The position numbers were made by a program, and so were the translations under genes. Source: Octopus sinensis (lineage: Eukaryota). From it: DNA of 64,000 nt. This document shows, in pieces, positions 1 through 64,000 of the stretch. Under the pieces are notes generated by a model, which was given only the letters and a program-made list of their open reading frames with translations, searched no databases and was not told the origin of the DNA. How positions within the stretch are numbered: position 1 is the stretch's first letter; each line of letters opens with the position of its first letter. The stretch lies in assembly GCF_006345805.1 (NCBI RefSeq), contig NC_043014.1, forward strand, positions 10,912,001-10,976,000. The letters are read 5' to 3'.

Positions 1-607
1 GACGAGATGTCAGGTAGGCATTTAGACACAGACAAAGAGAAAAAAGATTGGAGATAAAAACGTAGATCGACATAGATAAAATTCCTCCCGTTTGTTTTTT
101 GTGTCTTCTTGTCCATTTCTCTCCTTGTCTCTTCCGCTTAGAAAACGTCTCATCCCTTTCTTTTTATTGCTACTTCCGTTGATGTACCTGCCACTATCTT
201 TATCGTGTTTACGTAGATGAATCAGGCCACGGTAGTCTATGATCCCTGCAAGCGTTGTCGCTGTCCTCATCATTCCGGTTGGCATCGTAAGATCTACGAC
301 GTCTATGCATTCATCTAACCCCCAGCTGTGCAGACGTTTTTTTCTGTTCGGACTCCGCTAGCGTGGGCTCCTCTTACACACAATAGTCCATCCGACGGGA
401 GCGTTTATTCTTTCTTTGGACTTTGTGATAATCCAAGGTTGAGAAAGATATCTGTTTTACCCTTATCCGAGAACTGGATTGTGGCTCTCTAAGCCGTCCG
501 TCGAAGTATACATAACGTCGAATTCGATGTTAAAGAGAGTGTTAACTGATTCATGCATCTTCATCGCCTCATCTTTGCAACAGATCACAACAAGCGCCTG
601 GGTTGAA

Positions 608-1139
608 GTTGTTGTTGTTGTTGTTGTGACCCCCTTCGGTCATGAATGACCATGGGATTGCACCTAGAAAGTTACCCTCCGAGGCACAAGTCTGGGCAAG
701 GTTGTTTATGGAAGACCAGCAGTCGCCCATGCATACCAGCATCCTCTCTCCACACCACCGATGTTATCCAAGGGAAAGGCAAAGGGACCGATACAATTTG
801 GCACCAGTGACGTCGCAGCTCATTTATTAACGTACAAGTGGCTGAACACTCCACAGACATGTGTACCCTTAACGTAGTTCTAGGGGAGATTCAGCGTAAC
901 ACAGAGTGTGACAAGGCTGGCCCCTTTGAGATACAGGTACAAGAGAAACAGGAAGAAAGAGTGAGAGAAAATTGTCGTGAAAGAGTACAGTAGGGTTCAC
1001 CACCACCTCTTGCCGGAGCCTCGTGGAGCTTTTAGGTGTTTTCGCTCAATAAACACTCATAATGCTCGGGCTGGAAATCGAAACCGCGATCCTACGACCG
1101 CGAGTCCGCTGCCCTAACCACTGGGCCATTGCGCCTCCA
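608..1139 (-). mobile_element. tRNA-derived SINE family A, tail type 1, (CAA)n end
   Basis: Head ggaggcgcaatggcccagtggttagggcagcggactcgcggtc..ggtttcgatt; tail ..catgaccgaagggggtc. Confidence 0.85.
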
Positions 1140-1391
1140 GCAGGGGTGAAGTACTCCACACTTTATATCACCTTGGAAAAATATACTGAAACATCTCTCT
1201 TGATTTCATCAGATAACTAAATCAAATATGAAAGTGGTCACATATGATATGGAACTATATATCAAATATTTTCTTGATGAATTAGTTATATCTGGATAAA
1301 GTCAAATGCTTTTATCAATACTGTAATTGCTACCTAAAAACATACAAAAAGAATTAGAAAAGTAACTAGATGTTTATTAGTTTGCTGCCAT

Positions 1392-1556
1392 ATTGGCTGT
1401 GTGGTAAGAAGCATGCTTCCCAATCACATGGTTCCGGGTTCAGTCCCACTGCGTGACACCTTGGGCAAGTGTCTTCTACTATAGCCACGGGCCGACCAAA
1501 GCCTTGTGAATGGATTTAGTAGCGGGGAACTGGAAGTAGCCCTATATATATATTTA

Positions 1557-1623
<67 letters not shown>

Positions 1624-1832
1624 GTATCTGTGTTTGTCCCCCAACATCGCTTGACAACCGATGCTAGTGTGTTTACGTCCCCGTAACTTAGCGGTTCGGC
1701 AAAAGATTCCGATAGAATAAATACTAGGCTTGCAAAGAATAAGTTTTGGGGAGTCGATTTTTTCGACTAACACTCTTCAAGGCGGTGCTCCAGCATCGCC
1801 GCAGTCAAATGACTGAAACAAGTAAAAGAATA
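1392..1832 (+). mobile_element. Dimeric tRNA/CORE-like SINE family B with internal (TA)(TG)n
   Basis: Head ggctgtgtggtaag..gggttcagtcccactgcgtg.caccttgggcaagtgtct; tail ggcggtgctccagcat.gccgcagtcaaatgactgaaacaagtaaaag. Other copies: 17140-17490 +, 20330-20722 +, 33624-34020 +, 39603-39990 -, 41925-42335 +, 44126-44507 -, 47800-48015 - (partial), 50500-50655 - (partial). May correspond to a published octopus CORE/Twin SINE (unverified). Confidence 0.88.
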
Positions 1833-2228
1833 TATGAATATCGGAAATATACCAAAATCATTTGAAAAGTCATTAAGACATCTAAATGCCTACAAAACGA
1901 CGCAGTTCCTATTTCCAATATATTTTTTTAATGCAAAGAATGGTAAAGGATATTTCTTTAACTACAAAGTCAACGGACATAAAGGAGAAATAACCTGATA
2001 TTTGCATTTCTGAATAACATTCTACATATGCAGCAACAACTTCAAAGAAATATGCTCCAATGACATTGATTCTTGTTTAAAGGAATCTTATTCTGTCTTT
2101 TGCAAAACAAAGATAATCGTATTAATTTGATGCTAAGCAAGTTTTCAGAAATCTAAGGAGATAATACTGAGTATACTCTTAAGAATCGTATTATTACTAA
2201 CCCATATATATAGTATTAGTTGCTTGTA

Positions 2229-3700
2229 CTAAGGCGGCGAGCTGGCAGAAACGTTAGCACGCCGGGCAAAATGCTTAGCGGTATTTCGTCCGCCGCTACG
2301 TTCTGAGTTCAAATTCCGCCGAGGTCGACTTTGCCTTTCATCCTTTCGGGGTCGATAAATTAAGTACCAGTTACGCACTGTGGTCGATGTAATCGACTTA
2401 ATACCTATGTCAGTCCTTGTTTGGCCCCTCTATGTTTAACCCCTTGTGGGTAATAAAGAAATAGGTAAGGCGACGAGCGGGCTGAATCATTAGTCCGCCT
2501 TCACGTCCTGAGTTCAAATTCCGCTGAGATCAACTTTACCTTTCATCTTTTCGGGGTCGATAAATTAAGTATCAGTCGATTAAATAAGTACCAGTTACTG
2601 GGCTCGATATAGTCGACTTAATCTGTTTGTCTATCCTTGTTTGGCCTCTCTGTGGGTAGTAAAGAAATAGAAATAGGTATTTCGTCTGCCGTTACGTCCT
2701 AAGTTCAAATTCCGCCTAGGTCGACTTTGCCTTTCATCCTTTAAATTAAGTACCAGTTGCGTACTAGGATCAATCTAATCGATTGCCCCACCCCCTATCC
2801 AAAAATGTTGGGCCTTGTGCCTAGAGTAGAAAAGAATTGTTACAGCGGCGGGCGAAATGCTTAGCCGTATTTCGTCTGTCGCTACCCTGTGAATTCGAAT
2901 TCCGCCGAGGTCGACTTTGCCTTTTATTCTTTCGGGGTCGATTAAATAAGTACCAGTTACGCACTAGGTTCGATGTAATAGACTTAATCCCTTCCTCCAA
3001 ATTTGGGGACTTGTGCTTCCAGTAAAATGAATTATTGACTTGTACTAAGGCAGTGAGCTGCCAGAATTGTTACGGCGCCCGAAAAAATGCCTAGCGGTAT
3101 TTCGTCTGTCTTTACGTTGTGAGTTCGAATTCCGCCGAGGTCGACTTTGCCTTTCATCCTTTCGGGGTCGATAAATTAAGTACCAGTTACGCACTGGGGT
3201 CGATGTAATCGACTTAATACCTATGTCTGTCCTTGTTTGTCCCCTCTGTGTTTAGCCCCTTGTGGGTAATAAAGAAATAGGTATTACGTTCTGTGTTCAA
3301 ATGCCGCCGCAGTCGACTTTGCCTTTCGCTGTCTCGGGGTCGATAAAATAAGTACCATTTGAGCACTAGTGTCGATGTAATCGTCTTATCCTCACCCCCA
3401 GAATTACTGGATTTCTGCCAAAATTTGAAACTCCTATTTACCAAGGCAGCGAGCCGGTTGAATTTTTAACGTGCCGGAAAATGCTTAACGGCACTCTAAG
3501 TTCTAAGTTCAACTTCCGGCAAAGCTGAGCACTGGGTTTAATGTAATCGACCAGATCCCTCTCCTTAAAAACTGTTGGTCCTGTGTCAAAATTTGAAACT
3601 ACGATTCACTAAGGTGGCGACCTGACAGAAGCGTTAACCCACCGGAAAAAATGCTTAAAAGTAATTCATTCGGCTGTGATTCAGTAATTCATTCAAAAGG
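2229..3700 (+). mobile_element. Cluster of family C SINE copies and partial multimers
   Basis: Repeated aaggcggcgagc heads and gtcgactttgcctttcatcctttcggggtcgat bodies. Confidence 0.85.
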
Positions 3701-3704
3701 CGGC

Positions 3705-4860
3705 GAGCTGGCAGTATCGTTAGGACGCCGGGCGAAATGCTTAACAGTATTTCGTCTGCCGTTACGTTCTGAGTTCAAATTCCGCCGAGGTCGACTTTGC
3801 CTTTCATCGTTTCGGGGTCGATAAATTAAGTACTAGTTTCGCACTGGGGTCGATGTAATCGACTTAATCCCTTTGTCTGCCCTTGTTTGTCCCCTCTGTG
3901 TTTAGCCCCTTGTGGGCAGAAAAGAAATAGGTATTTCGTCTGTCTTTATGTTCTGAGTTCAAATTCCGCTGAGGTCGACTTTTGCCTTCATTCTTTCGTT
4001 CTGGGGTCGATAAATTAAGTACCATTACGCACTGGGGTCGATATAATCGACTTAATCCGTTTGTCTGTCCTTGTTTGTCCCCTCTGTTTTTAACCCCTTG
4101 TAGGCAGAAAAGAAATAGGTATTTCGTCTGCCGTTACGTTACGAGTTCAAGTTCCGCCGAGGTCGACTTTGCCTTTCATTCTTTCGAGGGTCGATAAATT
4201 AAGTACCAGTTACGCACTGGGGTCGATATAATCGACTTAATCCGTTTGTCTGTCCTTGTTTGTCCCCTCTGTGTTTAGCCCCTTGTGGGCAGAAAAGAAA
4301 TAGGTATTTCGTCTGTCTTTATGTTCTGAGTTCAAATTCCGCTGAGGTCGACTTTGCCTTTCATTCTTTCGGGGTCGATAAATTAAGTACCAGTTACGCA
4401 CTGGGGTCGATATAATCGACTTAATCCGTTTGTCTGTCCTTTTTTGTCCCCTCTCTGTTTAGCCCCTTGTAGGCAGAAAAGAAATAGGTATTTCGTCTGC
4501 CGTTACGTTACGAGTTCAAGTTCCGCCGAGGTCGACTTTGCCTTTCATTCTTTCGGGGTCGATAAATTAAGTACCAGTTACGCACTGGGGTCGATATAAT
4601 CGACTTAATCCGTTTGTCTGTCCTTGTTTGTCCCCTCTGTGTTTAACCCCTTGTGGGCAGAAAAGAAATAGGTATTTCGTCTGCCGTTACGTTACGAGTT
4701 CAAGTTCCGCCGAGGTTGACTTTGCCTTTCATTCTTTCGAGGGTCGATAAATTAAGTACCAGTTACGCACTGGGGTCGATGCAATCGACTTAATCCGTTT
4801 GTCTGTCCTTTTTTGTCCCCTCTATGTTTAGCCCCTTGTGGGCAATAAAAAAATAAGTAA
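3705..4860 (+). repeat. Family C SINE hexamer: one head plus six units of 184-188 bp
   Basis: Junctions aaata|ggtatttcgtc at 3930, 4118, 4303, 4487 and 4671. Confidence 0.92.
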
Positions 4861-5629
4861 TTCACACGGCTTTACGTTCTAAGTTCAAGTTACGCCGAAG
4901 TCGACTTTTGCCTTTCATCCTTTCGGAGGTCGATAAAATAAGTACGAACTGAACAGCGGATTCGATGTAATCGACCTATCCCCCTCCTCATATAATTTTA
5001 GATGTCGTGCCAATAGCAGAAAAAATAATTTACTTTCGCAATATTTAAGCTTTGAAAGCTTCGGCTCTCCTTACATGGCAATCCTTAAATTACGAAAGCA
5101 TTTAATACTTTCGTTTTCTCTCAAGTTGATAGCATTACATTAATATTCTTTTCTGTCAAAATGGAAAACTAAATTTGTTTTGCGCTGCTGTCATTGCAAA
5201 ATTTCATACATTGAAGACACCGGTTAGAAATAGGTTTAACAGCTTTTAAAAGTAATAGCAAACGGTTAACTATATTTTAGGTGAGATTTATAAATAATAT
5301 AAGAACATTGTTTTGGACAAAGGCGGAGTTTTCTGTGTGCTTCAAAGGAATTCTTAAGCTGAAGATTATAACCAATCACTTTCGCTGTGCAGTAACAGAA
5401 CATCAGAGAACTAGAGTACAATGACATCCGTTCCTTTCTTAAGAATGAAATTCTATCTTCAGAAGGTAAGGATAAGCGTATTAATGTAGAAGAAAGTAAG
5501 GCTCGAATTCTTCGAGGAATTCTTCTGTGATATTTCCAAGCACTTCTATTATTGGTTTTCTCCTCTTGTGTCTCTTGCTAATAACTTTTGCTTCCCCGCC
5601 CACCTCACTACCACACTCTTTCCTTCTTT

Positions 5630-5634
5630 CTTTC

Positions 5635-5725
<91 letters not shown>

Positions 5726-5812
5726 CATATATATTCATACAAACATATGCATATATATATATACATACATATATATATATATACATATATATACATACAA
5801 ACATATACAAAC

Positions 5813-5843
<31 letters not shown>

Positions 5844-6230
5844 TAATCAAACATATATACTTACATATATATACATACATACATATATATACACATACAT
5901 ATATAACACACATGCATATATATACACATAATACTTTATAAACATACATATATATATACTTACATACATACATGTATACTACATATATATATATATATTA
6001 TATATATATATATATACATGCATACATACATGTTTACATACATATACATACATATATATATATACATGCATGCATACATACATGTTTACATACATATACA
6101 TACATATATATATATACATGCATGCATGCATGCATACATACATACATACATACATACATACATACATACATACATACATACATACATACATGCATACATA
6201 CATACATACATACATACATACATACATGCT
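5630..6230. repeat. Compound microsatellite (CT)n(CA)n(TA)n(TACA)n
   Basis: Direct inspection. Confidence 0.98.
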
Positions 6231-6479
6231 TAAACGACAAGGAAAATACGAAAGCTTGTGAGATTGTTAGAGACTGCTATGAAACCCTAGATTTTCATTA
6301 ATCCTCTGTTAGCTGTTGAAGCTGATTATTAAGAATATATTCCATGTAAAAACGTAAATCCCATGACAAATTTTCAAAACTAAAATTTTGATATTCGTGA
6401 AGTGCACACCGGTTTCAATTCTCACTCAAGTAAAGTTCACTCGTTCAATCACCTTAGGAATTCCCTTTATATTCCCCCG

Positions 6480-7440
6480 AAAGAATAAAAACAACATCGA
6501 CCTCGGCGCAATTTGAACTCGGAGTGTAAAGGCTGACGGAATGCCGCTAAGCAATTTTTCCAGCGCGGAAACGATTCTGCCAGTTCGCCACTTTCCTCAT
6601 AGTCCTTTCCGGTAATGGTGCAAGGCCTGCAATTTTGATGAGAGGGGACTAGTCGATTACATCGACTCCAGTGTTCAACTGGTACTTAATTTATCGACCC
6701 CGAAAGGTTGAAAGACAAAGTCGATCTCAGCGGAATTTGAACTCAGGACGTGAAGGCGGACTAATGATTCTGCCAGTTCGTCGCTTTACCTATTTCTTTA
6801 TTACCCACAAGAGGCTAAACATAGAGGGGACAAACAAGGACAGACATAGGTATTAAGTCGATTACATCGACCACAGTGCGTAACTGGTACTTAATTTATC
6901 GACCCCGAAAAGATAAAAGGCAAAGTCGATCTCGGCGGAATTTGAACTCACAACCTAACGGCAGGCGAAATACCGCTAAGCATTTCGCCCGGCGTGCTGA
7001 CGACTGTGCCAGCTCACTGCCCTTATCCTCTTAAAATTGGGGCATTTTGATACCTATTTCTTAACTAGCCACAAGGGGCTAAACACAGAGGGGACAAACA
7101 AGGACAGACAAACGGATTAAGTCAATTATATCGACCCCAGTGCGTAACTAGTACTTAATTTATCGACCCCGAAAGGATGAAAGACAAAGTCGACCTCGGC
7201 GGAATTAGAACTCAAAACGTAGCGGCAGAGGAAATACCTATTTCTTTACTACCTACAAGGGGCTAAACACAGAGAGATCAAACAAGGACAGACAAACGGA
7301 TTAAGTCGATTACATCTGGTAACTGGTACTTAATTTATCGACCCCGAAAGGATGAAAGACGAAGTCGATCTCAGCGGAATTTTAACTCAGGACGTGAAGG
7401 CGGACTAATGATTCTGCCAGCTCGTCGACTTCCTTAGCAG
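6480..7440 (-). mobile_element. Nested and tandem family C SINEs
   Basis: Multiple reverse-complement bodies and heads. Confidence 0.85.
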
Positions 7441-8015
7441 CTCGGGTGATAATATTCGTTTTTTAACGAAAGCCGTTATTTAGAAAGATGTGGTTAGTCG
7501 AATAAATCGATCTCTGTATTTGTCTGGTAAACAGCTTTACGTTTGTTTTTGCCGTAAGATTTTGCCGAATTGATGTTTTCTCAAGTAGTTTAGTCATATT
7601 CAAAGTGAGTCTGTTGTTGAAAACAAACTCTTACTCGCAGTTTTCTGTATTTGGCAAAAAATAATCCGCAGCATGTGTGCAGTGTTGTTACTGCTGTTAA
7701 ATCATCAACTCTGCCAACTTGGCTAATATTTATCCTAAAATTATCATAATTTTCCCGTATAGCCACAAGCATTTCTTCATATTTTTATCGTTTTTGTTTT
7801 GTATTTTGTTTTTTGTGGGTGGTGGGGGTCACGTTTCCTGATTTGTTTGTCTTTAATATCGACTTGGCGAAAGAAGCTATTAAAACTGCCTGGAATTTTT
7901 CGTTTCCTAAGCAAGAAAATACTAACACATGGTGAAAGCAACAACGCACTGCAACGGCGCATGCTTCCACACCTAACCTGATCTATATCGTCTCATGAAT
8001 TAGCCCAGACAATAT

Positions 8016-8401
8016 GGATGGAAGCACTCCGTCGGTTACGACGACGAAGGTTCCGGTTGATCCGATCAACGGAACAGCTTGCTCGTGAAATTAACGTGTA
8101 AGTGGCTGAGCACTCCACAGACACGTGTACCCTTAACGTAGTTCTCGGGGATATTCAGCGTGACACAGAGAGTGACAAGGCCGGCTCTTTGAAATACAGG
8201 TACAACAGAAACAGGAAGTAAGAGTGAGAGAAAGTTGTGGTGAAAGAGTACAGCAGGGATCACCACCATCCCCTGCCGGAGCCTCGTGGAGGTTTTAGGT
8301 GTTTTCGCTCAATAAACACTCACAACGCCCGGTCTGGGAATCGAAACCGCGATCCTACGACCGCGAGTCCGCTGCCCTAACCACTGAGCCATTGCGCCTC
8401 C
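8016..8401 (-). mobile_element. SINE family A, tail type 2, 12-bp TSD
   Basis: TSD cccagacaatat at 8004-8015 and 8402-8413. Confidence 0.92.
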
Positions 8402-8413
8402 CCCAGACAATAT

Positions 8414-9300
8414 AGAAAGCGAACGACTGGAGAACGCCATGAAAGGATAAAAACCCAAGCTTCTAATTTAAATATTTTACAAGCACAGCTAAAGTGCTGA
8501 CAAGCATATACATAATAACGGCGAAAATTACAAACAACAATCCACTGGGTTATTAAGAGACAAAAGCCAACGTAATCCTCAACGCTAAAGAAACAGCAAT
8601 CCTTAAAAACTAGGCTCATTGCCTGCCTTCTTACAATTTCCAAAGCTAAAAGGGAAAGAAGGGTCTAAGTATGACAGGGATTGACTGGCAGAAGGTTTTT
8701 GACAGTGTGCCTAATATCGATTCCTGAGACATTAGCCTTAATTAAGAAAGCACCAGTAATTTCAACAGCTATGTTAATCACATCAAAAGTAAATGAAAGG
8801 TTTTCTATAACTGCTGATACGAACAAAAGAGATTATTATGAAAGCTAATTCCCATCTGTAATAGAGGGAAAATATCCTAAAAAGACTTCATCCTTCTCTC
8901 TCCAATTCTTTCGGTCTGATGTTACCATTTATAACCAGATCGGATGTCGAAAGAAATAATGTGTGAGCACAATCAATTATCGTTTGTATACGGACAACTT
9001 CATGTTGCAAACGATAAGCAACTAGAAACACGGCTACAGATTATACACAGATATATTTGTTATAAAATTTCGGGTTAAAAAAATGCATTGAAGCAACCTT
9101 GAAGGGAAGAAAATTAATTAAGAGCTCAGATAAGGAAACGTAAGAAATAAAGATAAGATTTACAAATTCTTAGAAATTTATGAACTACAAGTTATATGTC
9201 AAGAAAATGTTGTGGAGGAATGTTCTAGACGCATTAGATTGATGCTTAAATAGAGCTAGATGCGAAATAAATTTAATGAAATGCCTCAATACTTTAGCTG
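8414..9300 (+). mobile_element. R4/Dong-like non-LTR RT remnant, heavily decayed
   Basis: LSMT-GIDWQKVFDSVP (WIDYKKAFDSVPH-like), a GxxQGD/LSP-like region, and TINYRLYTDN (LYMDD-like). Confidence 0.65.
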
Positions 9301-9771
9301 GTCGCGGTAATAAATAATTTCTGCTTTCTATTCGATATTTGCTCGATTATATAAATTTAAAGTGTCATAAACAAAAATGAGAAGCGAAAAAAAAATTGGC
9401 TTAAAGTTCTTAATTCTTCCAAGAAGTCCCGATGTCTGGAATGGTAGATTTTTATGCCAGTTCTAAGATAACCAGTGTAGCAGAGCCATTTGCTGATAAT
9501 GAGAATAGAATGGGGAAATGTATTAATATTGTTAATGTAATCTGAAATCTTTTTGATGATAAAGGAGACGAACAGCAACCAGGCTGGCACCTCTCACAGA
9601 CATCATCATTACGAACATGAATGTTAGTCACAACGACTAACATAACATTTTAGCCTCCTCCCATAAACAATTTCTATTACGACTATGATCACTACTAACA
9701 CTACTACCACCGCTACTACCTTCTATAAACATATTTAAAGTAAACAATATATTTGAAAAGCATATGAAATA

Positions 9772-10874
9772 TTGTGTTGTCCGGAAAGTTCGTGCCGATT
9801 TAGAGTAGCTTACCTTTCGACTTATTTTAGAATATGGTTGAGTCTGTAAAATAGGATTTGACTATACCTCCATTTAGGGCAGAGTTTAAGCAAGCATATC
9901 ATAAATGTGAGGTTACCCACGGATATGTATTCAGAAAATGTGAAGGCCATTGTGGTCGACAAAGACACATACAAGAGACTGAGAGACATGTGCGGAGACA
10001 AGATTGACCCGCACGGAGTGTTGGTGGGGTTCGACGAACTGCCACCCGTACTTGAACTCAGAGACTTGGAGCCTTTCATGAAGTACTAAAAAGGAAAAAA
10101 AAAAGAATAAGTAAAATTGTTTTGTTGAAAGAAAAAAAGGGAAAAATTAAAAGTGTTTCATGTAAAAAAAAAAAAAAAGAGGAAAAAGGATGATTAAGAA
10201 AAAACAATAGAAAAATAGAACGATTGTAAATAGTGTGTATAAACGTTCAAATGGTACTGCATGGAAATGGGGCCCATGCAGCCATTTCATTTCTTCATTT
10301 TTATATAACATTTCATTCTCATTCGTTTTATGTTTTATGTCCCCATTGTGGTGTTGTGTCTGTCCTTGTAGTGCCCCCCTCTCTGTTGTTGTCGTGGTGC
10401 CAAATAAAGAAATAGGAGCAGGATTAGAAATCTTTTCGTGGAAGAAGGTTTATGTTCCTATAACTTGTGTTAATTCTGTAACCCTTTAAATTGGAAGATA
10501 AGAAAGTTCATTTTCGGCACTTGATGCTTTGGGGACCAGACAAAAATTGCCGCAGCTCGGCTGGGATGTGTTACCCCACCCTCCATATTCAACAGATATT
10601 GCTCCTTCGGATTTCCACTTATTCAGGTCTCTGCAGAATAGTCTGAATGGTAAAAATTTCAATTACTTGGATGACGTAAAAAGACACATTGATGAATTCT
10701 TTGGTATGAAACCACCTCAATTCTGGGAAGAGGATATTTTCAAGTTAAAGGAAAGATGGAGACGCATTGTGCAACAAAATGGTTCATATTTGGTTGATTA
10801 AAAATGTAATTGCAAGTATTTATTGACCTTTTTCTTTCCTTTAAAAATCGACACGAACTTTGCGGACAACCCAA
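9772..10874 (+). mobile_element. Internally deleted mariner element, interrupted by an insert of about 540 bp
   Basis: TIRs ttg(g/t)gttgtccggaaagttcgtgccgattt / aaatcgacacgaactttgcggacaacccaa with TA flanks. Transposase C-terminus HPPYSTDIAPSDFHLFRSLQNSL. Confidence 0.92.
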
Positions 10875-11375
10875 TAGATTAATTAAAAACAGCATTCTAT
10901 TTTAGAAAGAAAATCTTCCCAGGGTTAGATATATCTATCTAATAAGGAATGTAAATTTGAATCCATTCAAGAAATAAATGCATTTGAATCCCTTCGACGA
11001 ATGGGGGTCCATCAAGACAAAGCCGCATAGTGTAGCACTGTGGGAAACGACCATCACCCTTATGGCTACCTGTATGCAGGATCAAAGCTTAAGACTCCCA
11101 GTAACATCCTCGACCTATCCCCATCGCTTCTTTTCCTATCACTACTAGAACTTAAGGAAGAGACTGTGATGATGCTGGTGAAAGTGTTGGTGTCTCGGTT
11201 TGCTGGATATCCTGCACGATGAATATTATTATAATGTGTAGAAATATTGTCATAAAACTAAGGAAAATGTGGGACAGAATTCTGCTTTAAGCACACCATG
11301 AAACCCTCATAACTTCTTTTTTTAATTTTGGGAAATTTCAGAAACTTTTTTGCTTATTTGTGTTCTACATACTGG

Positions 11376-12012
11376 GGATCTTTACCTTTTGACCGACAGA
11401 TTTTAAAATAATTTTTTGTAACTAAACACTTTGAAACTTAGGACATTGGTAGAATGTGTCATATAAAACATCTTTTACTCTTAGCATTTTTGAGAAAAAC
11501 TAATATTTACGAAGTTATTTCACGTTAAAGTTGTCGTATTTCGGTAATTTCAACCATCCAATGACGTGTATTCAGCCGAATAAAATTACTGCTGTTGTTT
11601 GTCAACAAGAACTTCCGGCGGTGTATATTTCGTTTGTCACTGTTATTTATGACATCGTTCGTGCGTTTGTACTGGTTTTAGCTTTAAGGTTTTAGGGTTT
11701 TAGGGTTAGGGTTGGGGTTTTAGGGTTAGGGTTGTCATAAATAACAGTGACAAACGAAATATACACCGCGGGAAATTCTTGTTGACAAACAACGGCAGTA
11801 ATTTTATTCAGCTGAATACACGTCATTGATTGGTTGAAATTACTGAAATCGGACTACTTTGATGTAAAATTACTTCGTAAATATAAGTTTTTCTCAAAAA
11901 CGCTAAGAGTAAAAGATGTTTTATTTGACACATTCTACCAGTGTCCGAAGTTTGAAAGTGTTTAGTTACAAAAATTTATTTTTTAAATCTGTCAGTCAAA
12001 AGGTAAAGATCC
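11376..12012. mobile_element. Foldback/MITE-like palindromic element with arms of about 280 bp and a TTAGGG-containing centre
   Basis: 11376-11654 is the imperfect reverse complement of 11733-12012. Termini ggatctttacctttt / aaaaggtaaagatcc. Confidence 0.9.
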
Positions 12013-12235
12013 TACTCCTTCAATGAAATGCCGGTCCGCTGCAGAATTCAAAAGCAGAAATGTTGAGGGGAAGGGAGAAGTCTAACCCAGTATTTTACTG
12101 GTACCTCACTTTCTCAACTCTGAAGGAATGAAAGGCAACGTCTCAACTTCAACGGTATTTGAACTAAAAACGTAAAGAGCTGGAAGAAATGCTGCTAAGA
12201 ATTTGTCCGACGTGCTACCTTTGGGGGAAATGTAT

Positions 12236-12836
12236 TTATTTTTTTATTGCCCACAAGGGGCTAAACATAGAGGGGACAAACAAGGACAGACAAAGAGATT
12301 AAGTCGATTACATCGACCCCAGTGCGTAACTGTACTTATTTAATCGACCCCGAAAGGATGAAAGGCAAAGTCGACCTCGGCAGAATTTGAACTCACAACG
12401 TAACGGCGGATGAAATACCTATTTCTTTATTACCCACAAGGGACTAAACACAGAGAGGACAGACAAGGACAGACAAACGGAAAAAATCGATTATATCGAG
12501 TCCCAGTGCGTAACTGGTACTAAATTTATCGAATCCGAAAGGATGAAAGGCAAAGTCGACCTCGGCGGAATTTGAACTCAGAACGTAACGGCAGACGAAA
12601 TACCTATTTCTTTACTACCCACAAGGGGCTAAACACTGAGAGGGCAGACAAGGACAGACAGACGGATTAAGTCGATTATATCGATCCCAGGGCGTAACTG
12701 GTCCTTAATTTATCGACCCCGAAAGGATGAAAGGCAAAGTCGACCTCGGCGGAATTTGAACTCAGAACGTAACGGCGGACGAAACACCGATAAGCATTTT
12801 GTCCGACGTGCTGACAATGCAACCAGCTCGCTACCT
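12236..12836 (-). repeat. Family C SINE trimer with a single head, bounded by a direct repeat of about 15 bp
   Basis: tttgggg(g/t)aaatgtat at about 12220-12235 and about 12837-12851. Confidence 0.85.
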
Positions 12837-12889
12837 TTGGGGTAAATGTATAAAACATTAAAATTCTTCTCGGGTTTTGTATCAAGAAC

Positions 12890-13770
12890 ATTCGAAAACT
12901 AAGACAGACGTATTTGATGAGTTGTCAACTAGCTATAACGTATACCAATCATATATTTACACAGAAATCTAAATAGAATTATCGAATAAATCTAATATTA
13001 CCGCTAGCAAATCTAAATTATTTTGCTTTATTCCATGCATTGCATCCAAACAAATCAATATCCCACGAACAAATCCACGCAAAAGACAAAATTGCAAATT
13101 TTTTTTTGGAGGCACTCCGTCGGTTACGACGACGAGGGTTCCGGTTGATCCGAATCAGCGGAACAGCCTGCTCGTGAAATTAACGTGTAAGTGGCTGAGC
13201 ACTCCACAGACACGTGTCCCCTTAACGTAGTTCTCGGGGGATATTCAGCGTGACACAGAGAGTGACAAGGCCGGCCCTTTGAAATACAGGTACAACAGAA
13301 ACAGGAAGTAAGAGTGAGAGAAAGTTGTGGTGAAAGAGTACAGTAAGGATCACCACTATCCCTGCCGGAGCCTCGTGGAGCTTTTAGGTGTTTTCGCTCA
13401 ATAAACACTCACAACGCCCGGTCTGGGAATCGAAACCGCGAGTCCGCTGCCCTAACCACTGGGCCATTGCACCTCCACAAATTGCAAATATCATTTAAAA
13501 TATAAGATATTCGGGCGTAGCGCTCTGCGGAGGGACGTTTATGTCAAGGGGAAGTAACTATCTCGGCACAATATGAGGCGAATCAGCCAGACATAATAAT
13601 TGAGTATTGGAGAAGAAAAATACCTGCTTACTGCTAGACATTACAGCCTCTTCTGATCACAATATTGTCCCTAAAAAGACTTGGAGAAATTATTAAAGTA
13701 CAGTGATCTCGAAATTGAAGTATCCAAGATGTGGGGCATGAAGGTGAAAGCAATATTAATAATAAGTGAG
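12890..13770 (+). mobile_element. R4/Dong-like C-terminal REL endonuclease remnant, split by a SINE
   Basis: DKIANII.., ANQPDIII..CLLLDIT..SDHN and KYSDLEIEVSKMWGMK. Confidence 0.75.
13100..13478 (-). mobile_element. SINE family A, tail type 2, 11-bp TSD
   Basis: TSD aaattgcaaat at 13089-13099 and 13479-13489. Confidence 0.92.
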
Positions 13771-14209
13771 GCATTGAAAGGCGGATAGCTAGCAGAATCG
13801 TTAGCACGCCGGGCGAAATGCGTCGCGGTATTTCGTCTGCCGCTACGTTCTGAGTTCAAATTCCGCCGAGGTCGACTTTGCCTTTCATCTTTTCGGGGTC
13901 GATTAAATAAGTACCAGTTACGCACTGGGGTCGATGTAATCGACTTAATCCGTTTGTCTGTCCTTGTTTGTCCTCTCTGTATTTAGCCCCTTGTGGGTAG
14001 TAAAGAAATAGGTATAAGAGGTGATGCAGCAGAAAATTGCCTGAAATTATCAAACGTCGAATAATATTACTTTCTACTAAAGGCACAAGGCCTGGAATTT
14101 GGTGGTGGAAGTAAGTCGATTACATCAACCCCAGTACGAAACTGGTACTTATATTATCGAACCCGAAAGGATGAAAAGGCAAAGTTGACCTCGGTGGAAT
14201 TTGGAAAGC

Positions 14210-14485
14210 AAATGGGTGGTTCGTTCAACATCCTTACACAACTCTTAAACAGGGACCTTTTGAGCAGGATGGGTTACTCGACCAGAAGAAAATTCTAACT
14301 GGGCCCCACCTGCAAGGTCATGTGCTGTTTATCTTGATATGAGAACACCATGTCGAACACATGGTGTGATGCATGTGCCTAGTGTACCCTTATCAGACGG
14401 ATAGTCATGATGGGTATACTGGGCGTCGTATATTTTACCCGTGTCACTTTGATGGCATGCACTGCTCTCTCACTCAATAATAAGA
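14210..14485 (+). mobile_element. Unclassified interspersed repeat ending ..ctctctcactcaataataa (second, longer copy at 32030-32535, minus strand)
   Basis: The two copies are roughly 85-90% identical by eye, with an (AAT)-type tail. Confidence 0.7.
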
Positions 14486-15165
14486 AAAATAAATACAGAA
14501 AGCAATGGAAAAATTCACTTGTAAAACGCAGATGAAAAATGCTATCAACAGCTAAAAGTATTTGAATATCATAAAACAACGACGAAAACTGAAAGAAGTT
14601 GGATGAATATTGAATAAAAGAGAGAAAATGGAGTGAAAGTTTAGATTAACAATACTTTTTCAAAAACCTAAAATATGAAATAGTTGAAAACACTTTTGAA
14701 AAATTTCCGAGAATGCAAAAAGCAGTAAGAAAAATTGGAAAAGAATCAATATTACTAAAAATTTATTGTAAGCATTAAAAGGATAGAAAATAATGAAAAA
14801 CATGAATTGGGTGAATATATAAATGTCAAATGACAATGAGATTCACTGAAGCGAGATATACAACAGATATTGTTATAAAAAGATCGAGACACCATGAATA
14901 TTAGTAAAATAGGATTAGAAACCTCGAGAAGGGAAAGAAACAAACGAAATATACTGAGAGTAATAATTGAAAGGAAAGAAAAGCCGTCCGGAACTCGACT
15001 GAATGAACGGGAAAAGATTAAACAATGGGGCAATGGTAGTAAGTAGGGGAAGATGTTGGAGTAGAATGAGATCAAGGGAGAAATAAAAGAGATTTTGGAA
15101 AGAGTAGAAAGGGTTAGAAAGGATAAGCAGACGGACAGATATATGGAAATGTAAAGTAGAAAGGT

Positions 15166-15465
15166 GGAGGCGTAATGGCCCAGTGGTTAGGGCAGCGGAC
15201 TCGCGGTTGTAGGATCACGGTTTCGATTCCCAGACTGGGCGTTGTGAGTGTTAATTGAGCGAAAAAACGTAAAGCTCCACGAGGTTCCGGCAGGGGGTGG
15301 CGATCCCTGCTGTACTCTTTCACCACTCTTTCTCTCATCTTTCTTCTGTTGGCCTGCTCGCTTAGCCAGCGGGGTGGCGTCATTTGAAGGCTAAAACAAT
15401 GCGAAGCGCATTGTGATCAGCGATGTGTAGCAACATCTAATAGGCTGGTCGATCACGGTGATCAC
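15166..15465 (+). mobile_element. SINE family A, tail type 3 (paralogue at about 31050-31355, minus strand)
   Basis: Same head as other family A copies; tail ggcgtcatttgaaggctaaaacaatg..gcattgtgatcagcgatg. Confidence 0.85.
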
Positions 15466-15557
15466 GGTAATAAAACAGAAAGATATTAACTATGAATTGA
15501 AAAAGATTAAAAAATGACCGTAGAAGGTTAAAGACATCTGAGTATGATAAATAAGAG

Positions 15558-15796
15558 TTGAATAGAAGGCAGTGTGGTGGCAGAAACGTTAGCAGGCCGG
15601 GCGAAATGCTTAGCGGTGTTTCGTCTGCAATTACGTTTTGAGTTCTAATTCCGCCGAGGTTGACTTTGCCTTTCATTCTTTCGGGGTCGATTAAATAAGT
15701 ACCAGTTGCGCACTGGGGTCGATGTAATCGACTTAATCTCTTTGTCTGTCATTGTTTGTCCCTTCCATGTTTAGCCCCTTGTGAGCAGTAAAGAAT
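15558..15796 (+). mobile_element. Family C SINE with 10-bp TSD; empty site present in the paralogous segment
   Basis: TSD taaataagag at 15548-15557 and 15797-15806. The paralogue near 30960-30985 has one copy of the target and no insert. Confidence 0.92.
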
Positions 15797-16780
15797 TAAA
15801 TAAGAGCCAAATGTATTAGAAAGGCGGTGAGCTGTTAAAATCATTGGCATGTCGGACAAAATGTTTAGCTGCATTTCCTCCGGCCTTTTATGTTTTAAAA
15901 TGAAATCCTACCGAGATCAGCTTTTACCTTCCATTTCTTCGGTGACGATAAACTGAAGAAGAAGCCAAGTACTGTGGTCGATGTAATCAACTTGCCCCCA
16001 CCCCTTCGTAATCGCTGACCTTGTGCAAAAATTACCTGTTCAGGATAATGTGATCTCGTTTGCTTATATGTCATGGAAACCAGGTTTTAGAATTTAACAC
16101 ATAAACCGCGACCGGCCACTATCGTGGCTATCAGGCACCGGTCAAGAGGCCACGATTGTGGCCCAAATTTTTTGTTTGTTCCTTCTCGAGCCAATTCTGG
16201 CTCATAGGTTTTCTTGGCGTATAGGTTCCCCACCTGTCCGCCGGTCCGTCGCAGGTGAACTGCAAGATGCAGGAGGAAAGAGTGAGAGAAAGTTGTGGCG
16301 AAAGAGTCAGCAGAAGTTCGCCATTACCTTCTGCCGGAGCCGCGTAGATCTGAGGTGTCTCGCTCATAAACACACACATTACGTGGTTTGAGATTCGAAC
16401 CCGCAATCCCTCGACCGCGAGTCCGCTGCTCTAACCACTAGGTCATGTGCCTCCACTGTGGTCCAAATAGAATCATTTAATTTATGGGCGTTTGTTGAGG
16501 TTTTAATGTCATTCGAACACTCCGATACCTCCCAGAATGCAAGCGGATTAATAGTTCAACTAATGACTTTTCAGATGATGCAAAACTTTCCACCATTATA
16601 TACTAAGAAGATATTTTAACTATTTTTTTTTGTTTCTTATGTGGTGCATGGTAGTCTAATTTTCATAAAATGTGCTCAGCAATCCATGTTATGTAAGGGC
16701 AAATCCCAGCGCTTTATGGGTCAACTGGAAATATCAGACAGGAAAAAAATCTTTGTTTTTAGGTTGGTAATAAGAACAAC

Positions 16781-17085
16781 CTGGAGGCACAATGGCCCAG
16801 TGGTTAGAGCAGCGGACACGCGGTCGGAGGATCGCGGTTTCGATTCCCACACCGGGCGTTGTGTGTGTTTATTGAGCGAAAACAACTAAAGCTCCACGAG
16901 GCTCTGGCAGGGAGTGGTGATGACCCCTGTTGTACTCTTTCGCCACAACTTTCTCTCACTCTCTCTTCCTGTTTCTTGAGTAATGCTGCAATGGACTGGT
17001 GTCTTGTCCAGCTGGGGGGAACACATACGCCACAGAAACCGGGAAACCGGGCCCATGAACCTGGCTAGGCTTTAAAAGGGCGACG
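16781..17085 (+). mobile_element. SINE family A, tail type 4 (V-domain-like), 12-bp TSD
   Basis: TSD aataagaacaac at 16769-16780 and 17086-17097. Body tgcaatggactggtgtcttgtccag. Related copies at 16170-16455 (-) and 30665-30838 (-). Confidence 0.88.
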
Positions 17086-17762
17086 AATAAGAACAACACA
17101 TGATGGGAAAATATATAAAGGCACGCTTTGCAACTGCGTAGTTTCAGGTTCAAACCCACTGCGCAGCAACTTGGACATGTATCTTCTACTACGGAGCCGG
17201 GTCAACTACTGCCTTGTGAGTGATCTGGTAGAGGGAAACTGTGTTGAAGTCCTTAGTGTGTGTGTGTGTGTTAGTGTCTGTGTTAATACCTCACATACAC
17301 CAAAGCTTGTCAACCGGTGTTCGTTTTGTTTTGTTGTTGCCCCGTAAATTAGCAGTTTGGTAAAAGAAAACAATACAGTAACTCTCACACTTTGAAAATA
17401 GACAGTCCGGGCGATTTGTTTGACTGAAAAACTCTTCGAGGCGGTGCCCCAGCATGGCCAGATTCCAATGACTGATGCAAGTAGAGGAAAGCATTAAAAA
17501 AAAAGGTAAGACATTTCAAACTTCCGCGCGAAATAACGGGAATCGAAAAAACAAGGGATCGTTAGTGAAGAGAAGTAAGCAGACGCAAAGGAAAGCCAAA
17601 GAAAATATCGAACACTTTTGAAGTGACTGAGAAGTGGCAGAATACGAATATTCAAGCATAAGATTAATGGAAACTGAGAGAAGAAAAACTGGTTGCAAAT
17701 TTTGGCACAAGGCCAGCAATTTCGGGGGAGAGGGTAAGTCGATTACATCGACCGCCTGTGCG

Positions 17763-18285
17763 TCCCCAAAGTCCATCCCCTCCTCACCGTGGTGGGGAAG
17801 CTGGCAACGGGTGGTGTCAGAGCTATGCCGTCGGGAACTTCGGTTCCTGGTAGGGCCACTCAAGGCGGATTGGTCTGACGCCGAGTGGTATTAGGGCCAC
17901 AACCCTAATACCAGATGGGGCTCTGATGAAAATCCTCGGCGTGTCTGTTTCGGCAACCGGCGGCTCCTCGGTCGTTCTGTCCCTGCGTCTGCGGACAATC
18001 TGCGGCAAACAGGATGTCTCTACATGCGGAATTGTTGGGAACCGCTTGTGAAATCCACATATTCCCACAAAACTTCTTCCATGAATTCTCAATGGCGAAT
18101 ACAATGGCGTTGACCGCAGGTGGTCGGCCTGCGCCGATGGAACCGTGACTGGCTCGCTATCTCCAGTGAACTGGCGCAGGACCGTCGTGCGTGGGCTGCC
18201 ATGGTTCGAGATGCCTCGACAGTGGTAGAAGAAGTCGACTCAACCCGCCCAGGGTGAATGTCGCCACAAGTACAAGTAAGTAAGT
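17763..18285 (+). mobile_element. Bipartite non-autonomous RTE (5' UTR fused to 3' end), 12-bp TSD
   Basis: TSD accgcctgtgcg at 17751-17762 and 18286-18297. RTE-type leader motifs gagctatgccg and cctggtagggc. The 3' end matches the RTE at 38748-38960 and has a (caagta)-type tail. Confidence 0.85.
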
Positions 18286-19129
18286 ACCGCCTGTGCGCAA
18301 CTGATACTTATTTTAGCGACTCGGAAATGATGAACAGCAAAGTCAACGATCGGTAGAATTTGAACTTCGAACGTGAGGACGGGCGAAATGCTGCGAAATA
18401 TTTAGCCCGACGTGTTAATGATTCTGTCAACTCGCTACCTGGAATGTATCATATATTGGTTTTAAATTTTAGCACAAGGCCAGCAATTTCGAGGAACAGG
18501 CTAGTCGATTATGTCGATCCCAGTACTCAATTGGTAATTACTTTAGCAACCCGGGAAAGATGAAAAGCAAAGTAAACGTCGGCAGAATTTTAATTCAGAA
18601 CATGAAGACGGGCGAAATGATGCGAAATATTTAGCCCGACGTGAAAACTATTCTGCCAAATCGCTAGCTTGAATACGTCATATATTGAAAAGATGTTAAA
18701 AGAAAGAGATAACTATTTTTTAGACAGTTTGAAACACGCATAGAAATAAATTGAAATCAACTTGATAGAAGATCGTAATATATGATTATAAAATAAAACA
18801 TGATATAAGAAAGTTTGAAAAATGTCTAACGAGTAAAATAAACGCTTCTTATTCATCTGCTTCGTTCTGTTTGGAAAAAATGAAACAGAAAATAATTGAA
18901 AAACTCTGAAGCACACTTAATGGTGAACATGAGATGAGGAAATCTGAATGGAAGTCTGCTTAAAGATGTCAAATTCGAAAACACTGAAATTGCTGGAAAT
19001 GTTTAGAAATATTTGAAGTAGTTTTAAAAACTCAACAAACTATCAAAGGGAATTTTCTGAAAATAGTAGACAATATAAACAGAAAATATATCATACGATT
19101 TACATCATTTGCATTAGACGAATATTTGT

Positions 19130-19246
19130 CTCATCTTTTTTTTTTTTTTTTTAACACAAGGTTTCGGCTGATATACCCTCCAGCCTTCTTTAGGTGTCTT
19201 GGGGGAAATTTCGAACCTGGGTTCTCATTCGTAAGGTATTTTTCGA

Positions 19247-19290
<44 letters not shown>

Positions 19291-19348
19291 TCACTGCTTG
19301 GAATCGAACTCGGAACCTTGGGATTAGTAGCCCGCGCTCTTAACCACT
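19130..19348 (-). mobile_element. tRNA-headed element with (AAT)n spacer and Penelope-type hammerhead-like tail
   Basis: Head ggcatatggcgtagtggttaagagcgc..gagttcgattcc (A and B boxes). Tail gacac-ctaagaa-ggctg/cagcc-gaaac-cttgtgtt. Confidence 0.7.
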
Positions 19349-19390
19349 ACGCCATATGCCTGTGGGCAATTATGGAATGAATTTTAGAGC

Positions 19391-20010
19391 TTATAAATCT
19401 AATATTTTTCTATCCTTCCTTAATACCGGTTCCCATATGCTGTTCATATCTTCACTCGGTCTGCTTAGGAGGTTGTTGTGTCCTAGCATATGTGCTGCTT
19501 CTTTTAGTTTTCGTATTTTCCAGTGGTGTTCACTGTTTATTATTTTAACTTCATCCCACAGAGGGAGGTGATCTCCATTTTTCCATACATGATCAGCTAT
19601 ACCCGATTTATCAATATCTCCTCGTGTCACAGCTTTGCGATGTCGTCTACCCTTATTTCGAGGGAGTGGCATGTTTCGCCTTTGTATAACCTACCACAGC
19701 TGCATGCGATGGAATACACGCAGTCTTTGGTCACATTCTCTTCTGTTGGTGGTTTTACTCGGAGGAGATATTTGCGAAGTATTGTATTACTCTTGAATAC
19801 TGTCCTGATGTCAAATGGACGGCATATCTTTTGTATCTTTTCGGAGAGGCCTTTCACATAGGGTAGACAGACTGCGGACAGTTTATTGGTTTTATCCTCT
19901 CTCTTCTTCATAAATGGAGGGAATAGTATACTTTTGGGGTAGTTGTTGCTTAACAGATCGTTATTGAGCTTCATCATATCTTCGTGGTGTGTATCACCAG
20001 CGAAATGACA
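19391..20010 (-). mobile_element. Penelope-like element, GIY-YIG endonuclease 3' fragment
   Basis: LPYVKGLSEKIQKICRPFDIRTVFKS..CVYSIACSCGRLYKGET and KSGIADHVW..WDEVKII..WKIRKLKEA, with one frameshift. Confidence 0.9.
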
Positions 20011-21299
20011 GCAAATTGTCGAAATGACAGTTCTAAATATAGAACTGTATATCAAATTATATTTGAAAATGTTTTCCAAATTATTTCTTCACCCTAAGGC
20101 GGCGAGTTGGCAGATTCGTTAGCACGCCGGGTATTATGCTTAGCGGTATCTCACCCATCTTTATGTTCAGGGTTCAAATTCCTCCGAGGCTGACTTTGCC
20201 ATTCATCCTCTTGGGGTCGATTAAATAAATACCAGTTGAGCACTGGGATCGATGTAATCGACTAGCTCATTCCTTGAAATTGCTGGCCTTATGCCAAAAA
20301 CATTTGAAACCAAAATTACTTCTTCTAGGGGCAGGAGTGGCTGTGTGGTAAGAAGCTTGGTTCCCAACCACATAATTCCAGGTTCAGTCCCACTGCGCGG
20401 CACCTTGGGCAAGTGTTTTCTGCTATAGCCTCGAGTGGATTTGGTAGACGGAAACTGAAAGAAGCTCGTCGTATATATATATATATATATATGTGCGTGT
20501 GTATGTGTATTTGTGTGTGCGTGCGTCTGTGTTTGTCCCCCACCATCGCTATACAACCAATGTTGGTGTGCTTACGTCCCCGTAACTTAGCGGTTCGGCA
20601 AAGGTGAACGACAGAATAAGTACTATGTGTATAAAGAATAAGTCGGGGGTCGATTGGTTCGACTAAAGGCGATGCTCCAGCATGGTCGCAGTCAAATGAC
20701 TGAAACAAGTAAAAGAAAAGAAGGAACACTTATTATTGTCTTCGGGTATTGTTGACATACCCCGTATAGCACATTCTGCAGCAAATTAATCACGGACACT
20801 GAAAAATAAATTCTTTTCTACTCTTGGTACAAGGTCCGAACATTTTGGGGGAGGGGACCAGTTGATTAGATCAACCCCAGTACGCAACTGGTACTTACTT
20901 TATCAGCCACGAAAGGACGAAAGGCAAAGTCGACCTCGGCGGAATTTGAACTCAGAACGTAGCGGCGACGAAATACCTATTTCTTTACTACCCACAAGGG
21001 GCTAAACACAGAGGGGACAAACAAGAACTGACAAACGGATTAAGTCGATTACATCGACCCCAGTGCGTAACTGGTACTTATTTAATCGACCCCGAAAGGA
21101 TGAAAAGCAAAGTCGACCTCGGCGGAATTTGAACCCAGAACGCAAAGACAGACGAAATACCTATTTCTTCTGGGTCAATAAATTAAGTACCAGTTACACA
21201 CTGGGGTCGCTCTAATCGACTTAATTTCTTTATCTGTCCTTGTTTGTCCCCTCTATGTTTAGCCCTTTGTGGGCAATAAAGAAATAGCTAATTAATGTC

Positions 21300-21674
21300 C
21301 CTTTCCGATCTCGAAGACTTCGGTCTCCAGAACATCTAAGCTTTGCTCAGTCCACAAATAAATCCCAAAGGCAGACATTGACAATTGCTGGACTTCATCA
21401 AGAAGAACACTTTTTTTGACAATGTCTGTTTTATGTCGAATGCTCGAGTGTTGAAAAGCCCCGTAATCTCTTTTCTTCTCGTTCGAGGGCAGCAGACCCC
21501 TAGTCAGGAACGAAACGTGCAGCAGCACGTTCTCCGGTCTCTAACTTTGCAGCATCGGCAACAAATCTTGGTGTTGTCTCCCGTAACGCGGAGGAGAGAA
21601 AAACCAGTAAATACAAAGGGGCTGACCGACTGCTATCAGTTTGTGTCGGTCGCGGTCGTGAGACCAGGTGTTAT

Positions 21675-21710
<36 letters not shown>

Positions 21711-22290
21711 ATTTTTTGGCTCAAAAAGCAAAAAGCAAGGCCATGTAGGGGGACATGGAGTTATGTACAGGGTGGTGTTCATGTAAATAGTTCAGGCCAC
21801 TTGAGGTCAAGGGAGACTTTGAACCGAGCGGTCGTCGGCATCTTCACCATCTCGTCTTGCAGCTTATTCCACGGATCCGCAACCCGGACGGAGAAAGCCC
21901 CTCTTCTTCGATTGAGATGAAATCGTCGCAGATAGAGCTTTTCGGAATGACCCCGTTATAAGACCCGTACTACCGATTTCCTTCGTAAATAGGGAGATCG
22001 GGCGGCCCGTTAGAGAAATGAACACCGCGAGATGGAGTGATTCATGCAGCGAGTGTCGCTGGCCACTCTCCGCCGCAACGCCATTGCAATCATCGCCGCA
22101 GGGCGCGGTTGAGCACACCGTCTGTTCTGGGGTATGCGACCCTCACCCTTTCCCGCAACATCTTCTTCTGCTTTATCCTCCACCCATTTTTTCTTTCTTT
22201 TCTTTTCCTTTCTCATATCTTTCTTTCTTGCGTCTCTGTATCTCTTTATTTATATCCCTGTTGACAAAAGCACAGAAAGCGAATACCCTA
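21300..22290 (+). mobile_element. CRE-like (REL endonuclease) non-LTR element 3' portion, interrupted by a CR1/L2 fragment
   Basis: RPLV..TCSSTFS..NAEERK.SKYKGLTDCYQFVSVAV..GVI, resuming after the insert with TDFLRK..EHREME.FMQRVSLATLRRNAIAIIAAG. Followed by a pyrimidine-rich 3' UTR. Confidence 0.75.
21668..21958 (-). mobile_element. CR1/L2-type LINE 3' fragment with (TAAC)n tail
   Basis: RGHSEKLYLRRFHLNRRRGAFSVRVADPWNKL..ARFKVSLD, ending in taactaactaac. Confidence 0.85.
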
Positions 22291-22744
22291 AGATGCTGAT
22301 ATGACACTATTCAGCATTGCCGAGGTTACGTCAGTTACATATCTAATATCATATACTGGAATTCCGTCGGTTACAATGACGAGTGTTCCATATGAACCGA
22401 TCAGCAAAGCACCCTGCTCATGAAATTACCGTGCATGTGACTGGGCACACAACAGATATGCATAATCTTTACCTAGTTCTCAGGGAGATTCAAAATGGCA
22501 CAAAATGTGACACCGCTGATCCTTTGAAATACAGGAACTACTCATTTTTACCAGTTCAATGGACTAAAGCAACGTGAAATAAAGTGTATTGCTCAAGGAT
22601 ACAACGCACCAACAGTTATCGAACTCCCGAACACCCTAACCTAGGGGTCGGGGAATATTTTTTACTAATTTCCCCAAAATATTTTTATTTATGATATTAC
22701 CCCTTTCATTTAAAAGGAAGAAAATCGTTTGTGTGTGGGTGCGC

Positions 22745-22992
<248 letters not shown>

Positions 22993-23089
22993 GTGACTGA
23001 AATGTAAGTCCCTATTTAAAAATATAATTTATTTATTAACTATAATTTTTAGAAAGATGTGAAGAAGACGTATAGCAAGGGGTTTTATT

Positions 23090-23864
23090 TAGGCACCATC
23101 AATTTGCCACCAGCTTCTCAAGCCGCCTGGGAACCGCATCAACTGATTTCATTCAGGAACTCTTGTGGGATGGAAGGCATAACTTCTCGTATTTACCCTT
23201 CAAGTTCTTCCAGAGTCGTTGGTTTTGTATAGTAGACTCGCTCCTTTAATCAGCCCCCAAAGAAAAAAGTTGCAGGGTGTTAAATTATGGCTACTGGTCG
23301 GCCAATCATACGGACTTCAACGATCCATCCATCTCCCAGGGAAATGGGCATTCAGCTATTCACGAACAACAATAGCAAAATGTGGAGGAGCGCCATCTTG
23401 CGTAAAATCAAATCTTCAATACCCTCCCAAGTACTGATAACTGGCCAGCTTTCATCTTGCAGCATGGTGAGGTCCCTTCCAGCATTCATGATATTGCAAT
23501 GGATGAAAGGATCCACAATCCAGTCCGAAGTCATTCCATACCATACCGTTTCCTTGGGCCGATTCTGCATTTTTCAGAGGTAATACGAGGATCTTCTCCT
23601 GTCCAGTAGTGGCGGTTGTGACGGTTCACAAACCCACCGACGTGGAATACCGTTTCATCGCTCCAGAGGATTTTTTTTAAAGAGATCAGACCATGATTGT
23701 CGAGCTTCTATATTTCAAACAAGATAATCGATCTGAAAAAAAGAAAATGATATAGAATCAATTCCCATACATTAAAGAACATACACATCAACTCTGAGAA
23801 AAAATTACAGTTGATAAATAAATTTAAGTATTTTAGAACAGGCAGTTACTTTTTAATCACCCTG
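23090..23864 (-). mobile_element. Tc1/mariner-superfamily DD41D (rosa-like) transposase remnant
   Basis: WSDETVFH..VNRHN, then QDGAPPH followed by 41 residues to LTPC(N)FFLWG. One end reads ta|cagggtg. Confidence 0.8.
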
Positions 23865-23879
23865 TATATAATATATATA

Positions 23880-23940
<61 letters not shown>

Positions 23941-24539
23941 ATAAGATCGGTAATTTAAAATTAAACAACGATCTTATCAAATGGCCAGCATGGAAATAAT
24001 AACCTTCAATGGTAATAAGTATTATTAAAATTATAACTTAGGGTATCTACGAGATACCGCCATGCTGAAAATAGCAGCCATGATCTGACTCTAAAACCAC
24101 CTTAAGTGTTTATATAGTACACGGAAAGAAGACAAAAAGACAAAATAAAACAAGTAAAAAATCCCAGAAATCCGGGATCTGGAATTATCCAGTAATTTTT
24201 TACAAGTTTTATTTTAAAGTCGTGTCTCGCCTTGACCTTCGAAACGTAGAGTAGAAACAAAGGCGACTGAAGAAGGGGAATTTTCCTTGTTTCGTATGTC
24301 CTGTACTCTATTTTTTCGTTGTTTAAGAAAAATGTCCACTTCCTTGGTTTTGTGTTTATGTTTTCGTTTCTCATTGTGTTCGACGTTTTTTTTTTGTGTC
24401 CTGTACCCATATATGCATGTATATATACATGTAGAGGTAGATACGTACATATATGTATGTATATATGCATATGTTTTATTTTATTTATCAATTTATTATA
24501 TGACGGAATGCACGCTCCATTTCTAAGTAAGATGGTTCT

Positions 24540-24789
24540 TAATATTATATATATATAGATATAAATATATATATATATAATATATATATATAATATATAT
24601 ATATATAATATATATATATAAATATATAAATATATATTATATATAAATTATATAATATATATAAATATATATATATATATAAATATATATATTATATAGA
24701 TAAATATATAAATATATATAAATATATATATATAAATATAATAAAATATAAGATATATATATAAATATATATATATATAATATATATAT

Positions 24790-24835
<46 letters not shown>

Positions 24836-24863
24836 AAATATATATAAATATTATATATATAAA

Positions 24864-24905
<42 letters not shown>

Positions 24906-24936
24906 TATATATATATATTATATATAATATATATAT

Positions 24937-25008
<72 letters not shown>

Positions 25009-25029
25009 ATATATATATATTATAAATAT

Positions 25030-25062
<33 letters not shown>

Positions 25063-25100
25063 AATATATATATATAAATATAATATATATATAAAATATA

Positions 25101-25142
<42 letters not shown>
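24540..25142. repeat. Imperfect (TA)n tract; similar tracts at 26090-26604 and 29448-29990
   Basis: Direct inspection. Confidence 0.98.
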
Positions 25143-25145
<3 letters not shown>

Positions 25146-26090
25146 GCATAATTATACATAATGCCAGGAGGCATTATATATACATGCCCGGATGTAATAT
25201 ATATAAACTCACCCATGTGCTTCGTTGATGTTGATCAGTTAGCTGTTCGGCTTAAGCGAGGCAGGGTCGTTGTTATTTATAATACATTCAGGCCTGCTGA
25301 TGATTACGTAAGTATGAAATCACTGTGATACAGGCCTATATTTTTAAATGTCTTACTTTGAAAAATTGCATTCGGTGGGATTAGTAATATTTTGGTAGAA
25401 ATGACTGATTGTCCCTCTTAGCGTTCGGCATGTATATATAATGCCTCCTGGCATGTATGTATAATTATGCCCTCTATATATAAATTAATATGTTCAATAA
25501 GAAATAATTATTTTCGAAATTTTCTCTTATGAGGTTTTTACGCTATCTACCTGACAATTTCTTGTTAAGTTTTCCTTATTAAGTAGTTGTCCTTAATTGC
25601 AAAATTTTTATTCCGAAAAAACTTTTCCTCTCCCGAAATGCAATTTTGTAAAAGTTTGCCATTCACCCGGAGGTAATATATATAAACTCACCCATGTGCT
25701 TCGTTGATGTTGATCAGTTAGCTGTTCGGCTTAAGCGAGGCAGGGTCGTTGTTTATTTATAATACATTCAGGCCTGCTGATGATTACGTAAGTTGAAATC
25801 ACTGTGATACAGGCCTATATTTTTAAATGTCTTACTTGAAAAATTGCATTCGGTGGGATTAGTAATATTTTTGGTAGTAGAAATGACTGATTGTCCTCTT
25901 AGCGTTCGGCATGTATATATAATGCCTCCTGGCATGTATGTATAATTATGCCCTCTATATATAAATTAATATGTTCAATAAGAAATAATTATTTTCGAAA
26001 TTTTTTCTCTTATGAGGTTTTTACGCTATCTACCTAACAATTTCTTGTTAAGTTTTCTTATTAAGTAGTTGTCCTTAATTGCAAAATTTT
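25141..26090. repeat. Tandem duplication of about 410-480 bp plus an inverted repeat of about 50 bp, between two (TA)n tracts
   Basis: 25190-25600 matches 25672-26090. 25141-25188 is the approximate reverse complement of 25428-25478. Confidence 0.9.
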
Positions 26091-26197
26091 TATATATAAA
26101 TATTATATCTATATATATATAAATATATATATATATATTATATATATATATATATAAATATATAATACTATATATATATATATATATATATATAAAT

Positions 26198-26242
<45 letters not shown>

Positions 26243-26282
26243 AATATATATATATATATATAATATATATATATATATAATT

Positions 26283-26395
<113 letters not shown>

Positions 26396-26402
26396 TATAT
26401 AT

Positions 26403-26479
<77 letters not shown>

Positions 26480-26604
26480 ATATATATATAACTATATATA
26501 TATAATATATAAATATATATATATATATAATAAATATATATAGATATATATATATATATTATATATAATATATATATAATATATATAAATATATATATAT
26601 ATAT

Positions 26605-29447
26605 TGAGGAGTTGCTATGTACATCCGTGGGGACCTCACACCCCGGGTCCTTTTGTCATACTCAGGCTCGGTGTGTGACACACTAATTGTACACATAAGG
26701 CAACTTGATGTAGTTGTGTGTGCTACATATCGCCCTCCAGATGCCCAAGTCATATGGGCAAGTTCGAGGACTGCCTTTTAAAAATAGAAGAAGTTCTAAC
26801 CACATTAGAACAACACATAAGTGTACTTCTCATGGGAGACTTCAATCTACCGAATGTCAGATGGCCCGAGGGCCTTTCTCTCCCAGGAATGACAAGATGT
26901 GAACGTGGACAGGCGAGGTCCCTCCTGAACCTCACCAAACCTGTACATGGAGCAAGTAATACTGCAACCAACCAGAGCAGGTAACACACTGGATCTCTGC
27001 TTCACAAATAATATGGATCTCATCCCTAATGTGAAAGTGACACCGACACTACTCTCGGATCACAACATGGTAGAGCTGACCATGTACGGGCCAAAAGAGA
27101 GCACGGACATGCAGCCTACAAGAAACCCTCAGAATCTTTCCAGCTTGAACTTCAATAAGGCAAACTGGAAACAAATTGAGAAAGAGATCCTCAAACAAAA
27201 TGGCCTGAATGTCTCTCCTCGCCGGACATCGACATGATACTTCAACAATTCATGTCTGTAATGCAAGCCATATGCTACAAATGTGTCCAGAGAGAAAGGC
27301 CACTGTACACAAAAACAAAATCCCCAGAGAGAGGAAAATTTAATGAGACGGCGTACAAACTTTCAAATCGCCTAAACAAACAAATTGAAAGTAGTGAAAA
27401 GTCCCGCCTGAAAAAAAACTGTTGGAAATTGAAAATTGTCTGCAACTTTCCCATGAGAAGGAAAGAGCAGACAAAGAAGCCTGGGCTATAGACAACATAA
27501 AAACTAACCCCAGAGCTTTCTACAGGTATGCCAAAGAAACGGCTACAGTGCACTGTAGGATAGGGCCACTCCTTGAAAAGGATGGCACACTCACAGGAAA
27601 ACCAATGAGGGTAAGTGAAATACTGAATGAACAATTCAAGAGTGTTTTCACTCCACCCCTTGGGCATTTCCAAATCAGCAATCCAACTGACTTCTTTACC
27701 ACTGCAGATATAGAATCAGAGGCGGCGACGGCGACGATAAGTTACATCGAGAAAGGAAGACGATGTAATAAAGGCTATAGATGAAATGAAAATAGACTCA
27801 GCTACTGGCCCCGATGGATTCCGGCAATCCTCTAAAAGTATGTAAGAGAGTCTTAGCAAGACCACTGCAGTCCCTATTTCAGAGCTTCCTTGCAGCTGGC
27901 AAACTTCCAAGGGGACTGAAGGAAGGTAAAATATGCCCTATTATAAAGGAGGTAGCAGAGCGGAGGCAAAGAACTACAGACCTATCTCTCTGACCTCACA
28001 CATCAGCAAGGTCATGGAACGAATAGTCAGAAGGAAACTAATCACCTTCCTTGAAGAAAATAACTTGCTGCCTGACACCCAACATGGTTTCCGACCAGGA
28101 AGAAGCTGCTTAACTCAGCTCCTGCAGCACTATGACTGGGTGCTGAAACAACTGCTCAACCACTCAAATGTGGAAGTCATATATCTCGACTTCGCAAAGG
28201 CCTTCGATAAAGTCGATCACGGAATGATATGTCACAGGTTGCGTGATCTTGGCATAGTTGGAAAACTAGGAGAATCGCTTCACGACTTTCTGAAGAATAG
28301 AAGTCAGGTGGTAGTAGCCAATGGGGCCACTTCCATTAACACGCAAATAATGAGTGGTGTTCCACAGGGCACTGTTTTGGGACCACTACTGTTCATAATG
28401 GCCCTCTCAGACATGCCCTCAGCCACGCAGAGATCCACGATCACAAGTTATGCAGATGATACAAAAGTTTCACAGGCAATACAGAACCTGAGGACACTAA
28501 AAACCTGCAATGTGAGCTGGACGAAATATACAAGTGGGCTGAAAAGAATAGCATGCAGTTCAATGCTGGAAAGTTTCAAGCTTTATACTATCAGCATGCA
28601 AAACTGAATGCAATACCCAATGAATAACTGGACCGACGGAGGGATTGCAATCCCAGAGGCACAATCAGTGCGTGACCTGGGTATTCACATGAGTGATGAC
28701 GCGACCTTTCATGTACATGTTGCTAAACTGACAGTGAAATGTAGACGGCTGGCTGGCTGGATGGATTCTTAGAACCTTTAGAACAAGAGAACAAGAAACC
28801 ATGATGGTCCTCTGGAAGACACTTGTCCTAAGCCACTTTGACTATTGCTTCAGCTATGGTCACCATCCAGTGTCAAGTTGATCACAGAACTTGAGGCGAT
28901 CCAACGAAGCTACACAAAGAAGATAGCCTCTATGCAGAATGTAAGCTACTGGAAAGACTCAAGAGATTAAAATTATACTCCCTGGAGCGTAGGCGGGAAG
29001 ATATGCCATCATATATACATCTGGAAGATCCTGGAGGGAATGTCCTGAACTTTGGCATCGAGAGTTACACAAATGCCAGACTGGGCGCCACTGCGTGGTG
29101 CCTAGGACTCCAAACCTGCCATCAAGAGTAGGACAAGGTTCTGTGATAGCCTGGGCTTCCGAGGCCCACAGCTCTTCAATATCCTCCCGAAGAACCTGAG
29201 AGACCTGCATGGGGGTGGATACAGATGTCTTTAAAATGAAGCTGGATCTCTTCCTGTCAGGTGTCCCAGATGAACCAACTCACGGCAGGAGGGGCAGATG
29301 AGGGCAGCTGCATCGAACTCTCTCATGCACCAAATAGCAGTTGCTAGAAAGCCTCCATGAAGTGAAACCAAGTAGCAACACCAAATGGCGGTGCCCCCGC
29401 ATGGCACAGCTCATAGGCTGGAACTGGAATCAATCAATCAATCAATC
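26605..29447 (+). mobile_element. CR1-clade LINE ORF2 (APE endonuclease + RT), 5'-truncated, frameshifted, (TCAA)n tail
   Basis: APE-type GVAMYI..TYRPPD and SDHN motifs; RT motifs NYRPISLTS, QHGFRPGRSC, YLDFAKAFDKVDH, SGVPQGTVLGPLLF, YADD. Ends in aatcaatcaatc. Confidence 0.95.
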
Positions 29448-29449
29448 AT

Positions 29450-29495
<46 letters not shown>

Positions 29496-29578
29496 AATAT
29501 ATATATATATATAATATATATATAAAATATATATTATATATATATATTATATATATAATATATAAATATATATATTAT

Positions 29579-29610
<32 letters not shown>

Positions 29611-29639
29611 ATATATATAAATATATAATCTATATATAT

Positions 29640-29676
<37 letters not shown>

Positions 29677-29699
29677 ATATATATATATATGATATATAT

Positions 29700-29733
<34 letters not shown>

Positions 29734-29947
29734 TATATTATATAATATATATATATAAATTAATATATATATATATTATAATAAATAAATATATATATAT
29801 ATATATATCTATACTATATATATATATATAAATATTATATATATTATATATAATATATTATATATATATATATAAATATTATATATATATATATAAAATA
29901 TATATATATATCTATATAAAATATATATATATATATCTATATATATA

Positions 29948-29989
<42 letters not shown>

Positions 29990-32534
29990 GTGCATATTAA
30001 AATTATTTCTTTCTACTACAATAATGGGTGGATAAGTAATTTTGAATACTTTTTCGAATATGATTTGGCATATCGTCTGTTTATATAGTCTGCGATATTC
30101 AAATAACCGTCATCGAAATTTTGTAGAGGTTTTAAAAACACTTCAAACATTTCTAAACATTCTCAGCCATTTTCAGTGTTTTCTAGGTTAAGATCGTTAA
30201 GAACATTTCCATTTAGTCATCCTCGCTCTCTTGTTCACCTTTAAGCATGCTTCAAAGTTCTTCAGATTTTTTTTCTGTTTTGATTTGTCTTCTTATTTTT
30301 TTTTTTTTTTTTTTTGTTTTTTTCAGACAATATGAAGAAAGCGAATAAGAAACATTTATTTACGCGTCAAATATTTTTTTCAATCCTTCTAATTTTTTTA
30401 TTTCATAATCATATTTTATGATCTTTTCCCAAGTTGTTTTCAATTTATTTCTATTTCATGTTGACTTGTAAAATCAAAATATCTTTTTTTCTTTAAAATC
30501 GTTTCAATACATGACGCGTTCGACGAATGAAAGGAATATTCAACATTTTATAAATTTGCAACATTTCAAATTTTCTGTTTTAGCTTCGCATTCGTGATTC
30601 TCGGTAACTTAGTAAACTAATTACTATTTTGAATATGCATTTAACTGAACTGCTATTGTCTAATAAGTGTTTGTTCCTTCTCGAGCCATACCTGGCTCAT
30701 AAGGGCCGGTTTCCCGGTTTCCTTGGCGTATAGGTTCCCCACCTGGACAGGACGCCGGTCCGTCGCAGGTGAGCTGCAAGAAACAGGAAGAAAGAGTGAG
30801 AGAAAGTTGTGGCGAAAGAGTCAGCAGAAGTTCGCCATTGGAAAGTAAAAGCTGGTCTCGGTAGGATTTCATTTTAAAACATAAAGGGCCGGAGGAAATG
30901 CAACTAAACATTTTGTCCGACATGCTAATGATCTTAACAGCTCGCCGCTTTTCTAATACATTTAGCTCTTATTTATCATACTCAGATTTCTTTAACCTTT
31001 TCCGGTCATTTTTCAATCTGTTTCAGTTCATAGTTAATATCTTTCTGTTTTATCACCATGACCAGCTAGAATATCAGATGTTGATACACATCGCTGGTCA
31101 CAATGCGCTTGGTATTGTTTTAGCCTTCAAATGACGCCACCCCGCTGGCTAAGCGAGCATGCCAACAGAAGAAAGAGTGAGAGAAAGTTGTGGCGAAAGA
31201 GTACAGCAGGGATCGCCACCACCCCCTGCCAGAGCCTCGTGGAGCTTTGGGTGTTTTCGCTCAATAAACACTCACAACGCCCAGCCTGGGAATCGAAACC
31301 GCGATCCTCCGACCGCGAGTCCGCTGCCCTAACCACTGGGCCATTACGCCTCCACCTTTCTGTTTTATATTTCCATATATCTGTCCGTTTGCTTATCCTT
31401 TCTAACCCTTTCTACTCTTTCCAAAATCTCTTTTATTTCTCCCTTGATCTCATTCTACTCCAACATCTTCCCCTACTTACTACCATTGCCCCATTGTTTA
31501 ATCTTTTCCCGTTCATTCAGTCGAGTTCCGGACGGCTTTTCTTTCCTTTCAATTATTACTCTCAGTATATTTCGTTTGTTTCTTTCCCTTCTCGAGGTTT
31601 CTAATCCTATTTTACTAATATTCATGGTGTCTCGATCTTTTTATAACAATATCTGTTGTATATCACGCTTCAGTGAATCACATTGTCATTTGACATTTAT
31701 ATATTCACCCAATTCATGTTTTTCATTATTTTCTGTCCTTTTAATACTTACAATAAATTTTTAGTAATATTGATTCTTTTCCAATTTTTCTTACTGCTTT
31801 TTGTATTCTCGGAAATTTTTCAAAAGTGTTTTCAACTATTTCATATTTTAGGTTTTTTTAAAAAGTATTGTTAATCTAAACTTTCACTCCATTTTCTCTC
31901 TTTTATTCCATATTCATCCAACTTCTTTCAGTTTTCGTCGTTGTTTTATGATGTTCAAACACTTTTTATTGTTGATAGCATTTTTCAGCCGAATTTTACA
32001 AGTGAATTTTTTCATTGCGTTCCTTATTCTTTTTATTATTATTGAGTGAGAGAGCAGTGCATGCCATCAGAGTGACACTGGGGTAAAATATACGAAGCCC
32101 AATATACCCATCTTGACTACCCGTCTGATAAGGGTACGCCAGGCACATGCATCACAACCATATGTGCGCGATATGGTGATCTATCAAGATAAACAACACA
32201 CGACCTTGCAGGTGGGGCCCAGTTAGAACTTTCTTCTGGTCGAGTAGCCCATACCGCTCAAAAGGTCCCTGAATAAGGATTGTTTAAGGATGTTGAACGA
32301 ACCACCCATGTTTCCAAATGTGAATTATTCAAACCCCAAAGAATCCTTCTCAACACATGGCTATGATGCTCCCCCACTACTTCTGCTCGTGATCTGAGAA
32401 GCACATATCGTCAGCCACTAAGGGACATGGTCAACTGGTTAAAGTTAAACAATTGACAAACAAATCTGTGGTATTGAGCAGAATATTTGCTGTAGCCCAT
32501 CTTTTATACCAAGACAAAACAATGTACATGATAA

Positions 32535-32865
32535 CACTTCCAATCATTATTATTATTATATGTTTGACTTTTGCTTTACATTTGTACAAGTTGTCTCTTG
32601 TGGTCTCTGGGTGAGACTTGGAGCCAACAAGTTGGAAGTTCATGTTGATGTTATGCTTAGGGTGCCATATATTTGGTTTTGTATTTAGTGTTGTACTAGT
32701 GAATGTCTAAAAAACCATACGAAAATTATGTTTGTTTTAAAACTTGAGATTACACAGAAAGTATTTTGCGTAGGATTTGAGCAGTTCCCATAAGCACTAT
32801 CTTTTGAATTTCTGCCATTTTTGGGGTTTCCTGGTATCTGAGTTAGGTAGCAATCTTATTATTAT
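32535..32865 (-). mobile_element. R4/Dong-like LINE 3' end with (AAT)n tail
   Basis: PGNPKMAEIQKIVLMGTAQILRKILSV*, then a 3' UTR and aataataat. Confidence 0.7.
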
Positions 32866-32869
32866 TATC

Positions 32870-32935
<66 letters not shown>

Positions 32936-33188
32936 TGCTGCGGAATAGTTCAGACGTACTTTTTACCATGTTGTGTAAGTCTCTCTTGGAATCGTTGTTT
33001 TTCACCAGTTTTGTGTCTTTATGTGCATATATTTTATTGTAATTTGTCATTAAGGGAACTAGAAATTCTTTGGCTGGTGTTTTATGTTAGCTTTAGCTCT
33101 TAAAGAGCAAATTTTGCCTCCTGAAAATAGCTCGGTGACGTTAAGAGAAAAAGAAATCCACGTTCAAGATGTCGGTGTCCTCAAGGAA

Positions 33189-33424
33189 AAGGCGGCGAGC
33201 TGGCAGAAACGTTAGCACGCCGGGCGAAGTGCCCAGCCGTATTTCGTCTGCCGTTACGTTCTGAGTTCAAATTCCGCCGAGGTCGACTTTGCCTTCATCC
33301 TTTCGGGGTTGATAAATTAACTACCAGTTACGCACTGGGGTCGATGTAATCGACTTAATCCGTTTCTCTGTCCTTGCTTGTCCTCTCTGTGTTTAGCCCC
33401 TTGTGGGTAGTAAAGAAATAGGTA
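33189..33424 (+). mobile_element. SINE family C monomer (236 bp), 11-bp TSD
   Basis: TSD tcctcaaggaa at 33178-33188 and 33425-33435. Head aaggcggcgagctggcagaaacgttagc..gagttcaaattcc; end gtaaagaaataggta. Confidence 0.92.
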
Positions 33425-34242
33425 TCCTCAAGGAAGACGAAGTTTTCCTTCCCCTTCCTCAAATGCGAGGTATTTGCGTGGTGAGTGGTGATGGAAGCGA
33501 GAGCGGACAATAATAACAATACCAACAGCAAGCTGCCTAACGTCGGGGTACTAGGAGTTGGGAATACCACAGAAAAACTCGGCAGCAGCACCATCAACAA
33601 TAATTGCACGATGTTGAGCATAGGTGCAGGAGTGGCTGTGTGGTAAGTAGCTTGCTAACCAACCACATTGTTCCGGGTTCAGTCCCACTGCGTGGCACCT
33701 TGGGCAAGTGTCTTCTGCTATAGCTCCGGGCCGACCAATGTCTTGTGAGTGGATTTGGTAGATGGAAACTGAAAGAAGCCTGTCGTATATATGTATATAT
33801 ATTTTTTTTTGTATGTGTTTGTGTGTCTGTGTTTGTACCCCTAGCATTGCTTGACAACCGATGCTGGTGTGTTTACGTCCCCGTCACTTAGCGGTTCGGC
33901 AAAAGAGACCGATAGAATAAGTACTAGGCTTACAAAGAATAAGTCCCGGGGTCGATTTGCTCGACTAAAGGCGGTGCTCCAGCATGGCCGCAGTCAAATG
34001 ACTGAAACATGTAAAAGAGTATGCAGAGTGACAGCAAAAGCAGCAGCAGCAGCCGTTCAAAAATTTGGACCTGGAGATCTCCATTTGCAGCGACTTCGAG
34101 GACCACCTCCCAGTGGTGTCGGGCGTCAACGAAGAGCCCTCGACTACAAGACAACCAAAGTTTTTTTTTTTTACAAAGTCTGGGGTCTCCCGCCCCTAAG
34201 CCCTAGACCATCACCTAATCACCCTTACCCGTCTTGTTGCTT

Positions 34243-34276
<34 letters not shown>

Positions 34277-34559
34277 GCAACTCCACCACCACCACCATAA
34301 CAACACCAACACCAAGCATTGACACAAATAATAGTAACATCGTGAACAGCAAAAACAACACCAACAGGAGCCAGTCGATTAGATCGACCTCAGTACGAAA
34401 CTGGTACTTAATAAGTCCCCGAAAATATAAAAGGCACAGTCAACCTCGGTGGAATTTGAACTCAGAACTTAAAGACAGACGAAATACCTATTTCTTTACT
34501 ATAACTCTGCTCCACACACAGTTTACGATTCTAATCAAGATATTAAAAAAGATGTTGGC

Positions 34560-35645
34560 ATTTGTCGTCAAAAGTGTGGTTCGAGGAAGCGCAGATATAC
34601 GTAATTCGTCCAGGTTAATACTCAGCCTCCACCTCATGTGATTCATCATAAAGAAGTAAACCAGGTTTCAGTGGGCTCTGATCAATTTAGGACAATCAAA
34701 AGAAGGAAGTAAACCAGGTTTCAGTGGGCTCTGATCAATTTAGGACAATCAAGAGCTTTCGCTAGGGTTGACCATCGATTCTTTAGGGAAGTTATCAAAG
34801 TAGCCTGTTACGATCCCGTTTTTAAAGGCTGGATCGTTTCACTGTATAACAGAATCTGCTCAGTGGTCAGAGTGAACGGCCACCAATCAGAACCGTTTCA
34901 GATCATACGTTCGGTCCGCCAAAGATACCCTCTCTCTTCCCTTTTGTACATACTGACCTCGAGCGACCACCTCGGAAACTAGAGCTGTTAGAGAGCATCC
35001 CGCTCGAACTGCGACGTGGAAGGACTGTGTAAGCATATGCGGACGACGTCACCGGAATGGTGTTGGGAACCTCAGAAATCGGCGTGGTTGGCAACTACCT
35101 AGAGGAATATGAAAAGCAGACTGGAGCAAAAATTAACCCGGGTAAATCAGTGGGTTTACAGATTAGCACATGGAAAGACAAATCCATGCCGCTCAACAGC
35201 ATCGTGTGACGCTAGTCGGATGGACCGATGGAATTGCTTGGGTTTTAGTTTAGCCCACACTTACAAGTGGTTAAAAACTGGGACGAGTTAACGAGGAGTG
35301 GTCACTCGCCTAGAAATGGGCCGAGAGGAAGCGATCTCTGAGAAGTCGGGCAGAAGGGGCGAACGCGTATATCTGCTTTGTCATATATCAGCGGCTGACT
35401 GTCGTACCTTGCTCCAGCTCGTATCGCACCAAGTCAGAGCGTTTGCTCTTCCACTTCTAGTGGAAAGGATGGATTCCTCTGGTCAAGCGGTCCTTCTGCA
35501 ACCAATACGCTTTGCGCAGCGGATTCGACATGCCGGGGCTGAAAATGCGCAAATATGCGTTGCGGCCGCAGCAATTGCAGATATTCCTAAGCAATAAACA
35601 AGCGTGGTCAACTTTGTCAAGCATGCCATTCCGCAACTTGTACTT
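34560..35645 (+). mobile_element. Tx1/L1-like LINE reverse transcriptase remnant
   Basis: Decayed DQSKAF.RVDH, VRVNGHQSEPFQIIRSVRQ.YPLS.LLYIL, AYADDVT and YEKQTGAKINPGKS motifs. Contains a local tandem duplication of about 50 bp at 34650-34750. Confidence 0.85.
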
Positions 35646-35654
35646 GGGACATGC

Positions 35655-36410
35655 AAAGACCAAGTTAGCAGAATCTTCAGCACACCGGAAAAATGCTTAG
35701 AGGTATTTTGTCTGTCCTTTCGTTCTAAGTTCAAATTCCGCCGAGGTCGACTTTGCCTTTCATCCTTTCGAGGTCGATAAATTAAGTACCAGTTACGCAC
35801 TGGAACCGATATAATCGATTTAATCGTTTGTCTGTCCATCTTTGTCCCCTCTGTGTTTAGCCCCTTGTGGGTAGTAAAGAAATAGGTATTTCGTGTGCCG
35901 TTACGTTCTGAGTTCAAATTCCGCCGAGGTCGACTTTGCTTTTCATCCTTACGGGGTCGATAAATTAAGTACCAGTTACGCACTGGGGTCGATATAATCG
36001 ACTTAATTCATTTGTCTGTCCTTGTTTGTCCTCTCTGTGTTTAGCCCCTTGTGGGTAGTAAAGAAATAGGTATTTCGTCTGCCGCTACGTTCTGAGTTCA
36101 AATTCCGCCGAGGTCGACTTTGCCTTTCATCCTTTCGGGGTCGATAAATTAAGTACCAGTTACGCACTGGGGTCGATATAATCCGTTTGTCTGTCCTTGT
36201 TTGTCCTCTCTGTGTTTAGCCCCTTGTAGGTGGTAAAGAAATAGGTATTTCGTCCGTCTTTATGTTCTGAATGGAAACGCTGCCGAGGTGACTTTGCCTT
36301 TCATTCTTTCGAGGTCGATAAAAGAAGTACCTGTTGAACATTGGGGTCGATGTAATCGATTATCCTCCTCCTCGTAAATTTGAGGCCTTGTGTAGAAGGG
36401 ATTAAGGCGG
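35655..36410 (+). repeat. Family C SINE tetramer
   Basis: Head near 35660 and aaata|ggtatttcgt junctions near 35885, 36068 and 36243. Confidence 0.88.
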
Positions 36411-36781
36411 CGAGCTGGCAGTATGGTTAGCAGACCCGGAAAAATGTTCTAGGGGCATTTCTTTCGGCTTTACGTTCAGAGTTCAAATTCCACCGAGGTC
36501 GACTTTGTCTTTCATTCTTCCAAGGTTCACAAAATAACTATCATTTATGTACTGGGACCGATGAAAGTGACTAGCCTCTCATCTAAAATGCCAGGCCTTC
36601 TACGAAAAATTAATACGAAATAAATGTATTTACTTCTAATCCGGTGCTCATCATGAAGACTTTTGGTCTAAAGAAGAATTCACCTGATGCAGGAGTGAGT
36701 TTACTTGTGCCTTCTTCAAGTTTATTGAGAAGGAGATCGAATTAAACACATGCAATTTAGAATCAAAATGAAGCAACATTA

Positions 36782-37275
36782 CCGTAAATCCTCGAGTATA
36801 ATCCGCATTTTTTCCCCAAAATTTAAAGGTCAAAATCCCTAGTGCGTACTATATACGAGGTAAAAATGAAAAATATTTTCTAAGCAATGTTCAAGTCTCT
36901 ATTTGCTGTCCGGCAATGTTCATTCAGATGCATTTTGTGATGTGGGGCGCAAAAATACCTTAAGCTAAGCCTGAAAGCAATGAAGTCATAAAAGAATCAT
37001 CCATAACTTGCAGTAAGCAATATTTATTAAACGTTATTACGGTTATTTCTTTATTTTCTGTAAATAAAATGCACAAAAAAGCTACACGTTTGCATTATGT
37101 TATATATACAATAATAATAAAGGATGTTACTGTATACACTTTAACAAACCAAGGACGTTATATAGACCTCCTTGACTCAAGTTAGAGAAGGGGTGCGTAT
37201 TATACACAAGGTTTTGGCTTTTCAGAGGTACAGCCTTCTAAAAATATCCTGCGTATTATACTCAAGGATTTACGG
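36782..37275 (+). mobile_element. Tc2/pogo-type MITE (CCGT termini, TA TSD)
   Basis: ta|ccgtaaatcctcgagtataa ... ttatactcaaggatttacgg|ta. A second copy lies at 43922-44810. Confidence 0.85.
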
Positions 37276-37334
37276 TAAGTCCAAAGAGGATAATTATTTT
37301 ACTTGGAAGAAATAGGTAAACAAGGGAAGCAACT

Positions 37335-37815
37335 TTTATGGTAGGGGAGGTAATTCAAGGCAAGGATGTAAAATGAAATATAAATATGGTTAATGGATGT
37401 CTTGTACTTCTCAGTTGTTCCAGTTTGAAATATTTCTCATCACCATATACGTAAAATAACGTAGAAATTTCCTTTCACCACATTACGTACGGTTTATCGT
37501 CGGAATTTTTTATTCCATAGTTTCAAATTTTGACACCGGCGGAATTTGAAACAGGATTGAAAACAGCCGGGAGAAATGCCGCTCAGCCGTTTTTACAAAG
37601 CATTAACCCTTCTAGTAGATCACCGGTGTAATTTTAGTTGCAAATTTTGGCACAAAACCAACAATTATGTGGTGAAAGGAAATTTCTACGTTATTTTACG
37701 TATATGGTGATGAGAAATATTTCAAACTGGAACAACTGAGAAGTACAAGACATCCATTAACCATATTTATATTTCATTTTACATCCTTGCCTTGAATTAC
37801 CTCCCCTACCATAAA
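37335..37815. repeat. Perfect 149-bp inverted repeat (37335-37483 and 37667-37815)
   Basis: Base-by-base reverse-complement identity with a 183-bp spacer. Confidence 0.95.
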
Positions 37816-38747
37816 TTATGGAGGACCACATCGACCCTGGTACGTGACAGGTACTCATTTTACCGTCATGAAAATATGAAATGTGAGTCAACCTCGGCAG
37901 AATTTCAACTCAGAACGTAAAAAACCGGAAAAAATCCTGCTAAGCAGTTGCTCCGAAGCATTAACCCGCCTGAATAATAATGATAATAATAATAATAATC
38001 CTTTCTACTATAGACACAAGGCTGGAATTTGGTGGTGGGTGGGGAGGGAAACTAGTCGATTACATCAATCCTAGTGTTTCGCTCTTATCTAATTTATCGA
38101 CCCCGATAAAAGATGAAAGGCACAGTCGACTTGGATGGAATTTGAACTAAGAACACGACGAAGACAGAAGAAATGCCATTAAACATTTCGCCCGAGATTG
38201 CTAACGGTTCTCACAATTCACTTCAAGAAGAAGAAGAAGAAGAAGAAGTGTAGGAATTTACATAAAAGATGAGGAGGAAAAAAGGGGGGTGAAAAGAGTA
38301 AACATAGCGTACTAAGTATATTACAACATGAATGATGTAGTCCTCTGGATTGGCCCTACAACTAGGGCCAATCAAGGAACCCCAACATATCCAAGATTAC
38401 CCTGACCGCCAAAGGCACAAGCCCTAAACCAATTGTTGCTCTCCAGTCCACAGGCGCATGCTTGAAGTAAAGCCATTCACTCTTACCATTTTTGCCAGTC
38501 ACACTTCTTTTCATTAATTCACTGGGAGGTAGAGCTTCTCTCTTCTTCCTCACTTTCCTTTTCCAATTAGAATTCTAAAAAGTCGATGAAAATATTTGTT
38601 TCTTTTGTTTAGCTGGAGTTGTTTTTTGTCGACATTTTGTCATGCCTCTGCATATTACGAGTGGATTTGTACGGTGTTTAAAATCCTTATAAAGATGCTG
38701 ATTGATAGAATTGATAAAGAATCTGATTAAAATGTGGTATAAGGTTT

Positions 38748-39260
38748 ACTTGTACTTATGACGGCGTTCACCCAGGGTGGGTTAAGCCAGCTTCTTCTCT
38801 GGTCCTAACGGCATCATGAACCATGGCGGCCCACGCTCGACGGTCTCGTGCGAGGTCACCGGAGATAGCGAGCCATTTGCGGTTCCATCTGCGCAGAGCG
38901 ACCACCTGCGGACCAGAGAGTTCGGAGAGGTCCTCCTTTATCGTCATTGCCCAGGTCTTACACTGTTCTTGTATTCCTGATTACTGACCTTGTTCTCGAC
39001 TTACACTGTCTTACGCTGCATGAATCACTCCATCTCGCGGGGTTCATTTCTCTGACAGGCCGCCCGATATCCCTATTCTTGTAAGGTGATGATCCCCTTC
39101 TAAACAATGCTCACCCGCGCGTTTGCGCCAGCTGGGAAGTGTAGGTGGGAAGAGGACATTGCGAATCGGCTCACCCTCTGGACGCCGGGTCGCATGACCG
39201 AACCACCTTAAGCGCCGTTGTAGAAGCACCGAAGGAAGGGGCCGGAGATTCAGGCGATGA
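38748..39260 (-). mobile_element. RTE LINE 3' fragment with an internal insert of about 150 bp
   Basis: LQRRLRWFGHATRRPEGE..WRKRAG and KTWAMTIKEDL..RDRRAW, with a (tacaag) tail. Confidence 0.85.
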
Positions 39261-40377
39261 CGATAAGGTTTAATTGCAGTCTTTTATATTCTAGGGCCAG
39301 TTTTCATCATCATCATCATCATCATCATGTAGCGTCCACTTTCCATGCTGGCATGGGTTGGACGGTTCAACTGGGGTCTGTGAAGCCAGAAGGCTGCATC
39401 AGGCCCAGTCTGATCTGGCAGTGTTTCTACGGCTGGATGCCCTTCCTAACGCCAACCACTCCGTGAGTGTAGTGGGTGCTTTTTACGTGTTCAACACCGA
39501 TGTAGAATAAGTAGCAATCAATAGCGGAATCGGTTCGATCGAATTAACCAATCACTTGTTTGGAGTAGCGCGTACGAGGTCAGATCATAAAGTAGCGGGA
39601 CTCTCTTTTACTCTTTTACTTGTTTCAGTCATTTGACTGTGGCCATGCTGGAGCACCGCCTTTATTCGAGCAACTCGACCCCGGAACTTATTCTTTTGTA
39701 AGCCCAGTACTTATTCTATCGGTCTCTTTTGCCGAACCGCTAAGTTACGGGGACATAAACACACCAGCATCGGTTGTCAAGCAATGCTAGGGGGACAAAC
39801 ACAGACACACAAACTCATATATATATACATATATACGACTTCTTTCACTTTCCGTCTACCAAATCCACTCACAAGGCTTTGGCCGGCCCGAGGCTATAGT
39901 AGAAGACACTTGCCCAAGCTGCCACGCAGTGGGACTGAACCCGGAACCATGTGGTTGGTAAACAAGCTACTTACCACACAACCACTCCTGGTGCTATAAA
40001 AAAAAAAAAAGAAAACTACAACACGTATCAAATCGGTATTTAATTTCCTTCGATGTAGATCCTCTGAAGCCACACACTTTATTCAGTGTGGTTTCCATGG
40101 ATGGAAGCATTCCTGGAACTTCTTTTGGGAGGATAGCAAACAGCTGTCTCGTTACATTCTCTTGAATTTCCTGTATGTCTCGAAATCTTGTTCCTTTCAA
40201 ATCGAACTTGAATTTTGGGAAGATTCTTGGTCGTAATAATCTCCAAGTCTTTCCAATATTAAAAAAAAAAATCGATCAATTTTCTATCAGTCAATTCCAA
40301 ACTGATAATTCTAAGATGCATCTGTAAAGGTTGCTAGTGGAAGGGAAGTAACTCTGACTAGTCCATATTACATTAAA

Positions 40378-40610
40378 TCTCTATATATATAAAGCAGAAG
40401 TCTGCGTATGGCAAGTTTGGTAGCCTTCAACTAACACTATCTCTTCCGAGACCCTGCGGCACAAGTTGACCAAAATTGAGAGTATGATAGAAGAAGGCTT
40501 GCTCTTCCTTCCATAGAAGAAAAAATTCAAATCGGACCATGTTAACACCAAAGATTTTTTACATCAAAAAGGTGCTTTTGTTTTCTATAAAAATCCCTTT
40601 TTTACGATTT
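40378..40610 (+). mobile_element. Probable Helitron-like 5' fragment running into a CA/TA microsatellite
   Basis: Starts tctatatatataaagcagaagtctg, similar to the 5' end of 42949-43348. No 3' CTAG end found. Confidence 0.45.
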
Positions 40611-41000
40611 TTATATACATATACACACATAATACATTATATACACATATATATACACATACATACACACACATATATACATACATACACACACACACAT
40701 ATATACATACATACACATATATACACATACGCATACATACATACACACACACATATATACATAAATACACACACACATACATATATACATAAATACACAC
40801 ACACACACACACATACATATATACATAAATACACACACACACACACATACATATATACATAAATACACACACACACATACATATATACATAAATACACAC
40901 ATATATATATACATAAATACACACACGCACACACACACACATATATATATATATATACAAACACACATATATACACATATATATACATACACAAATATTA
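40610..41000. repeat. CA/TA compound microsatellite; similar at 50100-50500; GA-rich tract at 50700-50830; (ATT)n at 32860-32935; (GTA/GTG)n at 47150-47350
   Basis: Direct inspection. Confidence 0.97.
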
Positions 41001-42948
41001 TCTGTATGAAATAAAACATCAACCAACTCTGCATCCTCACATCATGTCTAGAATATTCACCTTATATACAAAGGTTCACACAATATGCACATAGATATGC
41101 TAAATATTCACACATCCATGTATATTTGATGATAGCATCTTCTCTGAAACATAATAATGATTAAGCTCATTAGCTCTCGACCTAAACAGCCAGCTTTTAA
41201 ATACACATAACATCTTTTAACATCTACCTTCCGTGCTAGCATGGGTGGGACAACCATGTCTGGATATTCAATCTGTCAGGCTAATGAAAAAGTCCTGCCT
41301 TCTGTTACACATACCATATTTTAACTTGTATAGGGTACCGGTGTTTCGTCAAAAATTAGGCTAAAAAAATATAGGAGTTTCTTACACAGGGACAGTATTA
41401 TAATTCCTTACAAAACCTTTTTTCCAAGTTTCAAGCTCAAAAAATTAAAGGGTTCCTAATACATGAGGGTTCCGCATATATGTTAAAATAGTCATCATTA
41501 TCATCATCGTTTAATGTCCGCTTTCCATGCTAGCATAGGTTGGACGTATGACTGAGGACTGGCGAACCACATGGCTGCACCAGGTTCCAATCTTGATCTG
41601 GCAGAGTTTCTACAGCTGGATGCCCTTCCTAACGCCAACCACTCCGAGAGTGGAGTGCATGCTTTTATGTGCCACCAGCATGAGGGCCAGTCCAGCGGCA
41701 CTGGCAACGACCTCGCTCGAATGTTTTTTCATGTGCCACTGGAACAAGTGCCAGTAAGGCAACGCTGGTAACAATCACACACGAATGGTGCCTTTTACAT
41801 ACCACCAGCATGGAAGCCAGTTAGCCGCTCTGGCAATAATCACGTTCGGATGCCAAGCGTAACACGCAAAGTATATATCCCAACACACCAACAAAAATAA
41901 GACGTATCCTCATGAGAACATCACAGTGGCTGTGTGGTAAGTAGCTTGCTAAACAACCACATGGTTGCGGGTTCAGTCCCACTGCGTGGCATCTTGGGCA
42001 AGTGTCTTCTGCTATAGCCCCGGGCCGACCAATGCCTTGTGAGTGGATTTGGTACACGGAAACTGAAAGAAGCCTGTCGTATATATGTATATATATATGT
42101 ATGTGTGTGTGTTTGTGTGCCTGTGTTTGTCCCCCTAGCATTGCTTGACAACCGATGCTGGTGTGTCTACGTCCCCGCCACTTAGCGGTTCGGCAAAAGA
42201 GACCGATAGAATAAGTACTGGGCTTACAAAGAATAAGTTCCGGGGTCGATTTGATCGACTAAAGGCGGTGCTCCAGCATGGCCGCAGTCAAATGACTGAA
42301 ACAAGTAAAAGAGATAAAAAAAAGAGTAAAAGAGTATATATACACAAATGTATACGTATTTATACAAACATCTATACAAGCATACACAGACATCCTTGTA
42401 AACATGTATATACACAAGCACTTGGTCTATAATCATTAACCTGATAAAATGTTTTCTGTTGGACTCATGATTCTGGATAGAATTTTTATTCACTCTCAGA
42501 CTGAGGTCTTTATTCCAAGTGATTGAACATGGCTCTTCTTTTTTCCACTTGATATCCATGTAACATACAGCACCTCTCCCTCTCTCCCCCTATTTCCACT
42601 ATTTCCAAACCAATCTGAGAATGTCTAATATAACTCCTAACAGCGTATCTAATATGTATGTGTATGTAGGTGTATATATATTATATATATATTATTTTCC
42701 AATCACTTTCGGAATTACAACAATTGGTGGCTTGAAGTTTAACTGCTCTTTCTAGTGAGTCAGATATCCCATTTTTGGGGGTATCTCTTTTGTGTTTGAA
42801 TGTACACTGTATTCTTCTATGAATTATGTATAGTCTATTGACTAATTTTTTTCCTTCTCGCTAGACCACTGGTAACTAAGAATTTTTTCGATAAATATTC
42901 TTGCTACCCTAAGATTTTAATTAATATATATATATATATATATATATT

Positions 42949-43348
42949 CTAGCAGTATCGCCCGGCGTTGCTTGGATTTGTAAGGGAAATAACTATATAA
43001 GCATTTTTAGAGAGTTATAGCCAAAAAATAGCAACAAAATGCATTAAAAATGGAAAAAAAAATGATGGTAAATGTTTTTAAAAATCGTTGACTCATCCTA
43101 GACATTTTTAGAGAGTTATTTCCCTTATATAATAGCGAAAAAATGCATTAAAATTGAAAAAAAATGATGGTAAATTTTTTTTTTAATCGTAGACTCATCG
43201 TAGACGCGCGCTAATACCCAGAAGGGCTCGATATGAATCACGACTATAAGATACCCGGTTTTAGTTAAACTGCACCGCAAAATGTGGGAGTAGTTAGGAA
43301 TCTAAATCGTAGGAGACAGACACACAACTTCACTTTTATATATAAAGA
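42949..43348 (-). mobile_element. Non-autonomous Helitron
   Basis: 5' tctttatatataaaagtgaagttgtgtgtc; 3' gcaacgccgggcgatactgCTAG. Internal tandem duplication of about 100 bp. Confidence 0.8.
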
Positions 43349-43856
43349 TATATATTCTGGCTTCACAGACCCCAGTTGAACCGTCCAACCCATGCTAGCA
43401 TGGAAAGCAGACGCTAAATGATGATGATGATGATATATATATATATATATTATACATACACAAATTAACAACAATGTATTACAACCACAACTAAATTAGA
43501 TCAGAGAAAGACCTCAGCTCTGTGTGTGTGTGTTGCAAGTTACATAAAACATGTTCAGAGTGGCTTGGAAACATATACAGCCTGGAATTACCTTCCTCAT
43601 TGCCTACACCCTTAAACTTAATCACATAGCAAGCAATCTTCACTACTGAACTGAGAGTTGTACAGTGGCAGCCACTTACTGGAAATTGCATCTATTTCAA
43701 CAGGAGATGAAGTGTTATAACAATACATACTGATTAATAAACTTTGTTGATCGAGTCCACTTTTAAGTCATCTACTCAAGCCATGTACATGCTTACTAAC
43801 TTCCTGTAAACAGAATTTTCAGGATCACACAACTAGCACTATAATCATATATACAC

Positions 43857-43893
<37 letters not shown>

Positions 43894-43921
43894 ACACACA
43901 TACTTGCATTTAATATATATA

Positions 43922-44810
43922 CCGTAAATCCTCGAATATAGTCTGCCCTTGAGTATAATACACAGGGGATTTTTAGGGGGCTGTATCTCTGAAAAACCTA
44001 AACCTTGTGTATAATATACACCCCTTCGCTAACTTGAGTCAAGGAGGTCTATACAACATCCTTGGTTTGTAAAAATGTATACGGTAACGTCCTTTATTAT
44101 TATAGTATATATAACATAATGCAAACTCTTTTACTTGTTTCAGTCATTTGACTGCGGCCATGCTGGAGCACCGCCTTTAGTCGAGCAAATCGACCCCGGG
44201 ACTTATTCTTTGTAAGCCCAGGACTTATTCTATCAGTCTCTTTTGCCGAACCGCTAAGTGACAGGGACGTAAACACACCAGCATCGGTTGTCAAGCAATG
44301 CTAGGGGGACAAACACAGATACACAAACACACACACATACATATATACGACAGGCTTCTTTCAGTTTCCGTCTACCAAATCCACTCACAAGGCTTTGGTC
44401 GGCCCGGGGCTATAGCAGAAGACACTTGACCAAGATGCCACGCAGTGGGACTGAACCCGGAACCATGTGGTTGTTTAGCAAGCTACTTACCACACAGCCA
44501 CTCCTGTGGCTTTTTTCTGCATTTTGTTTACAGAAAATAAAGAAATAACCGTAATAACGTTTAATAAATGTTGCTTACTGCAAGTTATGGATGATTCTTT
44601 TATGACTTCATTGCTTTCAGGCTTAGCTTAATGTATTTTCGTGCCCGACATTGCAAAATGCGTTTGAATAAACATTGCTGGACAGCAAATAGAGATTCGG
44701 ACATTGCTTAGAAAATATTTTTCTTTTTTAACCTCGTATATAGTATGCACTAGGGATTTTGACCTTTAAATTTGGGGGGAAAAATGCTGATTATACTCGA
44801 GGATTTATGG
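43922..44810 (-). mobile_element. Second copy of the Tc2/pogo-type MITE, interrupted by a SINE at about 44126-44507
   Basis: Reverse-complement homology to 36782-37275 on both sides of the SINE, with TA flanks. Confidence 0.85.
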
Positions 44811-45148
44811 TAGTATAAAGATATAAGCTATTAATAGTTTCATGCCGTGGAAACACTTGTCTCGGCACATTTTTATAACTAGTAGTACCTTGTACTCTTA
44901 TACTGTGTACATTAACCCTTTAACATTTAAACCAACCATATCCAACCTAAATATCTGACAGTCTTTATGTTTCAAAACCAGTTAGATCCAGCCTTTTAAA
45001 CCTACCCGCACAATATCATTCCCAGAGTAAAGAGGTAAATCACCGAAATCTCACAACCATGAGATAATGCATGATTAATTCGATACCATGTGAATAAACA
45101 GGCATTACATTTGACAGAGCAGTCTGAATACTAATGAGTTAAATAATA

Positions 45149-45713
45149 CTGGGTTGTCCGGAAAGTTCATGCCGATTTTTAAAGGAAAGAAAAAGGTCAA
45201 TAAATACTTGCCATTACATTTTTAATCAACCAAATATGAACCATTTTGTTGCACAATGCGTCTCCATCTTTCGTTTACCTTGAAAATACCCTCTTCCCAG
45301 AATGAGGTGGTTTCATGGCAAAGAATTCATCAAGGTATCTTTTTACATCATCCAAGGAATTGAAATTTTTACCATTAAGACTATTCTGCAAAGACCTGAA
45401 TAAGTGGAAATCCGAAGGAGCAATATCTGGTAAACATGGAGGGTGGGGTAACACATCCCAGCCGAGCTGCAGCAATTTTTGTCTGGTTCCCAAAGCATCA
45501 AGTGCCGAAAATGAACTTTCTTACCTCCCATTTTAAAGGGTTACAGAATTAACACAGGTTATAGGAACATAATCCTTCTTCCACGAAAAGATAGCTTAAA
45601 CTGTGCTCTAAATGGAGGTGTAGTCAAATCCTATTTTACGGACTCAACCATGTTCTAAAATAAGTCGAAATGTAAGCTACTATAAATCGGCACGAATTTT
45701 CCAGACAACCCAA
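45149..45713 (-). mobile_element. Same non-autonomous mariner, uninterrupted copy (about 565 bp)
   Basis: Both TIRs with TA flanks. The N-terminal KKVHFRHLMLW is joined directly to the C-terminal GTRQKLLQLGWDVLPHPP..APSDFHLF. Confidence 0.92.
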
Positions 45714-45871
45714 TAGGTTGCTCCAGTTTATTCAGATAGTAAATATGTTCCAGCAATAGGGGGTAAGTTGACTCTACGACGGAATGACCTCCGGTTCAAG
45801 CGGAAAGAAGTGATTAAAATATCGGTCATTTATAATCCATAAAAACAGTGCTAAGTCCGGCCCTTATGAGC

Positions 45872-46064
45872 TTTTATCTTCCATTTTAAAGGGTTACAGA
45901 ATTAACACAGGTTATAGGAACATGTCTTCTTCCATGAAAAGATAGCTTAAATTGTGCTCTAAATGGAGGTGTAGTCAAATCCTATTTTACGAACTCAACC
46001 ATGTTCTAAAATAAGTCGAAAGGTAAGCTACTATAAATCGGCAGGAACTTTCCGGACAACCCAA
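45872..46064 (-). mobile_element. Partial third copy of the mariner left end
   Basis: Near-identical to 45520-45713 and ends in the TIR gacaacccaa|ta. Confidence 0.85.
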
Positions 46065-46065
46065 T

Positions 46066-46510
46066 ATTTATGTGGCACGTAAAAGCACCATCCGTTCGTA
46101 TCCGTTGCCAGCCTCGCCTGGCCCCCGTGCCGATGACACGTAAAAGCACCATTCGTTCGTGGACGTTTGCCAGCTCTGTCTGGCCCCCATGCTGGTGACA
46201 CGTAAAAGCACCATCCGATCGTGGCCGTTTGCCAGCCTCGCCTGGCCCCCATGCCGGTGACACGTAAAAGTACCATCCGATTGTGGCCGTTTGCCAGCTC
46301 TGTCTGGCACCTGTGCGGGTGGCACGTAAAAAGCACCCACTACACTCACGGAGTGGTTGGCGTTAGGAAGGGCATCCAACCGTAGAAACACTGCCAGATC
46401 TGACTGGGCCTGACTAAGCCTTCCAGCTTCACAGACCCCAGTTGAACCGTCCAACCCATGCTAGCATGGAAAACGGACGCTAAATGATGATTATGATGAT
46501 GACGATGACT
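46066..46510 (+). mobile_element. SINE-like family D: minisatellite of about 57 bp plus a tail ending in (GAT)n
   Basis: Four gcacgtaaaagcaccatcc..gccagcctcgcctggc units, then gtggttggcgttaggaagggcatcca..catgctagcatggaaa..gatgatgat. Other copies: 39303-39490 -, 41494-41850 -, 43355-43435 +, 49005-49250 +. Confidence 0.85.
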
Positions 46511-46653
46511 GGAGGGAGTACATTTTTTGTTGATCCTACTTTAACAAAACAATAAACTATACAAACACACACGTGTGTGTAGAGAGAGACATTTAAATAC
46601 ACACACAAAAACTCATATTGGGATGTTTCAACAACCAAAGCAATTTAAATCAT

Positions 46654-46659
46654 TTTATT
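46654..46659 (-). promoter_or_regulatory. Probable polyadenylation signal (AATAAA) of SUPT16H; 3' UTR about 46635-47527
   Basis: TTTATT on the plus strand, about 870 nt after the stop, followed on the minus strand by T/GT-rich sequence. Confidence 0.5.
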
Positions 46660-46777
46660 TATTTATAATCATTGTTTTGTATCTCTCATCATTTTAGTCT
46701 TTCTTTTTAATTCTTTTTTTTTTTTAGTTACATATTTTGTTTGTTTGTTTGTTAGCTCCAATAATTCTATCTCACTC

Positions 46778-46808
<31 letters not shown>

Positions 46809-46926
46809 CTCTCTCGTTCATTCTTTTGCATTGTTGCAACTTTTCCTCGACAATCCAAAAGGGGGGTTGGGCCACAAAATAAGGACCAGTTCTTTTACAG
46901 CAAACTGTTACATGTCTGTGTGCGTG

Positions 46927-46958
<32 letters not shown>

Positions 46959-47527
46959 TATGCATGAGAGGGAGGTAGCAGAAGGTGGAGGGGGGGGGGG
47001 AGCATATAGATGTGTGTGTGTGTGTATGTATGTGTGATGCCATGACAAACATAGTTATGTGGAAAATGTGTCGAATGGGATCTCAGAAGTGGGTTTTGAT
47101 ACATCAGGAGGGATGGTCAGGTAAAAGGGGATGGATAGATGTCCTGCACAGTAGGACCTGTATTAGTAGTTGTAGTAGTAGTAGTATCAATAATAGTAGT
47201 AGTAGTGATGGTAATAACTTTAGTGATAGTTACTGTACTTGTGGTGGTAGTAGTAGTAGTAGTGGTGGTGGTGGTGGTGGTGGTTGTGGTAGTATTAATA
47301 GCAGTGGTGGTGGTTTACAAGTGTGGTAGTGGTAGTGGTGGTGGTGGCGGTAGTCATGGAGATGGTATGAGTTGGAGTGGTGAGCAACACCCATTGTGAT
47401 TACGACATCTGAGTTAAGCCCCCCACTCGCACAGGGCGAGTGGTGGCACTCACTCACTCACCCGTCCGCAAAACCCCGCCGACCGTGCCACCAGGACGAC
47501 CGAAACCAGCACGCACCTCCGCTCTCT

Positions 47528-47781
47528 TTATTTTCTGGATTTCTTCGACTTCTTCGAGTGCTTGCTGCGGCTGCCGCCTCCTCCCCCACCTCCTCCTCCG
47601 CTGCGGCTGCCGCCTCCTCCTCCGCTGCGGCTGCCGCCTCCTCCTCCGCTGCTGCTGCGTCTGTTGCGGCTACCTCCTCCTCCTCCTCCTCCTCCGCTGC
47701 TGCTCTCGCGTTTCCGCTTCGTGCCATGCGTTGGGAGCGTCCTCTGATCCCTCTCCTCCTCCTGGTTACGCTCGTAGTCAG
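47528..47781 (-). CDS. SUPT16H: Spt16 last coding exon (G/S/R-rich, basic tail)
   Basis: Acceptor ttatctttttgcag|, phase 1. Encodes (A)DYERNQEEERDQRTLPTHGTKRKRESSSGGGGGGGSRNRR...SRSKHSKKSKKSRK, then TAA at 47528-47530. This frame is absent from the ORF track. Confidence 0.9.
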
Positions 47782-48029
47782 CTGCAAAAAGATAAAATGT
47801 ACACGTATAATCTTTTGGCCATGCTGGGGCACCACACTGAAGAAAAACTTAGTCAAATGAGTCAACCTCAGTATTAATTTTTATTTCTTTATTGTTTTTT
47901 TTTTTTTTACAGCTTGGTACTTATTTTATCAGTCTCTTTTGCTGAACCACTAGGTTACAGAAACATGTACACACCAACACTGGTTGTCAAGCAAAGGCGG
48001 GGGTGGGGATAAAACACGGACAGACTTCT

Positions 48030-48710
48030 TCGAGTTTCTTATTTCTTTACTACCCGCAAGGGGCTACACACAGAGGGGACAAACAAGGACAGACAAAGGG
48101 ATTAAGTCGATTACATCAACCCCAGTGCATAACTGGTACTTAATTTATCGACCCCCGAAAGGATGAAAGGCAAAGTCGACCTCGGTGGAATTTGAACTCA
48201 GAACATAACGGCAGACGAAATACCGCTAAGTATTTCGCCCAGCGTGCTAACGGTTCTTATTTCATTATTGCCCACAAGGGGCTAAACATATAGAGGACAA
48301 ACAAGGACAGACAAACAGATTAAGTCGATTATACCGACCCCAATGCGTAACTGGTACTTATTTAATCGAACCCCGAAAGGATGAAAGGCAAAGTCGACCT
48401 CAGCGGAATTTGAACTCAGAACATAACGGCAGACGAAATACTGCTAAGTATTTCGCCCGGCGTGCTAAAGTTTCTTATTTCTTTATTGCCCACAAGGGGC
48501 TAAACATAGAGGGGACAAACAAGGACAGTCAAACGGATTAAGTCGATTATATCAACCCCAATGTGTAACTGGTACTTATTTAATCGACCCCGAAAGGATG
48601 AAAGGCAAAGTCGACCTCGGCGGAATTTGAACTCAGAACATAGCGGCAGACAAAATACCGCTAAGCATTTCGCCTGCCGTGCTAACGTTTCTGCCACCTC
48701 GCCGCCTTCA
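48030..48710 (-). repeat. Family C SINE trimer with units of about 217 bp (intronic in SUPT16H)
   Basis: Period 217-218 (48214, 48432, 48649). The junction joins the tail aaataagaa to the head-internal cgttagcacg. Confidence 0.88.
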
Positions 48711-49274
48711 AATGGTACTTATCTTATTAAACCTAAAAGGATGAAAAAGCAAGGTCGACCTCAGTGAAATTTGAATTCATAAACCTAAGAAATGCCACTG
48801 AACATTTTGGCTGGCATGCTAACTATTCTGCCAGGCACAGGGCCTGAAATTTTGGCAGAGGGAAGCCTGATGATTACCTCAACCCACAGCACTCAAATGG
48901 CACTTATTAACCCTAAAAGAACGAAAAACAAGGCAGAGCTTTGAATTTTAATTCATAAGCATAAGAAATACCAATAAGCATTTTGAGCAACACTTTAACA
49001 GTTCTGTAATCCGACCGTGGCCGATGCCAGCCTCGCCTGGCACCAGTGCAGGTGGCACGTAAAAAGCACCCACTACACTCACGGAGTGGTTGGCGTTAGG
49101 AAGGGCATCCAGCCGTAGAAACATTGCCAGATAAGACCGGAGCCTGGTGCAGCCTTCTGGCTTCCCAGATCCCCGGTCGAACTGTCCAACCCATGCTAGC
49201 ATGGAGAACGGACGTTAAACGATGATGTTGATGATGATGATGATGATGATGTTGGCTCACCAAACTAAAAACAA

Positions 49275-49935
49275 CTGCAGCAGCAGCCGTTCAAGAATTT
49301 GGACCTGGAGATCTCCATTTCCAGCGACTTTGAGGGTCACCTCCCAGTGATGTCGGGTGTCAACGAAGAGCCCTCGACTACAAGACAACCAAAGTTATTT
49401 TTTTCCAAGGTCTGGAGTCTCCCGCCCCCTAAGCCCTAAACCATCACCTAACCACCCTTACCCGTCTTGTTGCTTAACAACAACAACAACAGCAGCAGCA
49501 CCCATTCAAGAATTTGGACCTGGAGATCTCCATTCTCAGCGTCTTCGAAGGCCACCTCCCAGTGGTGTCGGGCGTCAATGAAGAGACCTCGACTACAACA
49601 AGATGACCAAAATTTTTTTTTTCCAAGGTCTGGGGTCTCAAGCCCCTAAGCCCTAGACCAGTGCTTTTCAACCTTTTTGCTGGAGCGGAACCCCAAGGAA
49701 ACATTCCACTGGCTCGAGGAACCCCTGTGCAATAATTTAATCGTCTTATGCACACATATCTGCACAGGAGAATTAAAAAATTACTGCCGATTTCAGCAGT
49801 TTTGTAACTTCTTGAGGAACCCCTGGACTGTACTGGCAGAACCCTGGTTGAAAACCACTGCCCTAGACCATCACCTAATCACCCTTACCTGTCTTGTTGC
49901 TTAACAACAACAACAACAACAACAGCAACAACAAT
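49275..49935. repeat. Unit of about 210 bp in two tandem copies next to the SUPT16H donor site; third copy at 34035-34285
   Basis: aatttggacctggagatctccatt..gccctagaccatcacctaatcacccttacc..(aac)n is present in all copies. Confidence 0.85.
49659..49860. mobile_element. hAT (Charlie-like) MITE, 202 bp, 8-bp TSD
   Basis: TIRs cagtgcttttcaacc / ggttgaaaaccactg. TSD ccctagac at 49651-49658 and 49861-49868. Confidence 0.92.
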
Positions 49936-49940
49936 CTTAC

Positions 49941-50015
49941 CTCGTCGTGCTTCTTCTTCCAGTTCGTCCCAATCTTTACCGCTCTCTTCGCTTGAACCAA
50001 GATCGTCTTCATAAT
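49941..50015 (-). CDS. SUPT16H: Spt16 penultimate coding exon
   Basis: Acceptor tcatctttcgtag| and donor |gtaaga. 75 nt, phase 1 to 1, encoding (D)YEDDLGSSEESGKDWDELEEEARR(A). This contains the conserved Spt16 motif ESGKDWDELEEEA(R/K)xAD. Confidence 0.95.
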
Positions 50016-50353
50016 CTACGAAAGATGACAAAAACCAAGAAATCAATCACAACACACTTGTAATCAACTGCAGCAGATAGCATTTCTTTAACAGAGGAAA
50101 TGTACATACATATACATGTACATACATGTGTGAATGTCAGAGACACACACACACACATACGTATACACACACAAATATGTATATACACAAACACACATAT
50201 ACACACACATATATATGTATATACACAAACACACATATGTATATACACAAACACACACATGTATATACACAAACACACACACACGTATATACACAAACAC
50301 ACACACACACACACGTATATACACAAACACACACACACACACGTATATACACA

Positions 50354-50398
<45 letters not shown>

Positions 50399-50401
50399 CA
50401 T

Positions 50402-50432
<31 letters not shown>

Positions 50433-50435
50433 CAT

Positions 50436-50492
<57 letters not shown>

Positions 50493-51199
50493 CACACACA
50501 CACAAGTTTCTTTCAGTTTTCACCTACCAAATTCACTCACAATGCTTTGTTTAACTTGAGGTTAAAGCAGAAGACACATGCCTCAGGTACCACACAGAAG
50601 GATTGAACCCAGAAACATGTAGATGGTAAGTCAACCTCTTACCACACAGTCACACCATTTTCTTAAAGAACTACGTGACACCCAAAGGAATTGTGTTGGG
50701 GAGAGGGGAGAGGAGAGGGGAGAGAAGAGAGAGGGGAGAGAAGAGAGAGGAGAGAAGAGAGAGGGGAGAGGGGAGAGAGGAGAGAAGAGAGAGGGGAGAA
50801 GAGAGAGAGAGGGGAGAGGAGAGAGAGAAAGCTAGATATATACAGGCAATGAGCACACACACATTCTACCTATCTTGTGTTCAAACAAGCCAGATTTGGC
50901 ATCTCACACCTACCCTACAATGTCACTCTGAAAACAAACAATCATATCAACATCCGGAGCCTACAAGACAATGCAGGACTAATTCGAAACAGCACATGGA
51001 AATGCGCATTACATTTGACAGAGTAATCTGAAAGCTAAATGGTTGAACACACAGAGGAGGAGGGCGTGGATGGAGGGCTGGTTGAGCTCACACAACGTCT
51101 TATGCAAAAATCTCACACATAGCCATGAAAGAGATTCGATTCCATTCAAGCAACGACAGCAACGGATGCTGTCGGCAAATTGAAAACTGAAAGAAATAC

Positions 51200-51326
51200 C
51201 TGATTCTTCTTCATCTTCCCAGTTGCTCTCTTCGCTGTCCTCTTCACTACTGGCTTCCTCGCCGCCAGAGTCATTACTAGGAACATAAGCATCATCATCT
51301 TCCTCGTCGTCATCGTCATGCTCGTC
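51200..51326 (-). CDS. SUPT16H: Spt16 (FACT complex subunit) acidic C-terminal exon, third from last
   Basis: Acceptor ttcatctgtttgcag| and donor |gtattt. 127 nt, phase 0 to 1, encoding DEHDDDDEEDDDAYVPSNDSGGEEASSEEDSEESNWEDEEES. Splices in frame to the next exon and matches the layout of the Spt16 acidic domain. Confidence 0.9.
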
Positions 51327-51475
51327 CTGCAAACAGATGAAAGAAAAATTTTCATTATGCTGGTGGTTCTCAACCAAAATCCATGGGTCAAAGGAGACCC
51401 AGACGAATTTATATTGCATGGCCCCACTCCTCTCTCAAAACATTTTTGTCTTGCAGATTGCTTGGTGACCCTTTC

Positions 51476-54400
51476 AGTGTAGGTGCCACTTAAAAAAGCA
51501 TCCTGTCCACACTGTAAAGTGGTTGGCATTTGGAAGGGCATCCAGCTGTAAAAGAACCTAGCCAAAACTGACCTCGCCTGTGCTTGTACCACATTAAAAG
51601 CCCTAAGTCCACGCAGCTGAGCAGTTGGTGTTAGGAAGGACATCCAGCTGTAAAAGCCTTGCCAAAACTGACCTCGCCTGTGCTTATACCACATTAAAAG
51701 CCCTAAGTCCACTTGACTAAGCAGTTGGTGTTAGGAAGGGCATCCAGCTGTAAAAGCCTTGCCAAAACTGACCTCGCCTGTGCTTATACCACATTAAAAG
51801 CAGTAAGTCCACGCAGCTGAGCAGTTGGTGTTAGGAAGGGCATCCAGCTGTAAAAGCCTTGCCAAAACTGACCTCACCTGTGCTTGTACCACATTAAGAG
51901 CCCTAAGTCCACTCAGCTGAGCAGTTGGTGTTAGGAAGGGCATCCAGCTGTAAAAGCCTTGCCAAAACTGACCTCGCCTGTGCTTGTACCACATTAAAAG
52001 CCCTAAGTCCACTCAGCTGAGCAGTTGGTGTTAGGAAGGGCATCCAGCTGTAAAAGCCTTGCCAAAACTGACCTCGCCTGTGCATGTACCACATTAAAAG
52101 CCCTAAGTCCACTTGGCAGAGCAGTTGGTGTTAGGAAGGGCATCAAGCTGTAAAAGCCTTGCCAAAACTGACCTCGCCTGTGCTTGTACCACATTAAAAG
52201 CCCTAAGACCACGCAGCTGAGCAGTTGGTGTTAGGAAGGGCATCCAGCTGTAAAAGTCTTGCCAAAACTGACCTCGCCTGTGCATGTACCACATTAAAAG
52301 CCCTAAGTCATGGCAGAGCAGTTGGTGTAGGAAGGCATCGAGCTGTAAAAGCCTTGCCAAAAAATGACCTGCCTGTGCTTGTACCACATTAAAAGCCCTA
52401 AGTCCACTGGCAGAGCAGTTGGTGTTAGGAAGGGCATCCACTGTAAAAGCCTTGCCAAAACTGACCTCGCTGTGCTTGTACCACATTAAAAGCAGTAAGT
52501 CACTCAGCTGGGCAGTTGGTGTTAGGAAGGGCATCCAGCTGTAAAAGCCTTGCCAAACTGCCTCGCCTGTGCTTGTACCACATTACAAGCAGAAGTCCAC
52601 TCAGCTGAGCAGTTGGTGTTAGGAAGGGCATCCAGCTGTAAAAGCCTTGCCAAAACTGACCTCGCCTGTGCCTGTACCACATTAAAAGCAGTAAGTCCAC
52701 TCAGCTGAGCAGTTGGTGTTAGGAAGGGCATCCAGCTGTAAAAGCCTTGCCAAAACTGACCTCGCCTGTGCATGTACCACATTAAAAGCAGTAAGTCCAC
52801 TTGGCTGAGCAGTTGGTGTTAGGAAGGGCATCCGCTGTAAAAGCCTTGCCAAAACTGACCTCGCCTGTGCTTGTACCACATTAAAAGCAGTAAGTCCACT
52901 CAGCTGAGCAGTTGGTGTTAGGAAGGCATCCAGCGGTAAAGCCTTGCAAAAACTGACCTCGCCTGTGCTTGTACCACATTAAAAGCAGTAAGTCCACTCA
53001 GCTGAGCAGTTGGTGTTAGGAAGGGCATCCACTGTAAAAGCCAGGCCAAAACTGACCTCGCCTGTGCTTGTACCACATTAAAAGCTAGTAGTCCGCTCGG
53101 CAGAGCAGTTGGTGTTAGGAAGGGCAGCCACTGTAAAAGCCTTGCCAAAACTGACCTCGCCTGTGCATGTACCACATTAAAAGCAGTAAGTCCACTCAGA
53201 TGAGCAGTTGGTGTAAGGAAGAGCATCCAGCTGTAAAAGCCTTGCCAAAACTGACCTCGCCTGTGCTTGTACCACATTAAAAGCAGTAAGTCCGCTCGGC
53301 AGAGCAGTTGGTGTTAGGAAGGGCAGCCAGCTGTAAAAGCCTTGCCAAAACTGACCTCGCCTGTGCATGTACCACATTAAAAGCAGTAAGTACACTCAGC
53401 TGAGCGGTTGGTGTTAAGAAGGGCATCCAGCTGTAAAAGCCTTGCCAAAACTGACCTCGCCTGTGCATGTACCACATTAAAAGCAGTAAGTCCACTCAGC
53501 TGAGCAGTTGGTGTTAGGAAGGGCATCCAGCTGTAAAGGCCTTGCAAAACTAACGACTCGCCTGTGCTTGTACCACATTAAAAGCCCTAAGTCCACTCGG
53601 CAGAGAGTTGCTGTTAGGAAGGCATCCAGCTGTAAAAGCCTTGCCAAAACTGACCTCGCCTGTGCTTGTACCACATTAAAAGCAGTAAGTCCACTCAGCT
53701 GAGCAGTTGGTGTTAGGAAGGGCATCCAGCTGTACAAGCCTTGCCAAAACTGAACCTCACCTGTGCTTGTACCACATTAAAAGCAGTAAGTCCACTCAGC
53801 TGAGCAGTTGGTGTTAGGAAGGGCATCCAGCTGTAAAAGCCTTGCCAAACTGACCTCGCCTGTGCTTGTACCACATTAAAACAGTAAGTCCACTCAGCTG
53901 AGCAGTTGGTGTTAGGAAGGGCATCCAGCTGTACAAGCCTTGCCAAAACTGACCTCGCCTGTGCATGTACCACTTAAAAGCAGTAGTCCACTCAGCTGAG
54001 CGTTTGTGTTAGAAGGGCATCCAGCTGTAAAAGCCTTGCCAAAACTGACCTCGCCTGTGCTTGTACCACATTAAAAGCCTAAGTCCACTCGGCAGAGAGT
54101 TGCTGTTAGGAAGGGCATCCAGCTGTAAAAGCCTTGCCAAAACTGACCTCGCCTGTGCTGTACCACATTAAAAGCAGTGAGTCCACTCAGCTGAGCAGTT
54201 GGTGTTAAGAAGGGCAGCCAGCTGTAAAAGCCTTGCCAAAACTGACCTCGCCTGTGCTTGTACCACATTAAAAGCCCTAAGTCCACTCGCAGAGTTGGTG
54301 TTAGGAAGGGCATCCAGCTGTAAAAGCCTGCCAAAATGACCTTCGCCTGTGCTTGTACCACATTAAAAGCAGTGAGTCCACTCAGCTGAGCAGTTGGTGT

Positions 54401-57400
54401 TAAGAAGGGCAGCCAGCTGTAAAGGCCTTGCCAAAACTGACCTCGCCTGTGCTTGTACCACATTAAAAGCCCTAAGTCCACTCGGCAGAGAGGTTGCTGT
54501 TAGGAAGGGCATCCAGCTGTAAAAGCCTTGCCAAAACTGACCTCGCCTGTGCTTGTACCACATTAAAAGCAGTAAGTCCACTCAGCTGAGCAGTTGGTGT
54601 TAGGAAGGGCATCCAGCTGTAAAAGCCTTGCCAAAACTGACCTCGCCTGTGCTTGTACCACATTAAAAGCAGTAAGTCCACTCAGCTGAGCAGTTGGTGT
54701 TAGGAAGGGCATCCAGCTGTAAAAGCCTTGCCAAAACTGACCTCACCTGTGCTTGTACCACATTAAAAGTAGTAAGTCCACTCAGCTGAGCAGTTGGTGT
54801 TAGGAAGGGCATCCAGCTGTAAAAGCCTTGCCAAAACTGACCTCGCCTGTGCATGTACCACATTAAAAGCAGTAAGTCCACTCAGCTGAGCAGTTGGTGT
54901 TAGGAAGGGCATCCGGCTGTAAAAGCCTTGCCAAAACTGACCTCGCCTGTGCTTGTACCACATTAAAAGCAGTAAGTCCACTCAGCTGAGCAGTTGGTGT
55001 TAGGAAGGGCATCCAGCGGTAAAGGCCTTGCAAAAACTGACCTCGCCTGTGCTTGTACCACATTAAAAGCAGTAAGTCCACTCAGATGAGCAGTTGGTGT
55101 TAGGAAGGGCATCCAGCTGTAAAAGCCAGGCCAAAACTGACCTCGCCTGTGCTTGTACCACATTAAAAGCAGTAAGTCCACTCAGCTGAGCAGTTGGTGT
55201 TAGGAAGGGCATCCAGCTGTAAAAGCCAGGCCAAAACTGACCTCGCCTGTGCTTGTACCACATTAAAAGCAGTAAGTCCACTCAGCTGAGCAGTTGGTGT
55301 TAGGAAGGGCATCCAGCTGTAAAAGCCTTGCCAAAACTGACCTCGCCTGTGCTTGTACCACATTAAAAGCAGTAAGTCCACTCAGCTGAGCAGTTGGTGT
55401 TAGGAAGGGCATCCAGCTGTAAAAGCCTTGCCAAAACTGACCTCGCCTGTGCTTGTACCACATTAAAAGCAGTAAGTCCACTCAGCTGAGCAGTTGGTGT
55501 TAGGAAGGGCATCCAGCGGTAAAGCCTTGCCAAAACTGACCTCGCCTGTGCTTGTACCACATTAAAAGCAGTAAGTCCACTCAGCTGAGCAGTTGGTGTT
55601 AGGAAGGGCATCCAGCTGTAAAAGCCTTGCCAAAACTGACCTCGCCTGTGCTTGTAACCACATTAAAAGCAGTAAGTCCACTCAGCTGAGCAGTTGGTGT
55701 TAGGAAGGGCATCCAGCTGTAAAAGCCAGGCCAAAACTGACCTCGCCTGTGCTTGTACCACATTAAAAGCAGTAAGTCCACTCAGATGAGCAGTTGGTGT
55801 TAGGAAGGGCATCCAGCTGTAAAAGCCTTGCCAAAACTGACCTCGCCTGTGCTTGTACCACATTAAAAGCAGTAAGTCCGCTCGGCAGAGCAGTTGGTGT
55901 TAGGAAGGGCAGCCAGCTGTAAAAGCCTTGCCAAAACTGACCTCGCCTGTGCATGTACCACATTAAAAGCAGTAAGTCCGCTCGGCAGAGCAGTTGGTGT
56001 TAGGAAGGGCAGCCAGCTGTAAAAGCCTTGCCAAAACTGACCTCGCCTGTGCATGTACCACATTAAAAGCAGTAAGTCCACTCAGCTGAGCGGTTGGTGT
56101 TAAGAAGGGCAGCCAGCTGTAAAAGCCTTGCCAAAACTGACCTCGCCTGTGCTTGTACCACATTAAAAGCAGTAAGTCCACTCAGCTGAGCAGTTGGTGT
56201 TAGGAAGGGCATCCAGCTGTAAAAGCCTTGCCAAAACTGACCTCGCCTGTGCTTGTACCACATTAAAAGCCCTAAGTCCACTCGGCAGAGAGTTGGTGTT
56301 AGGAAGGGCATCCAGCTGTAAAAGCCTTGCCAAAACTGACCTCGCCTGTGCTTGTACCACATTAAAAGCAGTAAGTCCACTCAGCTGAGCAGTTGGTGTT
56401 AGGAAGGGCATCCAGCTGTAAAAGCCTTGCCAAAACTGACCTCGCCTGTGCTTGTACCACATTAAAAGCAGTAAGTCCACTCAGCTGAGCAGTTTGTTTT
56501 AGGAAGGGCATCCAGCTGTAAAAGCCTTGCCAAAACTGACCTCACCTGTGCTTGTACCACATTAAAAGCAGTAAGTCCACTCAGCTGAGCAGTTGGTGTT
56601 AGGAAGGGCATCCAGCTGTAAAAGCCTTGCGAAAACTGACCTCGCCTGTGCTTTTACCACATTAAAAGCCCTAAGTCCACCCAGCTGAGAAGTTGGTGTT
56701 AGGAAGGGCATCCAGCTGTACAAGCCTTGCCAAAACTGACCTCGCCTGTGCTTGTACCACATTAAAAGCAGTAAGTCCACTCAGCTGAGCAGTTGGTGTT
56801 AGGAAGAGCATCCAGCTGTAAAAGCCTTGCCAAAACTGACCTCGCCTGTGCTTGTACCACATTAAAAGCAGTAAGTCCACTTGGTTGAGCAGTTGGTGTT
56901 AGGAAGGGCATCCAGCTGTAAAAGCCTTGCCAAAACTGACCTCGCCTGTGCTTGTACCACATTAAAAGCAGCAAGTCCACTCAGCTGGGCAGTTGGTGTT
57001 AGGAAGGGCATCCAGCTGTAAAAGCCTTGCCAAAACTGACCTCGCCTGTGCTTGTACCACATTAAAAGCAGTAAGTCCACTCAGCTGAGCAGTTGGTGTT
57101 ATGAAGGGCATCCAGCGGTAAAAGCCTTGACAAAACAGACCTCGCCTGTGCTTGTACCACATTAAAAGCAGTAAGTCCACTCAGCTGAGCAGTTGGTGTT
57201 AGGAAGGGCATCCAGCTGTAAAAGCCTTGCCAAAACTGACCTCGCCTGTGCTTGTACCACATTAAAAGCAGTAAGTCCACTCAGCTGAGCAGTTGGTGTT
57301 AGCAAGGGCATCCAGCTGTACAAGCCTTGCCAAAACTGACCTCGCCTGTGCTTGTACCACATTAAAAGCAGTAAGTCCACTCAGCTGAGCAGTTGGTGTT

Positions 57401-60400
57401 AGGAAGAGCATCCAGCTGTAAAAGCCTTGCCAAAACTGACCTCGCCTGTGCTTGTACCACATTAAAAGCCCTAAGTCCACTCAGCTGAGCAGTTGGTGTT
57501 AGGAAGGGCATCCAGCTGTAAAAGCCTTGCCAAAACTGACCTCGCCTGTGCTTGTACCACATTAAAAGCCCTAAGTCCACTCAGCTGAGCAGTTGGTGTT
57601 AGGAAGAGCATCCAGCTGTAAAAGCCTTGCCAAAACTGACCTCGCCTGCGCTTGTACCACAATAAAAGCCCTAAGTCCACTTGGCTGAGCAGTTGGTGTT
57701 AGGAAGGGAATCCAGCTGTAAAAGACTTGCCAAAACTGACCTCACCTGTACTTGTACCACATTAAAAGCCCTAAGTCCACTCAGCTGAGCAGTTGGTGTT
57801 AGGAAGGGCATCCAGCTGTAAAAGCCTTGCCAAACGTGACCTCGCCTGTGCTTGTACTACATTAAAAGCAGTAAGTCCACCTGGTTGAGCAGTTGGTGTT
57901 AGGAAGGGCATCCAGCTGTAAAAGCCTTGCCAAAACTGACCTCGCCTGTGCTTGTACCACATTAAAAGCAGTAAGTCCACTTGGTTGAGCAGTGGTGTTA
58001 GGAAGGGCATCCAGCTGTAAAAGCCTTGCCAAAACTGACCTCGCCTGTGCTTGTACTACATTAAAAGCAGTAAGTCCACTTGGTGAGCAGTTGGTGTTAG
58101 GAAGGGCATCCAGCTGTAAAAGCCTTGCCAAAACTGACCTCGCCTGTGCTTGTACACATTAAAAGCAGTAAGTCCACTTGGCTGAGCAGTTGGTGTTAGG
58201 AAGGGCATCCAGCTGTAAGAGCCTTGCCAAAACTGACCTCGCCTGTGCTTGTACCACATTAAAAGCAGTAAGTCCACTAGGTTAAGCAGTTGGTGTTAGG
58301 AAGGGCATCCAGCTGTAAAAGCTTGCCAAAACTGACCTCGCCTGTGCTTGTACCACATTAAAAGCAGTAAGTCCACTGGGAGCAGTTGGTGTTAGGAAGG
58401 GCATCCAGCTGTAAAAGCCTTGCCAAAACTGATCTGCCTGTGCTTGTACCACATTAAAAGCAGTAAGTCCACTCAGCTCAGCAGTTAGTGTTAGGAAGGG
58501 CATCCAGCTGTAAAAGCCTTGCCAAAACTGACCTCGCCTGGTTTGTACCACGTTAAAAGCAGTAAGTCCACTTGGTGAGCAGTTGGTGTTAGGAAGGGCA
58601 TCCAGCTGTAAAAGCCTTGCCAAAAATGACCTCGCCTGTGCTTGTACCACATTAAAAGCAGTAAGTCCACTTGGCTGAGCAGCAGGTGTTAGGAAGGGCA
58701 TCCAGCTGTAAAAGCCTTGCCAAAACTGACCTCGCCTGCTTTGAACCACATTAAAAGCAGTAAGTCCACTCAGCTGAGCAGTTGGTGCTAGGAAGGGCAT
58801 CCAGCTGTAAAAGCCTTGCCAAAACTGACCTCGCCTGTGCTTGTACCACATTAAAAGCCCTAAGTCCACTCAGCTGAGCAGTTGGTGTTAGGAAGGGCAT
58901 CCAGCTGTAAAAGCCTTGCCAAAACTGACCTCGCCTGTGCTTGTACCACATTAAAAGCCCTAAGTCCACTCAGCTGAGCAGTTAGTGCTAGGAAGGGCAT
59001 CCAGCTGTACAAGCCTTGCCAAAACTGACCTCGCCTGTGCTTGTACCACATTAAAAGCAGTAAGTCCACTCAGCTGAGCAGTTGGTTTTAGGAAGAGCAT
59101 CCAGCTGTAAAAGCCTTGCCAAAACTGACCTCGCCTGTGCTTGTACCACATTAAAAGCCCTCAGTCCACTCAGCTGAGCAGTTGGTGTTAGGAAGGGCAT
59201 CCAGCTGTACAAGCCTTGCCCAAACTGACCTCACCTGTGCTTGTACCACATTAAAAGCAGTAAGTCCACTCAGCTGAGCAGTTGGTGTTAGGAAGAGCAT
59301 CCAGCTGTAAAAGCCTTGCCAAAACTGACCTCGCCTGTGCTTGTACCACATTAAAAGGCCAAAGTCGACTCAGCTGAGCAGTTGGTGTTAGGAAGGGCAT
59401 CCAGCTGTAAAAGCCTTGCCAAAACTGACCTCGCCTGTGCTTGTACCACATTAAAAGCCCTAAGTCCACTCAGCTGAGCAGTTGGTGTTAGGAAGAGCAT
59501 CCAGCTGTAAAAGCCTTGCCAAAACTGACCTCGCCTGTGCTTGTACCACATTAAAAGCAGTAAGTCCACTCAGCTGAGCAGTTGGTGTTAGGAAGGGCAT
59601 CCAGCTGTAAAAGCCTTGCCAAACTGACCTCGCCTGTGCTTGTACCACATTAAAAGCCCTAAGTCCACTTGGCTGAGCAGTTGGTGTTAGGAAGGGATCC
59701 AGCTGTAAAAGACTTGCCAAAACTGACCTCGCCTGTGCTTGTACAACATTAAAAGCCCTAAGTCCACTCAGCTGAGCAGTTGGTGTTAGGAAGGGCATCC
59801 AGCAGTAAAAGCCTTGCCAAAACTGACCTCGCCTGTGCTTGTACCACATTAAAAGCAGTAAGTCCACTGGTGAGCAGTTGGTGTTAGGAAGGGCATCCAG
59901 CTGTAAAAGCCTTGCCAAAACTGACCTAGCCTGTGCTTGTACCACATTAAAAGCCCTAAATCCCCTTGGCAGAGCAGTTGGTGTTAGGAAGGGCATCCAG
60001 CTGTAAAAGCCTTGCCAAAACTGACCTCGCCTGTGCTTGTACCACATTAAAAGCAGTGAGTCCACTCAGCTGGGCAGTTGGTGTTAGGAAGGGCATCCAG
60101 CTGTAAAAGCCTTGCCAAAACTGACCTCGCCTGTGCTTGTACCACATTAAAAGCAGTAAGTCCACTCAGCTGAGCAGTTGGTGTTAGGAAGGGCATCAAG
60201 TTGTAAAAGCCTTGACAAAACTGACCTCGCCTGTGCTTGTACCACATTAAAAGCAGTAAGTCCACTCAGCTGAGCAGTTGGTGTAGGAAGGGCATCCAGC
60301 TGTAAAAGCCTTGCCAAAACTGACCTCGCCTGTGCTTGTACCACATTAAAAGCAGTAAGTCCACTCAGCTGAGCAGTTGGTGTTAGGAAGGGCATCAGCT

Positions 60401-63400
60401 GTAAAAGCCTTGCCAAAACTGACCTCGCTGTGCTTGTACCACATTAAAAGCAGTAAGTCCACTCAGCTGAGCAGTTGGTGTTAGGAAGGGCATCCAGCTG
60501 TAAAAGCCTTACCAAAACTGACCTCGCCTGTGCTTGTACCACATTAAAAGCAGTAAGTCCACTCAGCTGAGCAGTTGGTGTTAGGAAGGGCATCCAGCTG
60601 TACAAGCCTTGCCAAAACTGACCTCGCCTGTGCTTGTACCACATTAAAAGCAGTAAGTCCACTCAGCTGAGCAGTTGGTGTTAGGAAGAGCATCCAGCTG
60701 TAAAAGCCTTGCCAAAACTGACCTCGCCTGTGCTTGTACCACATTAAAAGCAGTAAGTCCACTCAGCTGAGCAGTTGGTGTTAGGAAGGGCATCCAGCTG
60801 TAAAAGCCTTGCCAAAACTGACCTCGCCTGTGCTTGTACCACATTAAAAGCAGTAAGTAAGTCCACTCAGCTGAGCAGTTGGTGTTAGGAAGGGCATCCA
60901 GCTGTAAAAGCCTTGCCAAAACTGACCTCGCCTGTGCTTGTACCACATTAAAAGCAGTAAGTCACTCAGCTGAGCAGTTGGTGTTAGGAAGGGCATCCAG
61001 CTGTAAAAGCGTTGCCAAAACTGACCTCGCCTGTGCTTGTACCACATTAAAAGCCCTAAGTCCACTTGGCTGAGCAGTTGGTGTTAGGAAGGGAATCCAG
61101 CTGTAAAAGACTTGCCAAAACTGACCTCGCCTGTGCTTGTACCACATTAAAAGCCCTAAGTCCACTCAGCTGAGCAGTTGGTGTTAGGAAGGGCATCCAG
61201 CTGTAAAAGCCTTGCCAAAACTGACCTCGCCTGTGCTTGTACTACATTAAAAGCAGTAAGTCCACATGGTTGAGCAGTTGGTGTTAGGAAGGGCATCCAG
61301 CTGTAAAAGTCTTGCCAAAACTGACCTCGCCTGTGCTTGTAACACATTAAAAGCAGTAAGTCCACTGGTTGAGCAGTTGGTGTTAGGAAGGGCATCCAGC
61401 TGTAAAAGCCTTGCAAAAACTGACCTCGCCTGTGCTTGTACTACATTAAAAGCAGTAAGTCCACTGGTTGAGCAGTAGGTGTTAGGAAGGGCATCCAGCT
61501 GTAAAAGCCTTGCCAAAACTGACATCGCCTGTGCTTGTACCACATTAAAAGCAGTAAGTCCACTTGGCTGAGCAGTTGGTGTTAGGAAGGGCATCCAGCT
61601 GTAAAAGCCTTGCCAAAACTGACCTCGCCTGTGCTTGTACCACATTAAAAGCAGTAAGTCCACTTGGTTGAGCAGTTGGTGTTAGGAAGGGCATCCAGCT
61701 GTAAAAGCCTTGCCAAAACTGAACTCGCCTGTGCTTGTACCACATTAAAAGCAGTAAGTCCACTTGGCTGAGCAGTTGGTGTTAGGAAGGGCATCCAGCT
61801 GTAAAAGCCTTGCAAAAACTGACCTCGCCTGTGCTTGTACCACATTAAAAGCCCTAAGTCCACTCAGCTGAGCAGTTGGTGTTAGGAAGAGCATCCAGCT
61901 GTAAAAGCCTTGCCAAAACTGACCTCGCCTGTGCTTGTACCACATTAAAAGCAGTAAGTCCACTCAGCTGAGCAGTTGGTGTTAGGAAGGGCATCCAGCT
62001 GTAAAAGCCTTGCCAAAACTGACCTCGCCTGTGCTTGTACCACATTAAAAGCCCTAAGTCCACTTGGCTGAGCAGTTGGTGTTAGGAAGGGAATCCAGCT
62101 GTAAAAGACTTGCCAAAACTGACCTCGCCTGTGCTTGTACCACATTAAAAGCCCTAAGTCCACTCAGCTGAGCAGTTGGTGTTAGGAAGGGCATCCAGCT
62201 GTAAAAGCCTTGCCAAAACTGACCTCGCCTTTGCTTGTAACATTAAAACAGTAAGTCCACTTGGTTGAGCAGTTGGTGTTTGGAAGGGCATCCAGCTGTA
62301 AAAGCCTTGCCAAAACTGACCTGCCTGTGCTTGTACCACATTAAAAGCAGTAAGTCCACTTGGTGAGCAGTTGGTGTTAGGAAGGGCATCCAGCTGTAAA
62401 AGCCTTGCCAAAACTGACCTCGCCTGTGCTTGTACCACATTAAAAGCAGTAAGTCCACTTGGTTGAGCAGTTGGTGTTAGGAAGGGCATCCAGCTGTAAA
62501 AGCCTTGCCAAAACTGACCTCGCCTGTGCTTGTACCACATTAAAAGCAGTAAGTCCACTTGGGAGCAGTTGGTGTTAGGAAGGGCATCCAGCTGTAAAAG
62601 CCTTGCCAAAACTGACCTCGCCTGTGCTTGTACCACATTAAAAGCCCTAAGTCCACTCAGCTGAGCAGTTGGTGTTAGGAAGAGCATCCAGCTGTAAAAG
62701 CCTTGCCAAAACTGACCTCGCCTGTGCTTGTACCACATTAAAAGCAGTAAGTCCACTCAGCTGAGCAGTTGGTGTTAGGAAGGGCATCCAGCTGTAAAAG
62801 CCTTGCCAAAACTGACCTCGCCTGTGCTTGTACCACATTAAAAGCCCTAAGTCCACTTGGCTGAGCAGTTGGTGTTAGGAAGGGAATCCAGCTGTAAAAG
62901 ACTTGCCAAAACTGACCTCGCCTGTGCTTGTACCACATTAAAAGCCCTAAGTCCACTCAGCTGAGCAGTTGGTGTTAGGAAGGGCATCCAGCTGTAAAAG
63001 CCTTGCCAAAACTGACCTCGCCTGTGCTTGTATTACATTAAAAGCAGTAAGTCCACTTGGTTGAGCAGTTGGTGTTAGGAAGGGCATCCAGCTGTAAAAG
63101 CCTTGCCAAAACTGACCTCGCCTGTGCTTGTACCACATTAAAAGCCCTAAGTCCACTCAGCTGAGCAGTTGGTGTTAGGAAGGGCATCCAGCTGTAAAAG
63201 CCTTGCCAAAACTGACCTCGCCTGTGCTTGTACCACATTAAAAGCCCTAAGTCCACTCAGCTGAGCAGTTGGTGTTAGGAAGAGCATCCAGCTGTAAAAG
63301 CCTTGCCAAAACTGACCTCGCCTGTGCTTGTACCACATTAAAAGCAGTAAGTCCACTCAGCTGAGCAGTTGGTGTTAGGAAGGGCATCCAGCTGTAAAAG

Positions 63401-64000
63401 CCTTGCCAAAACTGACATCGCCTGTGCTTGTACCACATTAAAAGCCTAAGTCCACTTGGCTGAGCAGTTGGTGTTAGGAAGGGAATCCAGCTGTAAAAGA
63501 CTTGCCAAAACTGACCTCGCCTGTGCTTGTACCACATTAAAAGCCCTAAGTCGACTCAGCTGAGCAGTTGGTGTTAGGAAGGGCATCCAGCTGTAAAAGC
63601 CTTGCCAAAACTGACCTCGCCTGTGCTTGTACCACATTAAAAGCAGTAAGTCCACTTGGTTGAGCAGTTGGTGTTAGGAAGGGCATCCAGCTGTAAAAGC
63701 CTTGCCAAAACTGACCTAGCCTGTGCTTGTACCACATTAAAAGCCCTAAATCCCCTTAGCAGAGCAGTTGGTGTTAGGAAGGGCATCCAGCTGTAAAAGC
63801 CTTGCCAAAACTGACCTCGCCTGTGCTTGTACCACATTAAAAGCAGTGAGTCCACTCAGCTGGGCAGTTGGTGTTAGGAAGGGCATCCAGCTGTAAAAGC
63901 CTTGCCAAAACTGACCTCGCCTTGCTTGTACCACATTAAAAGCAGTAAGTCCACTCAGCTGAGCAGTTGGTGTTAGGAAGGGCATCGAGTTGTAAAAGCC
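51476..64000. repeat. 100-bp satellite array (about 125 units, truncated by window end), intronic in SUPT16H
   Basis: Unit cagctgagcagttggtgttaggaagggcatccagctgtaaaagccttgccaaaactgacctcgcctgtgcttgtaccacattaaaagcagtaagtccact repeated head to tail. The first unit is diverged and SINE-like. Confidence 0.99.

What the first reader, a model, noticed from the sequence alone, without database searches (positions are those of the whole stretch)
51460..64000. A >=12.5 kb satellite born from a SINE, inside an intron of the essential FACT gene SUPT16H, with its birth junction preserved
Seen: the 100-bp unit aligns piecewise to family D. The block gttggtgttaggaagggcatccagctgtaaaagccttgcca matches gttggcgttaggaagggcatccagccgtagaaacattgcca (49090-49130). 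The block cctcgcctg..cacattaaaagca..ccactc matches cctcgcctgg..cacgtaaaaagcacccactacactc (49030-49082). The first unit (51476-51575) is intermediate between SINE and satellite, and the array stops only about 130-150 bp from the exon acceptor at 51327. Inference: a family D copy underwent runaway tandem amplification via the shared tgcca microhomology. Intronic status assumes the upstream Spt16 exons lie beyond the window.
Basis: partly seen in the sequence, partly recalled or inferred. Interest (0 to 1): 0.8.

Follow-up and report, generated by a model that had tools for sequence, protein, structure and literature searches.

The report
SINE-derived 100-bp tandem array beside SPT16 exons
A real tandem array of at least 12.5 kb, built from a 100-bp internal piece of a nearby mobile-element family, lies about 150 bp upstream of the last three exons of the chromatin gene SPT16; this kind of repeat is already known, and the window cannot show whether it sits in an intron.

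Summary
From 51476 to the window end there is one uninterrupted array of 124 full 100-bp monomers, on average 96% identical to their consensus. The monomer is a single colinear piece of about 101 bp of the dispersed SINE-like family D (74-79% identity, z = 23 against shuffles), not two separate blocks. It includes D's deeply conserved central core. The first monomer is a true intermediate: 8 SINE-like, 16 satellite-like and 3 other states at 27 diagnostic positions.

Three corrections apply:
- The duplication junction cannot be the bare TGCCA. It lies in a longer imperfect direct repeat (TTGCCAG..GCCTGG..TGCAG) that D carries as part of its own 62-bp internal repeat.
- No SINE 5' arm is detectable upstream of unit 0, so "birth junction preserved" is only partly shown.
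- The adjacent SPT16 exon (51326-51200, minus strand) lacks the 42 conserved codons that precede it in the same exon in every other animal sampled. The intron would therefore be lineage-specific, or the gene copy is truncated. Upstream exons are not in the window.

SINE-derived satellites are already described in squamates and a limpet. This is a new member of a known kind, of modest interest.

The parts
51576..64000 (+). Homogenised 100-bp tandem array: 124 monomers plus a partial one, running off the window end. Consensus GACCTCGCCTGTGCTTGTACCACATTAAAAGCAGTAAGTCCACTCAGCTGAGCAGTTGGTGTTAGGAAGGGCATCCAGCTGTAAAAGCCTTGCCAAAACT. Its orientation equals the SINE sense strand, which is antisense to SPT16.
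   Evidence: Mean identity to consensus is 96%. There are two main variants, GCAGTAAG and GCCCTAAG. There is no higher-order periodicity. CpG observed/expected is 0.20, against 0.88 in the rest of the window.
51476..51575 (+). Unit 0, the unhomogenised edge monomer, intermediate between SINE D and the satellite.
   Evidence: It is 69% identical to the satellite consensus. At 27 diagnostic columns it is 8 D-like, 16 satellite-like and 3 other. The D-like states are interleaved with satellite-like states in its 5' 60 nt.
51329..51475 (.). Unique spacer between the array and the putative SPT16 acceptor. It ends (in gene sense) in tttttctttcatctgtttgcag.
   Evidence: No significant similarity to SINE D, to the satellite or to the missing 5' part of the exon. 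No other copy in the window.
51200..51326 (-). SPT16 exon X3' (127 nt), encoding DEHDDDDEEDDDAYVPSNDSGGEEASSEEDSEESNWEDEEES. The AG acceptor is at 51328-51327 and the GT donor at 51199-51198.
49941..50015 (-). SPT16 exon Y, encoding (D)YEDDLGSSEESGKDWDELEEEARR.
47528..47781 (-). SPT16 terminal coding exon Z, encoding ADYERNQEEERDQR...SRSKHSKKSKKSRK plus the stop. It contains a coding 24-bp repeat (SRSGGGGG).
48990..49255 (+). Family D SINE-like copy used as reference. Layout: 62-bp module remnant, conserved core (49089-49125), 3' region, (GAT)n tail. The source segment of the satellite unit corresponds to about 49046-49152.
46072..46520 (+). Family D copy whose 5' 62-bp module is itself tandemly repeated 4.3 times (46072-46337).
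41488..41850 (-). Family D copy with about 3 copies of the 62-bp module.
39304..39489 (-). Family D copy that is 5'-truncated close to the point where the satellite unit starts.
61821..63013 (+). Recent block duplication inside the array. Monomers 61821-62220 and 62614-63013 are identical (0 differences over 400 bp) at an offset of 8 monomers.

Best explanation
This is a SINE-derived tandem array (a satellite-like macro-VNTR) that most likely arose in place.

Proposed sequence of events:
1. A copy of the SINE-like family D, probably 5'-truncated, sat antisense to SPT16, about 150 bp upstream of the exon that encodes the start of the acidic tail.
2. That copy aged. It lost CpGs and acquired private substitutions that unit 0 still shares with the array.
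3. A segment of about 101 bp was duplicated. The segment runs from GTGGCACGTAAAAAGCACC through the conserved core to ...TTGCCAG..GCCTGG..TGCAG. It is bracketed in every D copy by imperfect direct repeats, because D's 5' part is itself a variable 62-bp tandem module with the same ends. Replication slippage or unequal sister-chromatid exchange between these ends gives the first dimer.
4. Repeated unequal exchange then expanded the array to at least 125 units and homogenised it. The outermost monomer escaped homogenisation.

What is shown: the array, its homology to D, its colinearity with D, the intermediate edge unit, the CpG-directional differences and the block duplication. What is inferred: in-place origin, the exact breakpoints and the exchange mechanism.

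The array has no demonstrated function. It is most likely a tolerated passenger in non-coding DNA upstream of the last three SPT16 exons. The gene-sense strand of the unit carries no AATAAA or ATTAAA signal; this was read by eye from the consensus, not computed.
For: Array anatomy.

Unit versus D: 74-79% identity, E = 1e-11 to 1e-13, z = 23. The alignment is colinear and includes the 16 nt beyond TGCCAG.

Direct repeats in the D copy at 48990: TGCCAG at 49025 and 49125, GCCTGG at 49035 and 49142, GTGCAG at 49046 and 49147.

D's own 62-bp module is present in 1.3 to 4.3 copies in different D copies.

Direction SINE to satellite:
- Three of the four CpGs in the D segment are TpG or CpA in the satellite, and array CpG o/e is 0.20 against 0.88.
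- The 22-nt core occurs in 65 unrelated metagenome contigs as a single copy each. One (L055) has a tRNA-Arg-like head 58 bp upstream.

Edge relic: unit 0 is 8 D-like, 16 satellite-like and 3 other. The slightly more ancestral GCCC variant dominates the first 9 units. The proximal 3 kb is more heterogeneous than monomers 30-60.

Unequal exchange: an identical 400-bp block at an offset of 8 monomers.

Precedent: the same anatomy, with a terminal unit more SINE-like than the rest, is described for SINE-derived satellites in squamates (PMC10702118).
Against: - No significant SINE 5' arm lies upstream of unit 0 (z = -0.9). The distal end, where the SINE 3' arm, the (GAT)n tail and a target-site duplication should lie, is outside the window.
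- Whether the same satellite exists at other loci is unknown. Every attempt to reach the source genome or relatives failed.
- The satellite core (CAGCTGTAAAA) is closer to the pan-animal core than to the D copies in the window (CAGCCGTAGAAA). The founder may therefore have belonged to an older or different D subfamily.
- Family D shows no recognisable tRNA head and no target-site duplications. 'SINE' is a reasonable label, not a proven one.
Confidence: 0.62

Rival explanations
1. The array is one locus of a multi-locus satellite family that was born elsewhere from a D-type SINE. It reached this position by segmental insertion or ectopic exchange, or it appears here through an assembly misjoin at a repeat.
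For: Array edges of any satellite keep diverged monomers, so unit 0 alone does not fix the birthplace. No SINE 5' arm is detectable next to unit 0. The satellite core is closer to the pan-animal core than to the local D copies. In squamates, abundant SINE-derived satellites are multi-locus (PMC10702118).
Against: Unit 0 carries satellite-specific derived states and D-ancestral states interleaved, as expected of the founder lineage. No second array or proto-array of the 100-bp unit occurs in the other 51 kb, even though 4-5 D copies are there. Monomer variation is structured rather than noisy, which argues against an assembly artefact.
Confidence: 0.2
2. The SPT16 piece in the window is not the intact gene. 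It is either a 5'-truncated duplicate or pseudogene whose exon was cut by the array or its founding insertion, or a misjoin. In either case the array is not intronic.
For: The 42 conserved codons that precede this sequence within the same exon in L001, in L067-L075 and in about 19 other animals are absent from the window. The array begins only 148 bp from the break point.
Against: The break coincides exactly with a codon boundary and a strong acceptor (tttttctttcatctgtttgcag|GAC). The three exons splice in frame into a 151-aa tail ending in a basic KKSKKSRK stop. dN/dS against relatives is 0.04 at dS 1.27. The donor and the next two introns are conserved with L001.
Confidence: 0.2
3. The direction is reversed: family D captured a monomer of a pre-existing satellite and spread it.
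For: Capture of satellite repeats by mobile elements is known in molluscs (discussion in PMC11121367). D has an internal tandem module of its own.
Against: The shared segment contains a core found in SINE-like elements of unrelated organisms, one of them with a tRNA-like head. Where the two differ at CpG sites, D has CpG and the satellite has TpG or CpA. Unit 0 is closer to D than the array interior is.
Confidence: 0.03

Closest known systems
SINE-derived satellites (sSats) of squamate reptiles (Vassetzky, Kosushkin and Ryskov 2023, PMC10702118)
   Same: Tandem arrays whose unit is an internal portion of a resident SINE. The terminal unit is more SINE-like than the rest. Longer arrays are more homogeneous. 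The proposed origin is a primary duplication followed by unequal exchange and concerted evolution.
   Different: The phylum and the SINE family differ. Here only one locus is visible. The terminal unit does not demonstrably extend to the SINE terminus. The array lies next to coding exons rather than in a subtelomere.
PcH-Sat of the limpet Patella caerulea, derived from a Nin-SINE (Petraccioli et al. 2024, PMC11121367)
   Same: A mollusc satellite whose monomer contains a large piece of a SINE of the Nin/Deu superfamily.
   Different: PcH-Sat has a 179-bp unit, makes up about 10% of the genome and is pericentromeric. It mostly uses the SINE's 3' part, with only 26 bp of the Nin domain. The unit here is 100 bp and is centred on the conserved core.
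Nin (Nin-DC)/Deu-domain SINE superfamily (Piskurek and Jackson 2011; distribution table in PMC5804259)
   Same: Family D has a central core, TTGG.GTTAGGAAGGGCATCCAGC.GTA.AA. Its 22-38 nt recur in SINE-like elements of unrelated host DNA, one of them behind a tRNA-like head. The Nin domain is reported from molluscs, annelids, cnidarians and chordates.
   Different: I match the core to the Nin domain from memory only; no reference sequence was available. D shows no recognisable tRNA head or target-site duplication, and it has an unusual 62-bp tandem module at its 5' end.
Head-to-tail SINE multimers and SINEs with internal duplications
   Same: The same window holds many tandem multimers of a different 184-bp tRNA-like element, and there is a 62-bp internal array in D. 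This genome therefore tandemises SINE sequence routinely.
   Different: Those arrays have 2-7 units. This one has at least 125 units and has been homogenised.

Membership tests
SINE-derived satellite (sSat) | Long head-to-tail tandem array | tested here: met
   At least 124 monomers, uninterrupted over 12.5 kb.
SINE-derived satellite (sSat) | The monomer is homologous to part of a SINE that is also present as dispersed copies in the same genome | tested here: met
   74-79% identity to 4 dispersed D copies, z = 23, colinear.
SINE-derived satellite (sSat) | A terminal unit extending into flanking SINE sequence up to the SINE terminus | tested here: inconclusive
   Unit 0 is intermediate, but there is no significant SINE 5' arm upstream. 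The distal end lies beyond the window.
Classical satellite DNA | High genomic abundance, multiple loci, heterochromatic location | not testable with these tools
   The source genome could not be reached.
SINE (family D) | Short, dispersed, in both orientations, with a simple-repeat 3' tail | tested here: met
   Five copies of about 190-450 bp on both strands, each ending in (GAT)n.
SINE (family D) | Pol III head derived from tRNA, 5S or 7SL | tested here: not met
   ARAGORN and Rfam find nothing in the window. The 5' part is a 62-bp tandem module.
SINE (family D) | Target-site duplications | tested here: not met
   No exact flanking direct repeat of 7 bp or more for 4 copies. The copies are old, so this is weak evidence.
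Nin/Deu-domain SINE superfamily | Presence of the conserved central domain | tested here: inconclusive
   A 22-38-nt core is shared with 65 metagenome contigs, one carrying a tRNA-Arg-like head. No reference Nin sequence was available for a direct comparison.
SPT16 / SUPT16H | C-terminal acidic domain (Pfam PF21091) | tested here: met
   53.5 bits against a cut-off of 27.1. Matches human SPT16 residues 938-1016.
SPT16 / SUPT16H | The conserved ...[25 protein letters not shown] segment lies directly upstream, in the same exon | tested here: not met
   Absent from the whole window. Present and contiguous in L001, in L067-L075 and in about 19 other animals.
SPT16 / SUPT16H | The N-terminal, dimerisation and middle domains are encoded upstream on the same strand | not testable with these tools
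   They would lie beyond coordinate 64000.

The most novel reading that the evidence does not exclude
The array marks a lineage-specific new intron. In every other animal sampled, the exon runs unbroken from ...[10 protein letters not shown] into the acidic tail. Here it is cut exactly at that codon boundary by a strong acceptor, with the SINE-derived array 148 bp away. The SINE insertion, or the DNA that came with it, may have landed in the mutation-tolerant acidic coding region of an essential gene. It would then have been rescued by being spliced out, and later inflated to at least 12.5 kb. That would be a datable case of intron gain by insertion of a mobile element into a coding exon.
Probability: 0.15. 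Interest if true: 0.7.

Novelty: new member of a known kind. Interest (0 to 1): 0.35.

Why it matters
This locus shows how a satellite can start. The edge keeps a monomer that is intermediate between the parent element and the array. The parent SINE-like family carries short internal repeats that would favour the first duplication. It adds a probable cephalopod example to the few documented SINE-to-satellite transitions, so far described in squamates and a limpet. The taxon is my inference and was not verified.

The larger question is what the array does to gene structure. It sits at the exact point where a universally continuous SPT16 exon is broken. If upstream exons lie beyond it, an essential housekeeping gene transcribes through at least 12.5 kb of satellite in an intron that other animals lack.

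Tried and rejected
External searches that led nowhere:
- Exact look-up of two window ORFs in public assemblies: not on record.
- Protein-space search with the satellite's 72-aa consensus ORF: no hit.
- Exact scans of prokaryote genome contigs and viral contigs with a satellite-junction 22-mer and a D-specific 31-mer: no hits.
- Full-text search for the core sequence in papers: none. No paper on cephalopod satellites was found.
- Two protein searches aimed at a full-length SPT16 of the source lineage returned only short exon-sized ORFs. The closest relatives (L001, L067-L076) align only over the exons, at 80-84%.

Ideas tested and rejected:
- The 148-bp spacer is a decayed SINE arm or a decayed satellite unit. 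Not significant.
- The spacer is a decayed remnant of the missing exon part. A 26-nt colinear match (TGA-CCC-ATGGATTTT..TTGA.AA) is no better than shuffles (z = 0.1).
- A weak RCLNGIESLSW match to [11 protein letters not shown] at 51155-51123. E = 5.5, treated as chance.
- The SINE tail primed on the exon's (ATC)n run. The orientation is wrong.
- A higher-order repeat in the array. No periodicity up to offset 15.
- Indels in monomers are homopolymer sequencing errors. They are not concentrated at A-runs.

Other negatives: no tRNA or Rfam match for a SINE head, and no target-site duplications.
Full report
**1. What is there**

Tandem Repeats Finder reports a single array at 51532-64000 with period 100, 125.2 copies and 94% matches. 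A fuzzy anchor (ACCTCGCCTGTGC) occurs 125 times. Every spacing is between 95 and 104 bp, and 82 of 124 spacings are exactly 100. The array is therefore uninterrupted and runs off the window end.

The 124 full monomers average 96% identity to their consensus. Substitutions make up 3.3% of cells and indels 0.6%, and the indels do not cluster in homopolymers. Two main variants, GCAGTAAG and GCCCTAAG, occur in patches. Mean identity is flat from offset 1 to offset 15, so there is no higher-order repeat. One 400-bp block (61821-62220) is repeated without a single difference eight monomers away (62614-63013), which is the signature of recent unequal exchange. The proximal 3 kb is more heterogeneous than monomers 30-60.

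**2. Relation to the SINE-like family D**

Outside the array, the unit matches only the D copies at 48990-49255 (+), 46072-46520 (+), 41488-41850 (-) and 39304-39489 (-). Identity is 74-79% over 84-104 bp, with E = 1e-11 to 1e-13. Against the 48990 copy, the local alignment scores 69, compared with 16.5 +/- 2.2 for 500 dinucleotide-preserving shuffles (z = 23).

Multiple alignment shows one colinear segment, not two blocks. It runs from GTGCAG|GTGGCACGTAAAAAGCACC through the core TGGTTGGCGTTAGGAAGGGCATCCAGCCGTAGAAAC to TTGCCAGAT..GAC.GG.GCCTGGTGCAG, which is about 49046-49152.

In that D copy, TGCCAG occurs at 49025 and 49125, GCCTGG at 49035 and 49142, and GTGCAG at 49046 and 49147. The satellite junction ...TTGCCAAAACTGACCTCGCCTG-TGCTTGTACCAC retains AAACTGACCTCGCCTG. 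This aligns with the SINE's GATCTGACTGGGCCTG, which lies 3' of TGCCAG. A breakpoint at TGCCA alone would therefore need a 7-nt insertion plus a 7-nt deletion. A breakpoint within GCCTGG..TGCAG needs only single-base changes.

D's 5' part is itself a 62-bp tandem module (GTGGCACGTAAAAGCACC...TTTGCCAGCCTCGCCTGG....TGC.G). It is present in 1.3 to 4.3 copies in different D insertions. The 100-bp segment starts and ends with the same motifs as this module. The element thus carries its own substrate for slippage or unequal exchange. The breakpoint and the mechanism are my inference from these alignments.

**3. Direction of derivation**

Three of the four CpGs of the D segment appear in the satellite as TpG or CpA: CACGT to CACAT, GGCGTT to GGTGTT, GCCGTA to GCTGTA. 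CpG observed/expected is 0.20 in the array and 0.88 in the rest of the window.

The core 22-mer GGAAGGGCATCCAGCYGTARAA is present once each in 65 JGI metagenome contigs. Those contigs share only a 32-38-nt core with D and with the satellite. One of them (L055) has a tRNA-Arg-like gene 58 bp upstream of the core. This is the behaviour of a deeply conserved SINE central domain.

From memory I equate this core with the Nin (Nin-DC)/Deu domain. PMC5804259 lists that domain for molluscs, annelids, cnidarians and chordates. I had no reference sequence to test the match. Family D itself has a (GAT)n tail, but it has no detectable tRNA head and no target-site duplications. 'SINE-like' is therefore the safe label. 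The SINE is the ancestor and the satellite the derivative.

**4. The edge**

Unit 0 (51476-51575) is 69% identical to the satellite consensus; unit 1 is already 96%. There are 27 columns where at least 3 of 4 D copies differ from the satellite. At these, unit 0 has 8 D-like, 16 satellite-like and 3 other states. The D-like states are interleaved with satellite-like ones within the first 60 nt. Units 1-5 are 25-27 satellite-like. The GCCC variant, which keeps one more D state, dominates the first nine units.

Unit 0 is thus a true intermediate and not an independent SINE that happens to abut the array. However, the 148 bp between unit 0 and the exon show no significant similarity to the SINE 5' arm, to the satellite or to anything else in the window. 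The founder would have to be a 5'-truncated copy; D39 is truncated at almost the same point. The distal end, where the 3' arm and tail should be, is not in the window. 'Birth junction preserved' is therefore only partly shown.

**5. The gene**

On the minus strand there are three exons: 51326-51200, 50015-49941 and 47781-47528. They splice in frame into a 151-residue tail, DEHDDDDEEDDDAYVPS...EESGKDWDELEEEARRADYERNQ...KHSKKSKKSRK*. This tail matches Pfam SPT16_C at 53.5 bits against a cut-off of 27.1. It also matches human SPT16 residues 938-1016 in PDB 9eh2.

Against the nearest available relatives (L001, L067), dN/dS is 0.04 at dS 1.27. These exons have therefore been under purifying selection.

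There is one important complication. In L001, in L067-L075 and in about 19 ORFs from other animals, this sequence is preceded in the same exon by 42 highly conserved codons, [42 protein letters not shown]. Those codons occur nowhere in the window. In the window, homology stops at a codon boundary, directly after a strong acceptor (tttttctttcatctgtttgcag|GAC).

Two readings remain. Either this lineage has an extra intron that other animals lack, and the array fills it; or this copy of the gene is truncated or misjoined. The window cannot decide. I put about 0.6 on the extra-intron reading, based on the acceptor, the intact frame and the selection signal.

**6. Comparison with what is known**

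SINE-derived satellites with a more SINE-like terminal unit are described in 56 squamate genomes (PMC10702118). A limpet satellite derived from a Nin-SINE is also described (PMC11121367). I found no report for cephalopods.

The same window shows that tandemisation of SINE sequence is routine here. A different 184-bp tRNA-like element occurs 43 times, often as 3-7-mers, and D has its own 62-bp internal array. The finding is therefore a new member of a known kind. It is notable for its size, for the preserved intermediate monomer and for its position at an unusual exon break.

**7. Limits**

The organism is not identified. I believe it is a cephalopod, probably an octopod. This rests on the best exon matches and on my memory of the repeats; it is inference only. 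Nothing outside the 64 kb of the source genome could be reached. Locus specificity, total array length, the distal junction and the upstream exons all remain open.

Noticed in passing
window 2281-4982, 6475-7408, 12237-12788, 35703-36359, 48040-48658 and others: A 184-bp element with a tRNA-like stretch (GAGTTCAAATTCCGCCGAGGTCGAC) occurs 43 times in the window. It often forms head-to-tail multimers of 3-7 units, on both strands. It covers roughly a tenth of the window.
   Followed up: partly
window 46072-46337: Inside one family D copy, the 62-bp 5' module is tandemly repeated 4.3 times. Other D copies have 1.3-3 copies. This is a small-scale version of the process that made the big array.
   Followed up: partly
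window 47589-47658 (minus-strand coding, exon Z): A 24-bp tandem repeat (2.9 copies, 97% matches) lies inside the SPT16 terminal exon. It encodes repeated SRSGGGGG in the basic and glycine-rich tail. It is a coding minisatellite that may vary in length.
   Followed up: no
window 51326 (exon start) compared with L001:9929-10187 and L067:855-1117: The SPT16 exon next to the array is missing its conserved 5' 127 nt compared with three related loci and about 19 other animals. The break falls at a codon boundary with a strong acceptor.
   Followed up: yes
L002-L066 (JGI metagenome contigs); L055:1031-1183: The 22-nt SINE core occurs once each in 65 metagenome contigs, which fall into several repeat families. 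These contigs are probably animal host DNA in host-associated metagenomes. L055 has a tRNA-Arg(TCT)-like head 58 bp upstream of the core.
   Followed up: partly
window 11684-11734: A short interstitial telomere-like run (GGGTTTTAGGGTTAGGGTTG, two exact 20-bp copies).
   Followed up: no
window 24542-26604 and 29448-29988: Very long (AT)n tracts of 260-310 dinucleotide copies flank a 479-bp unit repeated 1.9 times. GC falls to 0.235 in the 24001-26000 bin.
   Followed up: no
window 45275-45493 (minus): An ORF reading ...LPHPPCLPDIAPSDFHLFRSLQNSLNGKNFNSLDDVKRYLDEFF looks like the C-terminal end of a mariner/Tc1-type transposase. It is probably a transposon remnant. This is from memory and was not tested.
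   Followed up: no
window 49290-49660 and 49640-49900: Between the D copy and SPT16 exon Y, a segment of about 210 bp is directly repeated (around 49280-49400 and around 49490-49610, each followed by ...ctaagccctaaacc/ctaagccctagacc). Each copy is preceded by (AAC)n/(CAG)n runs. This was seen by eye only.
   Followed up: no
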